Positions 1 to 64,000 of a stretch of DNA of 64,000 nt are shown piece after piece. The position numbers and the translations under genes are program-made. Each line of letters begins with the position of its first letter. Positions within the stretch are counted from its first letter, which is position 1. Below the pieces are notes generated by a model. That model was not told the DNA's origin. It saw nothing but the letters and a program-made list of their open reading frames with translations, and did not search any database. This DNA is from Thermoplasmatota archaeon (GTDB lineage Archaea > Thermoplasmatota > E2 > JACPAO01 > JAHFTW01), in the NCBI GenBank assembly GCA_041601615.1, contig JBFIHX010000002.1, forward strand, positions 286,840-350,839, read 5' to 3'.

Positions 1-823
1 AGGTTTCGTTGTTGAGCAGGAAGGTGCTCAGAAGTTCGCCGTCGCGCAGCACGGTGACGTTGGCGCTGCCGGTGTGGATGGCGGCGATGGTGTCGAGTGT
101 GATGTTTTGCCAGGGGACGGTGAAGTTGAGGGTGTAGGTGTTGCTGGTGGCGTTTTCGAGGTCGTGCAGGAAACTCGGTTCGGTGAGGTTCTGGAACACG
201 GCTTGCACGGTCTCCACGAGGTCCCCGGCGCCGGCGGCGGTCCCGATGATGTAGGAACCGAGGCTTTCGGCGGCCGCTACGTCCGATTTCGCATCAGGGA
301 TGAAGTCGGTGACGGCGCGGGCGCGGGTGGTGTAGACGAGGCCGTAGATGTCGTCGAGGCTGTCGCCGTGGGCGGCGTCGAGGTTGGCCAGGGGGATGGT
401 GAAGTAGACGGCGTTGTCGCGTAGTTCTGCGACGTGGTCGACGTTGGCGCCACGGGATGTCGAGGGGTGTTCGACTTCGGAGAGGGTTTGCGAGTCGCCT
501 GCGAGGGTCATTTCAAAGCAGGACATGATGGCGTATTCGGTGCCCTTGTGCTCGAAGGCGGGCAGGTAGCAGAACGAGCCGATTTCGGTGCTGCTGCTGG
601 TGAGGTCCATGCGGAACACGAGGTTGTCGCCGTCGGTCATGACGGAGAGTGCGATGACGTCGGAGGCGGTGTCGGGGTGGTTTTGGCCACCTAGAGTGGA
701 GTCGTCGGCGGGATCGGTGCCGAGGAGGATGAATTCGGGTTCTTGCGCGTGCGAGGCGGGAGCCACGACGAGCGATGCAAGCAAGAGGGCGATGACACTG
801 AGCATCGCGCGGGAGCCGACCAT
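1..823 (-). CDS. Secreted/surface protein, partial (runs off window start)
   Basis: Minus-strand reading from ATG 823: MVGSRAMLSVIALLLASLVVAPASHAQEPEF... (signal peptide ending AHA-like), acidic beta-rich body; not in the ORF track, apparently because its stop lies outside the window. Confidence 0.6.
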   Translation of the reverse strand, partial: MVGSRAMLSVIALLLASLVVAPASHAQEPEFILLGTDPADDSTLGGQNHPDTASDVIALSVMTDGDNLVFRMDLTSSSTEIGSFCYLPAFEHKGTEYAIMSCFEMTLAGDSQTLSEVEHPSTSRGANVDHVAELRDNAVYFTIPLANLDAAHGDSLDDIYGLVYTTRARAVTDFIPDAKSDVAAAESLGSYIIGTAAGAGDLVETVQAVFQNLTEPSFLHDLENATSNTYTLNFTVPWQNITLDTIAAIHTGSANVTVLRDGELLSTFLLNNET

Positions 824-912
824 AGTGCTCCAGACTGGGTCTGGTTGATAGTCGTTGTTGGAAAACGTGCGCCGATTCCTTGGGGGTTTTACGACGATTA
901 GTTGTGCGTGCC

Positions 913-1971
913 TTAGGTTGTAAGGTTGCGCAGGATGTGCCATTGGGCGACGGCGGCTTCGACGGCGTGTTTGCCGTTGACGACGCGGGCTTCGGCTTGT
1001 TTCCAGGTCATGCCGGGGCCGATGACGCCGAAGCCTACGGGTTTGCCTGTGGCCAGCGATACGTCTTGGAGGCTTTTGGCGGTGGCGTGGGTGATCACTT
1101 CGTCGTGTTTGGTTTCACCGCTGACGACGCAGCCGAGGGCGACGACGCAGTCGATGTCGTCGCGGCGCAGGAGGGCTTGCACGGCGAGGGGCAGGTCGTA
1201 GACGCCGGGGACTTTGAGGTGTAGGGCGACGGGGGCGCCGAGTTTGTCGGCTTTCTGCCTGGCGAGGTTTGCCATGTCGTTGGTGATTTCTTCGTTGAAG
1301 AGTGCTTGGACGATGGCGATGCGGGGGCCATTGCCGCCGGGGGCGGGGGCGCTGTGGGAAAGGTCGGGGAATGCGTGGTGCGTGGGGGCGGGGGCACCGG
1401 CCGGTTCGTGGGCGGCTGGTGCGTGGCTGCGCGGGGTTACGGGGGGTTCGTGCACGGGCGCCGAGGGCGTGGGTGCTGCGGGGGCGGGAGTGGCTGCGGC
1501 GGCGCTGGTGCTGGCGGCGGGCGCAGTGGCCGGGGCTGCGCGTGCGCCGAGGGGTGGCCAGACTTCGGGTCGGCGCGTGGGCTGGGGCGCAAACGGTTGG
1601 GTTGGCGCGGGGCTCGGCGCGGGAGTTGGCGCAGGAGTTGGTGTGGGTGTTGCAGGCGCTGGCGTGGGTTCGGGTTGGGGCTCTGCGGCGGGTTCAGCTA
1701 CCGGCGTTATGGGAGCGGATTCGACCGCCGGGGCGGCAGTTGGCGCTGGTTTGCGCTCGAACACTTCGAACTCGTCTTCATGTTCCGCTTTGGCCGCTGC
1801 TGGGCGCGTTGGTGGCGGGGGCGCCGGTTCAGGAGTTTTGGGTTTCGATTGTCGCTCGTAGACCTCGAATTCGTCGGTCTGCACGGTGCGCACGCTGGGC
1901 GCAACCTCGTGGTTGTCCATGGCTTCGCGCTGGCGCGCAATCATGGCTTCTATGGCCGATTCGTCGAGCAT
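913..1971 (-). CDS. ribH: 6,7-dimethyl-8-ribityllumazine synthase with long Pro/Ala-rich N-terminal extension
   Basis: C-terminal ~140 aa has RIAIVQALFNEEIT, VPGVYDLPLA, LGCVVSGETKHDEVI, KPVGFGVIGPG; start chosen at ATG 1971 after GAGGGG. Confidence 0.9.
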   Translation of the reverse strand: MLDESAIEAMIARQREAMDNHEVAPSVRTVQTDEFEVYERQSKPKTPEPAPPPPTRPAAAKAEHEDEFEVFERKPAPTAAPAVESAPITPVAEPAAEPQPEPTPAPATPTPTPAPTPAPSPAPTQPFAPQPTRRPEVWPPLGARAAPATAPAASTSAAAATPAPAAPTPSAPVHEPPVTPRSHAPAAHEPAGAPAPTHHAFPDLSHSAPAPGGNGPRIAIVQALFNEEITNDMANLARQKADKLGAPVALHLKVPGVYDLPLAVQALLRRDDIDCVVALGCVVSGETKHDEVITHATAKSLQDVSLATGKPVGFGVIGPGMTWKQAEARVVNGKHAVEAAVAQWHILRNLTT

Positions 1972-2151
1972 GCGGTCCCCTCGCAAGCCCTCCAGGTGAA
2001 ACAAAGGTCATCAAGGTGTTGATTGGGCCTAGTGGGTTGCGGGGGGTGATTTTGGACCCTGTTCTAGGGATGCGGGCCCTCGGGCCAAAAAGGTGGGAGG
2101 GGTCCTGTTGGATGCGACTTCATAAAATAGAATGGGCCTACAAGAGGTCTC

Positions 2152-3606
2152 GTGGCGTTGTCGTTCCGCCTAGTGCTCATCTCGGTGCTGCCGTTGCTGT
2201 TGTTGGGCGGGTTGGTGGGCTGGGGCGGTGGACCAGAAATTGCGGTTATGGGGTTCCATCAGGTGGTCATCGTAGCCGCATCGTTGTTAACCGTGGGTTT
2301 GGGACTGTTGACGTTGCAGGCGTTTTTTCGGCGTGGCCGGGTGGCTGATCTAGGACTTGGCACGGGCCTAGCGGGTTTTGGCGCCGTCTACATTTGGCAC
2401 GGGGTGTTTACCGGAGCAGTGCCGCCCATTCGGTGGTTGGTGTATGGTCCGCTGTCGCGGATTTTCTTCGCGCTGTGTCTGCTTGCTGTAGCGTCGAACC
2501 ATCGCATTGGGACGCTTCGTCGTTCGGCTTGGGCGCTTGGTTCCATAGTGTTGGTGGGTTTCTTGGGCTGGGCTTCGTGGCGCGTGGCGGGAGCCATCGG
2601 GGATTGGGCGCTGCGGGCGGGGCTGAGTGGGGTCAATTCGTTGCGAATCTCTCTGGAGCTTACGGCACTCGCAGGGAGCGCGGTTGCTTTGTTGTTGGTG
2701 GCGCGCCGGGTGGAGGTTGGTCGGGTTCGTTCGTTGGTGATGCTTGGAGTCTGGTTCATTGTGGTTCAGAGCTTGTTCTTCTTGGTGGCGGGCGTGTGGA
2801 ATGTAACGTGGTGGGTGGCGCATGGCTTTGGTGCCTTGGGGACGGCGACGTTGGCTGTGAGTGTCCTGGTGTTGTCGCGCTCGACGCATGAATTGGTGCA
2901 GAAGGAGCGTCATGCGGAAGATGATGCGGCGCGGCAGGCGTTTTTGAACAACGCGGCGCACGCGCTTCGGACTCCGTTGACGTCTTTGGTGTTGAATCTC
3001 AAGATTTTGCAGGGGTCCAAGTTGGATGCCAAGAATCAGCATGTTGTCGCGTCGGCGATGCGGTCTGTGACCCGGTTGCGAAACTTGTCGGATGAGTTGA
3101 TGCTGGCGGCGGTGTCGGGCGCGGGCGCGCAGGGGCTCTTGATGGATCGTCAGGAAGTGGATCTTGCTGATGTTGCCAAGGCGGTTCTGGAGTCGTTTGC
3201 CGAGCAGGCAAGCAGCGCCGGTGTTTCGTTGCGGGTGGATGCGGTGCCGTGTCGGGCTGACGTGGATGCCGAGCGCATCTCGGACTTGCTGTTCATGTTG
3301 GTGGAAAATGCGGTGCGGTTTACGACGGAGGGAGAGGTGGCTTTGTCGGTTGTGCCTCGGCGTCGGGCGGTGGAGATTGTGGTCCAAGATACGGGCATTG
3401 GCATGACGGAGGAACAGTTGGAACAGGTGTTTCGGCCGTTTGGTCGCCCGCATGAGATGGCGATGATGCGCACGGAAGGCAACGGATTGTCGTTGATTGT
3501 GGCACGTGGCATTGCAGAGGCGCATGGCGGCGTCTTGGAGGCGTTTTCTGGCGGCCTTGGCAAGGGTTCGCGGTTTCGGGTGCGGTTGCCGATTCGCGCA
3601 ACGTAG
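2152..3606 (+). CDS. Membrane sensor histidine kinase (multi-TM + HisKA + HATPase)
   Basis: ~7 TM N-terminus; H-box NNAAHALRTPLT, N-box ENAVRFT, G1 DTGIG, F-box VFRPF, G2 GNGLSL, GKGSRF. Confidence 0.85.
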   Translation: MALSFRLVLISVLPLLLLGGLVGWGGGPEIAVMGFHQVVIVAASLLTVGLGLLTLQAFFRRGRVADLGLGTGLAGFGAVYIWHGVFTGAVPPIRWLVYGPLSRIFFALCLLAVASNHRIGTLRRSAWALGSIVLVGFLGWASWRVAGAIGDWALRAGLSGVNSLRISLELTALAGSAVALLLVARRVEVGRVRSLVMLGVWFIVVQSLFFLVAGVWNVTWWVAHGFGALGTATLAVSVLVLSRSTHELVQKERHAEDDAARQAFLNNAAHALRTPLTSLVLNLKILQGSKLDAKNQHVVASAMRSVTRLRNLSDELMLAAVSGAGAQGLLMDRQEVDLADVAKAVLESFAEQASSAGVSLRVDAVPCRADVDAERISDLLFMLVENAVRFTTEGEVALSVVPRRRAVEIVVQDTGIGMTEEQLEQVFRPFGRPHEMAMMRTEGNGLSLIVARGIAEAHGGVLEAFSGGLGKGSRFRVRLPIRAT

Positions 3607-3694
3607 GGACGCTCGCAGGCGTTCGGGGAGCCGGCTTCGAGGTGGTGCGTGTGTGTGGTGGGGGTGGCGGGGGCCGCCTGTTGTGGGGCGGCGC

Positions 3695-4249
3695 TCAGTG
3701 CTCGATGCTGCCTACGTCCTCGAAGCCCTGTCGTTTGCCGGTGCCGGCGCGCAGGGTCAGTTCGTGGGGGGCTTCCATGAGCCAGTAGGCGTTGGTGGCG
3801 TGTTCGCGTACTCGGTTGTCCACGACGGCAACGAGTTCGTCGCCTTCGGCTTCGTCCATGTGGACGATGATTTCGAGGATGTGTTTGCCGGTGGCTTGTT
3901 GGGCCATTTGCATGCCGATGCTGGCGTCTTGGGCGCATTGCTTGTCGATGTCTTCGGGGCCGGCCATGCCGCAGCACAGCACGATGTCGCAGCCGGCTTC
4001 TAGGAGGCGTCGGGCGCCGAGTCCGAGGTCTTTGAAGCCGGGGACGGTGAGGTAGCGGATGCGGTGGTCGTGGATGCCGTGTTGGTGGAGTTGGTGGATG
4101 GCGCGGGGGCCCATGCGTACGACGGCGAAGGTGGTGTCGACGATGCCATAGACGGCGGGTTGGACGACCATGGATTCGCCTCGGGTGCGTTGCATCCAGT
4201 TGGCGTGGATGGCGGCCACTTCTTCTTCGATGGCGTTCTGGGGCTTCAT
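3695..4249 (-). CDS. ribC: Archaeal riboflavin synthase
   Basis: GIVDTTFA, TVPGFKDL, GMAGPEDIDK, HILEIIVHMDE, GKRQGFED motifs; located in rib cluster. Confidence 0.9.
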   Translation of the reverse strand: MKPQNAIEEEVAAIHANWMQRTRGESMVVQPAVYGIVDTTFAVVRMGPRAIHQLHQHGIHDHRIRYLTVPGFKDLGLGARRLLEAGCDIVLCCGMAGPEDIDKQCAQDASIGMQMAQQATGKHILEIIVHMDEAEGDELVAVVDNRVREHATNAYWLMEAPHELTLRAGTGKRQGFEDVGSIEH

Positions 4250-4899
4250 GGGTCCTCTTCCTCGTCTGCGTCGGGGCCTTGCTGGGGGCTTTCTTTGTTG
4301 TAGAGGCTCTTTTCGGCGGCGCGGGCGGCGATGCGTTCGATGATTTTGCGGGTGCCGTCGAGGTCTCCGACGAATTGGGGCAGGCGTACGACTTGGCAGC
4401 GGATGCCTCGGCGTTCGAATTCGGCGGCGACGGTTGCTTCGCTGTAGCTTTGGTCGAAGCCGAGGGCGAAGATGTCTGGGCGGAGTTCTTCGACGATGCG
4501 GTAGTAGTCGCCGCGGTGGCCTAGTACGGCAAGGTCGACGGGTTTGAGGGCTTGGACCATGTCGCGGCGGTGGCCTTCGGGGGTGACGGGTCGGTGTTTT
4601 TCGCGCACGACCGATTCGTCGCGGGCCATGACGACGACGAGTTCGTCGCCGAGTTTTTTGGCTTCTTCGAGCATGTGTAGGTGCCCGGGGTGCAGGAGGT
4701 CGAAGACGCCTGTGGTCATGACGCGTACATGGGGTCGAAGGGATGCCTTGGGGGTGCCCTGCACAGGCGGCCGAGGGACGGCTTGGTCAAGAAGCAAGTG
4801 GCTGGGGTCGGCGGGGGGAGTGTTGGTTCGCGCCGGGGAGGCCGTGGATTCCGTGTGGGCCGTTGGAGCGGCGGGGGCGGCGGGATCGGCAGGGTTCAT
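4246..4899 (-). CDS. ribL: Archaeal FAD synthetase (cytidylyltransferase family)
   Basis: RVMTTGVFDLLHPGH (HxGH), ALGFDQ, GTRKII; ATG 4899 overlaps the ribB stop (ATGA). Confidence 0.88.
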   Translation of the reverse strand: MNPADPAAPAAPTAHTESTASPARTNTPPADPSHLLLDQAVPRPPVQGTPKASLRPHVRVMTTGVFDLLHPGHLHMLEEAKKLGDELVVVMARDESVVREKHRPVTPEGHRRDMVQALKPVDLAVLGHRGDYYRIVEELRPDIFALGFDQSYSEATVAAEFERRGIRCQVVRLPQFVGDLDGTRKIIERIAARAAEKSLYNKESPQQGPDADEEEDP

Positions 4900-5648
4900 G
4901 CCGGCGTGGCGACGGGCTCGGCGACGGCGCGGGGGACGTGGATGCGTTGGTGCCAGGCGGCGATGATTTCGGCGCCGGTGAGAAATTCCAGTCCGTGCTC
5001 GGCGGCGTAGGCTTCTGCGTCGGTGCGGGATAGGGCGCGGCCGGAGGTTGGGTCGAGCATTTCGCAGACGGTGGTGATGGCGGGTAGGCCTGCGAGGCGG
5101 GCCAGTTCTAGGCTCAGTTCGGTGTGGCCTTGGCGCGCGGCGAGGCCTCGGTCGGCGCCGTTGAGGAGTTGGACGTGTCCGGGGCTGCGAAAGTCTGTGG
5201 CGAATGCGTGCTGGGTCTCGGGGGAGGGGGCGGCGCCTGGTTTGAGGTCGGAGGCGACGCTGGCTAGGGCCTGGATCGTGGTGCTGCGGTCTTCGTCGGT
5301 GATGCCGGTGAAGGTGTCGCGGTGGTTGAGGGTGAGGCCGAAGGCGGGTTTGCTTGCGTCGTAGCGGATGTCGCCGCGTGGCAGCAATTTGTGGAGGCCG
5401 GGGTGTGCGTGGGCGGCGTCGGCAAGTACGTCGCAGGCCCAGGGCAGGCTGAGGCCTCGGTGGACTTCGGGGCCGATGGCGGTGCAAAGGAGGCCGCCGG
5501 CGTCGGTGCGTAGGGTGCGTACCACGTCGGGGGTGACGGCGTGGCCGGCGACGACCATGTCGGTCTCCTCTTCGCGTCCGTCGGCGTCGTAGACGAGTAC
5601 GATGCGTCCGGCCGCGAGTGCGGCGACGGCTTGGTCCACGGGGTCCAT
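4896..5648 (-). CDS. ribB: 3,4-dihydroxy-2-butanone 4-phosphate synthase
   Basis: YDADGREEETDMV, TGITDEDR, FRSPGHV, RQGHTE, VCEML. Confidence 0.92.
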   Translation of the reverse strand: MDPVDQAVAALAAGRIVLVYDADGREEETDMVVAGHAVTPDVVRTLRTDAGGLLCTAIGPEVHRGLSLPWACDVLADAAHAHPGLHKLLPRGDIRYDASKPAFGLTLNHRDTFTGITDEDRSTTIQALASVASDLKPGAAPSPETQHAFATDFRSPGHVQLLNGADRGLAARQGHTELSLELARLAGLPAITTVCEMLDPTSGRALSRTDAEAYAAEHGLEFLTGAEIIAAWHQRIHVPRAVAEPVATPA

Positions 5649-5749
5649 GGACGGCCCACCCAACGGGGGGTTATCAAAGATGAGTGACTACCCAATTTTG
5701 GGTCTCTGAGGCTTGGGTGTCACGTAGGGGCAACGCTTGAACTGCCGGA

Positions 5750-6022
5750 TTAGGCAGCAGCGGATTCTTCGACGGGCGCCGCGGGGGCGTCGTCGTGGGA
5801 GACGGAGTCGGTGCCTTCGGCCTCGACGGTGGCGGCTTCCCATCCCTTGCGGTAGGTCGTGACGTAGCCAGCAACGCGGTTGCGGAAGACGCTGGTCTTC
5901 ACATCGGTCAACTCGTTGACCATCGCCTTGTTGTGCTCGAAGTCGTCGGAGAACCGGTCGTTGTACCGCTTGACGAGATCGATCGCGACGCGCTTGATGT
6001 AGGTAGGACGGATGTTACCCAT
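5750..6022 (-). CDS. rps17e: 30S ribosomal protein S17e
   Basis: MGNIRPTYIKR...FSDDFEHNK...RNRVAGYVT. Confidence 0.95.
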   Translation of the reverse strand: MGNIRPTYIKRVAIDLVKRYNDRFSDDFEHNKAMVNELTDVKTSVFRNRVAGYVTTYRKGWEAATVEAEGTDSVSHDDAPAAPVEESAAA

Positions 6023-6128
6023 GGGATGGCCTCAGAGAGCATTCCCTCGGGACCTGAAGCCGGATATAACGATTGGGGCCAGAAACGGGGTCCTGCGGCT
6101 TCATCAGGGCCTCCCGGCATCGCCGCCC

Positions 6129-6479
6129 GTGTTCCGGTCCTTCCTCCTCGTCGCCCTCGGCGGTGCCCTCGGCGCCATGTCGCGCTTCGGCGTCTCCACC
6201 GCCCTACCCCGCTTGGTTTTCCCTTGGCACACCCTCGCGGTCAATCTCGTGGGCGCCTTCCTTCTTGGCTACCTCTTCCTGGACCACGGCATGGGACACA
6301 CGCCGAGGTTGCTCATCGCGGTCGGCTTTCTGGGCGCATTCACGACACTCAGCACCTACAGCGTCGAGACCCTCGAATTGGTGCAGGAAGGACACGCCCG
6401 GCTCGCAGTGGCAAACGTCGGCCTCAACGGCCTCGGCGGCCCGCTCATGGCTTGGCTCGGCTGGCGCTTGGCGAGCTAG
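6129..6479 (+). CDS. crcB: Fluoride efflux channel Fluc/CrcB
   Basis: GGALGAMSRF, TLAVNLVGAF, GFLGAFTTLSTY; GTG start inferred. Confidence 0.9.
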   Translation: MFRSFLLVALGGALGAMSRFGVSTALPRLVFPWHTLAVNLVGAFLLGYLFLDHGMGHTPRLLIAVGFLGAFTTLSTYSVETLELVQEGHARLAVANVGLNGLGGPLMAWLGWRLAS

Positions 6480-8086
6480 AACAGCTTCGTCTGTCCTTCC
6501 GACGGCGCCGGCTTCTTCTTTGGCTTCTCGGGTTCAGAATCAGGTTCAGACGTAGGCTCCACGGCCGGTTCCGGCGCGGCCGGTGCCTCCGGTTTCGCAT
6601 CGGATTTCCCCGGCTTGGCCGGTTTTGCAGCGGGGGTCGAAGGCTCCGCCTTGCTGGCAAACGCTCCAAGGCCCATGCCGGGAGGAGCCGCTCGTGGCGA
6701 CGGCCGCCCGGCCGCCTTGTGCTCTTCCTCCATCGCCGTCACTTGTGCGCGGATCTCCGCGACGGCCTTGTCCTTCGCCTTCGCGTCGATGAGAAGCGCA
6801 ATCTCGTCGTCTTCGAGCTCCATCGCGAGGCTCTGGTGCACCTGAAACTCGCGGTCGATCCCGAAAATCCGTGTAAACGGCTCCACTTGGCCCAGACGCG
6901 CCTTACGGCGACTCTGGTGCGTAGCCGTGGCAAGACTGTCGGCGAGCTTGTTTTTGACGGCGCGGCTGCCCTTGCTGCGGCTCATCTTGGAAAGATACTG
7001 CGGGAAGCCAAAAGGCACGAACCCACGCGGCCCCGGGTGCTGGCGCACCGCACTCACCCCGAGAATCGCCAGGTCGCCCGCATACGCCCAGAGGCGGTAG
7101 TTTTGCTTGCGGCGAGTCCGGCCCAAAAACACGTCGGCACGGCTGAGCATCTCGTAGCCCGCGACCAAATCCTCCGGATGCACGTACTCCTTGGGCAGGT
7201 TCTCGTCGATCCACAAGACATAGTCCTCGGGCGTCGCGTCCACCTCCATGGATTCCTTGCGCAATTCCTTGATCGGAGCCTGCTTCAGGACATGCTTGAC
7301 AAGATCGAACATGGTGCCGCTGCGGTCCCGCTGACCCAGCGATTCCAGCGCCGCCACCGTCACTTCGTCGCGCCCGGCCGAGATCGATTCGAGGTCACGC
7401 ACCGCCGCCCGCATGTCCCCCTCGGCCTTCGCGGCGATTGCCTCAAGGACCGCCCGCTCCACGCGCTTGCCCTCGATGCGGCAGATCTTTTCGAGCGCAT
7501 TCGGGATGCTACGGACGTTGATGCGGCCCCACTTCAGAGTCTGAGCAAGCGTACGAATCGCTGCCCCGCTGCCCTTCTGCAAGGCATACAAGTCATTGAC
7601 AATGAGAATGATGGGCTGCTTGGAATCGCGGATGGTCTGGATGATCTGCGTCTTGCCGCCACGATCGGAGAGGTCGGACCCGCCACCGGCCGCGTTTTCG
7701 CCCGCCAGCCGCTCGTACAAGTTGTCTGCCTCGTCCAACACGATGAGCTTGCGACCGCCGCCCTCGCCCTCCTCGCCCGTACGATGGAAGGATCCGTCGG
7801 AATTGAACGTCTGATGCATCGCCCCAGCCGTCGCCACGCGACGAATGCGATCGGCGTTGCGAGCGTCCGAAGCATTCAGCTCAATGACGGCCCAACCCAT
7901 GTCGTAGCCCAAAGCAAGTGCCGCCGAAGTCTTCCCCGTCCCAGGAGGGCCTGCAAGCACCAGCGCCCGTTGCTTCGGGATGCCCTTCGACCAAGAATCC
8001 GCCCACTTGCGCATGAGGGCTACGTTGGGACCGTTGCCGATCACGTCCGCAAGCGAGCGAGGGCGGTGCTTCTCGGTCCAGTCCAC
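6476..8086 (-). CDS. rfcL: Replication factor C large subunit
   Basis: DWTEKHRP, Walker A GPPGTGKT, ELNASDAR, LDEAD, GDMRAAVRDL, WIDENLP; start inferred at GTG 8086 (ORF extends to 8143). Confidence 0.92.
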   Translation of the reverse strand: MDWTEKHRPRSLADVIGNGPNVALMRKWADSWSKGIPKQRALVLAGPPGTGKTSAALALGYDMGWAVIELNASDARNADRIRRVATAGAMHQTFNSDGSFHRTGEEGEGGGRKLIVLDEADNLYERLAGENAAGGGSDLSDRGGKTQIIQTIRDSKQPIILIVNDLYALQKGSGAAIRTLAQTLKWGRINVRSIPNALEKICRIEGKRVERAVLEAIAAKAEGDMRAAVRDLESISAGRDEVTVAALESLGQRDRSGTMFDLVKHVLKQAPIKELRKESMEVDATPEDYVLWIDENLPKEYVHPEDLVAGYEMLSRADVFLGRTRRKQNYRLWAYAGDLAILGVSAVRQHPGPRGFVPFGFPQYLSKMSRSKGSRAVKNKLADSLATATHQSRRKARLGQVEPFTRIFGIDREFQVHQSLAMELEDDEIALLIDAKAKDKAVAEIRAQVTAMEEEHKAAGRPSPRAAPPGMGLGAFASKAEPSTPAAKPAKPGKSDAKPEAPAAPEPAVEPTSEPDSEPEKPKKKPAPSEGQTKLF

Positions 8087-8139
8087 GAGGCGGCGAGAGT
8101 AGGAGGGGGACTTGAAGGGGGCGGGGCGAGCAGGGCGAT

Positions 8140-8290
8140 TCAAGTCGGTTCGCTTTCCAAAATGGACTGCAATGGACCGAGGAGAGGCAACGCATCATCG
8201 ACCACTGTCTTCCAAAGAATGGAGGGTTCGATGCGGTGGTATGCATGAATCAGAAAATCTCGCATGCGGGCCATTTCACCCCACCTTGAT
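8140..8290 (-). pseudogene. Truncated HEPN (DUF86/HepT-like) toxin, C-terminal half only
   Basis: WGEMARMRDFLIHAYHRIEPSILW carries RxxxxH and the typical DUF86 C-terminus; there is no room for the N-terminal half before the MNT gene. Confidence 0.65.
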
Positions 8291-8566
8291 TGCGTCCAGT
8301 CGGGCTTCCAGGAGGACGCTGTCACGCATACCTCCCGGCGTCGTCAGGTCCACGCGCCGGCCCGTCTTCTCTTCCAGCTCCGCTTGCAGGCGGGCCATCT
8401 GAAACAACGATGGGGTACGATCGAATTCTACAAGCAGGTCAAGGTCGCTGTCTGGACGTGCTTGGCCCCTGGCGACCGAGCCGTAAAGCTGCATATGCGA
8501 CACCCCATACCGTTTGCGGAGTCCCGGAAGGATGCGTTGCAAGCAAAGCACCTCTGGGAGAGCCAA
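8276..8566 (-). CDS. Minimal nucleotidyltransferase (MNT/MntA antitoxin)
   Basis: LYGSVARGQARPDSDLDLLVEF, GRRVDL; 96 aa. Confidence 0.88.
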   Translation of the reverse strand: MALPEVLCLQRILPGLRKRYGVSHMQLYGSVARGQARPDSDLDLLVEFDRTPSLFQMARLQAELEEKTGRRVDLTTPGGMRDSVLLEARLDAIKVG

Positions 8567-8618
8567 GGTCTTGGATGGTTCGAAACCCTACTTGAAAGAG
8601 CCGGAGTTTGTGGCGCCG

Positions 8619-9566
8619 TCAAGCAAGCCGAAACCGCTCCAGCGTCCTCGGAATCAACGAGACGTCAACATTCCCGCCGGCACTAACGCCAATCACACCC
8701 CACGTTCCGGGGTCGGGTGCCATTACGCCGCCTTCCTGGATGGTGCCGGGGCAGGTTTCGCGGACCTGGATGCCGTTTTGGTAGTTGCTTGCCTGGGAGC
8801 CAATGTCCAATTCGTACGCGCCTTGGTCGCCTTCCAGTCCTTCGGCGGAGCAAGTGCCGGTGAGGGCATACCACAGCTCAGCGGCTTCCTCGGGCACTGT
8901 GAATTGGCTGAACCGGACGTCGCCTGTGGGGAGGTTGATGTCGATGCGATCAAAGAGGGTCCAACGAACCAGTTCGCCGCTGTAGTTGTGGCCGGCTTTG
9001 ACAAACGTGGAACCAAATTCGACGGTGCCGTTGGCGTCGAGTGCTTCCATGCCGCTAAGCCATTGGGTCGTTGGATCGTAGCCGTAGTTGCGCACGGAGC
9101 CGTCGGCGGCGGTCGCTTGTACGGCGTATTTTCCGTTGGCCAGGAAAGTGCCCGTTGCGCTCCATTCCGTGTCGTCCCAGGCGAATTTCCAGGTTTTTCC
9201 TTCCGTGAGTGGGAAGTCAAAAAAGTGGACTGCGCCGTGTTCTTGGCTGCCGTCGAGGTGCTTTTTGCTGATGGCGCCCACGGTACTGACTTCGCCAAAT
9301 GCCGCGTGGAAGAACGCCATTTCCGGGTCGTTTACGTCGAGCGTCCAATGGTCGCCGTTGTCTTCACTGACAACCCAAGTAATCTGCCCAAGGCCGGGCA
9401 AGTCGAAGATCCACCAGTCGCCGATGGCCCAGGTGGGGGCCGGGATGCTCGCGGCGCCCTCGGTGGAGTCGCCATGGAGTGCTTCTGCGTCGCCCGTGGA
9501 ATCTGAACACCCTGCCAGCATCAGCACAAGAAGCGGTGCAAGAAGTATTACAGTCCGGGCAGCCAT
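8619..9566 (-). CDS. Putative lipoprotein
   Basis: Signal with lipobox LAGC, acidic beta-rich body, APTWAIGDWW motif. Confidence 0.7.
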   Translation of the reverse strand: MAARTVILLAPLLVLMLAGCSDSTGDAEALHGDSTEGAASIPAPTWAIGDWWIFDLPGLGQITWVVSEDNGDHWTLDVNDPEMAFFHAAFGEVSTVGAISKKHLDGSQEHGAVHFFDFPLTEGKTWKFAWDDTEWSATGTFLANGKYAVQATAADGSVRNYGYDPTTQWLSGMEALDANGTVEFGSTFVKAGHNYSGELVRWTLFDRIDINLPTGDVRFSQFTVPEEAAELWYALTGTCSAEGLEGDQGAYELDIGSQASNYQNGIQVRETCPGTIQEGGVMAPDPGTWGVIGVSAGGNVDVSLIPRTLERFRLA

Positions 9567-9628
9567 GTGTTGCGATTGCTGTGGGTGACTTCAGGATTCT
9601 GGAACTTTGGGGAGCAAACAGGTTGGCT

Positions 9629-10120
9629 TCATTGGGGTGCTGATGAAAGCCCCACAAGCCCGTCGATTCGACTCTCAACACGAGGTTCCTCCAATACGAA
9701 TTGCTCGCGGCAAATTTTGAGGCTCTTGCGTTGTCCTGGCCAAATGTAGTGCTTCATCGCCTCTGGCGCCGGCACCCAGCGGTATTCCGTGTGCTCTTCA
9801 GAAAGCACCACCGAGGAGTCGGCGAACACCTCGGCGCAGAAGACGGGGCTGAGGATGATTTGGTCCGTGGCGGCGAGGTAGAATCGGTTGACGTAGCTTG
9901 CTTGCCAGAATGCGATGGGTCGCAGGCCGGTTTCTTCGCCGAGTTCTCGAAACGCGGTTTCGTAGGCGGTTTCTCCAGGCTCAATGTGCCCCTGGACCGG
10001 GCCCCAGGCGCCGCCGAGCATCGTGTGTGGTGCTCGTTTCATCACCAGCCATTCGTCGGCGCCTCCTTCGGTGCGCCGGAAGACGTGGCAGTCGGCGAAT
10101 CGACAGGTGATTTCGGGCAC
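9629..10120 (-). CDS. Nudix hydrolase (NudB-like)
   Basis: Nudix box GHIEPGETAYETAFRELGEETGL; LSEEHTEYRW. Confidence 0.88.
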   Translation of the reverse strand: MPEITCRFADCHVFRRTEGGADEWLVMKRAPHTMLGGAWGPVQGHIEPGETAYETAFRELGEETGLRPIAFWQASYVNRFYLAATDQIILSPVFCAEVFADSSVVLSEEHTEYRWVPAPEAMKHYIWPGQRKSLKICREQFVLEEPRVESRIDGLVGLSSAPQ

Positions 10121-10325
10121 GAGCGGCGGATGTGGGCGGGGCTTCTTTCCGCTTGCGCTCCCAGGGAAGCTTGGTTTGCGGCATCGCTTTGCTTATGCTA
10201 GCCGGGTTCGATGCGGCGGGGGGTCCACTGAACGGGAGCGGATCTTGGAGGCGCGAATCGCGGAACTCGAAGCGCCGGTCGAGGATTTGCAGCGTGAAGC
10301 CAATCTTGGGTGGAACACCGCGGGG

Positions 10326-10724
10326 ATGGGTTTGCTGTTGGCCCTTCTGGCGGACGTGGTTGCCCCGCGAGGCCGCAAGAAACAGGCCGACAAGAAACAC
10401 GAGGCGGAGCGTCAGTTCCAGGATTGGCTTGCGAGAATTTCGGTGGAGAGGCGCGAGGCGGTGCTACGGGACGTGCTGCAAATTTCGCCGGCGCCGGAGG
10501 GTTCGGGTTTGGATTTTGCGCTGGGCTTCCAAGAGCACCAAGAACTGCTTCGTTCCATGGTCGAGGGCAAGGCGTTGCGCCATGCGGTGCGCGCCGATGA
10601 CGGCCGGGAATTGCTGGCCGCAGCGGACATGGAACCCAACCACGTTTTCTTAGAATTCATCCGGGGTTTCCAGGCGTCCAACCAAGCGATGGTTGCGCGT
10701 TGTGCGACCCACTTGGAAGCTTAG
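10326..10724 (+). CDS. Hypothetical helical protein (start uncertain; frame is open further upstream)
   Basis: Protein-like composition; fills the gap between Nudix and the aldolase, stop overlaps the aldolase stop. Confidence 0.45.
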   Translation: MGLLLALLADVVAPRGRKKQADKKHEAERQFQDWLARISVERREAVLRDVLQISPAPEGSGLDFALGFQEHQELLRSMVEGKALRHAVRADDGRELLAAADMEPNHVFLEFIRGFQASNQAMVARCATHLEA

Positions 10725-11773
10725 GTGACAATCGGCATCTCGTCCAACAGCCCCGCAAGCCGAGTCACGGCTTCGTCGGCGTCGGCGCGGGTCACGTCCA
10801 TGTGGGTGACGAAGCGAGCGGTGTAGCCGTTGTCGCGTGGTAAAATGCCGACGCCCAGTTCTTCGGCGACCTTGCAGAACTCAGGGCCGTTGAGTCCGGT
10901 GGCGCGGGTGTCCACCATCACCATGTTGGTCTCGACGCTGGAGACATCCACGGCGAGGCCGGGGAGTTTGTCAATGCCGGCGGCGAGGTGGCGCGCGAGA
11001 TCATGGTCGGCGCTGAGGCGGGGCACGCCGTGCTCGAGGGCCCAGAGGCCGGCGGCGGCGAGGATGCCGGCTTGCCGCATGCCGCCTCCGAGGGCTTTGC
11101 GCACGCGGCGGCCTTCGTGGATGAATGCGTCCGTGCCGCAGAGGATGCTGCCGACGGGGGCGCCGAGTCCTTTGCTTAGGCAGGTCATCATGGAGTCTGC
11201 GCCGGCAAGGAGTTGCTTGGCGGAGGTGCCGAGGGCGGTGGCGGCGTTGAAGATGCGGGCGCTATCGACGTGGACGGCGGCGCCGTGTTCATGGGCGTGG
11301 TCGACGATGGCGCGGGTTTGTTGTTCGGTCCAGCAGCGTCCGCCGCTCCAGTTGTGGGTGTTTTCGATGGCCACGAGTTTGGTGCGGGCAAAGTGCGGAT
11401 CGTCGGGATACAGGTGCGGGGCCACGTGCTCGGGGCCGAAGACGCCGTCGGTGCCCTCTACGGTGCGCACGGTGGTTCCCGACAGCATGGCGGCAGCACC
11501 TCCTTCGTACAGTGCGATGTGGCTGTTGTTTTCGGCGACTACTTGCCCGGCGCGTTCGGTGTGCAGCCAGAGCGCGATTTGGTTGGCCATGGTGCCACTG
11601 GGCACGAACAGCGCGGCATCGAATCCAAGCAAGCTTGCGACTTCGGCTTCGAGGCGGTTGACGGTGGGGTCTTCGCCCATGACGTCGTCTCCGACTTCGG
11701 CTGCGGCCATTGCTTCACGCATGGCGTCGGTGGGGCGGGTCACGGTGTCGCTTCGAAAGTCCAGCAGGCGCAC
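10721..11773 (-). CDS. ltaE: Low-specificity L-threonine aldolase
   Basis: [60 protein letters not shown]. Confidence 0.93.
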
Positions 11774-11824
11774 GACGCCGCGACGCACGGCGTGCCTTTC
11801 AAGCGTGCGGGGTGGTGTCGGCGC

Positions 11825-12280
11825 GTGACAGAAACCGGCGAAGCCATTCGTGTGCCTCCTCCGTTGCTGCCCTTGGCGGCCATCATTCTTGCCGGTGCAC
11901 TTCACTGGACCATGGATTTGCCTTCGCTTCCTTCCGGCTCTTGGGCTGCGGGCGGGGTCTTGGTGGTTCTTGGAGTGGCGTTGCTTGGCTGGGCCATCTT
12001 GGAGCAAGGCAAGGCTGGAACGAACCCCGACGTGCGTGCTCCGACGACGGCGCTGGTGACCGGCGGGCCGTACCGATTCAGTCGCAATCCGATCTACCTC
12101 GGCTTTCTCATTGCCCAAGCGGGCACCGGTTTCTGGAGCGGTTGGTGGTTGGCGGCGGTGTTCGTGCCGTTGACAGGCTGGGCTTTGACGCGGCTGGTCA
12201 TTCGACGCGAGGAGGCTTGGCTTTCGGCGCTGTTTCCCCATTACGCGGAGTACTGTGGGCGCGTTCGGCGCTGGTTATGA
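11825..12280 (+). CDS. Isoprenylcysteine carboxyl methyltransferase/PEMT-family membrane protein
   Basis: [35 protein letters not shown]. Confidence 0.85.
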
Positions 12281-12448
12281 CTACGACGCCAGTTGCGCTG
12301 GGGGCCGTTCGAAGCCGGTCATGTCGTTGAGCCAGGCATGCAGGGACTGTTCGAGTTTCAGAAGGTCCCGGTGCGCGTCTAGGCAACCTTGGAGCACGTC
12401 TTTGGATTCCATGCCCATGAATCGGTCGAAGCGGGCCTTGAAACCCTG
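12278..12448. repeat. 171-bp direct repeat, copy 1
   Basis: Matches 15068-15238 with about 5 mismatches. Confidence 0.9.
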
Positions 12449-12699
12449 TGGTGTGGGGGGCTGCGTTTCTGGAGGTGAACGAAGAATGTCACACAGTATG
12501 GCACATTCGCGTGGATTGCTAGAGAGTCAAAAAAATTTTTAGTATGTAAAAACTTGCGATATGTTCCGGCCAATTATGCCAATCGTCGGTTAGTACGCAG
12601 AATACATCCACTAGGAATCTTTAATTATGGGGTAGTGTTGCCATTTGCATTCGGAGCTGCCCCACTGCAGTTGCCGAACCAACATGAAGGTGAAGAACA

Positions 12700-13635
12700 A
12701 TGAATTATGCGAAACTAGAGCAAAATAGATGCCAAACCATGGCTGTAGCCTCCTTATTGGCTATTTTAATCATGGCTCCCGCAGAAGCTAGCAATTATTT
12801 GGCTGGTGCGAATGAAGAATTTGAATTGTCAGCATGGGAAAATAATTGTTCGAATGAAGCATCTGGTGCAGTAATTAATGTGATTGCCTGCACTATGACA
12901 TTTAATGAAGGGTTTGAGTGGAGTTACTGCTTACCTGGAGAACAAAACACAGAAAATGACCTGGGGCATGGGGGTTGCATAGAGGCTAAAATCAGTTCAA
13001 CCCCCATATTGGGCGAGTTGAAAATTGCCTTTGGCGCCTTTGTTGGGCCTAACTGTTTTGGAAGGGCATACACTGGCGAACATGGTTATGTTTGCACAGG
13101 AATTTTTAGGAGCTACAACTATGTGTGTGTTGGTGAATATTCGGAACTTGTCGGCAATGCTCCGAAGTGCAATGGGGTAGGAACTGGCCCTATCGTCGAA
13201 CCACCGAGGATGGCGGCATCGCCGCTCAGTCCGTTTGTTGGTGGACTCGTTAGGGGCGCCGTGGATTTATCAGTTATTCCCGGAGTACCTGAATTTCCAG
13301 AGCTACCTGATCCAAAGCCGCTGATTGGTGGGCTGGTTTATGCTAAGGCGGGATACTCATCTGTTTGTCACTCAGATCATGGGCGGAACTGCGCCGTTAA
13401 CTTCGGAGGTTTTCATGGCACCTTCGCGAATTTGGGAACTGGCCAGGGCTACCTTCAGGCATTCTGCGGCACGGGATCAGGCGCGGACAGTTGCTCATTT
13501 GGAATTGGTGGGTCCTGCGAAACAAGCAAGCTTGTCATTATCCCGTGTGGGGGAAAGGGTTTCTCTACCGTACAGACTATTTCCAGCCTCGGCGGTGCCG
13601 CGGGTGGATCTACGTTCACAGGAAGCGAGTGTTGA
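12700..13635 (+). CDS. Cys-rich secreted protein (lower GC)
   Basis: Signal-like segment (MAVASLLAILIMAPAEA), ~16 Cys in two blocks separated by a Pro-rich linker; AT-richer codons. Confidence 0.65.
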   Translation: MNYAKLEQNRCQTMAVASLLAILIMAPAEASNYLAGANEEFELSAWENNCSNEASGAVINVIACTMTFNEGFEWSYCLPGEQNTENDLGHGGCIEAKISSTPILGELKIAFGAFVGPNCFGRAYTGEHGYVCTGIFRSYNYVCVGEYSELVGNAPKCNGVGTGPIVEPPRMAASPLSPFVGGLVRGAVDLSVIPGVPEFPELPDPKPLIGGLVYAKAGYSSVCHSDHGRNCAVNFGGFHGTFANLGTGQGYLQAFCGTGSGADSCSFGIGGSCETSKLVIIPCGGKGFSTVQTISSLGGAAGGSTFTGSEC

Positions 13636-13642
13636 GACGACG

Positions 13643-15022
13643 ATGTTTAGATTCGTTGTGATAATCACTTTAATCCCGCTTACCCTCACGGGTTGTCTGG
13701 GCAATTATGAATCCATGACGAGCTTTTCCCCTTTTTCCTTCGTTTATGAAGGCGAGGATGGTAGCCAAATCACGGGCGAAGTAACGGGCTTTGGCTATCG
13801 TTGGGATCCTTGGGCGCGGGAGCAGTATGTGCTCCTGGTGGGGTATACATACCACGCGCCATCGAATCAAGGAATATATCATTTTGAGGATGCGATTGAC
13901 CCTGCCACTGGTCTCATTGTAAGCCAAATTGCTTTTTGTGGCACAATTGGCCACGGTGAAAGCCAACAACCTTGCAATCGCGCTACATTCATTGGAAGTG
14001 CATTCGGGACTCCCGGGTTGTTTGGACTTGGCCCGGCCTGGGCGGGTTATGAGAGAGACATCATCGACGATGGCAAGGTATTCCGGATTCCCGGCGGTGA
14101 AACGGCGGCAACTTTTGATATTACGGCTGAAGGTGCTTGCCGGACCGTAACGCTTCGGGGTTTCGCCCCCTCCCTCACTGTACCATGGGTGCCAATAGGC
14201 CAAAAAATTGTTGACTGCGGGCAAGGGGTACCTGAGAGGTTCAAAACAAGCCATGACCCAGTTTTTGCCCCCCGGTCCTCGGGTGAACATATCCTATATC
14301 GACTCGTGGGGGTGGCTGGTTCTCTGCCCGCGCACCCTACAATTCCGGGAATCATTCCACCGCGCCCAAACTCTTCGTCTCTCCAGGAGCCTTACTACGT
14401 GTCGGGGTTGAATCCAGGCACCACATTTGGCCTGGAAGAAGCCCATCAGGCGGCCCTCAAACATAGCGCAAAGTACCATGATTTATTTAATAAATCAGGA
14501 GCGATGGTGCTTGAGTATGAGCATTTTTACGATTCATCTGCCTATTTAGTAAATAATATAAGCCGAACAGAGAGCCAAAGCGTTGTTATTTTGGCGGCGT
14601 CTGGGCAAGAAACGCTAGAAATTACAATAAAAAGATCCAACGAATCTGTTGTAAGCGTCGAACAAGTAACATACGGTATAAAAGAAGAAAAAGCAGGCAT
14701 GTTGCCTGAAGAAATTAAACACAGGCGAGAACAGGTTTCTTTCCCAGTTGGATTAGAAATGGTGCGCCAATTCCACAACCTCCCGGTTGTCTTCGAGGAT
14801 GTGGGCATGTTTCATCAAACTCCCGTGCTGGGAGAGTCTGTATGGTTAGCTACGGCGCCACGGCACTGGCGAACTTCGGGCTATGTCCTTGCATGGTACT
14901 TCTTTGACCCGCTAGGCGAAAACGCGGGTTTCATCCCCTATCATGCAACGGTCGATGGGGTGACAGGCGGCGTCGAATCTATTGACGTGCCCCTAGCTCA
15001 CAAAGCGGTGGCCCGTCAGTAG
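13643..15022 (+). CDS. Putative lipoprotein (lower GC)
   Basis: MFRFVVIITLIPLTLTGC lipobox; starts 7 nt after the upstream stop. Confidence 0.7.
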   Translation: MFRFVVIITLIPLTLTGCLGNYESMTSFSPFSFVYEGEDGSQITGEVTGFGYRWDPWAREQYVLLVGYTYHAPSNQGIYHFEDAIDPATGLIVSQIAFCGTIGHGESQQPCNRATFIGSAFGTPGLFGLGPAWAGYERDIIDDGKVFRIPGGETAATFDITAEGACRTVTLRGFAPSLTVPWVPIGQKIVDCGQGVPERFKTSHDPVFAPRSSGEHILYRLVGVAGSLPAHPTIPGIIPPRPNSSSLQEPYYVSGLNPGTTFGLEEAHQAALKHSAKYHDLFNKSGAMVLEYEHFYDSSAYLVNNISRTESQSVVILAASGQETLEITIKRSNESVVSVEQVTYGIKEEKAGMLPEEIKHRREQVSFPVGLEMVRQFHNLPVVFEDVGMFHQTPVLGESVWLATAPRHWRTSGYVLAWYFFDPLGENAGFIPYHATVDGVTGGVESIDVPLAHKAVARQ

Positions 15023-15067
15023 CACGGAATTTCACCAAGTTGGGGGTGGGGAATTGCCCACAGGTTT

Positions 15068-15238
15068 TGACTACGACGCCAATTGCGCTGGGGGCCGTTC
15101 GAAGCCGGTCATGTCGTTGAGCCAGGCATGCAGGGACTGTTCGAGTTTCAGAAGGTCCCGGTGCGCGTCTAGGCAACCTTGGAGCACATCTTTGGATTCC
15201 ATGCCTATGACTCGGTCGAAGCGGGCCTTGAACCCCTG
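15068..15238. repeat. 171-bp direct repeat, copy 2 (covers 3' part of small ORF 15071-15292 on -)
   Basis: Matches 12278-12448. Confidence 0.9.
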
Positions 15239-15337
15239 CGCCGTGGGGCCTGGAGGCCTTGGGGTTTGGGGAGAAGGACCTATGCGCCCCATGCTCCATG
15301 GAGGCCTGTGCGAGGCATGCGAGGAGGAGCCGGGACC

Positions 15338-16255
15338 ATGCTTCCACTGCTTGTCGCACTGGGCGCGGCGTTCTCGGGGTGCTTGCAGTCGACTTCATCT
15401 GTTGCGGAAGAACCGGGTGCGCCCGTCGCCTCCGCGCCACAATCCTGGACGCTCTACTTCGACGCAGACGGTCAACTTCTACCCGATCCGGCCGCTCCCG
15501 GTGGCGTGCTGTTGTCGTGGTCGCTGGCGCAATGGGCTCTTGGGACTCCGCCGCCCGCCTGGAGCTATCCACTCGGGCCCGAGGGCCTTGGAGTCCTTGA
15601 GGCCAACGCGGTCCTCACCTACCGCGCCCGTGACCCTGCGACCACCACCGCGATCCGAGACGATCTAACCATTTGGTGGGGCAGCTCGGACTCCACGGTC
15701 GCGCACACCTCCGTTCCTGGTCCAGTTGCGTACCTTCCCGGCGACACCGTGACCGTCGAAATGGCGCTGGAAATTCCCCGCAACGGGCTATGGCTAGGCC
15801 CGGGCGAGCAGATGCGGGCCCAAGTGGCAACCTACACCACCGATGGCCCAGAGCTTGATCGCATGGAGTTGGTCGTTGGAGGCGAAAACGGCAGCCGTCT
15901 GGAATTGGTGGCGGTTCCCTTTGCCGGCACACCCATGGCCCAAGTGGAAGCCAACCGATGGACCGGCTCCCACGGCGGCGACTGTACCAACGGCGCCAAG
16001 CAGTTCATCGAACACACCATCGAGGTCGGCGCGGCGCGAGAGTTTCAGCTCCGTGCCACGGGAACGGGGGTGCAAGACCTAGACTTGTACATCCTGCACA
16101 ACGATGAACGGGTCATGCGGGCCCACGATCCTGGCCCGAACGAAATTTTGCGCCTGCGTGAAGCCAACGTGGAAGGACTGGAAGGCGATTTGACACTGCA
16201 AGTGCTCGGAATCTGCGCCGGTCGCTTCGACTACACTCTCGTCGCCCTTGCCTAA
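15338..16255 (+). CDS. Lipoprotein with C-terminal PPC-like domain
   Basis: GGAGGAG then ATG, lipobox FSGC, QDLDLYIL...GPNE motif. Confidence 0.7.
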   Translation: MLPLLVALGAAFSGCLQSTSSVAEEPGAPVASAPQSWTLYFDADGQLLPDPAAPGGVLLSWSLAQWALGTPPPAWSYPLGPEGLGVLEANAVLTYRARDPATTTAIRDDLTIWWGSSDSTVAHTSVPGPVAYLPGDTVTVEMALEIPRNGLWLGPGEQMRAQVATYTTDGPELDRMELVVGGENGSRLELVAVPFAGTPMAQVEANRWTGSHGGDCTNGAKQFIEHTIEVGAAREFQLRATGTGVQDLDLYILHNDERVMRAHDPGPNEILRLREANVEGLEGDLTLQVLGICAGRFDYTLVALA

Positions 16256-16557
16256 GTTTCGTCGCGGTATTGCTCGTCTTCCCACGCGTCCAATTCTTGG
16301 TCCTTCCATGGGTCATAGGCGCCCTTCATGCGGTAGCTCCAGTACCCATACGTTCCCAGGCCCCAAATGCACATTCCTGCACCGCCCGCCGCAATGTACG
16401 AGCTGATGCTGCCGGCAAACAACATCGCCACACCCATCATCACGTACCACTTGGCATCGTCTCGGCGCTTCTTGTGCGCCTCGGCTTCTTCCATCGCGGC
16501 GGCAACACGAAGATCATGGGTGGGCCCCTCGACGCCGGGTGCGATCATCTTGGCCAC
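16252..16557 (-). CDS. Small 2-TM membrane protein
   Basis: Two hydrophobic segments, acidic tail. Confidence 0.55.
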   Translation of the reverse strand: MAKMIAPGVEGPTHDLRVAAAMEEAEAHKKRRDDAKWYVMMGVAMLFAGSISSYIAAGGAGMCIWGLGTYGYWSYRMKGAYDPWKDQELDAWEDEQYRDET

Positions 16558-16730
16558 AGAGGGTACGGGGCGGTCTCAGCACAAGAAGGATGCGGACCGG
16601 GTCACGATGGGGCGTACGCCGCCATAAATATTATTTAGTATCAGTATTTTCGGAGATTTGCTTATACATTTTGCTGTGTTTGGACCCAGTTCTGGGAGGA
16701 TGCTTCATATCCGCATCCCGTTGTCCCGCT

Positions 16731-17147
16731 ATGCCCGAACAGGTTGCCATTGTGGTCGCCAAGGCCGAGGTTCGCACCAAGGTCGTGATTCAAGCAACCC
16801 ACACCAATCCGATTCGCGTACGGGCCGGCACTCCCTTTGCCATTCGATTTGCGTACCGCATCTACGAAGAGTCCACCAAGGAAGATCAATGGGTCTTCCG
16901 ACTCGCTGGGGCGCTCGGTGACGGAGACGAGGCCATCAACGAGATGTGTCACAAGGACCGGCTCATGGTCCGAGACGACGTCTGGGCCCACCTGAGCCAA
17001 GACCACATGTGCCCAGCGCCCGGCGAATACCAACTCACATTCCAAGCCCACGCGACCCTCAAACGTCGCGACTGGGGCGACGCAGCCCCCCACAAGGCCG
17101 TCGACGACCAAAGTGTTGGCGGCACCATCCTCATTCAAGCGGAGTGA
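16731..17147 (+). CDS. Hypothetical beta-sandwich protein
   Basis: ATG 16731, PGEYQLTF Ig-like pattern; its 3' end carries GGAGTG, 2 nt before the next ATG. Confidence 0.55.
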   Translation: MPEQVAIVVAKAEVRTKVVIQATHTNPIRVRAGTPFAIRFAYRIYEESTKEDQWVFRLAGALGDGDEAINEMCHKDRLMVRDDVWAHLSQDHMCPAPGEYQLTFQAHATLKRRDWGDAAPHKAVDDQSVGGTILIQAE

Positions 17148-17149
17148 CC

Positions 17150-18118
17150 ATGAACCAAACTGCCCACCACCCCCGATCCCAAGCCGGCATCACCGGCACC
17201 ACCCCCCGCAATTTCTCCACCTGGACGGTCCTCGTCGTGGCAGCACTCATGCTCCTGGTCCCCGCCTCCGGCAGCCTCATCGAAAACTCCACGGGCGGAC
17301 TCGTCACCTACCAATTCGACGGCGACAGCTTCCACGACGCCGCGGACACCTGCGAGGATGCCATGAGCGAACATTTGCTCGCCCTCGGCCAACGAAGCGA
17401 AGGATGGCTCGTGCCCGGCGACGACGAAACCGACCACTTCCTCCTCGCCGTCGCCCCCGAAGACGTGGGCCAACGCCTACGCATTGACGTGGGTGTAGCC
17501 GAAGTTGGCACCGAACTGCTGTTTGATGCCTTCGCCCCAGGCTGCGCCGGCAGCGTACTTGCCGAAGAAAACCAACCCAAACCTGCCCCCGAGGACCCCG
17601 TGCCCGGAGCCGGCGAACAACTCGCCACCGCCAAGAACGTCGACGGCAACTACACCTGCTCCGACCGCTGGTTCCTCAACCTCAACCAAGTCGGCAAAGA
17701 CAACGAAGCCCCCGCCACCATTCACGTCACATGGACCGACGGCAGCCAAGCCGACGTGCCGCTGCAAAAATCGACCCCCGCCACCGCCGCCCACTACACC
17801 ACCACCGAACACCCCGACGTTACCGTGCACAGCGCCACCGTCGTCATGCCGGACTCCTGGACGGGCAAACTGATTCTCAGCGAAGGATTCTGCGACGCCA
17901 CCGACGGCGGTGCCGTGTACGGAGAGGACGCCCGCCGCATCGGCGACAACATCATCGAATTCACGCCCATCGTCTCCGGTCCCTTTGTGCTCGCCGTGCG
18001 CCTGGGTGAACTGCGCGACCCCTTGGCCCCCATGGCCGTCAACTGCCACTACTGCGTCGACGGACTCGAAGGCCCCTTGGACCCAGTGCTCTACAAACTC
18101 GGCAGCGCCTCCAGCTAG
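17150..18118 (+). CDS. Secreted acidic protein
   Basis: Hydrophobic signal, DDETDHF (PPC-like), acidic body. Confidence 0.65.
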   Translation: MNQTAHHPRSQAGITGTTPRNFSTWTVLVVAALMLLVPASGSLIENSTGGLVTYQFDGDSFHDAADTCEDAMSEHLLALGQRSEGWLVPGDDETDHFLLAVAPEDVGQRLRIDVGVAEVGTELLFDAFAPGCAGSVLAEENQPKPAPEDPVPGAGEQLATAKNVDGNYTCSDRWFLNLNQVGKDNEAPATIHVTWTDGSQADVPLQKSTPATAAHYTTTEHPDVTVHSATVVMPDSWTGKLILSEGFCDATDGGAVYGEDARRIGDNIIEFTPIVSGPFVLAVRLGELRDPLAPMAVNCHYCVDGLEGPLDPVLYKLGSASS

Positions 18119-18124
18119 GTCCCG

Positions 18125-19492
18125 ATGGCCTTGCTCGATCCTGCTCGGCTCATCCTGCTGGCCACGGGTGCAGCCACCGCACTCCTGTCCATTCTGCTGT
18201 TATGGCTGGACATCAACAAGCGCGCCAATCGAGCATTCGCAGCACTCCTAGCCCTGAAAGGCCTCTCCATTCTGCTGGTCCAAGTGCCCATCCTGTTTGG
18301 CGCCTCTTTGACCCTCTTTACCTTCCGCGTCCTGCCCTACGTCTTCATCCCCATCATCCCCGTCGCCCTCTACTTCGCCTCCGTATTTCCACGACAACGC
18401 GGACCCCTCGGGCGCCCCGGCGGCGGCTGGATCACCCTCATCCTCGTAATCGTCCTCGAAGGCGCCTACTTTGCCCGCCACTCCCTGTTTTGGATCGTTC
18501 AAGCAGGCACCCCAACCCACCCAGCTCTCGGCGCCGGAGCCGGCTACGCCATCACCAGCATGGGTCCCCTGTCGCTACTGCTGTGGGGCTCCTTTGCCGC
18601 CTTCGGTTTCCTCGCCCTGCTGTTTTTGCGCGACTACACCCGCGCCGCCGAGGGCGCCCAACGCTTCAGCCACTTTCTCGTCGGCGCCGGCTTCGCGCTC
18701 AACGCACTCTTTGACGGCTCCAGGCAAATTGCAGGCTTCACCTCCATCCTCGCCGACCTAGACAGCTACCCATTGGCGCCGTGGGGCTGGGGCGCTGCGT
18801 TCCTTCCAAGCCTCGCGCTCATACCAGCCACCGCTGCACTCGTTCTTGTCGCGGTCCACCGCATCGGCACCGTGCAAGAACGCCGCATCGAGACTCGGTT
18901 CTTCATCGCCAGTGCGCTTGCTGTGCTGACGGGGCTTGCGCCGTTTTTCTTGCCCGCCGAGAAGGGCTTCTTCAACGGCCCCGTCCTGATTGTCCTCTTG
19001 ACGCTCTGGCGCCTGGCATTGCCGGTGCTCGTCAGCTACGCCCTGCTTCGCTACGCGCTGTTCGACATTGACGTGCGCATCCAACGCACCATCCGCCGCG
19101 GCACTGTTGCCGCCATGTTCGGTGCTGTCTACTTCATCATCAGCGAAGGCGTCGAATCACTCGTCTCGAATGCCAGCGGCCCTTGGTTCGGGCTCGGAGC
19201 CGCCGCCCTCTTGACCATCGCCATCAAACCCGTGCAGGCAGCGGCCTCCAAAGTCGCCACCCGCGCCATGCCGGACGCAGTTCCTGCCCGCGCCATGACC
19301 GGCGACCGCATCGCTCTTTACACCCAACACTGCGCCATGGTGCTGGAGGACGGCGAGATGACCAACAAGGAACGAAGCTTACTGGATGCCCTCGCGGCAA
19401 CCTGGGGGCTCACCAAAGAACAGACCAAGGCTGTTGAATCCCAGGTCTGGCAACAAACCCGGCGAACGGGGCCCACGGCCGCTTCGGCTTGA
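18125..19492 (+). CDS. Multi-pass membrane protein (7TM sensor-like N-terminus, TerB-like C-terminal tail)
   Basis: ~10 TM; YALLRYALFDID motif; C-terminal LEDGEMTNKERSLLDALAATWGL. Confidence 0.65.
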   Translation: MALLDPARLILLATGAATALLSILLLWLDINKRANRAFAALLALKGLSILLVQVPILFGASLTLFTFRVLPYVFIPIIPVALYFASVFPRQRGPLGRPGGGWITLILVIVLEGAYFARHSLFWIVQAGTPTHPALGAGAGYAITSMGPLSLLLWGSFAAFGFLALLFLRDYTRAAEGAQRFSHFLVGAGFALNALFDGSRQIAGFTSILADLDSYPLAPWGWGAAFLPSLALIPATAALVLVAVHRIGTVQERRIETRFFIASALAVLTGLAPFFLPAEKGFFNGPVLIVLLTLWRLALPVLVSYALLRYALFDIDVRIQRTIRRGTVAAMFGAVYFIISEGVESLVSNASGPWFGLGAAALLTIAIKPVQAAASKVATRAMPDAVPARAMTGDRIALYTQHCAMVLEDGEMTNKERSLLDALAATWGLTKEQTKAVESQVWQQTRRTGPTAASA

Positions 19493-19618
19493 GGCGCTGC
19501 CCGCGTGGGAGTAGTGTTGCACGGGAAGGCTGGCGAGCAACCGGTCCCTCCGTTCGCGTTGCCTTGTAGGCACAAAATCCGTTCAAGGCGGGACAATGCG
19601 GGTGGACGAAACCCACCT

Positions 19619-19867
19619 GGCCACCCCGAAGGGCACAAAGGAATGAGGAAGGGAACGGGAGGGGGAGGGGGAAGAGATTGGTTCCAAGCTGCTTAGAGCA
19701 GCAGGCCACCGACCGAGGCAATCGACCTTCAAAAAGTTCGACCATTTTGGGCGGCGCTCGCTGCGCTCGGCCACCCCGAAGGGCACAAAGGAATGAGGAA
19801 GGGAGGGGGAAGGGGAAGAGATTGGTTCCAAGCTGCTTAGAGCAGCAGGCCACCGACCGAGGCAATC
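19619..19867. repeat. ~100-bp direct repeat (19619-19723 / 19769-19867) duplicating the hppA 3' end and its pyrimidine-rich trailer
   Basis: Near-identical copies separated by a 45-bp spacer. Confidence 0.88.
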
Positions 19868-21972
19868 AGTCCCGCAAAAATGAGCGAGACGGTGTTGATC
19901 ACCTTGATCAGAGCGTTGATGGACGGGCCAGCGGTGTCCTTGTAGGGGTCACCGACGGTGTCACCGACGACAGCGGCTTCGTGGGCAGGGCTGCCCTTGC
20001 CACCGTGGTTGCCGTCTTCGACGAACTTCTTGGCGTTGTCCCAAGCGCCGCCACCGTTGGCCATCATTAGGGCCATCATCAAGCCGCCTGCGAGCACACC
20101 GATGAGGAGACCACCGAGGGCCATGGGGCCCAAGAGGAAGCCGACGATGAGGGGGGCGGACACGGCGAGGATGCCGGGCATGACCATTTGCTTGAGGGCG
20201 GCCTTGGTGACGATGTCCACGCAGGTGCCGTACTCGGGCTTGCCTTCGCCGGTCATGATGCCGGGGATGTTCTTGAACTGGCGGCGAACTTCATCGATGA
20301 CTGCACCGGCGGCCTTGCCGACGGCGTTCATCAGGAAGGCGCTGAACAAGAAAGGCAGCATGGCACCGATCAAGAGACCGATCAGGACCAGAGGGTCGCT
20401 GAGGCGGAAGATCACATCGCCGGCAGCGTCGAGCTCGATGCCCTTGCCATCAGTGGGGAGGCGGTGCACGTAGTCCGCAAACAGTGCCAGAGCCGCGAGG
20501 GCGGCGCTGCCGACTGCGTATCCCTTGGTGACTGCCTTGGTGGTGTTGCCCACGGCGTCCAGGGCGTCGGTGTTCTTGCGAACGTCGGCGTCCAGTTCGG
20601 CCATTTCGGCGATTCCACCGGCGTTGTCGGTGATGGGTCCGTAGGTGTCCATGGCGACCACCATGCCGGTAATACCGAGCATGGCGACGGCCGCGATGGC
20701 GATGCCGTACAGGCCAGCAAAGGCGAAGGCGCCGAACATGGCAATCGCGATGACGATCACGGGGAGCGCGGTGCTCTCCATGCCGACGGCGAGGCCGCTG
20801 ATGATGTTCGTGGCGGCTCCGGTCTCGCTTGCCTTGGCGGTGGCCTTGACGGGGCGGTACTTGGTGCTGGTGTAGTACTCCGTGATGTACATCAGGAGCA
20901 GGGTCACGAGCAGGCCAAGCATGCTGGCAAAGAACACGCCGTTGGCGGTCACTTGGCGGTCGCCGAGGCCCAGGAGGCCTTCGGGCGTGAAGGCGTAGTC
21001 ACCAAGCAGTTGCTGGCTGAGCCAGTAAAAGCCGGCAGCACTGACGATGACACTGGCGTAGACGCCACGGTAGAGCGCCTTCATGATGTCGTTGTCTTTG
21101 CCGAGGCGCACGAAGAACACGCCGACGATGCTGGCGATCATGGCGAACGCGCCTAGGAAGAGCGGGAACGTCACGAGGGGGTTGATGCCGCCGCTGTTGG
21201 GCAGCAGGAAGCCGAGGAACACGGCTGCCACGACGGTGACGGCGTAGGTTTCGAACAGGTCCGCTCCCATGCCGGCGCAGTCGCCCACGTTGTCGCCCAC
21301 GTTGTCGGCGATGACGGCGGGGTTGCGGGGGTCGTCTTCGGGGATGCCGGCTTCGACCTTTCCGACCAAGTCAGCGCCGACGTCGGCGGCCTTGGTGTAG
21401 ATGCCGCCGCCCACACGGGCAAACAGGCTGATCAGGCTGGCACCGAAGGCGTAGCCGACGAGGGGACCGACGGGGTCCTCCATGCCGGCGATTTCGGCGA
21501 AGTAGTAGTAGAAGCCAGCCACACCCAGAAGGGCGAGGCCTGCGACACCGAGGCCGGCCACGGCACCGCCGCGGAAGGCGACGTTCAGCGCACCCTTCAT
21601 GCCCTTGCGGGCGGCTTGGGCGGTGCGCACGTTGGCGCGAACGGCGATGTTCATGCCGAGGTACCCGGAGGCGGCACTGAACAGGGCCCCGACGACGAAG
21701 CCGACGGTGGTCCAGATCCAGAGCGTGCGGTCGGCGCCGTCTTGGGTGAAGGTGACGGCGAGGAAGACGACCAGGATGGCGGCGGCCACGACCGCGATGG
21801 TGCGGTATTGGCGGTTCATGTAGGCCATGGCGCCCTGCTTGATGGCGTCGCTGATTTCGACCATGCGCTTGTTGCCGGTCTCGGCTTTCAGGACGGAGCG
21901 GGCGAGGATTCCGGCGGCAACAAGGCCGAGGAGTGCTGCCACTGGCGCGAGGATGATGGGTAGTTCAGACAT
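19837..21972 (-). CDS. hppA: Membrane-bound H+-translocating pyrophosphatase, K+-independent type
   Basis: [26 protein letters not shown] (Lys marks the K+-independent type), [20 protein letters not shown]. Confidence 0.95.
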
Positions 21973-21981
21973 GGATGGGCC

Positions 21982-22623
21982 TCAGAGGCTGGCCTCGAAG
22001 TCTTCCACCGAGAGGGTGAAGGCGTCGCGGTTGGCAAGCTGGTTCTTCTCCATGAGGATCTCGCGGGCAAGGAGCCAGTACACGAGTGCCAGGCTGCGGC
22101 GGCCCTTGTTGTTGGCGGGGACGGCGAGGTCTAGGCCTTTGGTCTCGTTGTTGGAGTCGCAGAAGCCGAGGATCGGAATGCCGATGTTGCGGGCTTCGCG
22201 CATGGCTTGGGCGTCACCGAGCGGGTCGGTGACGACGAGCACTTCGGGCTCCATGAAGTTGGGCGTCACCGGGTTGGTGAGGGTGCCGGGCATGAAGCGG
22301 CCAGCGATGGCGGTGGCGCCGACGGCCTTGGCGGTTTCCTTGGCGGGCGTCTGGCCGTATTGGCGCTGGGACACGAAGAGGATGCGGGCGGCGTCGTAGG
22401 GCGCGAGCATCTTGGCGGCGGCGCGGATGCCGGCGTCGGTGTTGGCCACGTTCAGGACGAAGAGGCCGTCGTTGCGCACACGGAAGATGTGCGGCTTCAT
22501 GTCGGCGGTCTTGTGTTGGGTTCCGATGTGGACACCGCTGGTGAGGTACTCGTCCTCCGCGACCAGCAGGTCTACTTCTTCGCCGCTTTGGGCGATCTGG
22601 CTTTGGAGCATCTCGTCAGTCAT
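21982..22623 (-). CDS. rps2: 30S ribosomal protein S2
   Basis: [37 protein letters not shown]. Confidence 0.95.
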
Positions 22624-22805
22624 GCGTTCACCTGTTGGGGTCGGCTCACCGTGAGCGGGATGGCATTCGCCTCGAATTCCCTCATGGCCACTTGGACCGG
22701 GTCGCGTACCTCTTCTGCTATGTCAATGAGCGGCGGGGCGCCCATGGAGATCTGAAGAGCGCGTGCGCCGACGATGCGGGCCTTTTCGAAGCGCGTGTAT
22801 TCCAT
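22620..22805 (-). CDS. rpoK: RNA polymerase subunit Rpo6/K
   Basis: [24 protein letters not shown]; stop overlaps the rps2 start. Confidence 0.93.
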
Positions 22806-23087
22806 CGTATCACCTGTCAGGGACGGGGTAAGCCTACCGCTGACTGTCGCGGCGAAGCCAAGGTGGATATAAACGGTTGCGCGGGCGATGCTCCGCTGTG
22901 GCCAAAATGAGCGCCGCCACCGGCGAATGTGCCGGCCGCCATCCCCGCTGTGGGGGATTTGCTCCAGTTGATGTAGTGCCCGGTTGCACTTGAGGCTTGC
23001 GCGTTCGGTCCCGCTGTCCGGCTTCGAGCACGGGCCCGTTCTGGCCCGGTCGTCGGTCTCAAGGAGCACGAACTCCAACTTGATTCG

Positions 23088-23843
23088 ATGGCCCCAGGTG
23101 CAGTGGTGACTCGGCGGCGGCCGCCTGGCTGGGCGTGGGCGTTGTGGGCGGGCGTTGTGCTTTTGTTGGTGGTGTTGGCCACGTTTACGCAGAGCGGGGG
23201 CATGGTAGTCTCCTCTGCTTTGGCGGGTGCTGCGACTGCATTGGCGGCGTGGACGGCGCTGGATGTGGGTCGGGCGCTGAAGCATCGGGAGGTGCTGCGG
23301 GCAAAAGAAGCGGAATTCGTGGAGTTTGCCGAAACCATTGAGTTGCGCGTGGAGCACGCGGAGCAGGAGTTGGAGGCGGCACTGAAGGATGTGCGCCGGG
23401 ATGCGGTTTCGGCGGTGCGTACACTTCGGGAGCAATTGGAGGAGTTGGAACGGGCCTTTGCAGAGCACTTTGCCACGCATCGGGGTGTGGGTGAAGATCG
23501 TCCTTCGAGGCCTATGCGGCCGACGAGGTTGGACGAACACGTGGATGAGGTGCTTGGTGCCGCGGCGGGAGGCGGAGAATCGGCGACGACGGGTCGTTCC
23601 GAGCGGCCGTTAGCGGGGGCTCCGGGTTGGCCCGTAGCGGAGATTCCGGGCATTGACGAGGCGCATGTGCTTCGCTTGCATGCTGCGGGCATTCATGATA
23701 CGGTGCAGTTGTGCGCGGCGGATCCTGTGGATGTGGCCAAGCGGGTGCGGGTGTGGCCAAACTTGGTGCGCAATTGGCAAGTGACGGCCGAGATGTTGCC
23801 TCGGGTGCAGGCGGCGCAGGCAGCGGCGGGGCCTGCGGGCTAG
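23088..23843 (+). CDS. Membrane protein with coiled coil and C-terminal HhH (DUF4332-like) domain
   Basis: 2 TM, heptad region, [23 protein letters not shown]. Confidence 0.6.
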
Positions 23844-23871
23844 GCTAGACTAGGCCTAGGCTTGACCTAGG

Positions 23872-24219
23872 CTAGCCTTCGAGCAGCGGCAGCAGATTCT
23901 CGGGGCCGGGGCGCCCGACGCGGGCATGGTCGCCGTGGATGAGGATGGGCCGTTCGAGGAGCTTGGGGCTTGCTGCGATGGCCGTCAAAAGTTCGCGATC
24001 GGAGGCGGTTTTGGCAAGGCTTGCAGCGTCGTCTTCGCCCCATCGCAGCCATTGGGCCACCGGCAAGCCGAGGCGTTTGTGGAGGATGCGCAGTTCGTCG
24101 AGGCTCATGGGCGCTTTCTGGTAGTCGCGCACTTCGTGGTCGACGCCACGTTCTTCCAGCATCGCGAGGGCGGCTCGGGACTTGGAGCAGCGCGGGTTGT
24201 GCAGCAACAAATAGGTCAT
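23872..24219 (-). CDS. arsC: Arsenate reductase (ArsC/Spx family)
   Basis: HNPRCSKSR, LLERPI, GRP. Confidence 0.85.
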   Translation of the reverse strand: MTYLLLHNPRCSKSRAALAMLEERGVDHEVRDYQKAPMSLDELRILHKRLGLPVAQWLRWGEDDAASLAKTASDRELLTAIAASPKLLERPILIHGDHARVGRPGPENLLPLLEG

Positions 24220-24288
24220 GCGGCACGGGAGGGGGAGGGGGATGAAGGGATTGCGAAAGGGGCCAGGGGCACCTGTGGGCAGCGGGGA

Positions 24289-25425
24289 CTAGAGTACGAA
24301 GTCGAGCCCGATGTCTTTTCGCTGGTTTGCCTGCTTGCGCGCGGACGGACCCAGGATTTGCTTGGAGCGAACGCCGGTGATGACGAGCATGACGCGCACG
24401 GCGCGGTCCAGGGCGTGGTTGACGCTGGTTCCCCAGATGATGCGGGCATCAGGGTTGATGCGCGAGTAGATTTCGTGCACAACCGCTTCTGCCTCCTTCA
24501 GGGTCATGTCGCTGCCGCCGACGACGTTCACTAGGGCGCCGCTGGCGTCGCTGATGTCGATTTCCAGAAGCGGGCTCTGGAGTGCTTCCGTGACTGCCGC
24601 AACGGCGCGGTCGTCGCCGTCGGACTCGCCGAGGCCGATCATGGCGACGCCACCCTTCTTCATGATGGTCTTCAGGTCGGCAAAGTCGAGGTTGACGAGG
24701 CCGGGCTTGGTGATCATCTCGGTGATGCCGCGGATGCTGCGAACGAGCAATTCGTCGGCGACCCGGAAGGCGGCGGCCAATGGTAGGCGCGGGGCGACTT
24801 CCAGGAGCTTGTCGTTGGGGATGACGATGACGGTGTCGCACACGTCGCGCAGGCGAGCAAGGCCCGCTTCGGCGTTCTCCATGCGCACGGCGCCTTCGAC
24901 GCTGAACGGCAGGGTGCAGACGGCGATGGTCAGGGCACCGGCTTCGCGGGCCATCTTGGCCACAACGGGAGCGCTGCCGGTTCCGGTGCCGCCGCCAAGG
25001 CCGCAGGTGATGAAGCACATGTCGGCGCCGGCAACGGCGGCTCGAATGTCTTCCTCGGTTTCTTGTGCGGCTTCTTCGCCGATTTGTGGCAAGGCACCTG
25101 CTCCGAGGCCGCGCGTGAGGTGGCGGCCGATGAGCATCTTGTGGGGGACCTTCGCCGACAGCAGGTGCTGCGCGTCGGTGTTGAGGGCGACCAGTTCCAC
25201 TTCACCCACGTCTTCCTCGGTGAGGCGCGTGATGGTGTTCGTGCCGGCGCCGCCGCATCCGAAGACCTTGATCTTCGTTACGAGACTGTGGAGAATTCGC
25301 TCCAAGTCGGCGTTGTCACTGGTTGCTTGCTTCTGTGTATTCGGCATGACCTGAACGGTCTGTGCCCCGCGGCCGGTCTCTTCGGCTCGGGCCACCGCCT
25401 CGCGGATAATGTCCTTCATGTGCAT
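24289..25425 (-). CDS. ftsZ: Cell division protein FtsZ
   Basis: GCGGAGTN, NTDAQHL, GGGTGTG, NLDFAD, C-terminal GLDFVL; start at 25425 or 25419. Confidence 0.96.
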   Translation of the reverse strand: MHMKDIIREAVARAEETGRGAQTVQVMPNTQKQATSDNADLERILHSLVTKIKVFGCGGAGTNTITRLTEEDVGEVELVALNTDAQHLLSAKVPHKMLIGRHLTRGLGAGALPQIGEEAAQETEEDIRAAVAGADMCFITCGLGGGTGTGSAPVVAKMAREAGALTIAVCTLPFSVEGAVRMENAEAGLARLRDVCDTVIVIPNDKLLEVAPRLPLAAAFRVADELLVRSIRGITEMITKPGLVNLDFADLKTIMKKGGVAMIGLGESDGDDRAVAAVTEALQSPLLEIDISDASGALVNVVGGSDMTLKEAEAVVHEIYSRINPDARIIWGTSVNHALDRAVRVMLVITGVRSKQILGPSARKQANQRKDIGLDFVL

Positions 25426-25473
25426 CCCCTGAGAGCGTGCGCTCCCATCCAATCGTGACAGGGCGGGGGACAT

Positions 25474-25489
25474 GGATAAATGTTCTCTG
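25474..25489 (-). promoter_or_regulatory. Putative BRE-TATA for ftsZ (CAGAGAACATTTATCC on -)
   Basis: Purine-rich stretch followed by TTTAT ~50 nt upstream of the probable start. Confidence 0.4.
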
Positions 25490-25495
25490 GGAGGT
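25487..25495. repeat. Target-site duplication CTGGGAGGT (left)
   Basis: Identical to 37774-37782; abuts the left TIR. Confidence 0.9.
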
Positions 25496-25510
25496 ACGAG
25501 CGTTTCAAAA
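25496..25510 (+). repeat. Left terminal inverted repeat ACGAGCGTTTCAAAA
   Basis: Reverse complement of 37759-37773 is ACGAGCGTTCCAAAA. Confidence 0.9.
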
Positions 25511-25604
25511 TTGGGGGAGCCTCCACGGCATGGTTTTGAAACAGCATCCCCTGCCTACGGCTCCAGGGTGCAAAGGCTCAAAATCAAGCTTTTAATGGGT
25601 AACC

Positions 25605-26066
25605 ATGGACTTAATCACGCTGCTCCAAAGAGTGGAGGCGTCCAATCCGAACAACTGGTTGACCCACGAAGGTGGAATCCACGTCTTCAAGGAAGACCTG
25701 AACGTCAGGTTGGTTGAAGACCGGGAAGACGAAGATTTCGGAATGGCATACGGGGCGAACTGGCTGCCCGAGGGCTTCCCCTATGAGGCGCAGCGAATCA
25801 CAGCCGGACTCTACTATGGCCTGAGTCTTGTTCAGGTGTTCACCTTGATTCAGATTCAACACCCGTCCTTTATCCTCCCTGCCCCCAACCCCGAGGGCGA
25901 AGACCCCACGAACTGGACGACAACGCGACTAAAGGTGGCGGTAGCGCACATCCTGAATGGGCCCGCCAACGACATACCCGCAATGCCCCAAATTGAGGCC
26001 ACTCTACAACAGTACGGCGTACAAATCGAGGGCCCCCATCATCCGCGCACCTTTGCCATGGGCTAA
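25605..26066 (+). CDS. Hypothetical protein at the element's left end, convergent with the transposase
   Basis: 153 aa; TTTTAAT just upstream; stop 1 nt from the transposase stop. Confidence 0.7.
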   Translation: MDLITLLQRVEASNPNNWLTHEGGIHVFKEDLNVRLVEDREDEDFGMAYGANWLPEGFPYEAQRITAGLYYGLSLVQVFTLIQIQHPSFILPAPNPEGEDPTNWTTTRLKVAVAHILNGPANDIPAMPQIEATLQQYGVQIEGPHHPRTFAMG

Positions 26067-26067
26067 C

Positions 26068-27423
26068 TTAGATTCGAGCATGGGGGTACTCTCCCCAAAA
26101 CCGATTTTGCAGCGTGTCGAGGCTTTCCCACCCCTCAAGCCGAGCCACGCCGCCTTCGAGCTGAATTTCCTCGTCGCGGACGTGGCTGACGTACACCAGC
26201 CGCGTCAGGTTGTACACCAGCGCCATGCACAGCAATTCGTTGCGCTGTGCCACTTCGCCCCGCGAGTATAGCCGATCTCCGAGTATGCGCTTCAGGGCGG
26301 CGTTTCCGGTCTCTACGTTGTTCTTGCGGTTGGCTCGGGCGTTGTACCCGTCCCGATCCACTTTCGACCGCTGTAAGGCGTCCTTGAAGGCTCTGCGCGG
26401 TCCTCGGATGCCGTTTCCGGTGGCATTTTTCTTGAATTTCATTTGCCCGTCGATGCCTTGGCGCTTCAGGTAGTCGAAGAGGTAGCCGGCAGAGTACGCT
26501 TTGTCGCCGCCGTACTCCTTGAAATTCAGCATCAATTGCGCCCGCATCAGGAGCGGCACGGCCCATTGGGCTTCCCCGAATCCGCCTTTCTGGGTGCGCA
26601 ATCCGGCGATCATGGTGTATTCGTAGGTCCACAAGATCACGGTGTACATCCATTCATGTTCCCGGCGATCCTCTTTTTTCTCGTGTTTCTCCTGGTAGTA
26701 CGCCCCAAAGTGCTGCGTCGTCAAGCCGGTGCCGTCCTGGTGCGCGATGGACTCATAGGGACGAACTGGCCACGTTGACAACGAGAGCAATTTCTCCAAG
26801 ACCTCGGTTGACTCTGGATCATTCAGGAACCGGCTCAAGGTCGCAGCACTGACAGGCCCATACGGGTTGTGTCTGCGGTGCGTGGCGTCTTGCATTACGC
26901 CCTCTAAGCGCCGCAAATTCTGCCGATTCCAAACCCGCATCACCGATTGATACACGAGCGCATGAAGCGGCGCCGGTGGACGCCCCTTTACTCCCGGCGC
27001 GAGTGGTTCTTCAAGGACTGGCAATGCCGAGCGCAGCAACCGCGCCAACAACCTTGGCACCATTTCCGGGCAAGCCTTCCAAGCTCGGGCCTCTAAGCCA
27101 TGATCTCGGGGCCGGTCGCCCTTGCGGTACACGGTCGCGGCCGTGTTGGGCAATTCTGTCATTCCTTCGTAGAGCATCACAACGAGAATGTGGGCGCACG
27201 GCTTCTCTTGGTTGTGGTCGTGGCCGTCTTGGGCGCACCGCAACAAGTCGCCGCGACGGTACACCTTGACCCGGTGAACGCCTTGGTGCCGGCGCACGTT
27301 CCAATGGTCCGGGTCCATTTTTTGAACCGCATCCTCAAAGCCCCAGATCGTCAAGGCGTTGCGGCGCAAATTCGGGTTTAATCGGTTCCAGAAATCCAGG
27401 GCTTCCAGGGTTTCTTCGTCCAC
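26068..27423 (-). CDS. DDE transposase (IS4/IS5-like) with N-terminal SWIM-like Zn finger
   Basis: C..(n)..PCAH SWIM-like motif; QDGTG (D), GDKAY (D), RKNNVETGNAALKR (E, YREK-like), RNELLCMALVYNL; GTG start overlaps the upstream TAG. Confidence 0.88.
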   Translation of the reverse strand: MDEETLEALDFWNRLNPNLRRNALTIWGFEDAVQKMDPDHWNVRRHQGVHRVKVYRRGDLLRCAQDGHDHNQEKPCAHILVVMLYEGMTELPNTAATVYRKGDRPRDHGLEARAWKACPEMVPRLLARLLRSALPVLEEPLAPGVKGRPPAPLHALVYQSVMRVWNRQNLRRLEGVMQDATHRRHNPYGPVSAATLSRFLNDPESTEVLEKLLSLSTWPVRPYESIAHQDGTGLTTQHFGAYYQEKHEKKEDRREHEWMYTVILWTYEYTMIAGLRTQKGGFGEAQWAVPLLMRAQLMLNFKEYGGDKAYSAGYLFDYLKRQGIDGQMKFKKNATGNGIRGPRRAFKDALQRSKVDRDGYNARANRKNNVETGNAALKRILGDRLYSRGEVAQRNELLCMALVYNLTRLVYVSHVRDEEIQLEGGVARLEGWESLDTLQNRFWGEYPHARI

Positions 27424-27665
27424 TACGGGGCACCCCCCAAAGCAAGCATAACCAGCTCTTTTCCGCCAAGGGCAAGGCCGAGGATCGTCACGGTCCACAA
27501 GAGCCGACGAATCAAGCCCAAGTGCGCCTTCAACGCCGACTCGCGGACCTCGCGCAAGTCCTCGCGGACCTCGCGGCGCAATTCCCCGACCTCGCGCTCT
27601 AGGTTGCGGCGCAAGTCGCGCATTGCCTCCAATAGCCGCATATCCTCCACGGTTAGCCGCTCCAA
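27423..27665 (-). CDS. Coiled-coil + C-terminal TM protein (XhlA/holin-like architecture)
   Basis: LRRNLEREVGELRREVREDLREV heptads then LLWTVTILGLALGG. Confidence 0.6.
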   Translation of the reverse strand: MERLTVEDMRLLEAMRDLRRNLEREVGELRREVREDLREVRESALKAHLGLIRRLLWTVTILGLALGGKELVMLALGGAP

Positions 27666-28132
27666 GTGTCCGTGATGTCTTCGAGCAAAACGTACCCCCC
27701 GGCACTGTGGGGCGTTAGGAGGCTGGCGTTGTGCGCCACGAGATCAACCACCACGGGCGAAGCGCCCCCGGAGTTGTCCACGAGAATGAAGTCGGTGATC
27801 ATCCCGCCGCCATAGGTGCGGGTGTACGTCTCCGGCTCCGCCGCTCCATTCACTTCGACCCGGAACCAATCAACATCGAGGCTGTCAGGGCTGACCGCGT
27901 ACCCGAAGACCTTGAAGACCGCGCCAACCGGCACCGAATACGATGCCACAACCGCTTGATCGTTCACGGGCAACGGGACAAGGGAGCCCTTGCCGCGCCG
28001 GACCTTGCGTTCAACCACTGACTTGATGTGGACGCTTCCAAGGGTGCCGTCCGGGCGCTCCTTGAGGCGCCCGTCCCAATCCACATACTCGCCCGTGTCG
28101 GGGTCGCGGATTTGCTGGATACTGTAGCCCAT
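27653..28132 (-). CDS. Putative virion structural protein (beta-rich)
   Basis: 159 aa within the coupled operon; alternating hydrophobic strands. Confidence 0.6.
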   Translation of the reverse strand: MGYSIQQIRDPDTGEYVDWDGRLKERPDGTLGSVHIKSVVERKVRRGKGSLVPLPVNDQAVVASYSVPVGAVFKVFGYAVSPDSLDVDWFRVEVNGAAEPETYTRTYGGGMITDFILVDNSGGASPVVVDLVAHNASLLTPHSAGGYVLLEDITDTWSG

Positions 28133-28306
28133 TCAGGGGCCTCCGATGCGGTTGATTCCGGGGCGGGGCGTGTATTGCCGGCACGACGCGGCGAGGGTCG
28201 TGCTTGGAATGTAGAACCCCAACGCGGAGCAATAGGGCACGGGCAACAAGGCGCCGGCTCGGCGTGCGCGGGTGTACCACTCGCAGGTTTTGCAGTCCAA
28301 ATCCAT
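28133..28306 (-). CDS. Small Cys4 protein (57 aa), not in ORF track
   Basis: MDLDCKTCEWY...YCS...SCRQY; TGA-ATG junctions on both sides. Confidence 0.7.
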   Translation of the reverse strand: MDLDCKTCEWYTRARRAGALLPVPYCSALGFYIPSTTLAASCRQYTPRPGINRIGGP

Positions 28307-28948
28307 TCAGGCCCCTCCCATGAAGATGCCCTCGCCGTAGCCGGCTTGCCGGGTGATGCGCTGGAACTGGAACGTTACGCTTGGGCCGTGATTGGTGATT
28401 TTCAAGAGCCGCCATGTTAGGCCCGATGTGGGGCTAAAGGCGTAAGCGGCGTAGGTGTCGCCCGTGGGCAAGTAGGCCACGACGAGCCCGTTCAAGTCCG
28501 ATCCGGCGCCCGAAAACAAGCCTTGGGTGGTTTCTCCGATGAACTGGATTCGGACTTGCCGCAACGGTTGGCCCGCTACGTCCACGGCGTACCCGACAAG
28601 CGTGGTTCTGTCGCCTTGGCGGTAGACCGCCGTGGGTCTGATTTCGCGGCTTGGGTGCCTTGATCCCGAGGCGTTGGCAAGCCACGCGCCGAGGCTGGCC
28701 ACGGGTTGCCCTGGTGTCTTGGAGGTCCAGGTGTTGCCGGTTTCGTGATCCATCCACCCTGCGTCTTCTACGTAGGAAGGGGCAAAGGCGTGGGTTCCGC
28801 CGTGGGGGTATGGGGGCGTGGCGCTTTCTTGGCCCGGGATGAGGTTCGGGGCGTTGTGGACGGTGCCGGATTCGGGGCCGAGTTCGCCACTAGTGGCGGC
28901 GTTTTGGTTTCCTTGGGCAATGCCCGTGTAGGTGGCCAATGCGTTCAC
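28307..28948 (-). CDS. Putative spike/receptor-binding protein (C-terminal carboxypeptidase-regulatory-like domain)
   Basis: GTGA overlap start; LVGYAVDVAGQPL...SDLNGLVVAYLPTGDTY. Confidence 0.55.
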   Translation of the reverse strand: MNALATYTGIAQGNQNAATSGELGPESGTVHNAPNLIPGQESATPPYPHGGTHAFAPSYVEDAGWMDHETGNTWTSKTPGQPVASLGAWLANASGSRHPSREIRPTAVYRQGDRTTLVGYAVDVAGQPLRQVRIQFIGETTQGLFSGAGSDLNGLVVAYLPTGDTYAAYAFSPTSGLTWRLLKITNHGPSVTFQFQRITRQAGYGEGIFMGGA

Positions 28949-29916
28949 CCCTGCCTGATTGCTACGGTGATGTAGGCGGTCGAGTCCGGGCTTTGCAGGG
29001 TCTTGACGAGGTACGTCTTTGTGACCGCGTCGTCCACCCAATCCACTAGATCGCCGTCTGCTAGTCCTTGGGCCAAGGCGACGACGAACCACCGCTTGGT
29101 TTGGGCAATGGGGATTCGTTTGTTGGTGTCTAGGTTGTTGCTAAAGTGTGGGAAATGGAAGTAGATTTTCGAGTTCCCGTCCGAGCGGTAGGCGCTGCGA
29201 AACAGTTCAACACCGGCACCATAGGCGACGGTTTGGGTGTTGAATGGTCGAATGTACTCCTTGCGGTTCAGGTCGGAATAGTTGCCAACGGCGCTAACTT
29301 GGCCGGTGCTGTTGTCGAAGTATTGGGCATAGTATCGGTCGTACCAATTGCCCCCTGTGGAGTACACAATGTTTGGGTCGCTGTTGGTCCATGCGGTAAC
29401 AAAGAAGTTGGAGTATCCGTCGGGATATTCCTTCTCGGTGTTGCGCTCCAAGGACAAGAAAGAGGTGTAGTCGTGCGCTGGACTGGCCATCCAACTGGAA
29501 AGGACGGTGAAGCCCTCGGCGTCTAGCCACATCCAGTATTGGCCGGCTTTGTCACCGCTACCGGCTCCAGTGGCCCAGTAGTAGTTCTGGGTCCATGAAG
29601 TGCCGTAGCTTTGCCAAGATTCCGTGGGGATGCCCGTAATTTCGACGGTGCCGCTTGGTGATGAGGTTCCAAGGTCGTAACCACTGGATACGGTGACGCG
29701 GATTTCGTTGAAGCGGTTGTACCCGGAACTACTGACGATTCGTTCGACGCTGACAAAGAAGCCGTCCGCGATGTGTTCGAGGGCTCGGCGGGCGGGGCTT
29801 ACGGCGGCGGGCCGGCCCGTGGGGTCGGCGTCGCTCCATGCGCCCGTGGCGATGAGGTCGTCTGCGATCTTGTCGGTGAGTTCGTCCATTGTTGTGTTTC
29901 CGCTTGAGAATGTCAT
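28945..29916 (-). CDS. Putative vertex/spike structural protein
   Basis: 323 aa, S/T/G/Y/W-rich, in the structural operon. Confidence 0.6.
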   Translation of the reverse strand: MTFSSGNTTMDELTDKIADDLIATGAWSDADPTGRPAAVSPARRALEHIADGFFVSVERIVSSSGYNRFNEIRVTVSSGYDLGTSSPSGTVEITGIPTESWQSYGTSWTQNYYWATGAGSGDKAGQYWMWLDAEGFTVLSSWMASPAHDYTSFLSLERNTEKEYPDGYSNFFVTAWTNSDPNIVYSTGGNWYDRYYAQYFDNSTGQVSAVGNYSDLNRKEYIRPFNTQTVAYGAGVELFRSAYRSDGNSKIYFHFPHFSNNLDTNKRIPIAQTKRWFVVALAQGLADGDLVDWVDDAVTKTYLVKTLQSPDSTAYITVAIRQG

Positions 29917-29922
29917 GAGGGG

Positions 29923-30333
29923 TCACGCTCCCGAGATGTGGAGTTTGTAGCGTTGCCCGGTCTCCGTCGTGTTGGTTACGACGGCTTCCAGGCTGTCCGA
30001 AAATCGAAGAGGGCTTTCCTTGCGAGTCCAGCGTAGGACGCCGGCTTCGTCACCATGCGAATACCGCTTGACCGAGCCGTCCAAGGACAGGCTTAGGGTA
30101 ACGCCGGGGGGCAGGTGGATATTGTAGAGTAGAATCTCGCCCGATCCCCGGTAGGTCAAGACGCGGCGCTCCCCGGCGAAGAGTTGCGGGTTGTCGTTGG
30201 CACCGGGAGAGTCGATCTGGAACGGGTGCGCTCCGTCTCCGGCTAGGTCTGCGATGCCTTCCCAGACCGTCCCCGCGAGTTCTTCCCGAGTCACGGCGCG
30301 GGGCCGGGGTTCTCGAATGGCTATGAGTGCCAC
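29923..30333 (-). CDS. Putative minor capsid/penton-like beta protein
   Basis: 136 aa beta pattern (YRGSGEILLY, VTLSLSLDG, LRFSDSLEAVVTN); function inferred from position. Confidence 0.45.
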   Translation of the reverse strand: MALIAIREPRPRAVTREELAGTVWEGIADLAGDGAHPFQIDSPGANDNPQLFAGERRVLTYRGSGEILLYNIHLPPGVTLSLSLDGSVKRYSHGDEAGVLRWTRKESPLRFSDSLEAVVTNTTETGQRYKLHISGA

Positions 30334-30497
30334 CCCCGCCGGGGTTTCTTGTGTCGTGGAACCCGAAGGTAGTGGGGGACGCGGTGTTTGGCTTGGAAGG
30401 CCGGGGCACGGCTCCGCTTGTATTCGTCGTCAAAGCGGGGGCCGTGGCCGGTGGCGGTGAAGCCGTCGCGTTGCGGTTCGCGGCGTTCCTTGGCCAT
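30321..30497 (-). CDS. Small basic protein (58 aa), candidate DNA-binding core protein; not in ORF track
   Basis: TAATG overlap start; MAKERREPQ...RVPRHKKPRRGWHS. Confidence 0.6.
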   Translation of the reverse strand: MAKERREPQRDGFTATGHGPRFDDEYKRSRAPAFQAKHRVPHYLRVPRHKKPRRGWHS

Positions 30498-30901
30498 TAC
30501 GAGCGACCTCCAAGGGTCAATAGGCCAACGACCAGCACCGCACCGGCAGCGACGACCACAACCGTGAGCTTGCCTAGCTCTTGACGGTCATTCTCTTGCG
30601 TCGTTGCGGGGGGCTGGCCGAAGGCGTTGAAGAGGCCAGTTTTGCGATCAAAGAGCACCCATGTTTCGGGCACTCCGTCGCCGTTGGTATCCACGGGGGT
30701 CTTGTCAAGTGGGGGATTGACGGCGCGGCTTACGTCGTCAGCCACGTTGCCCACTTGGTTCAAGAGAAGCGACCCACCGCCAAGGGCCGCAAGGGGGAAC
30801 ACGGCGGGCTTTAGGACGCGGCCCGCGCCGCTACTAAACCGCATGAATCCGCGACCAAATCCAGCAAGATTCGAGGCCCGAACCGCTGGGGCTGGACTCA
30901 T
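30497..30901 (-). CDS. Virion membrane protein
   Basis: Hydrophobic segment, DTNGDG Ca-loop-like motif, C-terminal TM; ATGA overlap. Confidence 0.65.
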   Translation of the reverse strand: MSPAPAVRASNLAGFGRGFMRFSSGAGRVLKPAVFPLAALGGGSLLLNQVGNVADDVSRAVNPPLDKTPVDTNGDGVPETWVLFDRKTGLFNAFGQPPATTQENDRQELGKLTVVVVAAGAVLVVGLLTLGGRS

Positions 30902-31887
30902 GAGACGAGCCCCCGGAAGAATTTCTTAGTGGACTTGTAGCCCGAGGAAACGGCGCTACTCGTGTCCTTGGCGGCGTCCCTTGTGGCGTTGACCACGCTT
31001 TCTTGGACGGTGCCCCGGTAGGCTTGGCGAAGGTTGCCGCGCACCGATCCACGACCAACCACGCCCGTCGCCACCGCGCCAACAGCGGCAAGGGGCAAGG
31101 CTACGGATTTGACCGCGACTTCGGCTTCATGTTCCACGGCTTTCGGAGTTAGGAATGCAATGGTTTTCTCGGCGGCGTTGCCCCGATCTAGGGCGTCAAG
31201 GGCGCCGGATTTTTCGAGCACGGCAGTTCCGCCGAGGCCAAGGGCCACGCCGGCAGCGGCAGCCCCACCGTAAGCAACGGGCGGGGCGCGAAGAAGCGCG
31301 GTGCTGCGAGTTGCAAGGTTTCCAAGTCGTGCGGTGCGCGTGGCGTTTTGGACGCCAAACGCATTGAGCCGGGATTGGGCGCCGCCCTTGGCCACGGCTC
31401 CGGCGCCGCCGCGAAGGAGGCTTGCGCCGCCTCGGGCAATGGCGCCCCCGGCGCTCTTGATCAGCGGGGCACCAAACGCTAGAGCAAGGCCGACGTTTGC
31501 AAGATCGGCAACTTGGCTAAACCTGGATGCACTCGCGGAGTCGGATGCGATTTCGTTGTTGATGCGGCGTTGTTCAGTTTCATTGGCGGCGTTGGCGCGG
31601 CGCAATTCGTCAAGGACGGCGGATTCGTATTCGGGACTAAACGCGGGCCCAAGACCCCCGCCTTGGGAACTCGCTTCGGGGTTTGGGGGGTTGGAATAGT
31701 CGTAGTATTGGCCGGTGCTTGGGTCGTAGGCATAGGCGCCGTCGGAGAGTCCGCCAAAGCCGGCGCCCTGTCCGCCAAGACCGGGGGCCGTTGGTTGCGG
31801 GCCTTGGTTGGCTTCGACTCGGGTGGCGGCGTAAGCGAGGCCCCCGAGTCCGATGAGGCCGAGTGCGATCAAGGCGGTTCGATCCAT
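30898..31887 (-). CDS. Ala/Gly-rich membrane-anchored virion protein (DNA delivery candidate)
   Basis: N-terminal TM MDRTALIALGLIGLGGLAYA, coiled coil, glycine-zipper segments; directly after the MCP. Confidence 0.65.
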   Translation of the reverse strand: MDRTALIALGLIGLGGLAYAATRVEANQGPQPTAPGLGGQGAGFGGLSDGAYAYDPSTGQYYDYSNPPNPEASSQGGGLGPAFSPEYESAVLDELRRANAANETEQRRINNEIASDSASASRFSQVADLANVGLALAFGAPLIKSAGGAIARGGASLLRGGAGAVAKGGAQSRLNAFGVQNATRTARLGNLATRSTALLRAPPVAYGGAAAAGVALGLGGTAVLEKSGALDALDRGNAAEKTIAFLTPKAVEHEAEVAVKSVALPLAAVGAVATGVVGRGSVRGNLRQAYRGTVQESVVNATRDAAKDTSSAVSSGYKSTKKFFRGLVS

Positions 31888-31892
31888 GAATC

Positions 31893-32750
31893 TCAAGCCG
31901 AAGCTTGGACCTCCAAGACCACCATGGTTAGGCTTCCGTTGGCTTCGGGGTTGGTGTTGACGACTAATTCGAGGGTGTCCATTCCCTTGGTTCGCAGGGC
32001 TTGCGATCCGTCCCCGAATACGTCGAAGTTGACGACGGCCCAATCCATGGGGGTTTCGTCCATCTCGAAGTCTGCGCGGTTTTCTTCGCGCAGTTGATCC
32101 CAGGGTTCGCGGGTGCGGTGAAACTTCACGCCGTCTTGGATCACGGACACCGACCGAAGCAAGGTCGGGGAGCTTGGGACCAAGAGAATTGCTTGGATCA
32201 CTTGGCCGTCTCGAATGTCGATCCCGGTTTCTCCTTCGACGCTTTGAAGATCCTTGTACACGGTCTTGCGCACGATCAAGGGGACTTTGCCAACGTCCTG
32301 GCCTTCGTTGATGATCTCGCGGGCGTAAATCGCCACGTTGCCGCCGACAATGGCGGTGTGATCCCCACCGGCGGCTTGCAGCTCATTGACTCCGGCAAAG
32401 GTAACGTGCAATTCGAGACTCGTAAACAGGAACGTTGGGAGCATCCCAAGGTCCAGGTACGCAAAGCCGAGGCCGGGGGCTTGGTCCTTGTAGGCGAGGA
32501 TGTTCAAGCGGCGTAGGTTCTCGAACGACAGGTTCGTGGTGGTCAGTTGTCCGCCGATCGTGAGTTCTATTCGCTTGATCATGCGGTTGGCGGCGTCTGC
32601 CGTGAACGCGCCACCAGATCCCCCCGCGAGGGCGCCGGGATTGACTTTGAGGCGAAGGCGGTTGAGAAAGTGCTGCCGTGGAATCGAGACGCGGACTGAT
32701 CCGCCGTCTTCGTATGGCACCACCTTGAACGGGCGCGTGATCACGGCCAA
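31893..32750 (-). CDS. Double jelly-roll major capsid protein (PM2/STIV-like)
   Basis: 285 aa with two internally similar halves: IKRIELTIGG..LRRLN and LRSVSVIQDG..LREEN, then VVNFDVFGD..ALRT..TLEL. Resembles PM2 P2 as recalled; downstream of the ATPase. Confidence 0.75.
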   Translation of the reverse strand: MAVITRPFKVVPYEDGGSVRVSIPRQHFLNRLRLKVNPGALAGGSGGAFTADAANRMIKRIELTIGGQLTTTNLSFENLRRLNILAYKDQAPGLGFAYLDLGMLPTFLFTSLELHVTFAGVNELQAAGGDHTAIVGGNVAIYAREIINEGQDVGKVPLIVRKTVYKDLQSVEGETGIDIRDGQVIQAILLVPSSPTLLRSVSVIQDGVKFHRTREPWDQLREENRADFEMDETPMDWAVVNFDVFGDGSQALRTKGMDTLELVVNTNPEANGSLTMVVLEVQASA

Positions 32751-32754
32751 GGGT

Positions 32755-32991
32755 TCACACTCCGCCGGCGATTCGGATTCCGGCCGTGACGAATCCGCCG
32801 CCGGCGCCGATCATGATGGTTCGGCCCCAGCCCTTGGATTTGTACGCAAGGGCGACGAGGGCGAGCCCGGCGGCGGCTTTCAGGGCGCCGTCGATCTTGG
32901 GGTCTGGATGGGAGGGAAGGGGGAGACGGGTTCCGTAGGCGCCGATGGCGCCCGATAGGGCCGTGCTGACGATTGCTTGGGTTGCGGTCAT
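32755..32991 (-). CDS. Small hydrophobic membrane protein
   Basis: 78 aa, 2-3 Gly/Ala-rich TM segments, GGAG upstream. Confidence 0.65.
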   Translation of the reverse strand: MTATQAIVSTALSGAIGAYGTRLPLPSHPDPKIDGALKAAAGLALVALAYKSKGWGRTIMIGAGGGFVTAGIRIAGGV

Positions 32992-32998
32992 TGGGGGT

Positions 32999-33202
32999 CT
33001 AAGGCTCCTGCCAATCGCTTGGCGGAAGACTAACGCGACGGCAGGCAACTTCTACCGTTACCCGCCCCCCTCGGGGCCTTTCTCGGTGCTTCTGGATCGA
33101 GTGGTTTAGCAATCCTTCCCAGGAGGGAAAGACGGGGGCCATCCATCCACGGGCTTCGCATTTGCAGCACAACCAACCAACGCGCCTACTGGCCAATTCC
33201 AT
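32999..33202 (-). CDS. Small Zn-finger protein (CxxC...HxxxxH)
   Basis: WLCCKCEARG...LLNHSIQKH; GAAGGTG before ATG. Confidence 0.55.
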   Translation of the reverse strand: MELASRRVGWLCCKCEARGWMAPVFPSWEGLLNHSIQKHRERPRGGRVTVEVACRRVSLPPSDWQEP

Positions 33203-33923
33203 CACCTTCAACAGGAGGGGACGGGGGTTGGTCGAGGGAGGGCCCCGAGGGGCCCCGAGGGGTCGCCATTGCTTTTCGGGGTTCGAGGCGGCAGGGTAGG
33301 ACCGCGCCTTGTTCGGCGCTCCAAAACGCAAAGTCTCCGATTCCGAACGACTTCATGCGCTGGACGGCCTCGCGTCCAAAGGCGGGTTCTAATGCGCGTT
33401 CGTCACCGGGAAAGGGCCGGGTGCTGACTCGGTAGGCTCCGGCGCCAAAGGTCAAGGGAATTTGCGCGAGGCGATGCGCGGCCCAGACCTTGGCTAGTTG
33501 GTTGGGTTTCTTGTGTCCAAGTTCTACGAGGTCTTGACACGCCGGGGGCAAGTCGCTAAGGCGCTTGGAGTCGGCGGTGATTCGTTGAAATTCGTCGGTG
33601 ACGACGACGGCCTTGTGAAACCGCATGGCGATTCGGCAAAAGTCGTTGTATGCCGAAAGGAGGGCTTCGCGTCCGGCGCTGCTTGGGGGGCTTGGCCATA
33701 CGACGAAGGGGGCTTTTCGGGCGGCGGCTTCCATTTCGGTGGCGGTGTGGACGACGACGGCAAAGTCGGCGTAGTCTGGTTTGGCGCCGCTTCGGGGTGG
33801 TGCGGCCCAGAAGGCGCCGCGTCCAATGCTTTGGGCCCAGGCGGCGATGAATGTGGTTTTGCCGGTGCCGTAGTCGCCGGTTACGAGGGCACTTTTGCCG
33901 GGTTCGAGGCTTGGAAGGTTCAC
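33186..33923 (-). CDS. Genome-packaging ATPase (FtsK-HerA/A32-P9 type)
   Basis: Walker A GDYGTGKT at the N-terminus, Walker B VVVTDE, LVELGHK, WAAHR; 245 aa, upstream of the MCP. Confidence 0.75.
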   Translation of the reverse strand: MNLPSLEPGKSALVTGDYGTGKTTFIAAWAQSIGRGAFWAAPPRSGAKPDYADFAVVVHTATEMEAAARKAPFVVWPSPPSSAGREALLSAYNDFCRIAMRFHKAVVVTDEFQRITADSKRLSDLPPACQDLVELGHKKPNQLAKVWAAHRLAQIPLTFGAGAYRVSTRPFPGDERALEPAFGREAVQRMKSFGIGDFAFWSAEQGAVLPCRLEPRKAMATPRGPSGPSLDQPPSPPVEGDGIGQ

Positions 33924-34093
33924 GCGGTTGGCCCCCCGTCTTTGGTGGCGTCGTGGAGTCGTTGCCGTAAGTGTTCGACGCGGCGGGGGTTGTGCTGGAA
34001 CCAGTCTTGGACGATGGGCTTGAAGTGGGTCCAGGTGGCGCCAAAGAGTTCGGCGCCTAGGTCGTTCACGATTTCTTGGAGGGTTTCAGTCAT
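33920..34093 (-). CDS. Small helical protein (57 aa), paralog B
   Basis: MTETLQEIVNDLGAELFGATW...; GGAGG upstream; stop overlaps the ATPase GTG. Confidence 0.7.
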   Translation of the reverse strand: MTETLQEIVNDLGAELFGATWTHFKPIVQDWFQHNPRRVEHLRQRLHDATKDGGPTA

Positions 34094-34259
34094 GGTCCCA
34101 GACCTCCAAGAGTTCGTGGGCGTAGTGTACGAGTTCCCTGGCTTTGCCGGGGTTTTCCCGCATCCATACCCGGAGGCGTCCGCGTAGATCGAACCAGTCG
34201 TACCCGAAGGCGTCCCCGGCGAGTTGATCCACAACGGCAAGAAGTCCCGCGTAGTTCAT
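34086..34259 (-). CDS. Small helical protein (57 aa), paralog A; not in ORF track
   Basis: MNYAGLLAVVDQLAGDAFGYDW...; ATGA overlap with the upstream gene. Confidence 0.7.
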   Translation of the reverse strand: MNYAGLLAVVDQLAGDAFGYDWFDLRGRLRVWMRENPGKARELVHYAHELLEVWDHD

Positions 34260-35290
34260 TCGGCAACGCCTCCGGCTTGGGCAAGTATTCCGTCCCAGTA
34301 TGGGTCGCCGGTGCCGCCGGTTTGGGGCTCGGGTTGATCTTCGGGTTCGGGTTGGGCGTCGTCGTTTTGGGGTGTGGTTTCGGGTGGGGCGCGGTCGGCG
34401 TAGATTCCTTTTCGACTGGCTACGAGCATTCCGAGGCTTGCGCCGCTGGCGATGAGGGCGGTAAGGGGGTGGTCGATGGGCAAGTCTGGAAAGTACAGGT
34501 CAAGGCAGGCGTGGACGGCGCGTGGAAAGCCCGTTTCGCGTACTTCGTCCACGTTCAAGGCGCCGTCTTCCTGTTTTCCAAGGGCCAAGCCGTTGATCAT
34601 GGCCGTTACGCCGCCGGCTATGATGGGTTCAAGGGGCACCTGGACGCGGGGCGCTGGCCGGGATTGGGTGGGGTCGCCGTTGGGGGTGTTTGGGTCGGGT
34701 AGGAGGGGGCCGACTTCGGGGGGTGGGGCAAAGGAGACCATGAGGGTCCCTGATTCTTCAGGAGTGGTGGGGTCTGGAATCGGGTTCGCTTCGGGTCCGT
34801 GGGTGGGTTTCGGGTTGGGTGGGGTTTGGGTCTCCTGTTGGGGCGTGTGTTTTGGTTCGGGTTGGGTTGGGTCTGGTGGGTTGGGTTCGGGTTCAATTGG
34901 GTCTAATCGGGTGGGTTCCCCTTCTGTTGGTGGTGGGTCTGGGTGGGTTGGTTCCGGGTTGGGTGTGGGTCGGGTCTCGGGTCGGGTGTTTGGGTCGGGT
35001 CCTCGGGACCCGGTGGGTGGGTGTCGGAGACCCGTTTTTGGACCCGATTTGGGTGGGTCTTGGGTGGGTTGGTTGAGCAGGGTGGCTAGGCCCGCGAGTG
35101 GGTCCATTTTGGGTTCGGGTTCGGGTTGTGTGGGTTGTTGGCGGTGGGTGTGGTGGTCGGTGTCCTTGCTCATTTGGACATGGGCGCCGAGTGCGCCGGG
35201 GTTGCGGAAGCGGCGTCCGCATACGGGGCATTGGTGGCGTGGTGGCCGGATTGGCCGTTTTTGGTCGGGGGTGGTGGTGTTTGGGGGCAT
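34256..35290 (-). CDS. C2H2 Zn-finger protein with long Pro/Thr/Glu linker and helical C-terminal domain
   Basis: HQCPVCGRRFRNPGALGAHVQMSKD; first large gene of the operon. Confidence 0.7.
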   Translation of the reverse strand: MPPNTTTPDQKRPIRPPRHQCPVCGRRFRNPGALGAHVQMSKDTDHHTHRQQPTQPEPEPKMDPLAGLATLLNQPTQDPPKSGPKTGLRHPPTGSRGPDPNTRPETRPTPNPEPTHPDPPPTEGEPTRLDPIEPEPNPPDPTQPEPKHTPQQETQTPPNPKPTHGPEANPIPDPTTPEESGTLMVSFAPPPEVGPLLPDPNTPNGDPTQSRPAPRVQVPLEPIIAGGVTAMINGLALGKQEDGALNVDEVRETGFPRAVHACLDLYFPDLPIDHPLTALIASGASLGMLVASRKGIYADRAPPETTPQNDDAQPEPEDQPEPQTGGTGDPYWDGILAQAGGVAE

Positions 35291-35499
35291 GAGCCTGAAG
35301 GCTCGGCGCGGTTTGACTGCCGGGTGGCGTCGAGGGTGCAATCAAAGTGGGTTGCAATCAAAGGGGCGAGCCGTCGCGGTTTGCGGCGGTCGTTGCTCAA
35401 GGTGGGTTTGCGTGTTTCCGGTTTGCAGTCAGGAGGGTTCGGGGGCACGGAGTCACCTAAGCAAGCCGTGACTGCGGCGGCTCGCCCAACTGACTTGAG

Positions 35500-35690
35500 C
35501 TGTCAATCAATCTATTAACTAATTGGTTGAATGATTGGACTATATTTCAAAATAACTAAAACTTTGCAGCAAATAGGACTAATTATAGAATATAAGTTCT
35601 TGTCGCCAATATTATAACTCTTAATAAAGTCATAACGATAATAAATCCTGATTGACTCGACTAATAAAACAAATTATATGGTGGGCAAGT
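35500..35690. promoter_or_regulatory. AT-rich control region upstream of the virion operon
   Basis: Abrupt AT-rich intergenic stretch with several TATA-like runs and TCAATC/GATTGA motifs. Confidence 0.5.
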
Positions 35691-35700
35691 TGGACAGTGA

Positions 35701-35785
35701 CGCGACGGGAAGGATTCGAACCCTCGGATTCGCCAGAATCGCCCGATCTTAAGTCGGGTGCAATAGGCCACTCTGCCACCGCCGC
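35701..35785 (-). tRNA. tRNA with anticodon UAA (Leu codon) and a Ser-like body
   Basis: GCGGCGG TG GCAG-AGTGGCCTA-TTGC A CCCGA-CTTAAGA-TCGGG C GATTC-TGGC-GAATC C GAGGG-TTCGAAT-CCTTC CCGTCGC G; all stems pair; TATA-like CTTAAA ~30 nt upstream. Confidence 0.9.
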
Positions 35786-36014
35786 AGTAGGGGGAGATAA
35801 CACCGCCCTGGCCGGTTTAAGCGTTGTTTTTTGAGGGCCATTTTCCCGTTTTGCATATGTTATTATACAGAATCTCTTTTACAACTACTAGCCAGAATCG
35901 CTCGACGCCCCCTCGCGGGGAAAACGCTCCCTCGGGAGCGGAGTCGGGGGCGGGGCGGGAAGTTGAGCTCACCTTTAGGGAGACGCGCCCGCCCCGTTTT
36001 TTCATTCACGGGGC

Positions 36015-36671
36015 TTATTGTGCCCCAGATTCAAACGGATTCGGAAGATTTGATTTTCCTCGCCTTTTTTTCGCCCCTTTACTGCCCCGATGGCTCACCA
36101 TATGGCCGTTTTCCCTTAGTTTTTTCCTCGCAATAGATTCGGAGCGGCGAAAACCTTTAGAATCTCTAGGCGTCTTTATATAATTAACTTGCCCAAATTC
36201 ATTCTGCACTTCCAATATTCTATCTCTCACTTTACAAAGATGCTGTTTATCCCCCGTAAGTGCGTGTAGGTAATACCACGCCGTTTGACTATCCGTAAAA
36301 CACCTAACTCGGCATGCTTCTGGATTCCGTAATATTTTTCTGGCTTCAAGCAGGCCCAACAAGATTGCCTCCATTTCAGCTTGATTAGTGCTGATACTGT
36401 ATCGGTATTTTCCAGATTCTGCTAAAATAACTCCATTTTCATTTACTACAATTGCGCCCATGCCCGAAGCCCCCCACTGGCCGGGTTTGCCCGATTTTGT
36501 AGATTTAGGTCGCATCTCTGCATCACTAAAAACAACCAATTCACGCACGCTACCCGGATGTCGGCGCCGGCCTTCATGCAATTTTGGCAAGCCGCTCTTT
36601 GGGGCTGGCCACACGGGCCCTAAATAAACAGGTATATTTTTAGGTTTCGTCATAATTGCTCCGAAAGCCAT
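36015..36671 (-). CDS. RNase HI-like protein (AT-rich)
   Basis: VVFSD, GASGMGAIV, TNQAEMEAILLGL, FTDSQ, KTPRD..RSESIAR. Confidence 0.8.
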   Translation of the reverse strand: MAFGAIMTKPKNIPVYLGPVWPAPKSGLPKLHEGRRRHPGSVRELVVFSDAEMRPKSTKSGKPGQWGASGMGAIVVNENGVILAESGKYRYSISTNQAEMEAILLGLLEARKILRNPEACRVRCFTDSQTAWYYLHALTGDKQHLCKVRDRILEVQNEFGQVNYIKTPRDSKGFRRSESIARKKLRENGHMVSHRGSKGAKKRRGKSNLPNPFESGAQ

Positions 36672-36695
36672 CAGTTGAATTCTTTGTAAAATATT

Positions 36696-36857
36696 TTAAA
36701 TATCAATTTTAACTGGTTTCAGATGGACTCCACCTTCATCTATAACCCACGCCAGATGATCCCCTTTTCCCACTTTCAGGGCCACCATTACTTCTTGTGG
36801 TATCCCCATTCTTCCTGACGAATCAATGCGCCGAATTTCTGTAAAGGGCAGCTTCAC
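36696..36857 (-). CDS. AbrB/MazE/SpoVT DNA-binding protein
   Basis: RRIDSSGRMGIPQEVMVALKVGKGDHLAW; GTG start inferred. Confidence 0.78.
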   Translation of the reverse strand: MKLPFTEIRRIDSSGRMGIPQEVMVALKVGKGDHLAWVIDEGGVHLKPVKIDI

Positions 36858-36860
36858 ACC

Positions 36861-37253
36861 TTGGGGGAATTGGCAACAGTGCATAAATGGCACCGGCGAA
36901 ACGTTGAATATGCCAGTCTGCCCATATGGGCAAATATGCATCAATGCAAACCTCCCGCAAGCGATGGCGACCCACACGGCCAAGATGACGCCAATCAGTC
37001 CCCCACCCAACATGACGAAAACACGGAGAACCCACGATTCGAGTTCACCTGTGACCAGCATTTGAATGGGCCGCGAATCAACCATTCCCATTGCAACACC
37101 AAGCTGTCCAAATGGCAACTGGTCGAAAATCCAGAAGAAGGCTCCATAGGAATTTGGGCGACAACATGCCCAAAGTGCAACACCTACATCACCGTCGAAA
37201 TGGAACTAGACCGATTCCCCGAACCTGCCATGAAGCCGCGAGGTGGCGACTAA
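36861..37253 (+). CDS. Small Zn-ribbon protein (start uncertain)
   Basis: HSHC...CPKC; stop overlaps the RHH start (TAATG). Confidence 0.45.
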   Translation: MGELATVHKWHRRNVEYASLPIWANMHQCKPPASDGDPHGQDDANQSPTQHDENTENPRFEFTCDQHLNGPRINHSHCNTKLSKWQLVENPEEGSIGIWATTCPKCNTYITVEMELDRFPEPAMKPRGGD

Positions 37254-37645
37254 TGGGTGCGGGTGGCGGTAATTTCCGACAAGCCGGGATACCGGCAGAT
37301 CTTGCAAAAGAAATCGTCTACCTGATCAAAGTCCACCCGCAACTTGGGTACCGAAGCTTGTCAGAATTTGCCCGGATCGGGATCATCGAGCATTTGCGCC
37401 TGACTCGGATGCAATTGGCGTTAGAAGCAATCTGGGCCACGGCCGAATTAAGCGCCGATGCTCTCGATGCCATGCTACGGGATTCCCTGCCTCCTGCCTA
37501 CATCAAAATTCTTGATAGCGCACGACCAAATGGAAAACCACCCGCTACTACGCCATATCCGCCCCATTACGGAGACAAACAGGGCAACCGGATCAGTCCA
37601 GTCTCCCCCTCAATCCGGGCGGAGTTAGACAAGCTAACGGGCTAG
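37253..37645 (+). CDS. Ribbon-helix-helix (CopG-like) regulator
   Basis: AGIPADLAKEI...LGYRSLSEFARIGI; GAGGTG RBS. Confidence 0.75.
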   Translation: MGAGGGNFRQAGIPADLAKEIVYLIKVHPQLGYRSLSEFARIGIIEHLRLTRMQLALEAIWATAELSADALDAMLRDSLPPAYIKILDSARPNGKPPATTPYPPHYGDKQGNRISPVSPSIRAELDKLTG

Positions 37646-37758
37646 ATTCACCCCGCCCCCAATTTCGGAACTCATTCCCCGAATCCGGCTTTGCGGGATT
37701 TCTCCTTATATCCCCTATTTTTGAAACCCGATTCCCTCATTCTGTAAGGCGGCTAGAG

Positions 37759-37773
37759 TTTTGGAACGCTCGT
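37759..37773 (-). repeat. Right terminal inverted repeat
   Basis: TTTTGGAACGCTCGT. Confidence 0.9.
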
Positions 37774-37782
37774 CTGGGAGGT
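37774..37782. repeat. Target-site duplication CTGGGAGGT (right)
   Basis: Identical to 25487-25495. Confidence 0.9.
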
Positions 37783-37820
37783 GTGCTTCCAGTGGGGCGG
37801 GTGGAGCGCAGGCGCCCAGT

Positions 37821-38078
37821 TCAGTCTCGACGCGTGGATGCGAGTTGCAATCGGTCACGCACGGTCAACAATCCGAGGAGGATGATGGGCGGCGCCACGG
37901 CAAACGACCACACCATGATGTCGCTGGGGGTGCCACCAAGCCACGGCAACGCCGCGATGATCAGAACGGAGGCAATCAGACTTTGTCCTGCAAGGTCCCA
38001 GGTTCGGCCCATGCGTCCACCCATGGAACCGGCCACTTCGAGCTTGTCTCCATAGAAACACGCTTCCGTCAGGTTCAT
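37821..38078 (-). CDS. Small 2-TM membrane protein (start uncertain)
   Basis: Two hydrophobic segments. Confidence 0.45.
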   Translation of the reverse strand: MNLTEACFYGDKLEVAGSMGGRMGRTWDLAGQSLIASVLIIAALPWLGGTPSDIMVWSFAVAPPIILLGLLTVRDRLQLASTRRD

Positions 38079-38102
38079 GCCGCCGGCTTGTGTGGCCGCA
38101 TC

Positions 38103-38843
38103 GTGCGCTTGGTGCGGGTATGGTCATTGCTGTTGTCGCTGGTGCTCAGCGTGTCCTTGACCGGCTGTGTGAGCGAGTTGTTGACGAGCGAGCAAGTGAC
38201 GGTGCGTACGGTCTCCTGTGCCGTGGTGGATCCAGCCGCAGGGCGCGGCGTCATGTTTGCCCTGCATCGGCAAAGTGGCGTCCAGCGCGTCCCCGTGGAG
38301 GCGCTTTGGGGCGTTGCCCAGGAGCTCGGTGACGCCGGCTTTGGCGACGATCGGTTCCAAGCGGCGGAAGCGGAGTTGTTGCGGGGCACTGGGGCGTGGT
38401 CGCTTGTGCGTCTGCAAACATGGGCCGAGGATGCTACGGTGCTTGACGACGCCCGCGTGACCATCCATGTGCTGTGGGTCCAATCCTTCGAGGAGGAAGA
38501 GCCAACGACCATGATGGTTGCGCCAGGCGTGGTGGCGGTTTCGGAAGCCGCCGTGGTCGCGGGGGCCCAGCGATTGGAGCGTTCCGAGGACTTCTTGGCC
38601 AGGGTCTTGCTGCTGCATGTCGTGGGCCATGCACTTGGCGCCGTCAACCAGGGCATTCCGCTCAACAGCACGAGTCCCGAATTGCAAGAGGGGCCGGCAG
38701 GCCATGAACCGGCGCTGGATTCGGTTTTGAACGTCGGCTGGGATCGTGTCCACACCATGCCGCATTCGAATGCTACCTACACGGGGTACTCGGCGGCGGT
38801 GCTTGATGATTGGCGGGCTGCGGCTCGGAGCGTGTGCCCGTGA
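38103..38843 (+). CDS. Lipoprotein, zincin-like with degenerate HExxH
   Basis: Lipobox LTGC; LLHVVGHALG...GHEP..DSVL. Confidence 0.6.
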   Translation: MRLVRVWSLLLSLVLSVSLTGCVSELLTSEQVTVRTVSCAVVDPAAGRGVMFALHRQSGVQRVPVEALWGVAQELGDAGFGDDRFQAAEAELLRGTGAWSLVRLQTWAEDATVLDDARVTIHVLWVQSFEEEEPTTMMVAPGVVAVSEAAVVAGAQRLERSEDFLARVLLLHVVGHALGAVNQGIPLNSTSPELQEGPAGHEPALDSVLNVGWDRVHTMPHSNATYTGYSAAVLDDWRAAARSVCP

Positions 38844-39022
38844 CGAAGCTCTATGAAGATGCACTGCGCCTTTCGATCAACGAGAATCTGCGCAACATCA
38901 GGACCATTCTCGAATGGGCCAAGGATGCGCCGGACCTGAAGGATGCCATCGCGCACTCGGAGCAGGCGTACCAGCTCTTGGGTGAGGTTGTGGCGAATTT
39001 GCGCGAGTTGGGCCGAGCGTAG
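38840..39022 (+). CDS. Small helical hypothetical protein
   Basis: GTGA overlap; amphipathic helices. Confidence 0.55.
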   Translation: MTKLYEDALRLSINENLRNIRTILEWAKDAPDLKDAIAHSEQAYQLLGEVVANLRELGRA

Positions 39023-39157
39023 CGAGGCGCCACTCGCGTTTGCCGCGGTGCGTGAGCGCCGTGTGCTGTGGGAGTTGGGTCGGGCGTTGCGGAGCGCCAC
39101 TCGCGTTTGCCGCGGTGCGTGAGCGCCGTGTGCTGTGGGAGTTGGGCCGAGCGTAGC
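39005..39157. repeat. 67-bp tandem repeat, ~2.3 units
   Basis: GAGTTGGGYCGRGCGTWGC at 39005, 39072 and 39139; the intervening 48-mers are near-identical. Confidence 0.85.
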
Positions 39158-39231
39158 CTTCACCCTGGCGTGGGCTCCTTGTGGCCACGACAACCCTAAA
39201 CGGGCTTTCCTCGGTCGTGCCTTGTTTGGTC

Positions 39232-41946
39232 ATGGATGTTGGTGCATCGGTGCAGCGTGCTCTCTCCCGCGTGATGCGTGGTTCTGCCCAGCGTGCTTGG
39301 TTGGTGATTGGCGTTGTTGCGCTCATCACGGCCGGCAGCATAGGCGTGCTTCTGACAGTGGAGCCGAACGTGGAGACGGACATTCAGTCCGGGTATTTTG
39401 CCACCTACGACGATCAGGCCAATGCGTTTCGGGACCTGCGGCGTGACGTTGCGGGTGTGAACTCAGAAATCGTCTACTTCGAGTTGAAGGAGGACGCGAG
39501 GGGGCCAGCGGCGGACGGCAGTGGTGACACAGTGCCGGTTACGAACGTCACAAGCATGGAGGCGCTGCGGGCACAAGAGGAACTGTTTGCCTTCGTCAAG
39601 GCGGAATTCAAGGAGCGCACAGGCTTGGACAAGGTGGTCAGCCACACGAGCCTGCCGTACTTCGAGAAGCTCATCTATGCACAGTTTCCGGGCGGTTGCT
39701 TCTGCCTCGCGCCCGACCAGGGCCAACACGACATTTCGCAGCAACTTCTAGACGCCGCCGACAGCACCGGCGCCATCGCCCTCTACCGCAGCGACGACTA
39801 CCGGGCCGCTGTGATGTTCATCATCTACGAACCGGACACTTCGGAGCTTTCCAAGAAGGAGACGGGCGGACTCATCAACGAAATCATCGGCGAATACCGG
39901 GAGCTTTCGGTCGGCGCATCGGGTGCCGCGGGCGTCGAGAAGACAAGCGACCTGTGGAAGGACGAATACTTCGATTCTTGGGGCGTGCAGTCCTGGATTT
40001 ACCGCATCGATCAGCAAGTGGAGAAGGAGTCGACCATCTTCATCGCCGCCGTCTTCGGATTCCTGGCCGTGACTCTGCTCTTTCTGTTTCGCAATGTCAA
40101 GCGCGCCGCCATCGGCGTTAGCACCGTCGGCATCATTCTGCTTTGGACCCTCGCCGGGATGACCCTCGGCGGCGTCAGCATCGGCTTCGTCTCCATGGCC
40201 ATGTTCCCGCTTCTGCTTGGTGTCGGCGTGGACTACGTCATCCATATCATCAACGAATTTGGCACGGAACGAGCGGAAACAGACTCCGCCGACGCCGCCT
40301 TCGACCTCATCGGCCGTCGCGGCGCGGTGGCGTTGTTCATCAGCACCCTCACGACCGTGTCCGGCTTTGTCGTGATGATCACGAGCACCAGCCCCATGAT
40401 CGTGGAAATCGGCACCGCGACCATCCTCGGCATCCTGAGCGTGTTCGTGCTCAGCCTAACCTTCCTTCCTGCCCTCCTGCAACTGAGTGTTCGCAACGAG
40501 TCGCGTGAAGTATTCCGGCCCAGCCAAGCCGTGGGCGCCTTTGCTCGTTGGGTCGGCACCCACAAGGCGATCGTCATCGTCGGCCTGCTGGCTGGCACTG
40601 CCGTCTTTGGGGCGACCGTTCCCAAGACGGAATACGTCATCGGCACCGTCGAAGTCAACCTGCCCCAGAAAGAAATCTGGACGCACAAAGACGACCGTGC
40701 CCACATGCTCGATATGTACGAGCGGTTCCAGACCACGATCAAGTCCACTGGCCAGGAGACCATCATCACCCAAGCACTGTCGGAGTGTGCAGGCCCCGCA
40801 CCGTCGTCGCCCTGCGGCTTGGCCACGAAGGCGGCAGTGGACGACATGATCACCGTCCACAAGGCGATGGTTGCCAACGAATTCGTCCAGGCCTCCGGCG
40901 GAGCGGTCAATTCCGTGCCATTCATCCTCAACTTGCACGCTTTGCTGCGTGATGGCCTCGAAAGTGCCGCCCCGGGCATCCTGGACAGCATCGTGCGCGG
41001 CGGCGCCTTCGTGCCCTGCGACGACCCTCCCGACGAGCTAGGCGGTCTCCTACCGCCCCAGGACTGCTTCGAGGGCTTCGGCGACGCACTGGGCGACCCC
41101 TACGACCCCGACTTCGAACTGATCGCCGACTACACCGATGCAGACGTGCTCGATGCGTACAACGACATGATTGGCCGCCCCGAGTGGGCGCCTCTACTGC
41201 GGACGTTTATGGACGAATCCTACAACATCGCCTGGGCATTGACGTTCGTGGACATTCCGATTGACCAGGAAGCGGCCTTCAAAGCAGACGAAGCGCTGGC
41301 CGAGGTCGCAAGCACCGTCGCGGGCAGCACCAGCACCGACACGAACTACTTTGGCACCCTCTCGGGCATCAAGAAGTACAACGACTACACCAACTACTGG
41401 CTCAGCCTCAGCACCGCCGTCTCGCTTGCCATTGTGGGTTTGCTCGTGGGGCTCTTTACGCGGTCCTGGCGCGCCGTGGCCGCAACGCTGACTCCGATGA
41501 TCCTCACGTTCACCTGGTGGCTCGGCGCCCTGCCCCTGCCGGCCATCAACATCGACTTGGCGTTCATCTTCATGATTCCCATAGCCTTCATCACGAGCCT
41601 AGGCAGCGACTACGCGGTGCATTTGACATGGAATCTGGAAAAACAGGCCGACGCAACGCGCGTTTTCAAAACCGTAGGAAAAGCGGTCGCCTACTCCGCC
41701 TTCACCACCGCCGTCAGCTTCTGGATCTTCACCCGAGGCGCCATCCGAGGCAGCTACGAAATGTTCGAAGCCGCCGTCATCGCCATCGTGCTCATGGCCA
41801 CCCTGACCCTGTTGACTATTCCCCTGTTCTATTTCCGACGCGACGGCAGCAGCGTGCGAAGCCAAGCAAACGACACGGGAGCACAACAACGAACGGAAGC
41901 GGCAGAAGGAGACGAAAAGGGCTGGATGGACCCCGTTCAAAGCTAG
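39232..41946 (+). CDS. RND/MMPL family transporter
   Basis: Two repeats of TM + large loop + 5 TM; LLLGVGVDYVIH and LGSDYAVH motifs. Confidence 0.88.
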   Translation: MDVGASVQRALSRVMRGSAQRAWLVIGVVALITAGSIGVLLTVEPNVETDIQSGYFATYDDQANAFRDLRRDVAGVNSEIVYFELKEDARGPAADGSGDTVPVTNVTSMEALRAQEELFAFVKAEFKERTGLDKVVSHTSLPYFEKLIYAQFPGGCFCLAPDQGQHDISQQLLDAADSTGAIALYRSDDYRAAVMFIIYEPDTSELSKKETGGLINEIIGEYRELSVGASGAAGVEKTSDLWKDEYFDSWGVQSWIYRIDQQVEKESTIFIAAVFGFLAVTLLFLFRNVKRAAIGVSTVGIILLWTLAGMTLGGVSIGFVSMAMFPLLLGVGVDYVIHIINEFGTERAETDSADAAFDLIGRRGAVALFISTLTTVSGFVVMITSTSPMIVEIGTATILGILSVFVLSLTFLPALLQLSVRNESREVFRPSQAVGAFARWVGTHKAIVIVGLLAGTAVFGATVPKTEYVIGTVEVNLPQKEIWTHKDDRAHMLDMYERFQTTIKSTGQETIITQALSECAGPAPSSPCGLATKAAVDDMITVHKAMVANEFVQASGGAVNSVPFILNLHALLRDGLESAAPGILDSIVRGGAFVPCDDPPDELGGLLPPQDCFEGFGDALGDPYDPDFELIADYTDADVLDAYNDMIGRPEWAPLLRTFMDESYNIAWALTFVDIPIDQEAAFKADEALAEVASTVAGSTSTDTNYFGTLSGIKKYNDYTNYWLSLSTAVSLAIVGLLVGLFTRSWRAVAATLTPMILTFTWWLGALPLPAINIDLAFIFMIPIAFITSLGSDYAVHLTWNLEKQADATRVFKTVGKAVAYSAFTTAVSFWIFTRGAIRGSYEMFEAAVIAIVLMATLTLLTIPLFYFRRDGSSVRSQANDTGAQQRTEAAEGDEKGWMDPVQS

Positions 41947-42040
41947 GAACCCCCGCCAAACGCACAGAAACAACGAAATTCGCAGCAAAAGCGAGTGCCG
42001 ACAGGGCAACGCTCAAGCACCTTGCCGCTCCGGGGGGTAC

Positions 42041-42424
42041 GTGGACCTGCCGGCCTTCCTGCTTCGCAAGCTGTACCAACGGGGTAGCCTGCGCCAGGTC
42101 GAACAAGGCATGTTCACGCTGCGCATCCACAATCCGCTCGGCACTGCCACCGTCATCCGGCCACCACGGTTCGTCATCAATGGCGTCCGACACAATCCCG
42201 CGCAAATTCGCTCGGACGTAGACCTGTCCAAAATAAACGAAGACAACCCCCTCGTGTTTTCCAAGGGAACAGGTTATGAACTCTATTTCCAAGGTCACTT
42301 ATTGAGAGGAGCCAACCGGATTCACATGACCGTACAGACCAAGGAATTCGGCCAATTGGAGCTTTTTGTTGAAGAACGCGAGGCGGAGGTAGGCGAGGTG
42401 AACCATGCCGGAGAAGAAGAATAG
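42041..42424 (+). CDS. Conserved hypothetical beta protein
   Basis: LPAFLLRKLYQRGSL..FTLRIHNPL resembles a domain seen stand-alone or fused to some HMG-CoA reductases (recalled, unverified). Confidence 0.55.
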   Translation: MDLPAFLLRKLYQRGSLRQVEQGMFTLRIHNPLGTATVIRPPRFVINGVRHNPAQIRSDVDLSKINEDNPLVFSKGTGYELYFQGHLLRGANRIHMTVQTKEFGQLELFVEEREAEVGEVNHAGEEE

Positions 42425-42555
42425 GACATTTGCGGCACCATTCGTCCGGTTTGTTTCAACACAGCTTATCAACCCTTTCCACTCATCCCCATACCAACTT
42501 ATGGATGCTGGCCGGGATGAACCTGCAACCCGTCATCGACGGGTAGGTGGGTCTC

Positions 42556-42816
42556 ATGAAACAACTCTTCATCCTGCTAACCGCTTGCACGCTGATCGCT
42601 CCGGCCGCTCTGGCGGAGGAAGTCGGGCCGGTGAGTTGCGATCCGGGGCTGGAAGAGGGCAGCTGCACAGTGTCGTACGCTCTCAACGAACCGGACAGTG
42701 GACACGCTTCCAGCGCACACGCGGATTGTCCCTCGGTAATCGTGTCCTACAACCTCAAAGGCTGGCTCCCCGCGGACGCCAATCCCAACATCGAATGCAT
42801 CCACTACGATCCATAG
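42556..42816 (+). CDS. Small secreted Cys-containing protein
   Basis: Signal MKQLFILLTACTLIAPAALA, 4 Cys in the mature part. Confidence 0.6.
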   Translation: MKQLFILLTACTLIAPAALAEEVGPVSCDPGLEEGSCTVSYALNEPDSGHASSAHADCPSVIVSYNLKGWLPADANPNIECIHYDP

Positions 42817-44186
42817 GACTCATCGTCCTTACGGCCCTCTTGCTGGCAACGCCCACAATGGCGCAACATGTGTTGTCCTTCAGCCAGAGCACCCATGCTG
42901 GTCTGGTTGAGGGTACGGGAGCGCTTGCCGGCGTCGAGTTTGTCGAAATCAGCAGCGCCACCGCGACGCTATCGTTTTCTGAAGGAGTGCTCGACCGTGC
43001 CTGGAACAACAACAGCGTCGACGCCACTGTCGTCGAAGTGGAAGGCAACTCAGGCTCCTCGCGAGATTCGATTTCTGCCGGTTCCGTACGGATGTACAAT
43101 ACCCAGTCGGACGCAATCTTGATGGTGTTCAAGAACGGCGACGTCCGCTGGAGCTACGATGGTCCCGGGGGATCCCTGGAGCCGGTTGCACCTGGCAAAA
43201 CGGCGCTCACGGACCGCAACCCCTTGATTCGAGATGGTGAACGTCCCTCGGTGGGACTTCAGGAGGCTTCTGTATGGCGCTCCGACGCGGACGGCCGCAT
43301 CATCCTCCAAGGAGATTTCCTCGTCAGTCTGTATGGCTGGAACCTCCGCTTCGATAACGGCCACTCTTTCACGGCGGGGGCGGAGACCACTGTTGGCGGC
43401 GAACCAGTCCAACTCCAAACAACTTCCAGCGCGTGGCTGATGGTCAAGGACGCCACTTTGACTCTTGATGTGTATGAGGGTGGTGTGCGCAACAGTTTCG
43501 TCCATTCCCCCACCATCACCACCGACGGCACCGCGACGCTCGTCGGCTTGCCCCTGGGTCAAGATAAGACCTACACCGGGATCACTACGTTGGCCGCGGA
43601 TACCTCGGGCGACCACCTTGAGGGCACTCTTCGTGAAGGTGCCATTGGGTCGGCGCCTGGCGCGGCGCCTTCGTCCACGTCTGTCTTTGCGCCCTCGGGC
43701 TCTGCTTGGATGTGGGGTGCGGGTGGCGCGGCGCTGCTTGTGGCGGCGTTTGTGGCGGCGGCTTTGCTTACACGCAGTGTGCCTATGCTCGAATGGCGGT
43801 CGTATCATGCTCTTGATGAGCACCGGCCGCTTCGTGCGTCGGTTTGGGCACGTTTGTGGTCCCGTCGTGATCCGTGGGACGGTCATGCGTGGGCGGCTCG
43901 TGGTGAGTCGCACATGATGATGGGTCAAAATCGGCGTGCGGCCAAGCACTTCACGTCGGCGCATGCGCTGTTGCCTGTGGATGAGCGTGCGATCAATGCG
44001 TTGCATGCGGCTCGTGCTCATGCGCGCGGAGGCCGTGCTCCGGAGGCCGCGCACTGGATCGGCATCGTGGCGAGCTTGGACCTCAACGTATTGTTGAGTG
44101 CTCGTGAGGAGCCCGATTTTGCCCGTGTGTGGAACGACGCCGTGGTGCAGAAAACGGTGCAGCAAGTTTTGGGCGTCGGCGCGTAG
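42795..44186 (+). CDS. Membrane-anchored protein: extracellular beta domain, TM, cytoplasmic TPR-like repeats
   Basis: Signal peptide, central TM, AWAARGESHMMMGQ..AAKHF TPR pattern. Confidence 0.65.
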   Translation: MHPLRSIGLIVLTALLLATPTMAQHVLSFSQSTHAGLVEGTGALAGVEFVEISSATATLSFSEGVLDRAWNNNSVDATVVEVEGNSGSSRDSISAGSVRMYNTQSDAILMVFKNGDVRWSYDGPGGSLEPVAPGKTALTDRNPLIRDGERPSVGLQEASVWRSDADGRIILQGDFLVSLYGWNLRFDNGHSFTAGAETTVGGEPVQLQTTSSAWLMVKDATLTLDVYEGGVRNSFVHSPTITTDGTATLVGLPLGQDKTYTGITTLAADTSGDHLEGTLREGAIGSAPGAAPSSTSVFAPSGSAWMWGAGGAALLVAAFVAAALLTRSVPMLEWRSYHALDEHRPLRASVWARLWSRRDPWDGHAWAARGESHMMMGQNRRAAKHFTSAHALLPVDERAINALHAARAHARGGRAPEAAHWIGIVASLDLNVLLSAREEPDFARVWNDAVVQKTVQQVLGVGA

Positions 44187-44391
44187 AAACCGCCGGGGCA
44201 CGGACCTGTTTATGCTGTTATGATTCCCTGGCGGCGCCTTGGTGGATTGGGGCCTCTTGAATCTGGTGGGAACTTCATTGGAAACAGCCGGCGCGGCATG
44301 AGCTGGGCTTGGCCGCCGAAAAGGTGCTTAGGGTGGAGCGAGCCGCACAGAATTCGTCTGCAAAGCCGGAGTCCGCCTCGAGAGCGGGGAC

Positions 44392-44925
44392 CTAGACGCG
44401 CTCTGCATCCATGGTGTAGGGTTGGCCCCCGGCGGGCCGGGTTGGGCGTGGCGTTTGGGGTTCGCTGCGCATGCGGCGGGCGAAAAACGAGATCCAGAGT
44501 CCGAGGATGAACCAGATCCAGCCGCCGATTAAGAAGCCCAGCAGGCCCGCGACGGCGGTGGCATTGCCAACCACGCGAAGCACGACGGTGGTCCAGATGC
44601 GGCCTTGCCAGAGGGCCACGAGGAGTTTGCCGAGCCAGGGGATGATGGCGAGCGACACGAGCATGGCGGAGCCGGCCACGAGCCCGGCAACGAGGTCGCT
44701 GCTGCCTGCGAGGACACTGCATTCGGGGCCAACGATGCAGCGTTCGCCGTTGCGTCCAAGCAGAATGAGTGCGCCAGCCACGAGGGCAAGGCACTGCCAG
44801 ACAAGGTATGCAGCGAGTCCGCCGACAGTCGCCATCCAGGCGGCATCGCGGCGCAGGGGCGAAAGGGCGGTTTGTGCTTGCCCAAGCCCCATGGAGGAAC
44901 CGGGGCCGTACCATTGGATGCGCAT
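44392..44925 (-). CDS. Membrane protein (4 TM)
   Basis: Hydrophobic segments; ATG overlaps the ALDH stop. Confidence 0.5.
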   Translation of the reverse strand: MRIQWYGPGSSMGLGQAQTALSPLRRDAAWMATVGGLAAYLVWQCLALVAGALILLGRNGERCIVGPECSVLAGSSDLVAGLVAGSAMLVSLAIIPWLGKLLVALWQGRIWTTVVLRVVGNATAVAGLLGFLIGGWIWFILGLWISFFARRMRSEPQTPRPTRPAGGQPYTMDAERV

Positions 44926-46478
44926 CAGAGTGCGAACTCGATGCCTTGCGCAAGGGGTAGGTCCGAGCCCCAGTTGATGGTGTTGGTTTGGCGGCGCATA
45001 TATTGTTTCCAGGAGTCGCTGCCGGATTCGCGGCCGCCGCCGGTGTCCTTTTCGCCGCCGAATGCGCCGCCGATTTCTGCGCCGCTGGTGCCGATGTTGA
45101 CGTTGGCGATGCCGCAGTCGCTGCCCCAAGCCGAGAGGAACGCTTCGGATTCGCGCACGTCGTTGGTGAAGATGGCGCTGCTGAGGCCTTGGCGGACCCC
45201 GTTGTGCCAGCTCATGACGTCGTCGAAGTGTTCGTATTCAAACAGGTACAGGATGGGCGCAAAGGTCTCGTCTTTGGCAAGGGGGAACGCCTCGGGGCCT
45301 CCGGGGACCCAGAAGACGGTGGGGGCGACGTAGCAGTCGCCAAGCTCGGGAAGCGCGGTGCCACCGGCAAGCAGTTCGGCGCCTTGCTTTTTGGCTTCGG
45401 CTACGGCTGCTTCGAACATGGCCACGGCGTCGGTGTCGATGAGCGGGCCCATGAGGTTGCGGGCGTCCAGCGGATCGCCGACGGTCACTTGCTTGTAGGC
45501 CTTCAGGAGCGCTTCTTGGAACCGGGCGCGTACGTCCTTGTGGATGAAGACGCGGCGCGTACTCGTGCAGCGCTGGCCGGCGGTGCCCACGGCCCCGAAC
45601 AGGACGCCTCGGATGGCGATGTCGAGGTCGGCGGATTTGCTTACGATGATGCCGTTGTTGCCGCCTAGTTCTAGGATGGTGCGGCCCATGCGGCCGGCGA
45701 CGGTGGCGCCGACGTGGCGGCCCATGCGGCAGGAGCCTGTGGCGCTGATGAGGGGGATGCGGTCGTCTTCGATGAGGGTTTGGCCAATCGGGTCGGCGGT
45801 GCCTTGCACGAGGGTGGCGACTCCAGGGTGTCCGGCGTCGGTGAGCACGTCGGCGAGGGTTTTGTGGAGGGCGACGGCGGTCAGCGGGGTCTTTTCGCTG
45901 GGTTTCCAGATGACGCTGTCGCCGCAGATGAGGGCGAGGGCCGCGTTCCAGCCGTAGACGGCCATGGGGAAGTTGAAGGCGGTGACGATGCCCACGACGC
46001 CGAGGGGGTGCCATTGTTCGTACATGCGGTGCAGCGGGCGTTCGCTGTGCATGGTGTTGCCGAACATCATGCGGCTCTGGCCGACGGCAAGGTCGCAGAT
46101 GTCGATGATTTCTTGGACCTCTCCGAGGCCTTCTTGGAGGCTCTTGCCCATTTCGAGGCTGACGAGGCGCCCCAGCGGTTCTTTGAGTTCGCGCAGGCGT
46201 TCTCCCCAGAGGCGCACGACTTCGCCGCGCTTGGGGGCCGGAACGCGGCGCCAGGTCTCGAAAGCGAGCTTGGAGGCGGTGACGCAGGCGTCGAGTTGTT
46301 CGGGCGTGGACTCGCTGATGGTGGCCAGCAAGGCGTCGTCAATCGGGGTGTGCACGTCGCGCGTGGGTCCGCCGCCGAGGAACATGGTGCCGTCGTGGGT
46401 GGCGGCGACGATTTGCTTGGCGTCGATTCCGAGTTCCCGTAGCAGATCGCCGTGGGGGAGGCTCAGGGTTTGGGTCAT
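44925..46478 (-). CDS. Aldehyde dehydrogenase family 7 (AASA dehydrogenase-like)
   Basis: TAFNFP, WKPSEKTP, LELGGNN, GTAGQRCT, ETFAPIL, GAEIGGAFGGEKDTGGGRESGSDSWKQY. Confidence 0.93.
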   Translation of the reverse strand: MTQTLSLPHGDLLRELGIDAKQIVAATHDGTMFLGGGPTRDVHTPIDDALLATISESTPEQLDACVTASKLAFETWRRVPAPKRGEVVRLWGERLRELKEPLGRLVSLEMGKSLQEGLGEVQEIIDICDLAVGQSRMMFGNTMHSERPLHRMYEQWHPLGVVGIVTAFNFPMAVYGWNAALALICGDSVIWKPSEKTPLTAVALHKTLADVLTDAGHPGVATLVQGTADPIGQTLIEDDRIPLISATGSCRMGRHVGATVAGRMGRTILELGGNNGIIVSKSADLDIAIRGVLFGAVGTAGQRCTSTRRVFIHKDVRARFQEALLKAYKQVTVGDPLDARNLMGPLIDTDAVAMFEAAVAEAKKQGAELLAGGTALPELGDCYVAPTVFWVPGGPEAFPLAKDETFAPILYLFEYEHFDDVMSWHNGVRQGLSSAIFTNDVRESEAFLSAWGSDCGIANVNIGTSGAEIGGAFGGEKDTGGGRESGSDSWKQYMRRQTNTINWGSDLPLAQGIEFAL

Positions 46479-46527
46479 GGGCGCCGCACTGGGCGCCAAC
46501 GTTTGAAAGTCTCGCACCGTGCCAGTG

Positions 46528-47555
46528 CCGTGGCCCGCCCCCTGCCCCAGGATTATTTGCAACCGGACGAAGAGCCGCTGCACGCAACGGGTCGGCATCC
46601 TCTGTCTGCGTTGGACGAGGTGCTTGGAGCGCTTGTTGTGCTCAGCTTCCTGTCGATGGGGCTCTGGATTGGGCTGCGCCTGTTTGCTCCGGCGCTATGG
46701 TCTCTGTTCGGGGTTCCGGCCCTGATTGGAGCAGGAGTGGTGTTCGTGATGTTTGTGGTAACGCGCATTTGGCGCGTCCAGACGAGTCGCTACATCATCA
46801 CGGCCGAGCGGACCTACAAGTCGTTCGGGCGTTTGCGGTTTCAGCTCTTGCAAACCACCTACGACAAGGTGACGGACTTGCATGTTCGCCAAAGTCTGTT
46901 TGGGCGCATCTGGGGCTTTGGCACGGTGCGCCTGGAAACCGCAGGCACCGGCATCGCGCTCGAGGGCGTGCGTGATCCGCTTGGATACAAGAAGCGCGTC
47001 GAGGCGGCGCGTAGTGGATTCCTTCGAACGCTCGTGGCGCAGCACGTCCCAGACACCACGCGGCGTCGCACAAGTGCCGAGGTGGACGATGCGTCTCCTG
47101 CGCGGCGCGCCTTGTGGAACGGCCGCCCGAGCATTGCATCGTTTTTTGGCAACGGCATCCAGGGAAGCTTGTTGGCCTTCGTGGGTTCATGGCTGATTGT
47201 CTTGTCCCTGTTTGGCGAAAGCGTGCTGCTCGTGGTGGGTGGCGTCATGCTCGCAGCGGGCCTCGCGACCCTCTGGGGGCACTGGGTGCGGTTCCGGTAC
47301 ACGAAGTACGGCGTCGAAAACTGGGGTGTCGTGGTCACGTCCGGTTGGTTGGCGCGTCGCCGCGTGGAGACCACCTATGAGAAGGTGACGGATGTGACCG
47401 TGTACCAGGGTATTTTGGGGCGGATGTTTGGCTTTGGCAACATCACCATCAACACCGCAGGAAGCAACCAGGCCCCGGTGGTGTTTCATGGGCTTGGTGA
47501 TCCAGAAGGGGTCAAGGCGACCATTGATGAAGCGCGTCGCGGGGTTCGTTCTTGA
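46528..47555 (+). CDS. Membrane protein with two bacterial PH (bPH_2) domains (start approximate)
   Basis: Repeated TYDKVTD..QSLFGRIWGFGTV..ETAG / TYEKVTD..QGILGRMFGFGNI..NTAG. Confidence 0.78.
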
Positions 47556-48208
47556 GCATTGATCCGCAAGGGACTGGTGGTGCGCCGGGGGATGCGTGGA
47601 TTCCGGTCCCTGACTCCGACCCGGCTCCCGTTCCGAGTCCGTCTCGGTCCGAGCGCGTGGCGCAGGAATTCTTGCAAAGTCCGGAGGGATCGCTTCGAGA
47701 CGGTAGCCTCGTCGTGCGTCCGAGTCTGTGGGCGGCACTGGAGCGCAGCCTCGTTGTTCTTGCGGGATTTCTTGCGTTCTTGGTCCCCCTCGGCATCGGT
47801 CTGGTGTTCGGCGTGGACGTGGAGGAGGGAGAGCCCGCCGAACCGCGCTGGCTGCGCCTGTTGGGTTTGTCCCAGACGCTCATCGTGCCGTTGTTTGCGG
47901 CCATCGCCCCGGCGGTGCAACTCATGTTCACGAGGTATGTCTTGGACGACGAGGGCATCCGCGAGCGGGTGCAGCTTTTTTCGAAGACGGAGCGGCGGGT
48001 GGACTGGAGCAAAGTGACCGCGCTTCGCCACCGGCACACAGTGTTGGATCGGCTGTTTGGCGTTGGTCGCGTGGATGTCATCGCGTACGGTGAGCGCGGC
48101 ACGACGCTGCGACTCGTGGGGCTCAAGCAACCGGCCATCATCCGCGACCTCGTGTCGGTTCGGATGCGGTCGACGGCTTCCGTGGAGCAACTGACGCAAA
48201 ACGATTGA
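47552..48208 (+). CDS. Membrane protein with a bPH_2 domain
   Basis: WSKVT..HTVLDRLFGVGRV; overlaps the upstream stop. Confidence 0.72.
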   Translation: MSIDPQGTGGAPGDAWIPVPDSDPAPVPSPSRSERVAQEFLQSPEGSLRDGSLVVRPSLWAALERSLVVLAGFLAFLVPLGIGLVFGVDVEEGEPAEPRWLRLLGLSQTLIVPLFAAIAPAVQLMFTRYVLDDEGIRERVQLFSKTERRVDWSKVTALRHRHTVLDRLFGVGRVDVIAYGERGTTLRLVGLKQPAIIRDLVSVRMRSTASVEQLTQND

Positions 48209-48293
48209 AGTCGAGTTGCGGGCCGGGCGGACGGACCGACGGACGGCCGGACAATTGGGCGATTTGGCGGCCGGGCAAGAGCACCGGTTCGGG

Positions 48294-48821
48294 CTAGTAG
48301 GGAATCGGGATGCTCAGGGCTTCCAGGTCGATTTGGACGTCCACGGGCTCTTCGTCCGGCGCGTTGTGGATCAACTCGAATCGAATCGCCACTTCACGGA
48401 GCAAGATTTCGCCTAGCTCCTTTTCCAGCCACGGAATCAAGGACGCTTCCTCGTATTCTACATAGCCGCGCATGGCGGAGGCCACATCGGTTAGGGCCGC
48501 CCGCAAATCGTCGCCGCTCTGAACACGGTGGCGCAGGTCTTCGATGGCGCCGCTGATGGCGTCGATGTTGACGTCGGCTTCTTGCAGTCGATCGGCGTGT
48601 TGGTCTGCTAGGTGTTCGCGTGCCACATGCAGCAGCGCTTGATCTTCGATGTCCAAGTGCGGTACGAGGACATTGGCGTTGAAGTCGAGCACTTGAGCCG
48701 CCAGCAACTCCACTGGCCCCCGTGTGCTGCTTTTTCGCAATTGAATGTCCACGCGGTCTGCTAGATCGCGCACTTCCTGATGGTCTTCGTGCAAGGCGTT
48801 GAGCACTTCGATGGTTCGCAT
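48294..48821 (-). CDS. Hemerythrin-like (HHE) domain protein
   Basis: LHEDH, HLDIEDQAL, YVEYEEASLIP. Confidence 0.65.
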   Translation of the reverse strand: MRTIEVLNALHEDHQEVRDLADRVDIQLRKSSTRGPVELLAAQVLDFNANVLVPHLDIEDQALLHVAREHLADQHADRLQEADVNIDAISGAIEDLRHRVQSGDDLRAALTDVASAMRGYVEYEEASLIPWLEKELGEILLREVAIRFELIHNAPDEEPVDVQIDLEALSIPIPY

Positions 48822-49044
48822 ATGGTTCCCCGTACCATTCGGCGCTGGTAGCACTTCAAGTGCCGGACGGGCCCGTTTTGGGCACAGTGCAGGGCGTGGT
48901 CCCGTTCGCCTCCGAGCCCTTGGGCACAGAAGGGCATGTGTCGAAGCGCCAGTCGACCTTGGCTGGACCTCGGCGGAACCTCGACTCGACCTCCGTTTGA
49001 AGAAGCATGAGGATGCTGCTTGGAAGGGTCCAGGCAGGCCAGCG

Positions 49045-50913
49045 CTACGGGTTTTGCCAAGCGCCCGTGCTATCGATATCCCGCTGGGCCTCAGCACGCA
49101 ACAAATCGCTGCGCGTCACGATGCCAAGCAGGCGCCGCCGATCCAAGGGGTCGACGACCAAGAGCCGCCCAATGTCCTCCTCGAAGATGAGGTCGCGGGC
49201 CTTGTGCAGCCGCTCCTGGGCAAACACCGTAATGAGAAGCCCCGAGACCACGTCCGCCAATCGCATGTCCGCCTTCTCTTCGTGGATTGCCTTGGAAAGA
49301 TCTCGGCGCGTCACGACTCCAAGCAATCGCCCCTCCGCGTCTACGACGGGGTATCCCGTGTGTCCGACTTCCAGCATCTCCTGGAACGCCTCGCGCACCG
49401 ACAGGTCTCCAACCAGACAGTCCACCGAGGGCGTCATCACTTCACCGACGGTCATGGAGTCGAGCGGGCTCTGGACGCGGTCGTGTTCGTAGAGGATGCC
49501 GCGTTGCGTCAGTCGAACAGTGTAGATGCTGTCGCGGCTGAGTCCAACGCTTACGGCGTCTGCGGTGACGGCGGCAAACATGAGAGGCAAGACGATTGCG
49601 TAGCCTTGGGTCAGTTCCGACATCAAGACGATGGTGGTGAGTGTGGCGCGACCCGTTGCCGCGTAGAAGGCGCCCATGCCCACAAGGGCGTAGGCCGCGG
49701 GGCCGGCAACCAAGCCCGGAAAGAAGTGTCCCACAACGAGGCCCAGAAGTGCCCCGTAGAACGCGCCCTGCATGAGACTGGCACTGAAGACACCGCCACC
49801 ACCGCCGCTGCCAATCGTGATGCTGCTTGCCAACGGCTTTGCGACAATCAGCAGCCCCAACAGAGGCGCCACAAGGACTGCGGGGTTGTTGCTGAGGATG
49901 CCATTGATTGTTCCGTAGCCCGTGCCGTAGATGTGGTAGGCGCCGAAGCCGCCAAGCAGGCCAAAGTGGCTCGTGGCCTGGAACACGGCAAGCCCAAGCA
50001 CGCCCACGAGCAATCCGCCCACGGCGGGCTTCTGCCAGAATGGGATGTTCCATTGTTCGCCGGCGTTCGCGGCCCACCCCATCATGCGGATGAACACCAC
50101 CCCGCCGAGGCCGCAAAGAACACCGAGCGCCAAGTAAAACAGGAGTTCCCAGGGGGTCACCAGGACGAATCCATCCGTGGGAATGAAGAATGCTGGCGAG
50201 TCCCCCAAGAACGAGTGGGCCACCGTGACGCCAACGACGGTCGCCGCCACCACCGGAATGAAGGCGTGGGTGCTGAACTCCGGCAAAATAAGCTCCATGG
50301 CAAACAGCACGCCCCCGAGCGGTGCGTTGAATGTGGCAGCAATGCCCGCCGCGGTGCCGCAGCCAAGCAGCACCTTGATGTCGCGGGGTTTGAACCCGAG
50401 GCGCCGCCCAAAGCTGCTTCCTAGTGCCGCGCCAATGTAACCAATCGGCCCTTCACGGCCCGTCGAACCGCCCGTGCCCACGGTGATCGCCGACAGCACC
50501 GCGTGTCCCCAGGCCGTTCGTCCCTTGATGATGCCCGAACGCGCCTGCACCGCCGCCATTACTTCTGCAATGCCTTGGCGGCGCAGATCCGGGAAAATCA
50601 AGCGAATGACGCCGATCAAAATGCCGCCAAAAAAGGGCACCAAAAACACCCAGAAACCCCAGGTGGTCGTCAGAAATCCGCCGTCTCCGTTGGGGGAACT
50701 AGAGAGGGTTCCACGAAACGCAAGGTTCTCCACGAAGTCAATCAACGAGCGGAAACCCACAGCGGCGATGCCTGCCAGCACGCCAATCACGACAGCAGTG
50801 CCGTTCAGTGCCGTAAAGCGCCGCGTGGCAAACAACGGGAGCGACAACGTCGGCCCAAGGTTAAACGCCAACCGATGCGCACCGAGCGAGCGGATGCCCG
50901 CCAACGGCAGCAA
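49045..50913 (-). CDS. CLC chloride channel/antiporter with two CBS domains (start uncertain)
   Basis: GREGP, AAGIAATFNAPLGG, GGVFS, SIYT, C-terminal CBS pair. Confidence 0.92.
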   Translation of the reverse strand: MLPLAGIRSLGAHRLAFNLGPTLSLPLFATRRFTALNGTAVVIGVLAGIAAVGFRSLIDFVENLAFRGTLSSSPNGDGGFLTTTWGFWVFLVPFFGGILIGVIRLIFPDLRRQGIAEVMAAVQARSGIIKGRTAWGHAVLSAITVGTGGSTGREGPIGYIGAALGSSFGRRLGFKPRDIKVLLGCGTAAGIAATFNAPLGGVLFAMELILPEFSTHAFIPVVAATVVGVTVAHSFLGDSPAFFIPTDGFVLVTPWELLFYLALGVLCGLGGVVFIRMMGWAANAGEQWNIPFWQKPAVGGLLVGVLGLAVFQATSHFGLLGGFGAYHIYGTGYGTINGILSNNPAVLVAPLLGLLIVAKPLASSITIGSGGGGGVFSASLMQGAFYGALLGLVVGHFFPGLVAGPAAYALVGMGAFYAATGRATLTTIVLMSELTQGYAIVLPLMFAAVTADAVSVGLSRDSIYTVRLTQRGILYEHDRVQSPLDSMTVGEVMTPSVDCLVGDLSVREAFQEMLEVGHTGYPVVDAEGRLLGVVTRRDLSKAIHEEKADMRLADVVSGLLITVFAQERLHKARDLIFEEDIGRLLVVDPLDRRRLLGIVTRSDLLRAEAQRDIDSTGAWQNP

Positions 50914-50945
50914 AACATTTGCCCGCCCCCTCGCCTAAGGCACCC

Positions 50946-51515
50946 ATGGCCGACCGCCCCGACATCAGCAACGACGCGGTCCAAAAAGCGACGGGCAAGT
51001 CCTGGGAATCCTGGTTTGGCATCATGGATGAACTAGGCGGCGCCGACCACACTGAGCGCGCCAAGCGACTCCAAGCGGCCTACCCCGACCTCTCCGGTTG
51101 GTGGTGCCAAGGGATCACCGTAGAATACGAACGCGCCCGCGGCCTGCGCGCCCGCCACGAAACCACCAGCGGTTTCCAGGTATCCGTGCAACGATCCTTG
51201 CCCCTGGATGCAGAAGCCGCATGGAGCGCCCTGGAGGCCGCCCCGATGGTCGCCGGCGTGCACTGGAGCGAAGGCGAACGCTTCGAAATCGAGCAAGGCA
51301 CGAGCGTGACGGTCCGCGCCGTCCGGCCCCCCAAGCTCCTGCGCCTCTGGTGGCACGCACCGACGGGACGCAGCACAGTGACCGCCGAATTTTTGACCAA
51401 GGCAGCCGGGACCACGGTGCTGATTTCGCACACGAGCCTTGCGTCAAGGAAAGAAGTGGAAGAATTTCGCGTGCGTTGGCGCGGAGTTTTGGAGCGAATC
51501 GCCGACGGAACCTAG
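50946..51515 (+). CDS. DUF4287-like + SRPBCC/AHSA1 domain protein
   Basis: AVQKATGKSWESWF, GWWCQGITVEYE, LISHTSL. Confidence 0.7.
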   Translation: MADRPDISNDAVQKATGKSWESWFGIMDELGGADHTERAKRLQAAYPDLSGWWCQGITVEYERARGLRARHETTSGFQVSVQRSLPLDAEAAWSALEAAPMVAGVHWSEGERFEIEQGTSVTVRAVRPPKLLRLWWHAPTGRSTVTAEFLTKAAGTTVLISHTSLASRKEVEEFRVRWRGVLERIADGT

Positions 51516-54500
51516 GTTGCCCAAGCAGGTGTCGAGTCCTTCGATCCCGATGCCTTGGTGCCCTCGTTCTTGCGCTTGAGCCAAAGGAGGACACCCGCCA
51601 CCACTCCGCCCGCCGCCAGCAAGAAGCCACCAAGGACAAGCCACAACCACATGGGTTGTCCGCCCTTGGCTGCCGCCTTCACGGTCGGGTTGTTGGATTG
51701 GGAATCGACGTCGTCGAAGCCTTCGCCATCTAGGTCAAGCATTTCCTCGCCATCGAGGCGGCCGTCGCCGTCGGTGTCGGCATTGAGCGGATCAAGCCCC
51801 ATTTCCACTTCGACTGCGTCGCAGATGCCGTCGCGGTCTTGGTCGAAGGCGCCCGGGGGACACCCAACGTAGCCGTTCTTGGTCAGGGCGGGGCTGATTT
51901 TCAGCAGTTCCTTGCCCGTGATCATCGCGATGGCGGCGTCCTTTTTCTCGATGGAATCGATGCCGATGACGCCGTAGTGGTGCTCGCCGTCAGGCACGGC
52001 GCCCGCGTCGAAGGAGTAGTCGGTCTTGCCGGCCACTACGGGCACGGTTCCGATCAGTTCGGGCGTAGAGAAGCGCCAAATCAGGTAGTGGCTGCTTGTC
52101 GGGGCTGGCGGGACGGTGAAGTACAGTCGGGCCTTGCCCTTCGAGAGCGCCACGCTGAATTTGCTGGGTTTTTCCAACTTGGGCGGCGACTTGGGATCCA
52201 CCACTTCCTTGGGTGGCGTGGTGTTGTCGAGGTCGCAAGCGTCCCCGATTCCGTCCTTGTCCGTGTCCAATTGATCGAAATTGGAGTGAACGGGGCAGTT
52301 GTCGGCGTTGTTGCCAATGCCGTCCCGGTCGTCGTCTTTGCTCTCGGCCTTGTCACGGGGGAACTTGTCGTGGCCGTCCGGGACACCGTCGCCGTCGTCG
52401 TCGATGTCGCAGCCGTCGGCGATGCCGTCCTGGTCCAAGTCGGCCTTGTCATCGAAGCCGGGGCATTGGTCCAACTCGTCGGCCACGCCGTCCTTGTCCG
52501 CATCCAAATGGTAGCGAGGATCGTCGGGAAGGCCGTCGACTTCGTTGTCGAAGCCGTCGCCGTCGCGGTCGGGGTCGCAGACGTCACCGATGCCGTCGCT
52601 GTCTATGTCCTTCTGATTGGCGTTGGGGAGATCGGGGCAGTTGTCGGTGCCGTCAGGGACCGTGTCTCCGTCCTTGTCGCCAGGGATAGCAGCCTTGTTG
52701 AGCGGGTTGCTGCCGGCTGCAAGTTCCACGAGATCTGAGTAGCCATCGTTGTCATCGTCGTCGTCGCAAGCGTCGCCCAGGGCGTCATTGTCGTAGTTCT
52801 CCTGCTTGGGATTGACGACGCCAATGCAGTTATCCTTGTCATCGTGCACGCCGTCGCCGTCGGAGTCGGGGGCAAGAATGGTCACACTCGCTGTGACTGG
52901 GTTGCCTGCATCCGTGCCGTCGGTCGGGGTGGCAATGACCGTCCACACTTGCCCGGGTGTCGTAAGCGATCCAGGAAGGGTTTTGGAGGTGGACTGGACG
53001 ACTGCGCCTAGTTTCCATTGGTAGGTCGCGGTGACACTGTCCAAATCTACGTCGGTGTAGCTTGTGAGGCTCGCCGTGATATCCTGGCCAGCGCCGGGGG
53101 TAATCGGCGTGAGCGTGACGCCGGCAGCGGTGGGTTTGGTGTTTTGAATCACCACGTCCCGCGTGATGACGTGCACGCCCGAACCGCCGTTCCATGTGTC
53201 TGGAATCGAGACGGTAAAGGTCCACTGTTGGCCCTTGGCGGTGGAGGCAGCAGGCAGAGTAAATCCTTGGATGAGCGTGGCGCCGAGTTTCCATGCGTAG
53301 GTGGCCGTGCCAAGCGTGTCGCCGTCGGGGTCCGCGCCGATGGTGGCGGAGGCGGTGACGGAGTCGCCGGTTTTGGGCAAGAGGTTGGAAAAGTCGATGG
53401 TGACCGGAGGGGCGCGGTTTTGGAAGGTCAAGGAGCCGAGGTCTTGCTCGATTTCACCGCCTTCGCCGTCCGTCACATTCACTACGACGGTCCATGTGTC
53501 ATGCGGGTTGACCAAGCTGGCGTCCAGCGTGTCCGTAACCATGCACGAGTTGTCATCTCCGGACACTTCGTGCCAGGTCGTTTGGCTTGTGTCCACGCCT
53601 CTCGACCATTCCACTCGTACCGTCACGGTGTCAAGGTCTGAGTCAACGCAGTCCACGTCCACCGTGACCGCGTCTCCAACGGAGGGCGTCGCGCTGCTGA
53701 GAGCGGCGGTCTTGATCTTGGGCACACCGTTGAGGACTGTCAATTCGTCCGAGGCGTCGCTCGGGGCGCTGTAGTCGTATCCGTCGTAGGTGAGTGCGCG
53801 GAGCGTCCAGACTTCGCCGCGAACGATTTCGGAAGGGGGCAGAAGCCCTTCGTCGCAAGCGCCGTTGGTGTAGTAGTCCTTGGCCGAGGGTTCCGTGCGG
53901 CTCCACTGGAATTCACAGGTCAAATCGTCACCGTCTTCGTCGTCGCCGGTGACCACGGCTGCAAAGCCCACATCCGAGGTTCCGCCTGTAATGGTTAGGA
54001 CGTTGTTGACGGTGGGAATGGTGTTGCCGATGGGCTTCGTCTTGTTGATCTCGACCTCGACTGCGGTATCTCCATCCACGGCAAGGACCACGGCGCGCAG
54101 CACGTCGCCCTTGAGGGTATCCGTGTTGGGGTAGAAGAATTCTTGTTCGCCCAGGAAACAATCCTCGTCGTCGAAGATGGTTACCGTCTCATCGCGTTCA
54201 TGTTCCCAATGGAAGACGCAGGACGCAAGCTCGGTGTCATCGTCGTCCGTGACGGAAACGAAGACCGTTGGCGCATCGCCCGCCTTGACGGTGGTGGGGA
54301 ATTCGAAGGTGGCGTTGGGTGCGTCGTTGACGACCTCGACCGGAATCTCCACTTCGGCGGTGCCGTACTCGTCATTGAGGGTCACGATGAGGGTGTAGTC
54401 GCCGATGGATGTGAGCGAGCTGTCCAACGTTGCGGTATTGGAAAGTTCGTCGCCCGGGGCGTCGTTGCGAATCCAGGAATAGAACGTGCTGACCGTGTCG

Positions 54501-56428
54501 CCGTCTGCATCAAAGGTGTCGAAGGTCACCGTCAAATCGGTCTTGGTGGACGGATTCGTGGGGGTAACAATGTTCGTGAGCGTGGGCAAGGCGTTGGCCA
54601 CCGTGACGGTGGCAGACGTGCTCTCTACCCACTCCCCGCCCGAGGTTACGTTCATGGTCAGCGACCAAGTATCGCCTCGAATCAACTGGGATGCAGGGAT
54701 GGTCGGCGAACAACTGGTGCCGTTGTGTGGGTGGAGCGGCTCCAGCGGAGCGTCGTGCATCCAAGAGAACGTGCAAGAGATGGTGTCCACGCCGTCGTCC
54801 ACGTCGGGGTCTACGATTTCTAGTTCGGGAACCAGGTCGGCCGCCGCCGTGGGTTGGGCCGGCAGTGCAACGCTCAGGGTAGGCAGCGTGTCGCCAATGA
54901 CGACTTCATGGGCGACCTGGGTAGAGGTTTCGTCGGCGTCCTTGGCACTGGACTTCATCGTCACCGTCTGCCCTTTCACGAAGTAGGTCGAGTCGAAGGT
55001 GCTGCCGTCGCAGGGAGCGTCGTCCTGGTTGGTGTGGGGAAGCGTTGCCACGTCGTCCACAAACCACAGCACGTCGCAGTAGTCGATGGTGTCGCCGTCG
55101 GGATCGGTGACGGTGGCTGTGCCCACGAGGTCATCGCCGGTCTTGGGGGCGGCCGGTTGGATGTCCACGGACATTTCGGGGGCAGCGTTGCCGATGGTGA
55201 AGACGTAGGAAATGTTGGTCAATCCGCCGTGGCCGTCGATGGTGCTGGCGGTGGCGGTCCATTCTTCGCCCTTCGTGGTTTCGATGGCCTCTAGAGTCTC
55301 TGCTTCAATCGAGTTGGCATCGCTCGTGCGTAGCCAGAAAATGGAGGTGGTGAGTGTCTGTCCCGCGTCGGGATCGGAGACTTCGACAACGACTGTGATG
55401 TCCTGGGTGCTGCTTGGCACCAAGGGCGAGAGGACGAAGGTATCCACGACGGGGGCGTGGTTGACGGTGAAGTCCAGCGAGGTGCGGTTGCGGAAGAAGT
55501 TGACCGAGTCTTCCACTTCCAGCACGACATGGGCGATGGCGTCACTGTCGAACGGACCGCCGAGGGCGTCAGGGGATGCGGTCCAGTCCTCGTCCCAGAA
55601 GCCATCGTTGTCGAGGTCCCAGCGGTAGCGCAGGGCGTGGCTTGCGAAGGCCGTGGAATCGGTTGCGGTGAAGGGGAGCGCATCGTCGTTGCTGTCCAGC
55701 AGAACCGAGACATCCGGCGTCGTGATGTTGGCAGTGGGAAGTGCTTCGGAGTCGGTGATGCGGACTTCCTCGGAGTGTACGGCGAAGCCGCCGTAGCCAT
55801 CGGACATGGTGAGCGAGACGCGCCACAGTTGGCCAGCCTCGGTGTAGTCGGCGGGCAGGACTTGATCATAGGAATCGGTGTCCAGCCAGTCGTTGCCGTC
55901 TTTGAGTTCCCAAGTGTACTCGGTCAAATCGGCGTAGATTGCATCGCCGTCGGGGTCGGCAAAGGAGGTCAGAATCGAAATATCGTCGGAGGAGTGCGCT
56001 GTAATGGGAACTGTCATGACCTGAACCGTGGGCGCTCTGTTCTGGAACACAAGCGGGTTCAGGATGACGGTGCAGGAGGGATTGGCAAGCGTGGTCTTCC
56101 AAACGTGTCCGTGCAATTCTCCAGAAACGCGCACGGCTGCGGCCGCGGCGACGGTCGCTGGCTCGATAGGAAGTGTGCCCGAAAAGGCGCCGTTGGCATC
56201 CGAATCGAAGGTTCCCACGTCCAGTTCGCTGTTGTCGTTCGCGATTAAGGTGACTGTTAGTTGCACCACTTCGTCAAACGAATCAGTGCCCAATGGCGCG
56301 TTTTCCGTGGGGTCGTCCGGCGTGGGCGCGTTGGCGAAAAAGGTGCATTCGTCGGTCGCCGCCTGCGCCCCTAGGGGCAGAGTGGTCAACAGCAGGGCAA
56401 TGGTAATGGCGGGGGCCTTCCAGTTCAT
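51512..56428 (-). CDS. Large surface protein: Ig-like repeats, thrombospondin type-3 repeats, C-terminal TM anchor
   Basis: Signal; repeated N.AP...DPDGD...W...G..W; DSDGDG..DNC TSP3 repeats; TM followed by KRK. Confidence 0.85.
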   Translation of the reverse strand: MNWKAPAITIALLLTTLPLGAQAATDECTFFANAPTPDDPTENAPLGTDSFDEVVQLTVTLIANDNSELDVGTFDSDANGAFSGTLPIEPATVAAAAAVRVSGELHGHVWKTTLANPSCTVILNPLVFQNRAPTVQVMTVPITAHSSDDISILTSFADPDGDAIYADLTEYTWELKDGNDWLDTDSYDQVLPADYTEAGQLWRVSLTMSDGYGGFAVHSEEVRITDSEALPTANITTPDVSVLLDSNDDALPFTATDSTAFASHALRYRWDLDNDGFWDEDWTASPDALGGPFDSDAIAHVVLEVEDSVNFFRNRTSLDFTVNHAPVVDTFVLSPLVPSSTQDITVVVEVSDPDAGQTLTTSIFWLRTSDANSIEAETLEAIETTKGEEWTATASTIDGHGGLTNISYVFTIGNAAPEMSVDIQPAAPKTGDDLVGTATVTDPDGDTIDYCDVLWFVDDVATLPHTNQDDAPCDGSTFDSTYFVKGQTVTMKSSAKDADETSTQVAHEVVIGDTLPTLSVALPAQPTAAADLVPELEIVDPDVDDGVDTISCTFSWMHDAPLEPLHPHNGTSCSPTIPASQLIRGDTWSLTMNVTSGGEWVESTSATVTVANALPTLTNIVTPTNPSTKTDLTVTFDTFDADGDTVSTFYSWIRNDAPGDELSNTATLDSSLTSIGDYTLIVTLNDEYGTAEVEIPVEVVNDAPNATFEFPTTVKAGDAPTVFVSVTDDDDTELASCVFHWEHERDETVTIFDDEDCFLGEQEFFYPNTDTLKGDVLRAVVLAVDGDTAVEVEINKTKPIGNTIPTVNNVLTITGGTSDVGFAAVVTGDDEDGDDLTCEFQWSRTEPSAKDYYTNGACDEGLLPPSEIVRGEVWTLRALTYDGYDYSAPSDASDELTVLNGVPKIKTAALSSATPSVGDAVTVDVDCVDSDLDTVTVRVEWSRGVDTSQTTWHEVSGDDNSCMVTDTLDASLVNPHDTWTVVVNVTDGEGGEIEQDLGSLTFQNRAPPVTIDFSNLLPKTGDSVTASATIGADPDGDTLGTATYAWKLGATLIQGFTLPAASTAKGQQWTFTVSIPDTWNGGSGVHVITRDVVIQNTKPTAAGVTLTPITPGAGQDITASLTSYTDVDLDSVTATYQWKLGAVVQSTSKTLPGSLTTPGQVWTVIATPTDGTDAGNPVTASVTILAPDSDGDGVHDDKDNCIGVVNPKQENYDNDALGDACDDDDDNDGYSDLVELAAGSNPLNKAAIPGDKDGDTVPDGTDNCPDLPNANQKDIDSDGIGDVCDPDRDGDGFDNEVDGLPDDPRYHLDADKDGVADELDQCPGFDDKADLDQDGIADGCDIDDDGDGVPDGHDKFPRDKAESKDDDRDGIGNNADNCPVHSNFDQLDTDKDGIGDACDLDNTTPPKEVVDPKSPPKLEKPSKFSVALSKGKARLYFTVPPAPTSSHYLIWRFSTPELIGTVPVVAGKTDYSFDAGAVPDGEHHYGVIGIDSIEKKDAAIAMITGKELLKISPALTKNGYVGCPPGAFDQDRDGICDAVEVEMGLDPLNADTDGDGRLDGEEMLDLDGEGFDDVDSQSNNPTVKAAAKGGQPMWLWLVLGGFLLAAGGVVAGVLLWLKRKNEGTKASGSKDSTPAWAT

Positions 56429-57435
56429 GGTTTCCTCCTTTGGAGTGCGATGAGTACGAGTGCCGTGATCAGCACGGCGGGGGCCCATCCAGGAGAGTCC
56501 TGGGTGGGCGGGATGTTCGCCGTTGTGTCGGCGATGGATTCGGATTGGATGGGGGAGGACAGTGCCTCAGGGTCGAGCACGGGGTCCGGACGGGGGCCGC
56601 TCTCGGCGACCGGTGGTTGGGTTGCGTCGGCAGTGGTGCTGGCGGAGTCGTCGGACGAGGTGCTCGTGTTCTGCGAGGACGAGCTTTGGGCATCGGCCGA
56701 GTTTTGGTCCTGCGCAGATTCGTCCTGCGTTTCTTGCTGGTTCGAAGCAGCACCCGAGGACGAGCTTGCCGGCCGAACTTGGACTTCGATCCCGACCGTT
56801 TCGGCAGCGATTCCGTTGGGGCGGTCCTCGGGAGCCAGCGCTGCGAAGACGTGGAGTGGGCCGGAGGCGGGGGCGCGGATGGTTGCCACACTGCTGGCGT
56901 CCTCGGTTATGTGCCGCACTTGGGAGTCCGGGGTTCCCACGGTGACTGCCAGCCCCGAGATCGGGTGCCCGGTGCGTTGCCAGTACGCCTCCACTTGGAC
57001 GTACAGAATTGCTCCGGCTTCCACTTCAGACGGGGCGCTGATGCGCAGAAGCACGTCGCTCCAGAGCACGGCGAGGCTGGGCCAGGATCCTTGCACGGGG
57101 GTGTAGCTGCCATTTTCCAGCACCGCGACCGAGTCCACCGTGGTGGTGTGCAAGTGGGGCGCTGCCTGGTTCTTGTAGAACGAGTAGCGGGCCTGTCCGT
57201 TGCGGTCGGTGAACTGGGTGATGCCATCCAGTGTGATGCGGGCGCCGGCTACGGCATCACCTTCGTGGTGCAGGGTCAGAAGCGCCGGGACGGGATTGCC
57301 GGGGGTGGCAGGAACCGCCTCAACATCGGGTGTGACCGCAAAGGGCGACAAGCCTCTGGCGGGCTCGAAGGCAAGCTCGTAGGCCAAGGTGCCGGGGGCC
57401 AGCAGAAGGGCAAGAACGAGCAGTGCCGGTCGCAT
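56425..57435 (-). CDS. Secreted protein with PGF-CTERM-like sorting signal
   Basis: Signal MRPALLVLALLLAPGTLA; Ser-rich linker; DSPGW + TM + QRRK. Confidence 0.7.
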   Translation of the reverse strand: MRPALLVLALLLAPGTLAYELAFEPARGLSPFAVTPDVEAVPATPGNPVPALLTLHHEGDAVAGARITLDGITQFTDRNGQARYSFYKNQAAPHLHTTTVDSVAVLENGSYTPVQGSWPSLAVLWSDVLLRISAPSEVEAGAILYVQVEAYWQRTGHPISGLAVTVGTPDSQVRHITEDASSVATIRAPASGPLHVFAALAPEDRPNGIAAETVGIEVQVRPASSSSGAASNQQETQDESAQDQNSADAQSSSSQNTSTSSDDSASTTADATQPPVAESGPRPDPVLDPEALSSPIQSESIADTTANIPPTQDSPGWAPAVLITALVLIALQRRKP

Positions 57436-60400
57436 CAGATCGTGCCACCTGTCTCGAATCCAATGTAGGCGGAGTCCACATCGGAAGCGGTGATGGTGAC
57501 GCCTTGTACCGTATGGGAGAGGCCGCGGGCGGTCACTTTGACCCAGCCTTCGGTGAATCGGAGGTAGTTCACGGCGGTTTGACTCTCCTGGTAGGTCAGG
57601 GTGCTGGAGCCAAGCTTCATGGTCGCGCCATTGGCTTGGGTAGGTCCGTTGCCTCCGATGCGGTACGTCAGATCCACAGGCTGGTGCACTTTGGTCGTGA
57701 TTGCCGGCCAGACATCGAAGTTTTCGGTCTCCGTGGGGTCCTCGTAGGTTCCGGCACTTCGAACTTGCACTTCCGGCGGCTCGACGCCACGTTTGTATCC
57801 AGTTGGAACAAGTAGCGTCGGTTCCAGTTGGGTCCAGGAGGCAGCAGGGAGCCCACCAATCAGCTCGGCGTCCGTATCGATGCCCATGGGCGGTTGGACC
57901 GAGGAATCGTACTCGACGACGAGATCTCCATAGTACACATCGTAGGCAAACACATTGGTGGTACCACTGCTGGTGCCGGCCCCGGGGTGGAATGTGGTGA
58001 TGAGCGGCGATTCTTCCTCGTCCACGGTGACAACCCATCGGGCCGCTTCGAGTACGGCCGAACCGTTGTGCGCCCAGGTCGCCGAGACGGTGACGGGCAA
58101 TCCTTGGCCCACGTTGGCAACCTCGGCGCCGGCCATGACCTCATACTGAAGGTGTGTGAACACGAAGGATTGGTTCATGTGGTCCATGCCTTCGAAGACG
58201 GTCAAGGCATTGCCCAGTGTCTCGTCGCTGTAATCCAGTGTGGTGGCCTGCGGTGTAGTGGCTTGGGTGACGACAACAAAGCGATCGAACGCATCCGCCT
58301 GTTGGGGGTTGATGGTGAATTCGTACGTGCCAAACAATCCCTCTGTGGCCGTTTCCAGCACGGTTCCGTCCTCAGGATCAACAAGATCGACTGCCAGATT
58401 GGAAGCGACGGAGCCATCGTGGCCCCAGGTGGCTTCCACGATGTACTTGACTTCGCTGTCGTCGTTGCTCCAGAGTGTCTGGGACGAGTGGTTCGGCATG
58501 GTGCCGCCGGTGCTGGTGGCTTCCTTGAACGCAAGCACGACGTTGGTGCGTACCACTTGCTGGGCTTCCTGGTCTTGCAGCACCATCAGCCCGGCGTCGT
58601 CGATTTGCAAGGCCGACTTGAGTCGAAGGTTGTAGGTTCCCACCGTTTCCAGGTCTGCGGAGGCGACGGTGGCGCTCCAGGTTTCATCCACGTCCGAGTA
58701 GGTGAAGGCTGCCTCAACCGGCGTGATGACCTCTGCATCATTCTCGTCAAGCGAGACCGCGACGAGGCTGAAGGCGTCCTGGGGATTGGGCAACGGGCGG
58801 CCGGAGTAGGACCGTGGCTGCGCATCGATGTTGCTGAGTCGAGACGTGTCCGTGGTGGCAAAGGAGTAGACGAAGTCGTCCGTTACCGTCGCCAAGGGGG
58901 CTCCCGTCACGGTCGCTTGGAAACGCATTTCCACGTCCTCGCCCACGATGGAGTAGGAATCGGCCAGCAGGTCGCCGCCCTCGGTGCCAACCACATCCAT
59001 TGCAACCCAAGCGCGTGATCGCGTGGCACTGTCGCGCACATCGATGCTCTTGGCGTTGCCCATGCCGTCCACCACTTCATGGTCCGGGCCGGTGGCTATG
59101 ATTTGCTTCACGCCCTCGAGATTGCTGAATGTAGAGACCGTGCCGGAGGTCGAATACGGTACGAGGTTGGCCTTGACGCCATCCAACTTGACGTCGAAGT
59201 GAACGCCATCCAGGCTTCGATCGGCAAGCGACATGGGTTCGCCGGCGGCGTCGTTGGCGTGCGCCCAGTACGCGTGGGAGGTGAACTCGATGGAATCGCC
59301 GGGAAGCGCAATCAGTTCGTTGCCTTCCAAATCGAGTTGAATCGCGCTCCACAGGTGGTCCATGTCCAAGGTCCCATTCTCAGGTACGATGCCGTGCGGC
59401 GGGTCGATAATGGCCGGGCTCATGTGGTGCCAACCGGCCTCGTCGATATTGCTGGGGCCGGTGAACGAGAACGTGTGTTGGAGGTCGCCAAGCGACACTG
59501 CGAATGTGCTCGTGGTGGTGGTTGCATCCGGCGCCACGGTCGACTTGGTGAGCGTCATCGTGGATGTTCTCGGCGTGGTTGCAACAGCGCCAAGGTCATG
59601 GCCCCAGTGCGCTGTGAATTCGAGGTCCACGGGGTCGCCAAGGTTGTGCAGGTCCGAGGCAGCGGCCACATCCATGACCAGCGACGTCCACAGCAATTCC
59701 TTCGAGAACGTCTCGGTGGTCTTGGTGATGATCTGATCGCCGTCCGGTTCTAGGCCGCTGACAACTCCGAAGGTCACGTCGTGGACCGAGTGACGCAGAA
59801 GCGCATCCGAGCCCGAAAGTTCCGGGTCAAGGACGAACTGGACGCACCCGGAAAGCTGGCATGTGAAGGTGGATTGCGAGGACGTGACCGGTGCCGTGCG
59901 GACCGGGGTGGTGTCGCCGTCGAGGAACATGCCAATGACACTGCCGTCGGGGAGGCCCAAACCATCGTGCGTGTAGGTGGCCCTCAGCTCGAGTGTTACT
60001 TCGTCGCTGCCGTCTTTGGCCTGGATCCACCAGCGATCTGCCGCCGATTCGTCACCGTCGGCGGGATTGCCGGAGGGGGGAGCAGGGTCAAACAGGTCGC
60101 GCAGCGTTGTGCCGTCGACAGAGTCGTCCACGTACGCTATGTCCACAGAGGTCCAAAGGACCGAGAAAGTGGCTCCGTATGGTTGATCCGTCGACGGGTC
60201 CGAAACGTGCGCATCGCCGCCCGCAGGTGAGTGCCCACTTGGAAGGATCAGGAAATCGTGGCTGCCCGGCACCGTGAGGCCCAGCGCAGCGTCCGTCGGA
60301 TCGATGTCGAACGTCGTGCGGCCGTCGGCGTCACTGTCTCCCGGAACCAATGTTTCCAGGAGGTTCCAGGTGCTGGTGGTTCCAACGACCTCTCGAACGT

Positions 60401-62426
60401 ACACATCCGCCGAGGCGCCTTGAATCGGGACGCGTTCGTAGTCGGTGCCGTCGTCGGCGCCGCTTGGGTGGTTGGAGGTCCAATCCAGGTCCAAGTCGAC
60501 TGTCACGGCGTCGTCGTCGTTGAGGAATGTGGCGTCCGGAGTTGCAGTCGCAACCGCCGCGAGCCAACGGAACGTGGCGACCGTGTCCGTGTTGCCAGCG
60601 GAAATGGTGAACACGCTTGCCGGGTCATTCGCTCCATTGCTGAAGGCCGCAAGCGCGGTATCTAGGGTGACCTCGACGGTCGTGGGTTTGGAGGGTGTGG
60701 CAGCATGGAGGCTGTAGGTGCCCGGCGTACCGGAATCGGCCGCGACGGTCAGGACCACTGGGCTAGAACCAAGCAGCGGATCGGCGCCGTTGGCAGTGCT
60801 TACGACTTGTGAGAACGTAATGTCGTTCTCTGCGTCCTCAACAGCGTCCCCGCCTTCCCAAATCAGGGAAAAGGTCGAAGTGGTGTCCACGCCCACCAGG
60901 GAATCGGGAGCGTCTGCAAAGTCGTTGACGATGATGCGGGCCCACTGGGCCACGAGGTCGAGGGTGGGAGCGTTCACAAAAACATCTCCTCCCGTGGTGC
61001 CCACTGCCGTGAGCGTGAAGGTCGTCTCGGCCACGACATCCGAGGAAACAGCGAACGTTGCAAGTCCGTCCGCGTCGGTCGACACGGTTTGGATGCTGGT
61101 GCCGGCTTCGCTCAATTCTACTTCCACATCCGGCAATGCATCGCCAGTGTTGGGGTCACGAATGACAGCCGAGAACGTGATGTCGGTGCCTGTCTGCACA
61201 AACAAATCGTCGGCGAAGGCCAGCAGGTCCACATCGCCGGAAGCACCGGAGCCGCTCGGTGCCAGGGTAATGGCGCCGAATTCTTGGGTCTTGGTGGCGC
61301 CTCCGAGGTCGGTCGCTGTGAATGTAAAGGTGTACGTGCCACCTTGCGCCGTGGTGCGCTCGAAATGGTAGGTGGTCTCAAGCAAATCCGTCGGGTCCGC
61401 GGGGATAACAAGATCGTGAACTTCCGAGGGGTCAAGGTCTCCGCCCGTGATGGTAAGCTGTGCAGAGGCTAGGCCCATGGCCAAGTCCTGTGCCGACATC
61501 CTCACCGGGACGTACAGCCCAGAACTGTCGGATAGGAACTCATCGGGGCCCACGATGCTGTCCGAGCCCATGGTCGGCAGTTCCAAGGTCGCGGTGTCCA
61601 CGATGGTGTCGATGGTGAACTCCATGCGCGTTTCGTCGGTGGGGTGGCCTAGGCTATCGTCGACGATGATTCTAGCGTAGTGGGTGCCTTGGCCAACGTT
61701 TGCGATGCTAAACTTCTCGGTGCCAGTGGCAGTAAGGTGGTCGAGGGGGCGGGAAATGGAACTCGTGAAGAGGGGGTTGTCGGCCAAATCCAGCCTCGCG
61801 TAGGTGGGATCACCTTCGTTGATGGTGTATGCTATTTCCAGCTCATCCTCATTGCCTTGTCCTGCGTGATCCGTTTGCTCAGTAAAGGTCAGAAACCCAT
61901 CATCGTCGTCATCAGCAGGTACGGTGAGCGTCGAAGGGGCAACGACGGTATCGGCGCGGAGGTTGATGGTGGCGGAACCGCTGATTAAGTCGGTGGCGGT
62001 GTCGAAGGGTGCGTCGCTGATATCGAGGGGGTCGGGTTCGATGAGGAGAAATTGGGCAGTCCAGGTGACTGGAGTGGAATCCTCAACGCCTACAGCGGGC
62101 TCAAAAGTAAGGGGAATAGTCTCTGATGTTGAGTCAAGTTGAACTGATCTATAGACTCCCCCATTAAATGAGGCACAACCGGTGCATGAAACCTTCATGT
62201 CTGTATTTGTATTTGGTGTAAACTTAAAATAACCATTTGGTATAATACCTGGAATTACTTCCAAATCTATAATGGTTTCGCCAATGATGGTTAAATCAGT
62301 AATATTTTCCGCTGCTGCACCCATATAGAAATTAAAGCTTCCGCTATGTCCATCGGCCGCTACAATTGGAATCGATGATATAATAAAAATGAGGGGCAGC
62401 GCCAATGGAGCATATTTACTTTTCAT
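57435..62426 (-). CDS. Very large acidic secreted Ig-like/S-layer-type protein
   Basis: Signal MKSKYAPLALPLIF..VAA, GGTGA upstream, D/T-rich beta repeats, STDADGLATF. Confidence 0.8.
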   Translation of the reverse strand: MKSKYAPLALPLIFIISSIPIVAADGHSGSFNFYMGAAAENITDLTIIGETIIDLEVIPGIIPNGYFKFTPNTNTDMKVSCTGCASFNGGVYRSVQLDSTSETIPLTFEPAVGVEDSTPVTWTAQFLLIEPDPLDISDAPFDTATDLISGSATINLRADTVVAPSTLTVPADDDDDGFLTFTEQTDHAGQGNEDELEIAYTINEGDPTYARLDLADNPLFTSSISRPLDHLTATGTEKFSIANVGQGTHYARIIVDDSLGHPTDETRMEFTIDTIVDTATLELPTMGSDSIVGPDEFLSDSSGLYVPVRMSAQDLAMGLASAQLTITGGDLDPSEVHDLVIPADPTDLLETTYHFERTTAQGGTYTFTFTATDLGGATKTQEFGAITLAPSGSGASGDVDLLAFADDLFVQTGTDITFSAVIRDPNTGDALPDVEVELSEAGTSIQTVSTDADGLATFAVSSDVVAETTFTLTAVGTTGGDVFVNAPTLDLVAQWARIIVNDFADAPDSLVGVDTTSTFSLIWEGGDAVEDAENDITFSQVVSTANGADPLLGSSPVVLTVAADSGTPGTYSLHAATPSKPTTVEVTLDTALAAFSNGANDPASVFTISAGNTDTVATFRWLAAVATATPDATFLNDDDAVTVDLDLDWTSNHPSGADDGTDYERVPIQGASADVYVREVVGTTSTWNLLETLVPGDSDADGRTTFDIDPTDAALGLTVPGSHDFLILPSGHSPAGGDAHVSDPSTDQPYGATFSVLWTSVDIAYVDDSVDGTTLRDLFDPAPPSGNPADGDESAADRWWIQAKDGSDEVTLELRATYTHDGLGLPDGSVIGMFLDGDTTPVRTAPVTSSQSTFTCQLSGCVQFVLDPELSGSDALLRHSVHDVTFGVVSGLEPDGDQIITKTTETFSKELLWTSLVMDVAAASDLHNLGDPVDLEFTAHWGHDLGAVATTPRTSTMTLTKSTVAPDATTTTSTFAVSLGDLQHTFSFTGPSNIDEAGWHHMSPAIIDPPHGIVPENGTLDMDHLWSAIQLDLEGNELIALPGDSIEFTSHAYWAHANDAAGEPMSLADRSLDGVHFDVKLDGVKANLVPYSTSGTVSTFSNLEGVKQIIATGPDHEVVDGMGNAKSIDVRDSATRSRAWVAMDVVGTEGGDLLADSYSIVGEDVEMRFQATVTGAPLATVTDDFVYSFATTDTSRLSNIDAQPRSYSGRPLPNPQDAFSLVAVSLDENDAEVITPVEAAFTYSDVDETWSATVASADLETVGTYNLRLKSALQIDDAGLMVLQDQEAQQVVRTNVVLAFKEATSTGGTMPNHSSQTLWSNDDSEVKYIVEATWGHDGSVASNLAVDLVDPEDGTVLETATEGLFGTYEFTINPQQADAFDRFVVVTQATTPQATTLDYSDETLGNALTVFEGMDHMNQSFVFTHLQYEVMAGAEVANVGQGLPVTVSATWAHNGSAVLEAARWVVTVDEEESPLITTFHPGAGTSSGTTNVFAYDVYYGDLVVEYDSSVQPPMGIDTDAELIGGLPAASWTQLEPTLLVPTGYKRGVEPPEVQVRSAGTYEDPTETENFDVWPAITTKVHQPVDLTYRIGGNGPTQANGATMKLGSSTLTYQESQTAVNYLRFTEGWVKVTARGLSHTVQGVTITASDVDSAYIGFETGGTI

Positions 62427-62707
62427 GAATGCCTCACCAATTGGCCCAAACCTATCGCATTCCATTCGCAACAACACCATTTCATTGATGTCCAAGACCA
62501 AGGGCGTGTTAATGCTGTTTTGGTCCATCCCTATTGGCTCGAAGTTGGTGATGTGGCTGGGTTGATTGAGAACACAATCGAGCCAAGCGCAAATCGCTCA
62601 AAGCGGGAGGGCGTATTGGAGAAGGGGGCGAGCAATTACAATACGTCATAGAGTTCAATTTCCCTGAAGAAAACTGCAATGATTACAATATAATGAATAC
62701 CAGGGGA

Positions 62708-63547
62708 TCATGGAATATTAAAGGCTCCATCATTAAGATGAGTATTCACACCATATAAATAAATCAGATATCTCCCATCTGGTTTTTTACAAACATATAC
62801 TCTTTGGCTTCTATCCGTGTCCTCGCACGAAGTCTCCCACGGCCTCGTATCCCTCTCATCATTCGGATCCCGCCCAGCAGCCTCCTCCACGTCGTCGGGT
62901 ACACTGTCGCGGTCAGAATCCACAAACGGCTTGCTCGGGTCATCTGCGTCCGCCACGGGGCCCATGAGGTCTTCGAGGTCGTTGGAGTAGCGGTCGCCGT
63001 CGCGGTCGGGGTCGCATTCGTCCGGGGTGCCGTCGCCGTCTTGGTCGTTGGGGCTTTCGTTGCCGGTGCACGTGTATTCTGTTGCGAAGGGTGGTGCGTC
63101 CGAGCATGCCTCGCTGCCACTGGCTGAGTACGTCCAGCAGACCTTCACGGCTTCGGTGCCTGTCGTGTTGAATTCGGGGGAAGTCGGAACGGGGCAGGTG
63201 CTGGGACAGAGAAGCAACGGAACAACGGTTCCAAGCACGGGGACGGTCAGGTTCTCTTGCAATGGCCCGATGGAACTTGGATCATCTGCGTGCGACCAGA
63301 AGGTCACGTTCACGCCGGGCGAGGAGATTGTGACTACGATTGGCATGTTCTGAGTGATCGGGCCGACGCAGAGAATCAGGCCAAGGGGGTCGCAGACCAG
63401 GGCGATGGTGAGTGCAGGCGGCGTTGATTCCTCCAACGGTGCGAGCAGTTGTTCATCAAAATCGGGCTCGACGTGACTTGCTTGAGCCAATGGGGAAAGA
63501 AGGAATAGGGTGAGCCAGGCGGCAACAATCACTTTGATTGAGTGCAT
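62708..63547 (-). CDS. Secreted protein with TSP3-like Ca-binding repeats
   Basis: Signal; DQDGDGTPDECDPDRDGD, DSDRDSVPD. Confidence 0.75.
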   Translation of the reverse strand: MHSIKVIVAAWLTLFLLSPLAQASHVEPDFDEQLLAPLEESTPPALTIALVCDPLGLILCVGPITQNMPIVVTISSPGVNVTFWSHADDPSSIGPLQENLTVPVLGTVVPLLLCPSTCPVPTSPEFNTTGTEAVKVCWTYSASGSEACSDAPPFATEYTCTGNESPNDQDGDGTPDECDPDRDGDRYSNDLEDLMGPVADADDPSKPFVDSDRDSVPDDVEEAAGRDPNDERDTRPWETSCEDTDRSQRVYVCKKPDGRYLIYLYGVNTHLNDGAFNIP

Positions 63548-64000
63548 GAAAAGCTAATAGAAACCTTAGATTATATAATTTATGGTGATAAAAAGCCATA
63601 TTATAGTTAATTAATATCATGCATTAGCTTAAATAACATAATTTCACGAGCACATAGGGTGAAGTAATATTATGGGATATCAAATGTATCCTCATCCAAG
63701 ATAGTAATCCCTCCGAATGCAATGACCCAATATCTACCGTCAGGCCTTTTACACACATATGCCCCTTGTGATTTATCAGTATCTTTACAAGAAGTCTCCC
63801 ACGGTCTCGTATCTCTCTCATCATTCGGATCCCGCCCAGCAGCCTCCTCCACGTCGTCCGGGGCACTGTCGCGGTCGGAATCCACAAACGGCTTGTTCGG
63901 GTCATCTGCGTCTGCCACGGGTCCCATGAGGTCTTCGAGGTCGTCGGAGTAGCGGTCTCCGTCGCGGTCGGCGTCACACTCGTCCGGGATGCCGTCGCCG
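62829..64000. repeat. ~210-bp direct repeat (62829-63038 / 63791-64000) shared by tandem paralogs
   Basis: Constant offset of 962; scattered substitutions. Confidence 0.88.
63670..64000 (-). CDS. Paralog of 62708-63547, partial (5' end beyond the window)
   Basis: Same TSP3 block and PWETSC..VCK.PDGRY tail. Confidence 0.75.
   Translation of the reverse strand, partial: GDGIPDECDADRDGDRYSDDLEDLMGPVADADDPNKPFVDSDRDSAPDDVEEAAGRDPNDERDTRPWETSCKDTDKSQGAYVCKRPDGRYWVIAFGGITILDEDTFDIP

Follow-up and report, generated by a model that had tools for sequence, protein, structure and literature searches.

The question raised by this locus is whether a DDE transposase gene at the end of a row of virion genes belongs to the virus or is a stray passenger, and what it does for the virus. 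The locus lies in a stretch of 64,000 nucleotides (the window) from the genome of a marine Thermoplasmatota archaeon, designated G000. The sequence-only reading had proposed that the transposase is not a passenger insertion sequence and that it may amplify the viral genome in the manner of Mu, excise it for packaging, or travel in the virion. The analysis indicates that window positions 25496-37773 are probably the provirus of a tailless icosahedral, STIV-like double jelly-roll archaeal virus that is built as a DNA transposon. The transposase is almost certainly the mobility enzyme of this element itself.

The element is 12,278 bp long and resides in the chromosome. It is flanked by two exact copies of a 9-bp target-site duplication, CTGGGAGGT, at 25487-25495 on the left and 37774-37782 on the right. 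The left end (25496-25550) consists of a terminal inverted repeat (TIR), ACGAGCGTTTCAAAAT (25496-25511), and an inner inverted GTTTCAAAA site (25534-25542). The right end (37656-37773) carries three GTTYCRAAA..GGGG sites, the outermost of which is inside the terminal repeat (37758-37773). The terminal repeats of the two ends, compared in inverted orientation, agree at 15 of 16 positions. The end-site motif occurs five times in the 22 kb scanned, and all five occurrences are at the two ends of the element. The uninterrupted site was found in G002, a genome of the same genus. Window positions 24022-25494 and 37888-39290 both match one G002 contig, in which the flanks are about 100 bp apart and a single related target copy, CCGGGAGGG, is present. 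Duplications of the same fixed length of 9 bp were identified at three further, independent insertions: a capsid-bearing element in G023 (GTCGGAAGG), an element on contig C1 of G000 (GGTGATGCC), and an element in G002 (CCAACCGCC).

The major capsid protein (31893-32750, minus strand) is a double jelly-roll protein of the STIV/PM2/PRD1 type. It has 21 other homologues, including capsid proteins of 77-78% identity. A profile built from 22 capsid sequences matched the STIV coat protein (2bbd/3j31) with an E value of 6e-7 over residues 7-268. Similarly, the AF2 model (pLDDT 84.4) was placed by Foldseek next to STIV 2bbd (3e-15), PM2 P2 (6e-15), and PRD1 P3. Profile and fold comparison agree on the double jelly-roll capsid that characterises the Tectiliviricetes and the STIV group. 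The capsid gene is adjoined by a gene for a P-loop ATPase of 245 aa (33186-33923, minus strand), which carries a Walker-A motif and is presumed to package the genome. Its matches to AAA_16 and AAA_22 were weak and fell short of the Pfam cut-off, and a terminase-like PHROG matched at 5e-5; a PDB sequence search with the ATPase gave no match. Its homologues, 63-65% identical, also adjoin the capsid gene in the related loci L024 and L025. A hydrophobic protein of 97 aa (32755-33048, minus strand), with a homologue in L025, is a presumed virion membrane protein, and two small overlapping ORFs with unsure boundaries (33920-34259, minus strand) show partial homology in L025. The genes o159, o57, o261, o323, o136, o58, o134, and o381 (27653-31887, minus strand) are tightly packed and presumably encode virion or membrane proteins. 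They are conserved in the same order with 29-64% identity in L007/L024, L009/L026, and L023, and they had no family match in Pfam or PHROGs except a weak one to DUF7302. Relatives were sought in IMG/VR with the capsid protein and with profiles of both capsid and transposase, and none was found; the GenBank phage set likewise contained no match to the capsid or the transposase. One weak partial match was found in the plasmid set, and one locus in a metagenome scan with the capsid profile.

The first gene of the block (34256-35341, minus strand) encodes a protein of 361 aa that contains a C2H2 zinc finger (CPVCGRRF...H) and a linker rich in proline; its C-terminal domain is conserved. It has a weak Pfam zf-C2H2 match and is grouped by the Atlas with viral C2H2 proteins. 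An AT-rich spacer (35510-35690) is present in the window; in L024 and L025, none was observed ahead of the zinc-finger gene. A tRNA-Leu(UAA) gene (35699-35786, minus strand), identified by ARAGORN and Rfam, lies within the element. The empty site of G002 lacks it, and contig C14 carries another tRNA-Leu(taa), which is dissimilar. An RNase H-like protein of 218 aa (36015-36671, minus strand; Pfam RVT_3 1e-6, PHROG RNase H 3e-7) is encoded in the lower-GC arm. The ORF at 36696-37118 (minus strand), the true start of which is probably internal, contains an AbrB/MazE-type domain in its C-terminal 45 residues (Pfam MazE_antitoxin 5e-5). AbrB-type genes are present in the C1 element too, and visual inspection alone points to one in L024. 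The ORF at 37250-37645 (plus strand) has DNA-level paralogues elsewhere in the genome. The 153-aa ORF at 25605-26066 (plus strand), convergent with the transposase gene, had no match in Pfam, NCBIfam, PHROGs, or the Atlas and no homologue in the related loci, and is probably cargo.

The transposase (26068-27423, minus strand) is a protein of 451 aa from the IS4/IS5 superfamily and is encoded in a single copy in G000. It has 60 other homologues; the 62nd hit of the homologue search, P0002, is a fragment of the window protein itself. It matches Pfam DDE_Tnp_1 (PF01609) with an E value of 5e-7, and PF01609 is matched by 19 of 19 family members. The NCBIfam scores were 66 bits for IS5_2 (cut-off 140) and 33 bits for IS1182 (cut-off 270). 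By these scores the enzyme is IS5-related, yet belongs to no curated IS family of the NCBIfam library. The residues D230, D307, E371, and K378, which form the D, D, E, E-x6-K motif, are invariant in 51 transposase sequences. The AF2 model (pLDDT 90.4) has the ISCth4 and Tn5 transposases, with their RNase-H fold, as Foldseek neighbours; the transposase profile found no match in a PDB sequence search. The earlier name of a SWIM-DDE enzyme is thus upheld for its DDE part, and the SWIM part is only weakly supported. PF04434 (SWIM) matched 9 of 19 family members weakly, with a best E value of 0.13, and the Pfam search of the window protein gave no SWIM match. The invariant residues of the N-terminal finger (C63, D66, C76, H78) form the SWIM-like pattern C-x2-D...C-x-H rather than CxC...CxH, and strands followed by a helix are modelled by AF2 at this position.

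The transposase frame is open upstream to 27705, and the protein would have 545 aa if read from there. When 18 homologues were aligned, 15 of them began within a few residues of the GTG, and P0001, P0008, and P0021 extended further upstream with unrelated, gappy residues. The 94-aa stretch upstream of the GTG has no conserved counterpart among the 18 aligned homologues. The homologue starts near the GTG and the unconserved upstream stretch together support the 451-aa reading. The TAG of the preceding 80-aa ORF (27425-27423) and the GTG of the transposase (27423-27421), both on the minus strand, form TAGTG with a one-base overlap at 27423. The Shine-Dalgarno (SD)-like sequence GGGGGGTG lies at -15..-8, that is, 8-15 nt upstream of the GTG. 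The overlap and the G-rich motif upstream of it had both been pointed out in the sequence-only reading, and both hold. A TTAT is also present at 27448-27451; a transcript start about 26 nt downstream of it would mark a separate leaderless transposase mRNA.

Overlaps or short gaps and SD-like motifs are found throughout the gene block. GGAGG- or GGGGG-like motifs at about -4 to -23 precede 9 of its 15 starts, or 11 of 15 when GGGG runs are included. Since SD-like motifs precede most starts of the block, the transposase junction resembles the other junctions. The transposase is the last cistron of this 9.3-kb co-directional block in the window copy, and co-translation with the structural genes appears somewhat favoured from this arrangement. 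The 80-aa ORF (27423-27665, minus strand) encodes a coiled-coil N-terminus and a C-terminal membrane segment. It is a real gene, because homologues with 38-46% identity and an invariant hydrophobic C-terminal LALGGK segment are present in L023, L007, and L009. Its earlier description as holin-like found no family match in Pfam, NCBIfam, or PHROGs. In the relatives, 1.5-2.4 kb of other genes separate the 80-aa gene from the transposase. The stop/start coupling is therefore peculiar to the window copy and is not a general arrangement of the family.

The capsid-bearing elements with enough sequence are the window element, L024, L025 together with L026, and L023. All four carry the transposase downstream of the capsid genes, on the same strand and near one terminus. 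A decayed remnant, L011, also contains both capsid and transposase. By tblastn, the transposase family occurs without capsid genes at 7 of 10 genome loci. Inverted-repeat scans and seed-and-extend searches for the ends of these capsid-free loci (L003-L006, L008, L010, L012) gave only noise-level pairs in the GC-rich DNA. Motif searches gave a convincing right end for L005 only and a likely left end for L006. The same ends and site motif, with a 9-bp duplication of its own, also bound the second element in G000, on contig C1. This element is 12,036 bp long and contains a type I restriction-modification system, with neither transposase nor capsid genes. The window transposase probably serves it in trans.

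Transposase activity, co-expression, and the mode of genome replication are inferred from the sequence. The IS4/IS5-superfamily DDE transposase would be the integration module of the virus, acting on the TIRs and the subterminal GTTYCRAAA..GGGG sites and making 9-bp staggered cuts in the target. The gene at the opposite end of the block encodes the C2H2 zinc-finger protein, which would probably be the DNA-binding partner or regulator of the transposase, as gene linkage suggests. The transposase is probably translated from the mRNA of the block through the SD-like site and the one-base stop/start overlap. It would stand in the place of the tyrosine integrase of other STIV-group proviruses. The element is likely a functional or recently functional virus.

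How such a genome is copied is a separate question. The sequence-only reading had recognised no pPolB, primase, helicase, HUH-Rep, or tyrosine/serine integrase. This was borne out by searches of the 17-20 ORFs with Pfam, NCBIfam, and PHROGs, which detected neither a replicase, helicase, or primase nor an HUH-Rep or a tyrosine/serine recombinase; these were single-sequence profile searches, which a remote or novel initiator would escape. Profile searches of the relatives, including the complete L024, likewise found no replicase. One explanation is that the transposase is also the replication engine, and that the induced genome multiplies by replicative transposition as in Mu before the copies are cut out or packaged. 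The transposase and the ATPase are the sole conserved enzymes, and the transposase gene closes the row of structural genes. Contig C91 of G023 (12,432 bp) starts exactly at one TIR and stops 4 nt beyond the other, and breaks at both TIRs are expected if the flanks in the sample are heterogeneous. Replicative transposition is possible for IS903, a member of the IS5 family. However, the Tn5 transposase, the nearest structural neighbour, is a cut-and-paste enzyme. The window enzyme belongs with IS4/IS5 and not with the rve/MuA transposases, and no MuB-like partner was found. The missing replicase is weak evidence, because many small archaeal viruses have no recognisable replicase; headful packaging from the chromosome is also not known among double jelly-roll viruses. 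In the Logan contigs of four DNA runs, from one study and one probably from the source sample, the element was present together with its flanks on one contig, in the integrated form only. No joints, circle, empty site, extra copies, or separate higher-depth contig were found in these contigs, which drop rare variants and so do not show that such forms are absent. Mu-like replicative transposition is an unlikely mode of replication. It is suggested tentatively that the genome is excised for packaging as a linear molecule that ends in the repeats.

In another explanation, the mobile unit is a family of large archaeal cargo transposons with TIRs, a zinc-finger protein, a DDE transposase, and an AbrB-type regulator. 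One lineage would have captured a provirus and another a restriction-modification system. Viral propagation would then not involve the transposase, and the capsid genes may have lost the ability to produce infectious particles. Given the high share of capsid-free transposase loci and the restriction-modification island within the same ends, the capsid block could be just another cargo. In 5 of the 7 capsid-free loci, the gene immediately preceding the transposase encodes the same zinc-finger motif as in the window, so the capsid block lies between two genes that adjoin each other elsewhere. In a quick ML tree with very short basal branches, the transposases of the capsid-bearing elements did not form one clade; the window enzyme grouped with P0001, apart from L023, L024, and L026. 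Against this explanation, the four capsid-bearing elements come from at least three sources, and all their structural ORFs are intact, in the same order, with 29-65% identity, and always accompanied by the transposase. This pattern fits long-term selection on a working unit of virus and transposase, not one dead capture. The element sizes of 12.0-12.4 kb would also be in line with the genomes of small double jelly-roll viruses. The capture of a provirus by a cargo transposon is therefore considered improbable.

An ordinary insertion sequence that landed at the end of a provirus integrating by other means deserves almost no weight: the transposase family does occur without capsid genes, but the interval from the transposase to the structural genes contains no end motif, and the stop/start overlap leaves no space for one there; the sole inverted-repeat pair found, the target duplication, and the G002 empty site enclose the full 12.3 kb and so contradict it; no recombinase was found by Pfam, NCBIfam, or PHROGs; and the relatives retain the transposase.

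The preferred reading of a provirus built as a transposon has a further, speculative extension. The transposase-bound repeat ends may be the recognition unit of the virus for excision, packaging, and re-insertion, with the genome travelling as a linear, transposase-capped molecule. Any capsid-sized DNA between such ends would also be moved and packaged. The C1 restriction-modification element could then be a satellite that spreads defence in the capsids of the virus, since it has the same ends and a nearly equal length (12,036 bp versus 12,278 bp for the window element and 12,432 bp for a relative). We regard this extension as a long shot.

The element resembles the STIV group (Turriviridae-like; STIV, TKV4, MVV) in its double jelly-roll capsid, with sequence and fold similarity to STIV B345, in the small ATPase gene adjoining the capsid gene, in its archaeal host, and in its integrated state. 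Many members of that group are described as having tyrosine integrases together with RCR Rep, MCM, or PolB, and the word "transposase" is absent from the main text of that study (Yutin et al. 2018, PMC5894146). In contrast, neither integrase nor replicase was found in the window element, which has a DDE transposase, TIRs, and a 9-bp duplication instead. The HGV-2 Vinavirales (PM2-like) gut prophages likewise combine a prokaryotic double jelly-roll prophage with a DDE transposase. The passage on these bacterial prophages states that their transposases, of the IS630 family, "likely mediate the prophage integration", and it mentions neither element ends nor a target duplication or an empty site (PMC9502842). 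The window element differs in its archaeal host, its IS4/IS5-type enzyme with a SWIM-like finger, and its proven boundaries.

Similarly, transposable phages such as Mu are inserted by a DDE transposase that works on the ends of their genome, and a target duplication is left behind. Mu is a tailed phage with an rve/MuA-type enzyme, a MuB ATPase, 5-bp duplications, and headful packaging with host flanks. The window enzyme is of the DDE_Tnp_1 type, its duplication is 9 bp, and no second ATPase was found with Pfam, NCBIfam, or PHROGs. Polintons/Mavericks also carry a double jelly-roll capsid and ATPase module within a TIR-bounded element that makes target duplications. Polintons have pPolB, an rve integrase, a protease, 6-bp duplications, and eukaryotic hosts. 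No pPolB, rve integrase, or maturation protease was found in the window element, and the features common to both are limited to capsid, ATPase, TIRs, and target duplication. Teratorn, another fusion of virus and transposon, is described as a whole herpesvirus fused to a piggyBac cut-and-paste transposon in a eukaryotic host. In PIF/Harbinger and IS5-family elements, according to a passage of a recent preprint, the DDE transposase needs a separately encoded DNA-binding protein (bioRxiv 10.64898/2026.05.26.728016). The window transposase is IS5-related, and a C2H2 protein is a conserved neighbour in its family. Those elements are a few kb long without cargo of such size. The partnership of transposase and zinc-finger protein in the window is suggested by linkage only. 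No description of an archaeal double jelly-roll virus with a transposase was found in open-access papers and preprints. The element is a new archaeal variant of virus-transposon fusions, for which a bacterial precedent is published (the IS630-type DDE enzyme of Vinavirales).

Viral integration by DDE transposition is known from tailed phages (Mu) and from elements of eukaryotes (Polintons, Teratorn). Among double jelly-roll viruses of prokaryotes, only an inference of one sentence was found in print, in the passage on bacterial Vinavirales (PMC9502842). An archaeal STIV-like provirus is now described with its boundaries, target duplication, and empty site, and the same transposition system also carries a defence island. 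The finding makes it testable how a small virus without a recognisable replicase copies its genome. The same holds for the way in which viral and transposon modules become joined in prokaryotes; such a fusion has been proposed as part of how Polintons arose. According to a passage of a 2019 survey of Thaumarchaeota (PMC6563490), no composite transposons carrying passenger genes had been detected in archaea, and whether archaea possess large cargo transposons can now be tested as well.

The element in the window is bounded by a target-site duplication and terminal inverted repeats (TIRs). In a DNA search of 30 relatives, positions 22000-25494 and 37888-41000 of the window matched a single contig of the same-genus genome G002, in which the site is uninterrupted. 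When compared directly, 24022-25494 and 37888-39290 were found about 100 bp apart on that contig. A 9-bp direct duplication, CTGGGAGGT, is present at 25487-25495 and 37774-37782, and G002 carries one CCGGGAGGG only at the matching site. The left junction reads CTGGGAGGT followed by ACGAGCGTTTCAAAAT, and the right junction reads GTTTTGGAACGCTCGT followed by CTGGGAGGT. The element thus extends from 25496 to 37773 (12,278 bp), and its inverted ends agree at 15 of 16 positions. A GTTYCRAAA..GGGG site motif occurred five times in the 22 kb scanned, twice at the left end and three times at the right; no copy of the end motif separates the transposase from the structural genes. The TIRs and the duplication bound the whole element, which supports the sequence-only reading that the transposase is not a passenger insertion sequence. 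A solitary 16-mer that differs from the TIR at two positions was also seen at C14:14974 of the window's genome (G000); its partner was not found, and it may be a chance match or a solo end.

Directly left of the element lie archaeal host genes that we take, from inspection of the translations, to encode FtsZ, ribosomal protein S2, RNA polymerase subunit K and a membrane pyrophosphatase. The element was inserted with its left end 23 nt ahead of the annotated start codon of ftsZ (25473, minus strand), so ftsZ is cut off from its former upstream sequence. The AT-rich terminal repeat may now provide an outward-reading promoter.

The transposase (27423..26068, minus strand; 451 aa) contains a DDE_Tnp_1 domain (Pfam, E 5e-7) and scored 66 bits against the NCBIfam IS5_2 model, under the cut-off of 140. 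D230, D307, E371 and K378 are invariant across 51 family members. The AlphaFold2 model (pLDDT 90.4, pTM 0.87) has as its best solved structural neighbours the transposases of ISCth4 (6.7e-5) and Tn5 (2.7e-4, TM 0.36-0.38). These results agree with the DDE part of the earlier SWIM-DDE assignment. The SWIM label is weak: the invariant finger pattern of the family is C-x2-D...C-x-H, and PF04434 (SWIM) hit 9 of 19 members, none better than E 0.13, and missed the window protein. Both at gene and at DNA level, the transposase occurs once in G000 (2.79 Mb, 93% complete). In a quick maximum-likelihood tree of 59 transposases, leaving out P0002 (a fragment of the window's own enzyme) and six rows shorter than 400 aa, the window transposase groups with its homologue P0001 (62% identical), apart from the group of L023, L024 and L026; the deep branches are very short.

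The gene preceding the transposase encodes an 80-aa protein (27665..27423, minus strand). The last base of its TAG is the first base of the transposase GTG, as previously claimed, and GGGGGGTG is present 8-15 nt upstream of the GTG. The transposase frame is open as far upstream as 27705. When it was aligned with 18 homologues, 15 started within a few residues of the GTG, and the 94 residues upstream of it had no conserved counterpart; P0001, P0008 and P0021 extend further, with unrelated, gappy residues. From 35341 to 26068, consecutive genes overlap or leave short gaps. Of 15 starts listed for this block, 9 have a GGAGG- or GGGGG-like motif some 4-23 nt ahead of them (11 if GGGG runs count). 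With such a motif and such close packing, the junction resembles all other junctions of a polycistronic block. TTAT at -28 to -25 relative to the GTG may, under haloarchaeal promoter rules, belong to an internal promoter for a leaderless mRNA.

Homologues of the 80-aa protein are encoded in three related loci; identity is 38-46%, and a hydrophobic segment at the C-terminus is invariant. Pfam, NCBIfam and PHROGs gave no support for calling the protein holin-like. In the three other capsid-bearing elements, this gene and the transposase are 1.5-2.4 kb apart, which indicates that the stop/start coupling is peculiar to the window copy. In L024 this space is filled by an AbrB-like gene (by eye) and by genes for a secreted protein and a lipoprotein; in metagenome contig L023 it contains, on the opposite strand, the gene for a 784-aa zinc-ribbon protein (L023:5663-8017, minus). 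The latter protein carries many zinc-ribbon/treble-clef repeats and HTH-like segments. That the coupling to late genes matters functionally is not accepted as shown.

The 285-aa protein (32750..31893, minus strand) is a double jelly-roll capsid protein, as judged from a sequence profile and a predicted structure. The profile of its family (21 homologues besides itself) matches the STIV coat protein (2bbd, 3j31; E 6e-7). The model (pLDDT 84.4) matches STIV (3e-15), PM2 P2 (6e-15), PRD1 P3 and large capsid proteins of eukaryotic viruses. Two genes upstream, a 245-aa Walker-A protein is a putative packaging ATPase from weak hits; a PDB sequence search with it gave no match. No family was assigned to the remaining conserved ORFs, several of which are hydrophobic or beta-rich. 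The capsid gene is rare: it was detected in 2 of the 197 class genomes (G000 and G023) and in 1 of 401 genomes sampled from the phylum.

The transposase family is found in 35 of the 197 class genomes, with 1-6 matches per genome. Ten family loci in species-representative genomes were compared. In three (L007, L009 and the decayed L011), homologues of the window structural genes precede the transposase on the same strand and keep their order; the other seven carry none. L023 shows the same layout as the window element. L007 and L009 are both from G023, whose contig C91 (L024:1-12432; 12,432 bp) is one whole capsid-bearing element. C91 starts exactly at the TIR GGCTGCGTTCCTAAA and ends 4 nt past its inverted partner, which is compatible both with a free linear genome and with heterogeneous flanks in the sample. 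The second G023 copy is integrated and spread over contigs C187 and C108, with TIRs beginning GGCTGCGCTCC and GGCCGCGCTCC and a 9-bp duplication GTCGGAAGG. The transposase lies near one terminus in all four capsid-bearing elements with enough sequence.

In five of the seven loci without capsid genes, a C2H2 finger motif (CPVC.R.F...GGHL) precedes the transposase, 320-560 nt upstream in L006, L010 and L012 and just upstream in L004 and L008 (tblastn). Where capsid genes are present, a C2H2 protein of this kind is encoded at the start of the block (o361 in the window, 34256..35341, minus strand), 7.8-9.4 kb upstream of the transposase. The structural genes thus lie between two otherwise neighbouring genes. 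Degenerate GGGTT-rich direct repeats at 34760-35150 encode the proline-rich linker of the zinc-finger protein.

A genome-wide TIR search in G000 revealed a second pair 12,036 bp apart on contig C1 (C1:385525-397560; L028:2026-14061). Its ends are those of the window element: the 19-bp repeats ACGAGCGTTCCAAAAGTCC match perfectly, the subterminal motif recurs, and the 9-bp duplication is GGTGATGCC. A complete type I restriction-modification system (HsdR, HsdS and HsdM) is encoded there, together with an AbrB/MazE-type protein and an unknown protein of 484 aa; transposase and capsid genes are absent. In size it differs from the capsid-bearing elements (12,278 and 12,432 bp) by 2-3%. A stretch similar to the GGGTT-rich repeats is present at L028 ~5450-6730, where no zinc finger was seen. 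In G002 (86% complete), with no detectable transposase, the same ends occur at one more insertion, split across the end of contig C164 and the start of C138 (L032, L031); its 9-bp duplication is CCAACCGCC, and its interior is unassembled. In total, 9-bp duplications were found at four independent insertions.

Single-sequence profile searches (Pfam, NCBIfam, PHROGs) of 17-20 ORFs of the window element recognised neither a polymerase, primase or helicase nor a Rep or recombinase, in agreement with the earlier remark that no replicase is visible. Nor did they detect any of these in the accessory genes of L024, L023, L009 and L005, where an N6/N4 methylase, a treble-clef zinc protein and an HNH nuclease were the only matches. 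A remote initiator among the small ORFs could be missed by such searches. GC is lower in the right arm of the window element, where a tRNA-Leu(UAA) (35699-35786), an RNase H-like protein and an AbrB-type domain are encoded, none conserved in the relatives. A second tRNA-Leu(taa) of G000, at C14:35799-35881, did not match the element's copy in a DNA search at E 0.001, so the latter looks foreign.

Contigs of four DNA runs from one study, one run probably being the source sample, were compared with the window. One contig covers 24696-39000, and both junctions are bridged by contigs of another run, which shows stable integration at this site in those samples. No joints were reported in these contigs, which speak neither for nor against rare excised or transposed copies.

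The closest printed case found is one sentence on bacterial Vinavirales prophages with an IS630-type DDE transposase (PMC9502842). The word "transposase" is absent from the main text of a 2018 survey of double jelly-roll viruses (PMC5894146), and a 2019 Thaumarchaeota survey states that cargo-carrying composite transposons were not detected in archaea (PMC6563490). Genome replication by the transposase is not accepted as shown. The core of the sequence-only reading holds and is strengthened: the window element is a transposon-built provirus with the transposase as its own integration enzyme.

Follow-up and report, generated by a model that had tools for sequence, protein, structure and literature searches.

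The window analysed here is a 64-kb stretch of DNA, and it contains a class II tRNA gene on the minus strand, so that the RNA 5′ end lies at 35785 and the discriminator base, G73, at 35701 (Table 1). It is the sole match in the window above the Rfam gathering score (RF00005, 51.3 bits against a gathering score of 29 bits, E 4.3e-8, full length, 1-71) and the single gene called there by ARAGORN. The first-pass annotation had described a full cloverleaf with the anticodon loop CT-TAA-GA and G73, and a 5-bp variable stem followed by one unpaired base before the T stem; the Rfam match and the sequence itself agree with this description. All five stems pair without a stem mismatch, the conserved bases U8, A14, G18 G19, U33 and the GUUCGAAUC T loop are kept, and G15 and C48 could form a Levitt pair. 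In the 16-nt variable arm, a 5-bp stem flanked by single unpaired bases closes a loop of 4 nt. The ARAGORN model adds an eighth pair, U(-1)·G73, atop the acceptor stem, which would be contingent on the RNase P cleavage site. CCA is not encoded, and the same is true of the host's own tRNAs. The general tRNA score falls inside the 47.5-60.2 bit range of the host's other class II tRNAs (n = 8 scored). An assembly error at G73 or in the anticodon, named beforehand as something that would undo the annotation, is unlikely: contigs of run X2 (35532-35785) and run X3 (35412-36142), both at a read depth of ~4 and from the same study as run X1, the possible source run, cover the whole tRNA with 0 differences, and the sequence is identical in contigs from three samples.

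Table 1. Positions in the 64-kb window of the tRNA gene, of its parts (read from the sequence) and of the features of the element that carries it.
Feature	Position	Strand	Details
Inserted element carrying the tRNA	25495..37772		12.3 kb; ends uncertain by ~2 nt
Left target-site duplication	25486..25494	+	9 bp, TCTGGGAGG; single copy TCCGGGAGG at the G002 empty site
Left terminal inverted repeat	25497..25511	+	CGAGCGTTTCAAAAT; 13/15 bases match the reverse complement of 37758-37772
DDE transposase-like gene	26068..27705	minus	545 aa; Pfam DDE_Tnp_1, 30 bits, cut-off 23
Major-capsid-like protein	31893..32750	minus	285 aa; Pfam P2_C, 19 bits, below cut-off 25
P-loop ATPase	33186..33923	minus	245 aa; AAA_16 and AAA_22 below cut-offs; PHROG terminase-large-subunit family, E 4.9e-5
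Class II tRNA gene	35701..35785	minus	RF00005 match; ARAGORN call Leu(taa)
tRNA acceptor stem		minus	GCGGCGG/CCGUCGC, 7 bp including G4·U69
tRNA positions 8-9		minus	U8 G9
tRNA D arm		minus	Stem GCAG/UUGC, loop AGUGGCCUA
tRNA position 26		minus	A26
tRNA anticodon stem		minus	CCCGA/UCGGG, including G30-C40
tRNA anticodon loop	35749-35751 (anticodon UAA)	minus	CU-UAA-GA; G37
tRNA variable arm	35726-35741	minus	C + GAUUC-UGGC-GAAUC + C
tRNA T arm		minus	GAGGG-UUCGAAU-CCUUC
TATA-like hexamer CTTAAA	35816..35821	minus	-36 to -31 from G1; A-rich run precedes; putative function
RNase H-like gene	36015..36671	minus	218 aa; Pfam RVT_3, 28.9 bits, cut-off 21.6; weak PDB RNase H matches
ORF with C-terminal AbrB/MazE-like domain	36696..37118	minus	Pfam MazE_antitoxin, 23.6 bits, just below cut-off 24.7
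Right terminal inverted repeat	37758..37772	minus	CGAGCGTTCCAAAAC, 15 nt; set with the empty site
Right target-site duplication	37773..37781	+	9 bp, TCTGGGAGG; from comparison with the G002 empty site

The tRNA had been taken to be element-borne, and this is confirmed by the empty site in a congener (contig C3 of G002), which joins the window up to 25494 straight to 37782, together with the 9-bp duplication and the inverted ends. The left inverted repeat resembles the ITR GGCTGCGTTCCTAAAGCC of L038, which with L148 and L149 forms a group of related contigs of ~12.4 kb. A 28-nt "inverted repeat" (25491-25518 / 37711-37738) was considered as the element ends and dropped. More probably it represents a TTTTGAAAC promoter-like motif that the flanking genes have in common upstream, and the empty site fixes the real ends. 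The DDE transposase-like protein is conserved in the related elements and ~49% identical to its L038 and L148 homologues. The major-capsid-like protein is probably a double jelly roll, as suggested by an AF2 model of low confidence (mean pLDDT 57.8) for which the top Foldseek matches are the capsid proteins of STIV, PM2, PRD1 and PBCV-1, with E values down to 8e-11 at a TM score of only ~0.3. Despite that low TM score the matches are mutually consistent. From its sequence, the P-loop ATPase is a candidate packaging ATPase. The capsid-like profile had no match in IMG/VR, no relatives of the ATPase were found in IMG/VR or phage records, and a search with the RNase H-like protein returned only itself. 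The carrier is a virus-like transposable element in a marine archaeon. Its tRNA is placed in the non-conserved, AT-richer arm, with the RNase H-like gene (45% GC) just upstream.

A TATA-like box had been reported ~30 nt upstream of the tRNA; the box is present, at a somewhat different distance (Table 1). The host tRNA genes have a TATA-like box followed by GTCGGC, of which this gene has the box only, and the T-run found directly 3′ of most host tRNA genes is absent. No listed run containing the stretch is on record as RNA, and we infer expression of the tRNA. The possibility that the tRNA serves as an integrase attachment site was rejected: parts of the tRNA and its flanks recur in the window or genome only as 14-19-nt chance matches, and the element ends elsewhere than at the tRNA, with a target duplication.

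Read base by base, the identity set of the tRNA is mixed, with Leu-like and Ser-like marks. As the reference we used 53 unique Leu and 52 unique Ser tRNAs from the host and its 100 relatives. G73 is found in 52/52 Ser and 0/53 Leu tRNAs, all 53 of the latter having A73, in agreement with the first-pass annotation, which took these bases as the serine and the leucine mark. It had also called the variable-arm geometry serine-type, and the arm does lie inside the Ser range (13-17 nt, 3-6 bp stem, 1-2 unpaired 3′ bases) and outside the Leu range of the archaeal class (13 nt and 2-3 bp stems in 53/53, usually with at least 2 unpaired 3′ bases). The loop G (47d), U (47h) and C48 of the variable arm are invariant in all 53 Leu tRNAs; with its UGGC loop and no U tail, the arm found here is without the Leu-type positions. 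Of the Ser set, the tRNA has G73, G30-C40 and G1-C72, together with an anticodon, UAA, that is neither NGA nor GCU, and its acceptor, D stem and T arm lean Ser. Serine-type identity as originally proposed therefore stands for G73 and the variable arm but not for the D loop, A26, G37 or the anticodon arm, which are Leu-like. The D loop has alpha 3 (and beta 4), as do 39/53 Leu tRNAs and 1/52 Ser tRNAs, the Ser type being alpha 5; G37 is present in 51/53 Leu and 6/52 Ser tRNAs; and A26 is present in 0/52 Ser tRNAs. The first base of the variable arm is C, a base found there in 0/52 Ser tRNAs, all 52 of which have U. The anticodon arm is identical at 17/17 positions to that of the relatives' Leu(UAA) and differs at 4/17 from that of the host Ser(UGA), contrary to the suggestion that a Ser tRNA lay a single UGA-to-UAA substitution away.

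The host's canonical tRNA-Leu(UAA) (G000:C14:35799-35881) has the identical anticodon loop, a UUCGAAU T loop and a similar D-loop geometry, and the anticodon stem of the canonical tRNA in most relatives is also identical. The canonical tRNA differs in its A73, 13-nt variable arm, invariant loop G, UUC tail and 3-bp D stem, and overall identity is 56.5% to the host copy and 70.9% to the best relative. Isotype scoring against two clade-specific covariance models, one for Leu and one for Ser, in place of the tRNAscan-SE 2 models that the annotation had called for, produced 57.9 bits with the Leu model (94-104 for five host Leu tRNAs, 62.7 for one host Ser tRNA) and 52.3 bits with the Ser model (84-98 for host Ser tRNAs). 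A nominal preference for Leu is thus returned, and both scores are at cross-family level. Position-wise Leu/Ser log-odds without the anticodon were -33.5, on the Ser side; leave-one-out values run from 38 to 115 among the Leu tRNAs and from -139 to -27 among the Ser tRNAs. The tRNA also has a mosaic look, its 5′ half being closest to Leu(UAA) (34.5/41) and its 3′ half to Ser(UGA) (30.5/41). Isotype models cannot resolve a conflict between anticodon and identity elements in a tRNA that does not belong to the host clade, and the codon-usage context provides independent evidence in such cases.

TTA is the rarest of the 61 sense codons in 744 host ORFs (250/273,352 codons, 0.91 per 1000). In the 11 core ORFs of the element, its element/host ratio exceeds that of every other codon (9/2761 codons, 3.26 per 1000), and the four ORFs outside the conserved core have 7/691 codons (10.1 per 1000); these counts are small (9 and 7 codons), and the ORF calls are crude, with two overlapping pairs. 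Supply of the rare UUA codon, offered in the first-pass annotation as an alternative, is the better-supported half of what it proposed, and the adjacent RNase H-like gene does use UUA, with 3 TTA codons. The tRNA-bearing element has 4.56 TTA per 1000 codons, compared with 0.3-1.3 in four related elements, in none of which a tRNA was found; although this is a comparison of one element with four, the tRNA-less relatives use TTA 3.5 to 15 times less. One tRNA-less, low-TTA relative, L149, has an equal GC content (59%). Nine TTA sites could be aligned with homologues, and at four of them every aligned homologue has Leu: L262 of the capsid-like protein (3/3), L178 of the ATPase (2/2), L109 of the transposase-like protein (2/2) and L83 of the RNase H-like protein (2/2). 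The other five have I/V in one case and A/A, S/A, P and G in the remaining four. Since the TTA codons of the element are often at conserved Leu, the tRNA should deliver leucine if it is to help the element. The earlier idea of a mistranslating weapon against AT-rich genes fits poorly, as the element is the richest TTA user and encodes conserved Leu residues with TTA in the capsid-like, ATPase, transposase-like and RNase H-like genes that it carries.

The reading that we put first, tentatively, is that the tRNA is a working UUA decoder which serves the element and delivers leucine. It would decode UUA, and probably UUG by wobble, and would relieve a UUA bottleneck for an element whose genes use this codon several times more than host genes or tRNA-less sisters. 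For this to work, the host LeuRS, an archaeal-type enzyme (G000:C6:150492-153344, 631 bits, just under the 648.5 cut-off), would have to show at least partial tolerance of G73 and of a variable arm that is not canonical. The intact tRNA, its location in the element, the match of anticodon to codon, TTA at Leu positions and the Leu-like anticodon arm are consistent with this reading. Among viral A73 tRNA(UAA) from outside Archaea, at least 29/76 have a variable stem of at least 4 bp and a single unpaired 3′ base, an arm geometry similar to the one found here. Tolerance of G73 has been reported for the LeuRS of Streptomyces coelicolor, for which A73G retains 66-83% of kcat/Km (PMC6614811). Counted against leucine are G73 and the rarity of its combination with this anticodon loop in the phylum, the missing Leu variable-arm positions, the low Leu-model score, the log-odds of -33.5, the small codon counts and the rules described for Haloferax volcanii, in which Leu identity is set by A73, the variable-arm loop (A47c G47d) and U47h, while LeuRS is deterred by G73, an anti-determinant (PMC9976931). 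Recognition of the variable-arm sequence by archaeal LeuRS is reported in the same source (PMC9976931). If the host enzyme does charge the tRNA with leucine, G73 and a foreign variable arm would be acceptable to an archaeal LeuRS, at odds with both the single published set of archaeal rules and the 53/53 natural Leu tRNAs of this class.

Many tRNAs carried by viruses and plasmids, phage tRNA genes among them, probably compensate for codons that are rare in the host. Like these, the tRNA described here is a single gene on a mobile element with an anticodon that fits the codon rarest in the host and most over-used by the element; unlike them, it is without the A73 and archaeal Leu variable arm expected for the amino acid of its anticodon. 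It is carried not by a tailed virus but by a small element of transposon-like build, with a capsid gene of the double-jelly-roll-like type. The bldA tRNA of Streptomyces, which has a regulatory role, offers another parallel. It is a tRNA-Leu(UAA) that reads UUA in a GC-rich organism with very rare TTA (PMC6614811), but bldA is a bacterial chromosomal gene whose natural product has A73, while the host LeuRS here is of the archaeal type. Archaeal viruses with tRNA genes exist (e.g., PMC13532342).

Somewhat less probable is that the tRNA accepts serine despite its Leu anticodon and places Ser at UUA/UUG in competition with the host tRNA-Leu(UAA). The host has one SerRS, of bacterial type (Seryl_tRNA_N, 97 bits; in the ORF that contains G000:C8:24870-25190), which would ignore the anticodon and charge the tRNA via G73, G30-C40, G1-C72 and the long variable arm; Leu codons would then be partly mistranslated as Ser or decoded ambiguously. 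The distribution of G73 between Ser and Leu tRNAs argues for this, as do the Ser-like variable arm, the Ser lean of the acceptor, D stem and T arm, the log-odds and the presence of a single SerRS of this type. So do published rules: for both SerRS types of Methanosarcina barkeri, G73 is a strong determinant with G30-C40 the next and weaker one, a swap of A73 to G73 makes Leu tRNAs accept Ser in several contexts, including human tRNA-Leu (Breitschopf and Gross 1994, cited in PMC9976931), and G73 blocks the H. volcanii enzyme (PMC9976931). A precedent is found in the bacterial allo-tRNAs, which have a long V arm, G73 or U73 and Leu and other non-Ser anticodons, and which put Ser or Ala into protein in E. 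coli, Ser having been shown for a G73 form (PMC5389517). They resemble our tRNA in the long variable arm with G73, in non-serine anticodons that include UUA/UUG readers and in their linkage to mobile or toxin-antitoxin genes. They differ in being bacterial and in their 8/4 or 9/3 acceptor/T-stem architecture, which the archaeal tRNA, a standard 7/5 cloverleaf, does not have: the acceptor has 7 bp, the T stem 5 bp, and U8 cannot pair with C65. The tRNA-Ser(CAG) of CUG-Ser yeasts, which has G73 and G37, reads a leucine codon and accepts serine. That tRNA is eukaryotic, with a clear Ser body and a genome-wide reassignment, whereas here the body is mixed and the TTA codons of the element are still at Leu.

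Two further tRNAs with the identical anticodon loop and G73 bear on serine acceptance. Judged by their scores, the tRNAs of L172, an IMG/VR virus locus (Ser 67.3 versus Leu 52.3 bits), and of G201 (63.0 versus 44.0 bits) would clearly be Ser bodies; a true phage tRNA-Ser(CGA), the comparator, has 61.2 versus 48.5 bits. L172 is 69% identical to our tRNA and has in common with it the 1+5+4+5+1 variable arm, the D stem and 16/17 T-arm bases. A pattern built on the T arm matched five loci, namely L172, one phage tRNA-Ser(CGA) and three tRNA-Arg(TCT). Matches to PHROGs and Pfam were obtained for 5/20 ORFs of the L172 virus and 2/14 ORFs of the G201 region. In 401 genomes of the phylum the anticodon loop with G73 occurs in only two full tRNAs, one of them the tRNA studied here, and one fragment. 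A match in G061 (L154) was excluded as a comparator, since only a 3′ portion of a tRNA is present there and the 5′ half is missing. However, L172 and G201 were picked by a pattern that demands G73, and next to at least 120 A73 matches they are rare, so they may be independent anticodon mutants rather than a lineage. That our tRNA is a serine acceptor reading UUA/UUG and belongs with L172 and G201 to a thin, scattered set of Ser-bodied tRNA(UAA) borne by viruses and transposons is less probable than not. Several other points run against serine. The element's own proteins, where TTA is most enriched and stands at conserved Leu, would be harmed, and both TTA codons of the terminase-like gene of the L172 virus are at Leu conserved in 43/45 and 45/45 homologues. 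The tRNA-less sisters avoid TTA, the opposite of what would be expected if the tRNA made TTA harmful. The Ser-model score is far below that of host Ser tRNAs, and alpha 3, the first variable C and A26 are rare or absent among Ser tRNAs. If SerRS does charge the tRNA, a virus-like transposon would bring a natural sense-codon mistranslator into an archaeon, and this would be the first archaeal mobile element to recode a sense codon, completely or ambiguously, by means of a standard 7/5 tRNA. Charging with Leu or with Ser would in either case be unusual.

It is unlikely that the gene is tRNA-shaped yet poorly charged or uncharged, either as a decaying recent hybrid or in a non-decoding role, for instance as a regulatory RNA tied to the AbrB/MazE-like neighbour, as a substrate for recombination or as a decoy that distracts a tRNA-cutting defence. 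The cross-family scores on both clade models, the mosaic look, the missing T-run directly 3′ and the ability of related elements to manage without the tRNA are compatible with this explanation. Toxin-antitoxin genes are frequent neighbours of allo-tRNA genes, for which a regulatory role is possible (Mukai et al., Nucleic Acids Res 45:2776, PMC5389517). The lack of close relatives points in the same direction: a sequence search among the 100 relatives found no close tRNA relative; a pattern of anticodon loop, variable arm and T arm matched, in the genomes of 185,579 species, 11 stretches that were all Dialister repeats and not tRNA; one tRNA pattern had 0 matches in a metagenome collection; and the tRNA patterns used on IMG/VR gave 0 matches or one unrelated phage tRNA-Trp, with no close relative there and L172 the nearest. 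On the other hand, no stem is mismatched, the bases conserved for tertiary contacts are in place, host tRNAs have equal general tRNA scores, the anticodon fits exactly the codon that the element over-uses, contigs from three samples have the identical sequence, and no repeat of tRNA parts marks an attachment site.

It is highly improbable that the gene is a tRNA-like sequence by chance, or that G73 or the anticodon stems from an error of assembly or sequencing, as nothing specific beyond the low depth of X2 and X3 speaks for it and both the Rfam E value of the window's sole match and the perfect agreement of those contigs speak against it. With ViennaRNA, the minimum-energy fold is not the cloverleaf (z -1.04), which lies 3.5 kcal/mol above it. 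The corresponding gap in real class II tRNAs of the archaeal class has a median of 8.6 (Leu) and 3.0 (Ser) kcal/mol; minimum-energy folding is uninformative as a test of tRNA-ness, and the gap observed here falls among the values for real class II tRNAs.

The only tRNA gene of the window is called Leu(taa) by ARAGORN. Read from the sequence, it has a 7-bp acceptor stem (GCGGCGG/CCGUCGC, including G4*U69), U8 and G9, a D stem of GCAG/UUGC with the loop AGUGGCCUA, A at position 26, an anticodon stem of CCCGA/UCGGG that includes G30-C40, the loop CUUAAGA and thus the anticodon UAA followed by G37, a variable arm of C-GAUUC-UGGC-GAAUC-C, a T arm of GAGGG-UUCGAAU-CCUUC and the discriminator G73; CCA is not encoded. 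ARAGORN draws an extra pair, U(-1)*G73, and positions -36 to -31 are taken up by a TATA-like CTTAAA. Every feature listed in the first-pass annotation is present, and the conflict that it saw between identity features is real.

The host genome spans 2.79 Mb (62% GC, 30 contigs, with an archaeal SSU fragment), and the runs holding the stretch are labelled marine metagenome. Contig C3 of a congener (G002) matches one flank of the element and then, ~100 bp on, the other, with the flanking genes joined and one copy of TCCGGGAGG at this empty site in the junction alignment. The empty site, the repeated target and the inverted ends together indicate an insertion of 12.3 kb that duplicated 9 bp of its target. 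Its boundaries enclose the tRNA, which bears out the earlier description of the gene as element-borne. The element encodes a DDE_Tnp_1 transposase-like protein, a P-loop ATPase and a 285-aa protein whose top Foldseek matches are solely double-jelly-roll capsid proteins (STIV, PM2, PRD1, PBCV-1; E down to 8e-11, TM ~0.3, from a low-confidence query model of pLDDT 57.8). Related elements, some of them whole contigs of almost equal length, were found as two copies in genome G036, one of which (L038) is an entire 12,432-bp contig with 18-nt inverted ends, and on two metagenome contigs of 12,443 and 12,381 bp. Beyond the part syntenic with these relatives, an arm of 46-55% GC holds the tRNA, an RNase H-like gene (RVT_3) and an AbrB/MazE-like ORF. 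When homologous elements were checked for their anticodons, as had been suggested, none of the four related loci contained any tRNA (the L148 locus covers 11,358 of its contig's 12,443 bases), and the tRNA is cargo of this element copy only. With its transposase-like, double-jelly-roll-like capsid and ATPase genes in ~12.3-12.4 kb, the element may be of an undescribed kind; a survey of prokaryotic double-jelly-roll viruses (PMC5894146), in the portions drawn on here, describes tyrosine integrases and a single case of Cas1 and does not use the word "transposase" in its main text.

Coordinates of the features discussed (in the window unless another locus is named)
Feature	Position	Details
Candidate tRNA gene	35785-35701 (-)	
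Inserted element	~25495-37772	
Flanks matched by congener contig C3	22500-25494; 37888 onwards	
Target duplication TCTGGGAGG	25486-25494; 37773-37781	9 bp, junction alignment against G002
Inverted ends, imperfect	25497-25511; 37758-37772	15 nt, 13/15 bases match
Synteny with related elements	26173-35230	
TCCCC-N-TTTTGAAAC motif	25491-25552; 37711-37738	before ORFs 25605-26066 and 37761-38843
Direct repeats	12273-12458; 15063-15248	186 nt, 95% identical
ORF between direct repeats	13325-15022	565 aa
Tandem arrays	19619-19867; 39000-39157	
Very long ORFs	51512-56488; 57435-62528 (-)	1658 and 1697 aa
Repeat similar to that of the long ORFs	62707-63968	
tRNA(UAA) of G201	L155 (G201:C2; context L165), 1468-1554	Ser-type D loop and variable arm
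tRNA fragment of G061	L154 (G061:C60), ~9623-9675	
Viral tRNA(UAA)	L172 (record G492), 201-287	

Counting TTA codons in host and element, another check proposed earlier, gave a higher rate in the conserved ORFs of the element. In the host sample TTA makes up 1.0% of Leu codons and is used less than any other of the 61 sense codons, and among these 61 the element/host ratio is highest for TTA; TCA, the codon of a Ser(UGA) ancestor, is just 1.4-fold enriched. All aligned homologues have Leu at four of the nine aligned TTA sites (capsid-like L262, ATPase L178, transposase-like L109, RNase H-like L83), and the remaining five comprise one I/V site and others with A/A, S/A, P and G. These data point one way, namely that the element would treat TTA as leucine and use it more than its tRNA-less relatives. 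The proposal that the tRNA is a weapon against AT-rich genes is not supported, as the element itself over-uses TTA, often at conserved Leu. We read the gene as a putative working UUA decoder serving the element, which is the known logic of tRNAs on mobile elements, and tentatively favour leucine, by a small margin over serine, as the amino acid delivered.

TTA usage (small counts, crude ORF calls)
ORF set	TTA/codons	Per 1000
Host, 744 ORFs on three contigs	250/273,352	0.91
Element, 11 conserved ORFs	9/2761	3.26
Element, 4 other ORFs	7/691	10.1
Element, automatic ORF calling	13/2848	4.56
L038, without tRNA	4/3082	1.3
L148, without tRNA	2/3324	0.6
L149, without tRNA, equal GC (59%)	1/3378	0.3
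L039, without tRNA, partial	1/1487	0.67

Serine delivery, or ambiguous charging, is only a little less probable, and it is the published identity rules that speak for it. According to the sections of PMC9976931 drawn on here, Leu identity in H. volcanii lies in A73 and the variable arm (loop A47c G47d, base U47h), and only in Archaea is this arm read sequence-specifically; the H. volcanii LeuRS is blocked by G73 of tRNA-Ser, the strong determinants for both M. barkeri SerRS types are G73 and then G30-C40, and in several contexts an A73-to-G73 swap lets Leu tRNAs accept Ser. In the candidate G73, G30-C40 and G1-C72 are present and both Leu determinants are missing; the host encodes a single SerRS, of bacterial type, and a single LeuRS, of archaeal type. 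With the Ser determinants and without the Leu ones, serine is the better guess on these rules alone, as far as those sections give them. A universal A73 rule is countered by the S. coelicolor LeuRS, which in the part of PMC6614811 used retains 66-83% of kcat/Km with A73G. Among the matches listed for viral tRNA(UAA) with A73, at least 29 of 76 unique genes have a stem of at least 4 bp and one unpaired 3' base, and arm geometry of the candidate's type is, in these predicted genes, not Ser-specific outside Archaea. The codon evidence thus favours Leu and the identity rules, in the form cited, favour Ser.

A tRNA-Leu(UAA) of the host itself lies on contig C14, and the genome has a further four Leu tRNAs as well as four for Ser. 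For comparison we took every unique Leu or Ser gene called by ARAGORN in the fetched loci of the host and 100 relatives, with the candidate excluded from both sets.

Candidate against 53 unique Leu and 52 unique Ser tRNAs
Feature	Leu	Ser	Candidate
Discriminator 73	A 53/53	G 52/52	G
Variable arm length	13 nt in all 53	13-17 nt	16 nt
Variable stem	2-3 bp	3-6 bp	5 bp
Unpaired 3' arm bases	at least 2 in 52/53	1 or 2 in 50/52	1
D-loop alpha = 3	39/53	1/52	yes
A26	10/53	0/52	yes
G37	51/53	6/52	yes
First variable base	C in 3/53	U in 52/52	C

In the variable arms of the Leu set, the G of the loop and the U-C of the base never vary. Position-wise log-odds, anticodon omitted, place the candidate on the Ser side (-33.5, in a sum that counts paired positions twice and is based on one narrow clade), with the acceptor, D stem, variable arm, T arm and position 73 leaning to Ser and the D-loop geometry, position 26 and anticodon stem to Leu. 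In simple similarity a Leu(UAA) comes closest to the 5' half (34.5/41) and a Ser(UGA) to the 3' half (30.5/41). The anticodon arm matches most relatives' Leu(UAA) at 17/17 positions and the host Ser(UGA) at 13/17. The first-pass interpretation is borne out in part: the identity conflict stands, and the route by one substitution from Ser(UGA), like the weapon purpose, is not supported.

Scores (bits) on two clade covariance models, standing in for isotype models
tRNA	Leu model	Ser model
Candidate	57.9	52.3
Host Leu (n=5)	94-104	41-52
Host Ser (n=4)	36-63	84-98
L172	52.3	67.3
G201	44.0	63.0
True phage tRNA-Ser(CGA)	48.5	61.2

The isotype comparison that had been called for thus reaches family level on neither model, and the candidate behaves as an outsider on both. 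It fails the defining features of archaeal tRNA-Leu and of archaeal tRNA-Ser, and we file it under neither. That it is poorly charged or has another role is unlikely; its general tRNA score (RF00005, 51.3 bits, E 4.3e-8, the single match at gathering threshold in 64 kb) falls within the 47.5-60.2 bits that the remaining class II tRNAs of the host reach. The minimum-energy fold differs from the cloverleaf, which lies only 3.5 kcal/mol higher, a gap commonly seen in genuine class II tRNAs from this archaeal class. An artefact is very improbable: the whole gene recurs with 0 differences in contigs from two more runs of the same study (depth ~4), a third run of which may be the source of the stretch.

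As a leucine-delivering decoder the candidate would work like the codon-compensating tRNAs of viruses and plasmids, and it resembles bldA solely in reading the rare UUA codon. It shares with allo-tRNAs, as described in part of PMC5389517, a long arm, G73, a non-Ser anticodon and linkage with mobile and antitoxin-like genes, but it lacks the 8/4 or 9/3 architecture given there and is therefore not one of them.

Other G73 genes were sought with a pattern that combined the loop CUUAAGA, the spacing of a class II tRNA, GGTTCRAATCC as T loop and G73, and that matched in three of 401 genomes of the phylum (host, G201 and G061). The G201 tRNA is intact (48.6 bits) and lies among ORFs almost devoid of Pfam matches (2/14 with any); an A73 Leu(UAA) was not seen with a loose pattern in this 78%-complete genome. 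The G061 match is a 3' fragment of a class II tRNA that starts at the loop CUUAAGA and runs up to G73; the 5' half is absent upstream, and the fragment may be an attachment-site remnant. In IMG/VR the pattern matched six stretches, one of them a class II tRNA(UAA) (L172), and with A73 at least 120, so the G73 form is rare. L172, a tRNA with a Ser body, comes from a 42,444-bp record that has direct terminal repeats and no other tRNA; in common with the candidate it has the 1+5+4+5+1 variable arm, D stem, U8 G9, 16/17 T-arm bases and G73, while its acceptor, anticodon and variable stems are unlike the candidate's, yet paired. Overall the candidate is 69% identical to L172 vs 70.9% to the closest cellular Leu(UAA). 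The L172 virus uses TTA at 4.6 per 1000, and both TTA codons of its terminase-like gene stand at Leu conserved in 43/45 and 45/45 homologues. The L172 and G201 tRNAs may be kin of the candidate, or each may just as well have arisen on its own as a rare anticodon mutant of a Ser(UGA) gene, and the pattern, which selected for the combination, would find either; a Ser(UGA) with G37 (6/52 Ser tRNAs here) gains the UAA loop by G35A alone. Literature searches, which were not specific to such genes, turned up no archaeal tRNA(UAA) with G73.

Many host tRNA genes have a TATA-like box and, 10-13 nt on, GTCGGC, with leaders of varying length. The TCCCC-N-TTTTGAAAC motif also precedes the FtsZ gene. The 186-nt direct repeats flank a 51% GC stretch that may be a further insertion, and the ORF between them has no Pfam match. 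A G-rich unit in two copies spaced 144 bp adjoins the H+-pyrophosphatase gene, and a 67-nt unit (~2.3 repeats) lies directly upstream of the MMPL gene. Both very long ORFs carry a degenerate ~40-nt repeat rich in GTCGCCGTCG that encodes Asp-rich repeats.
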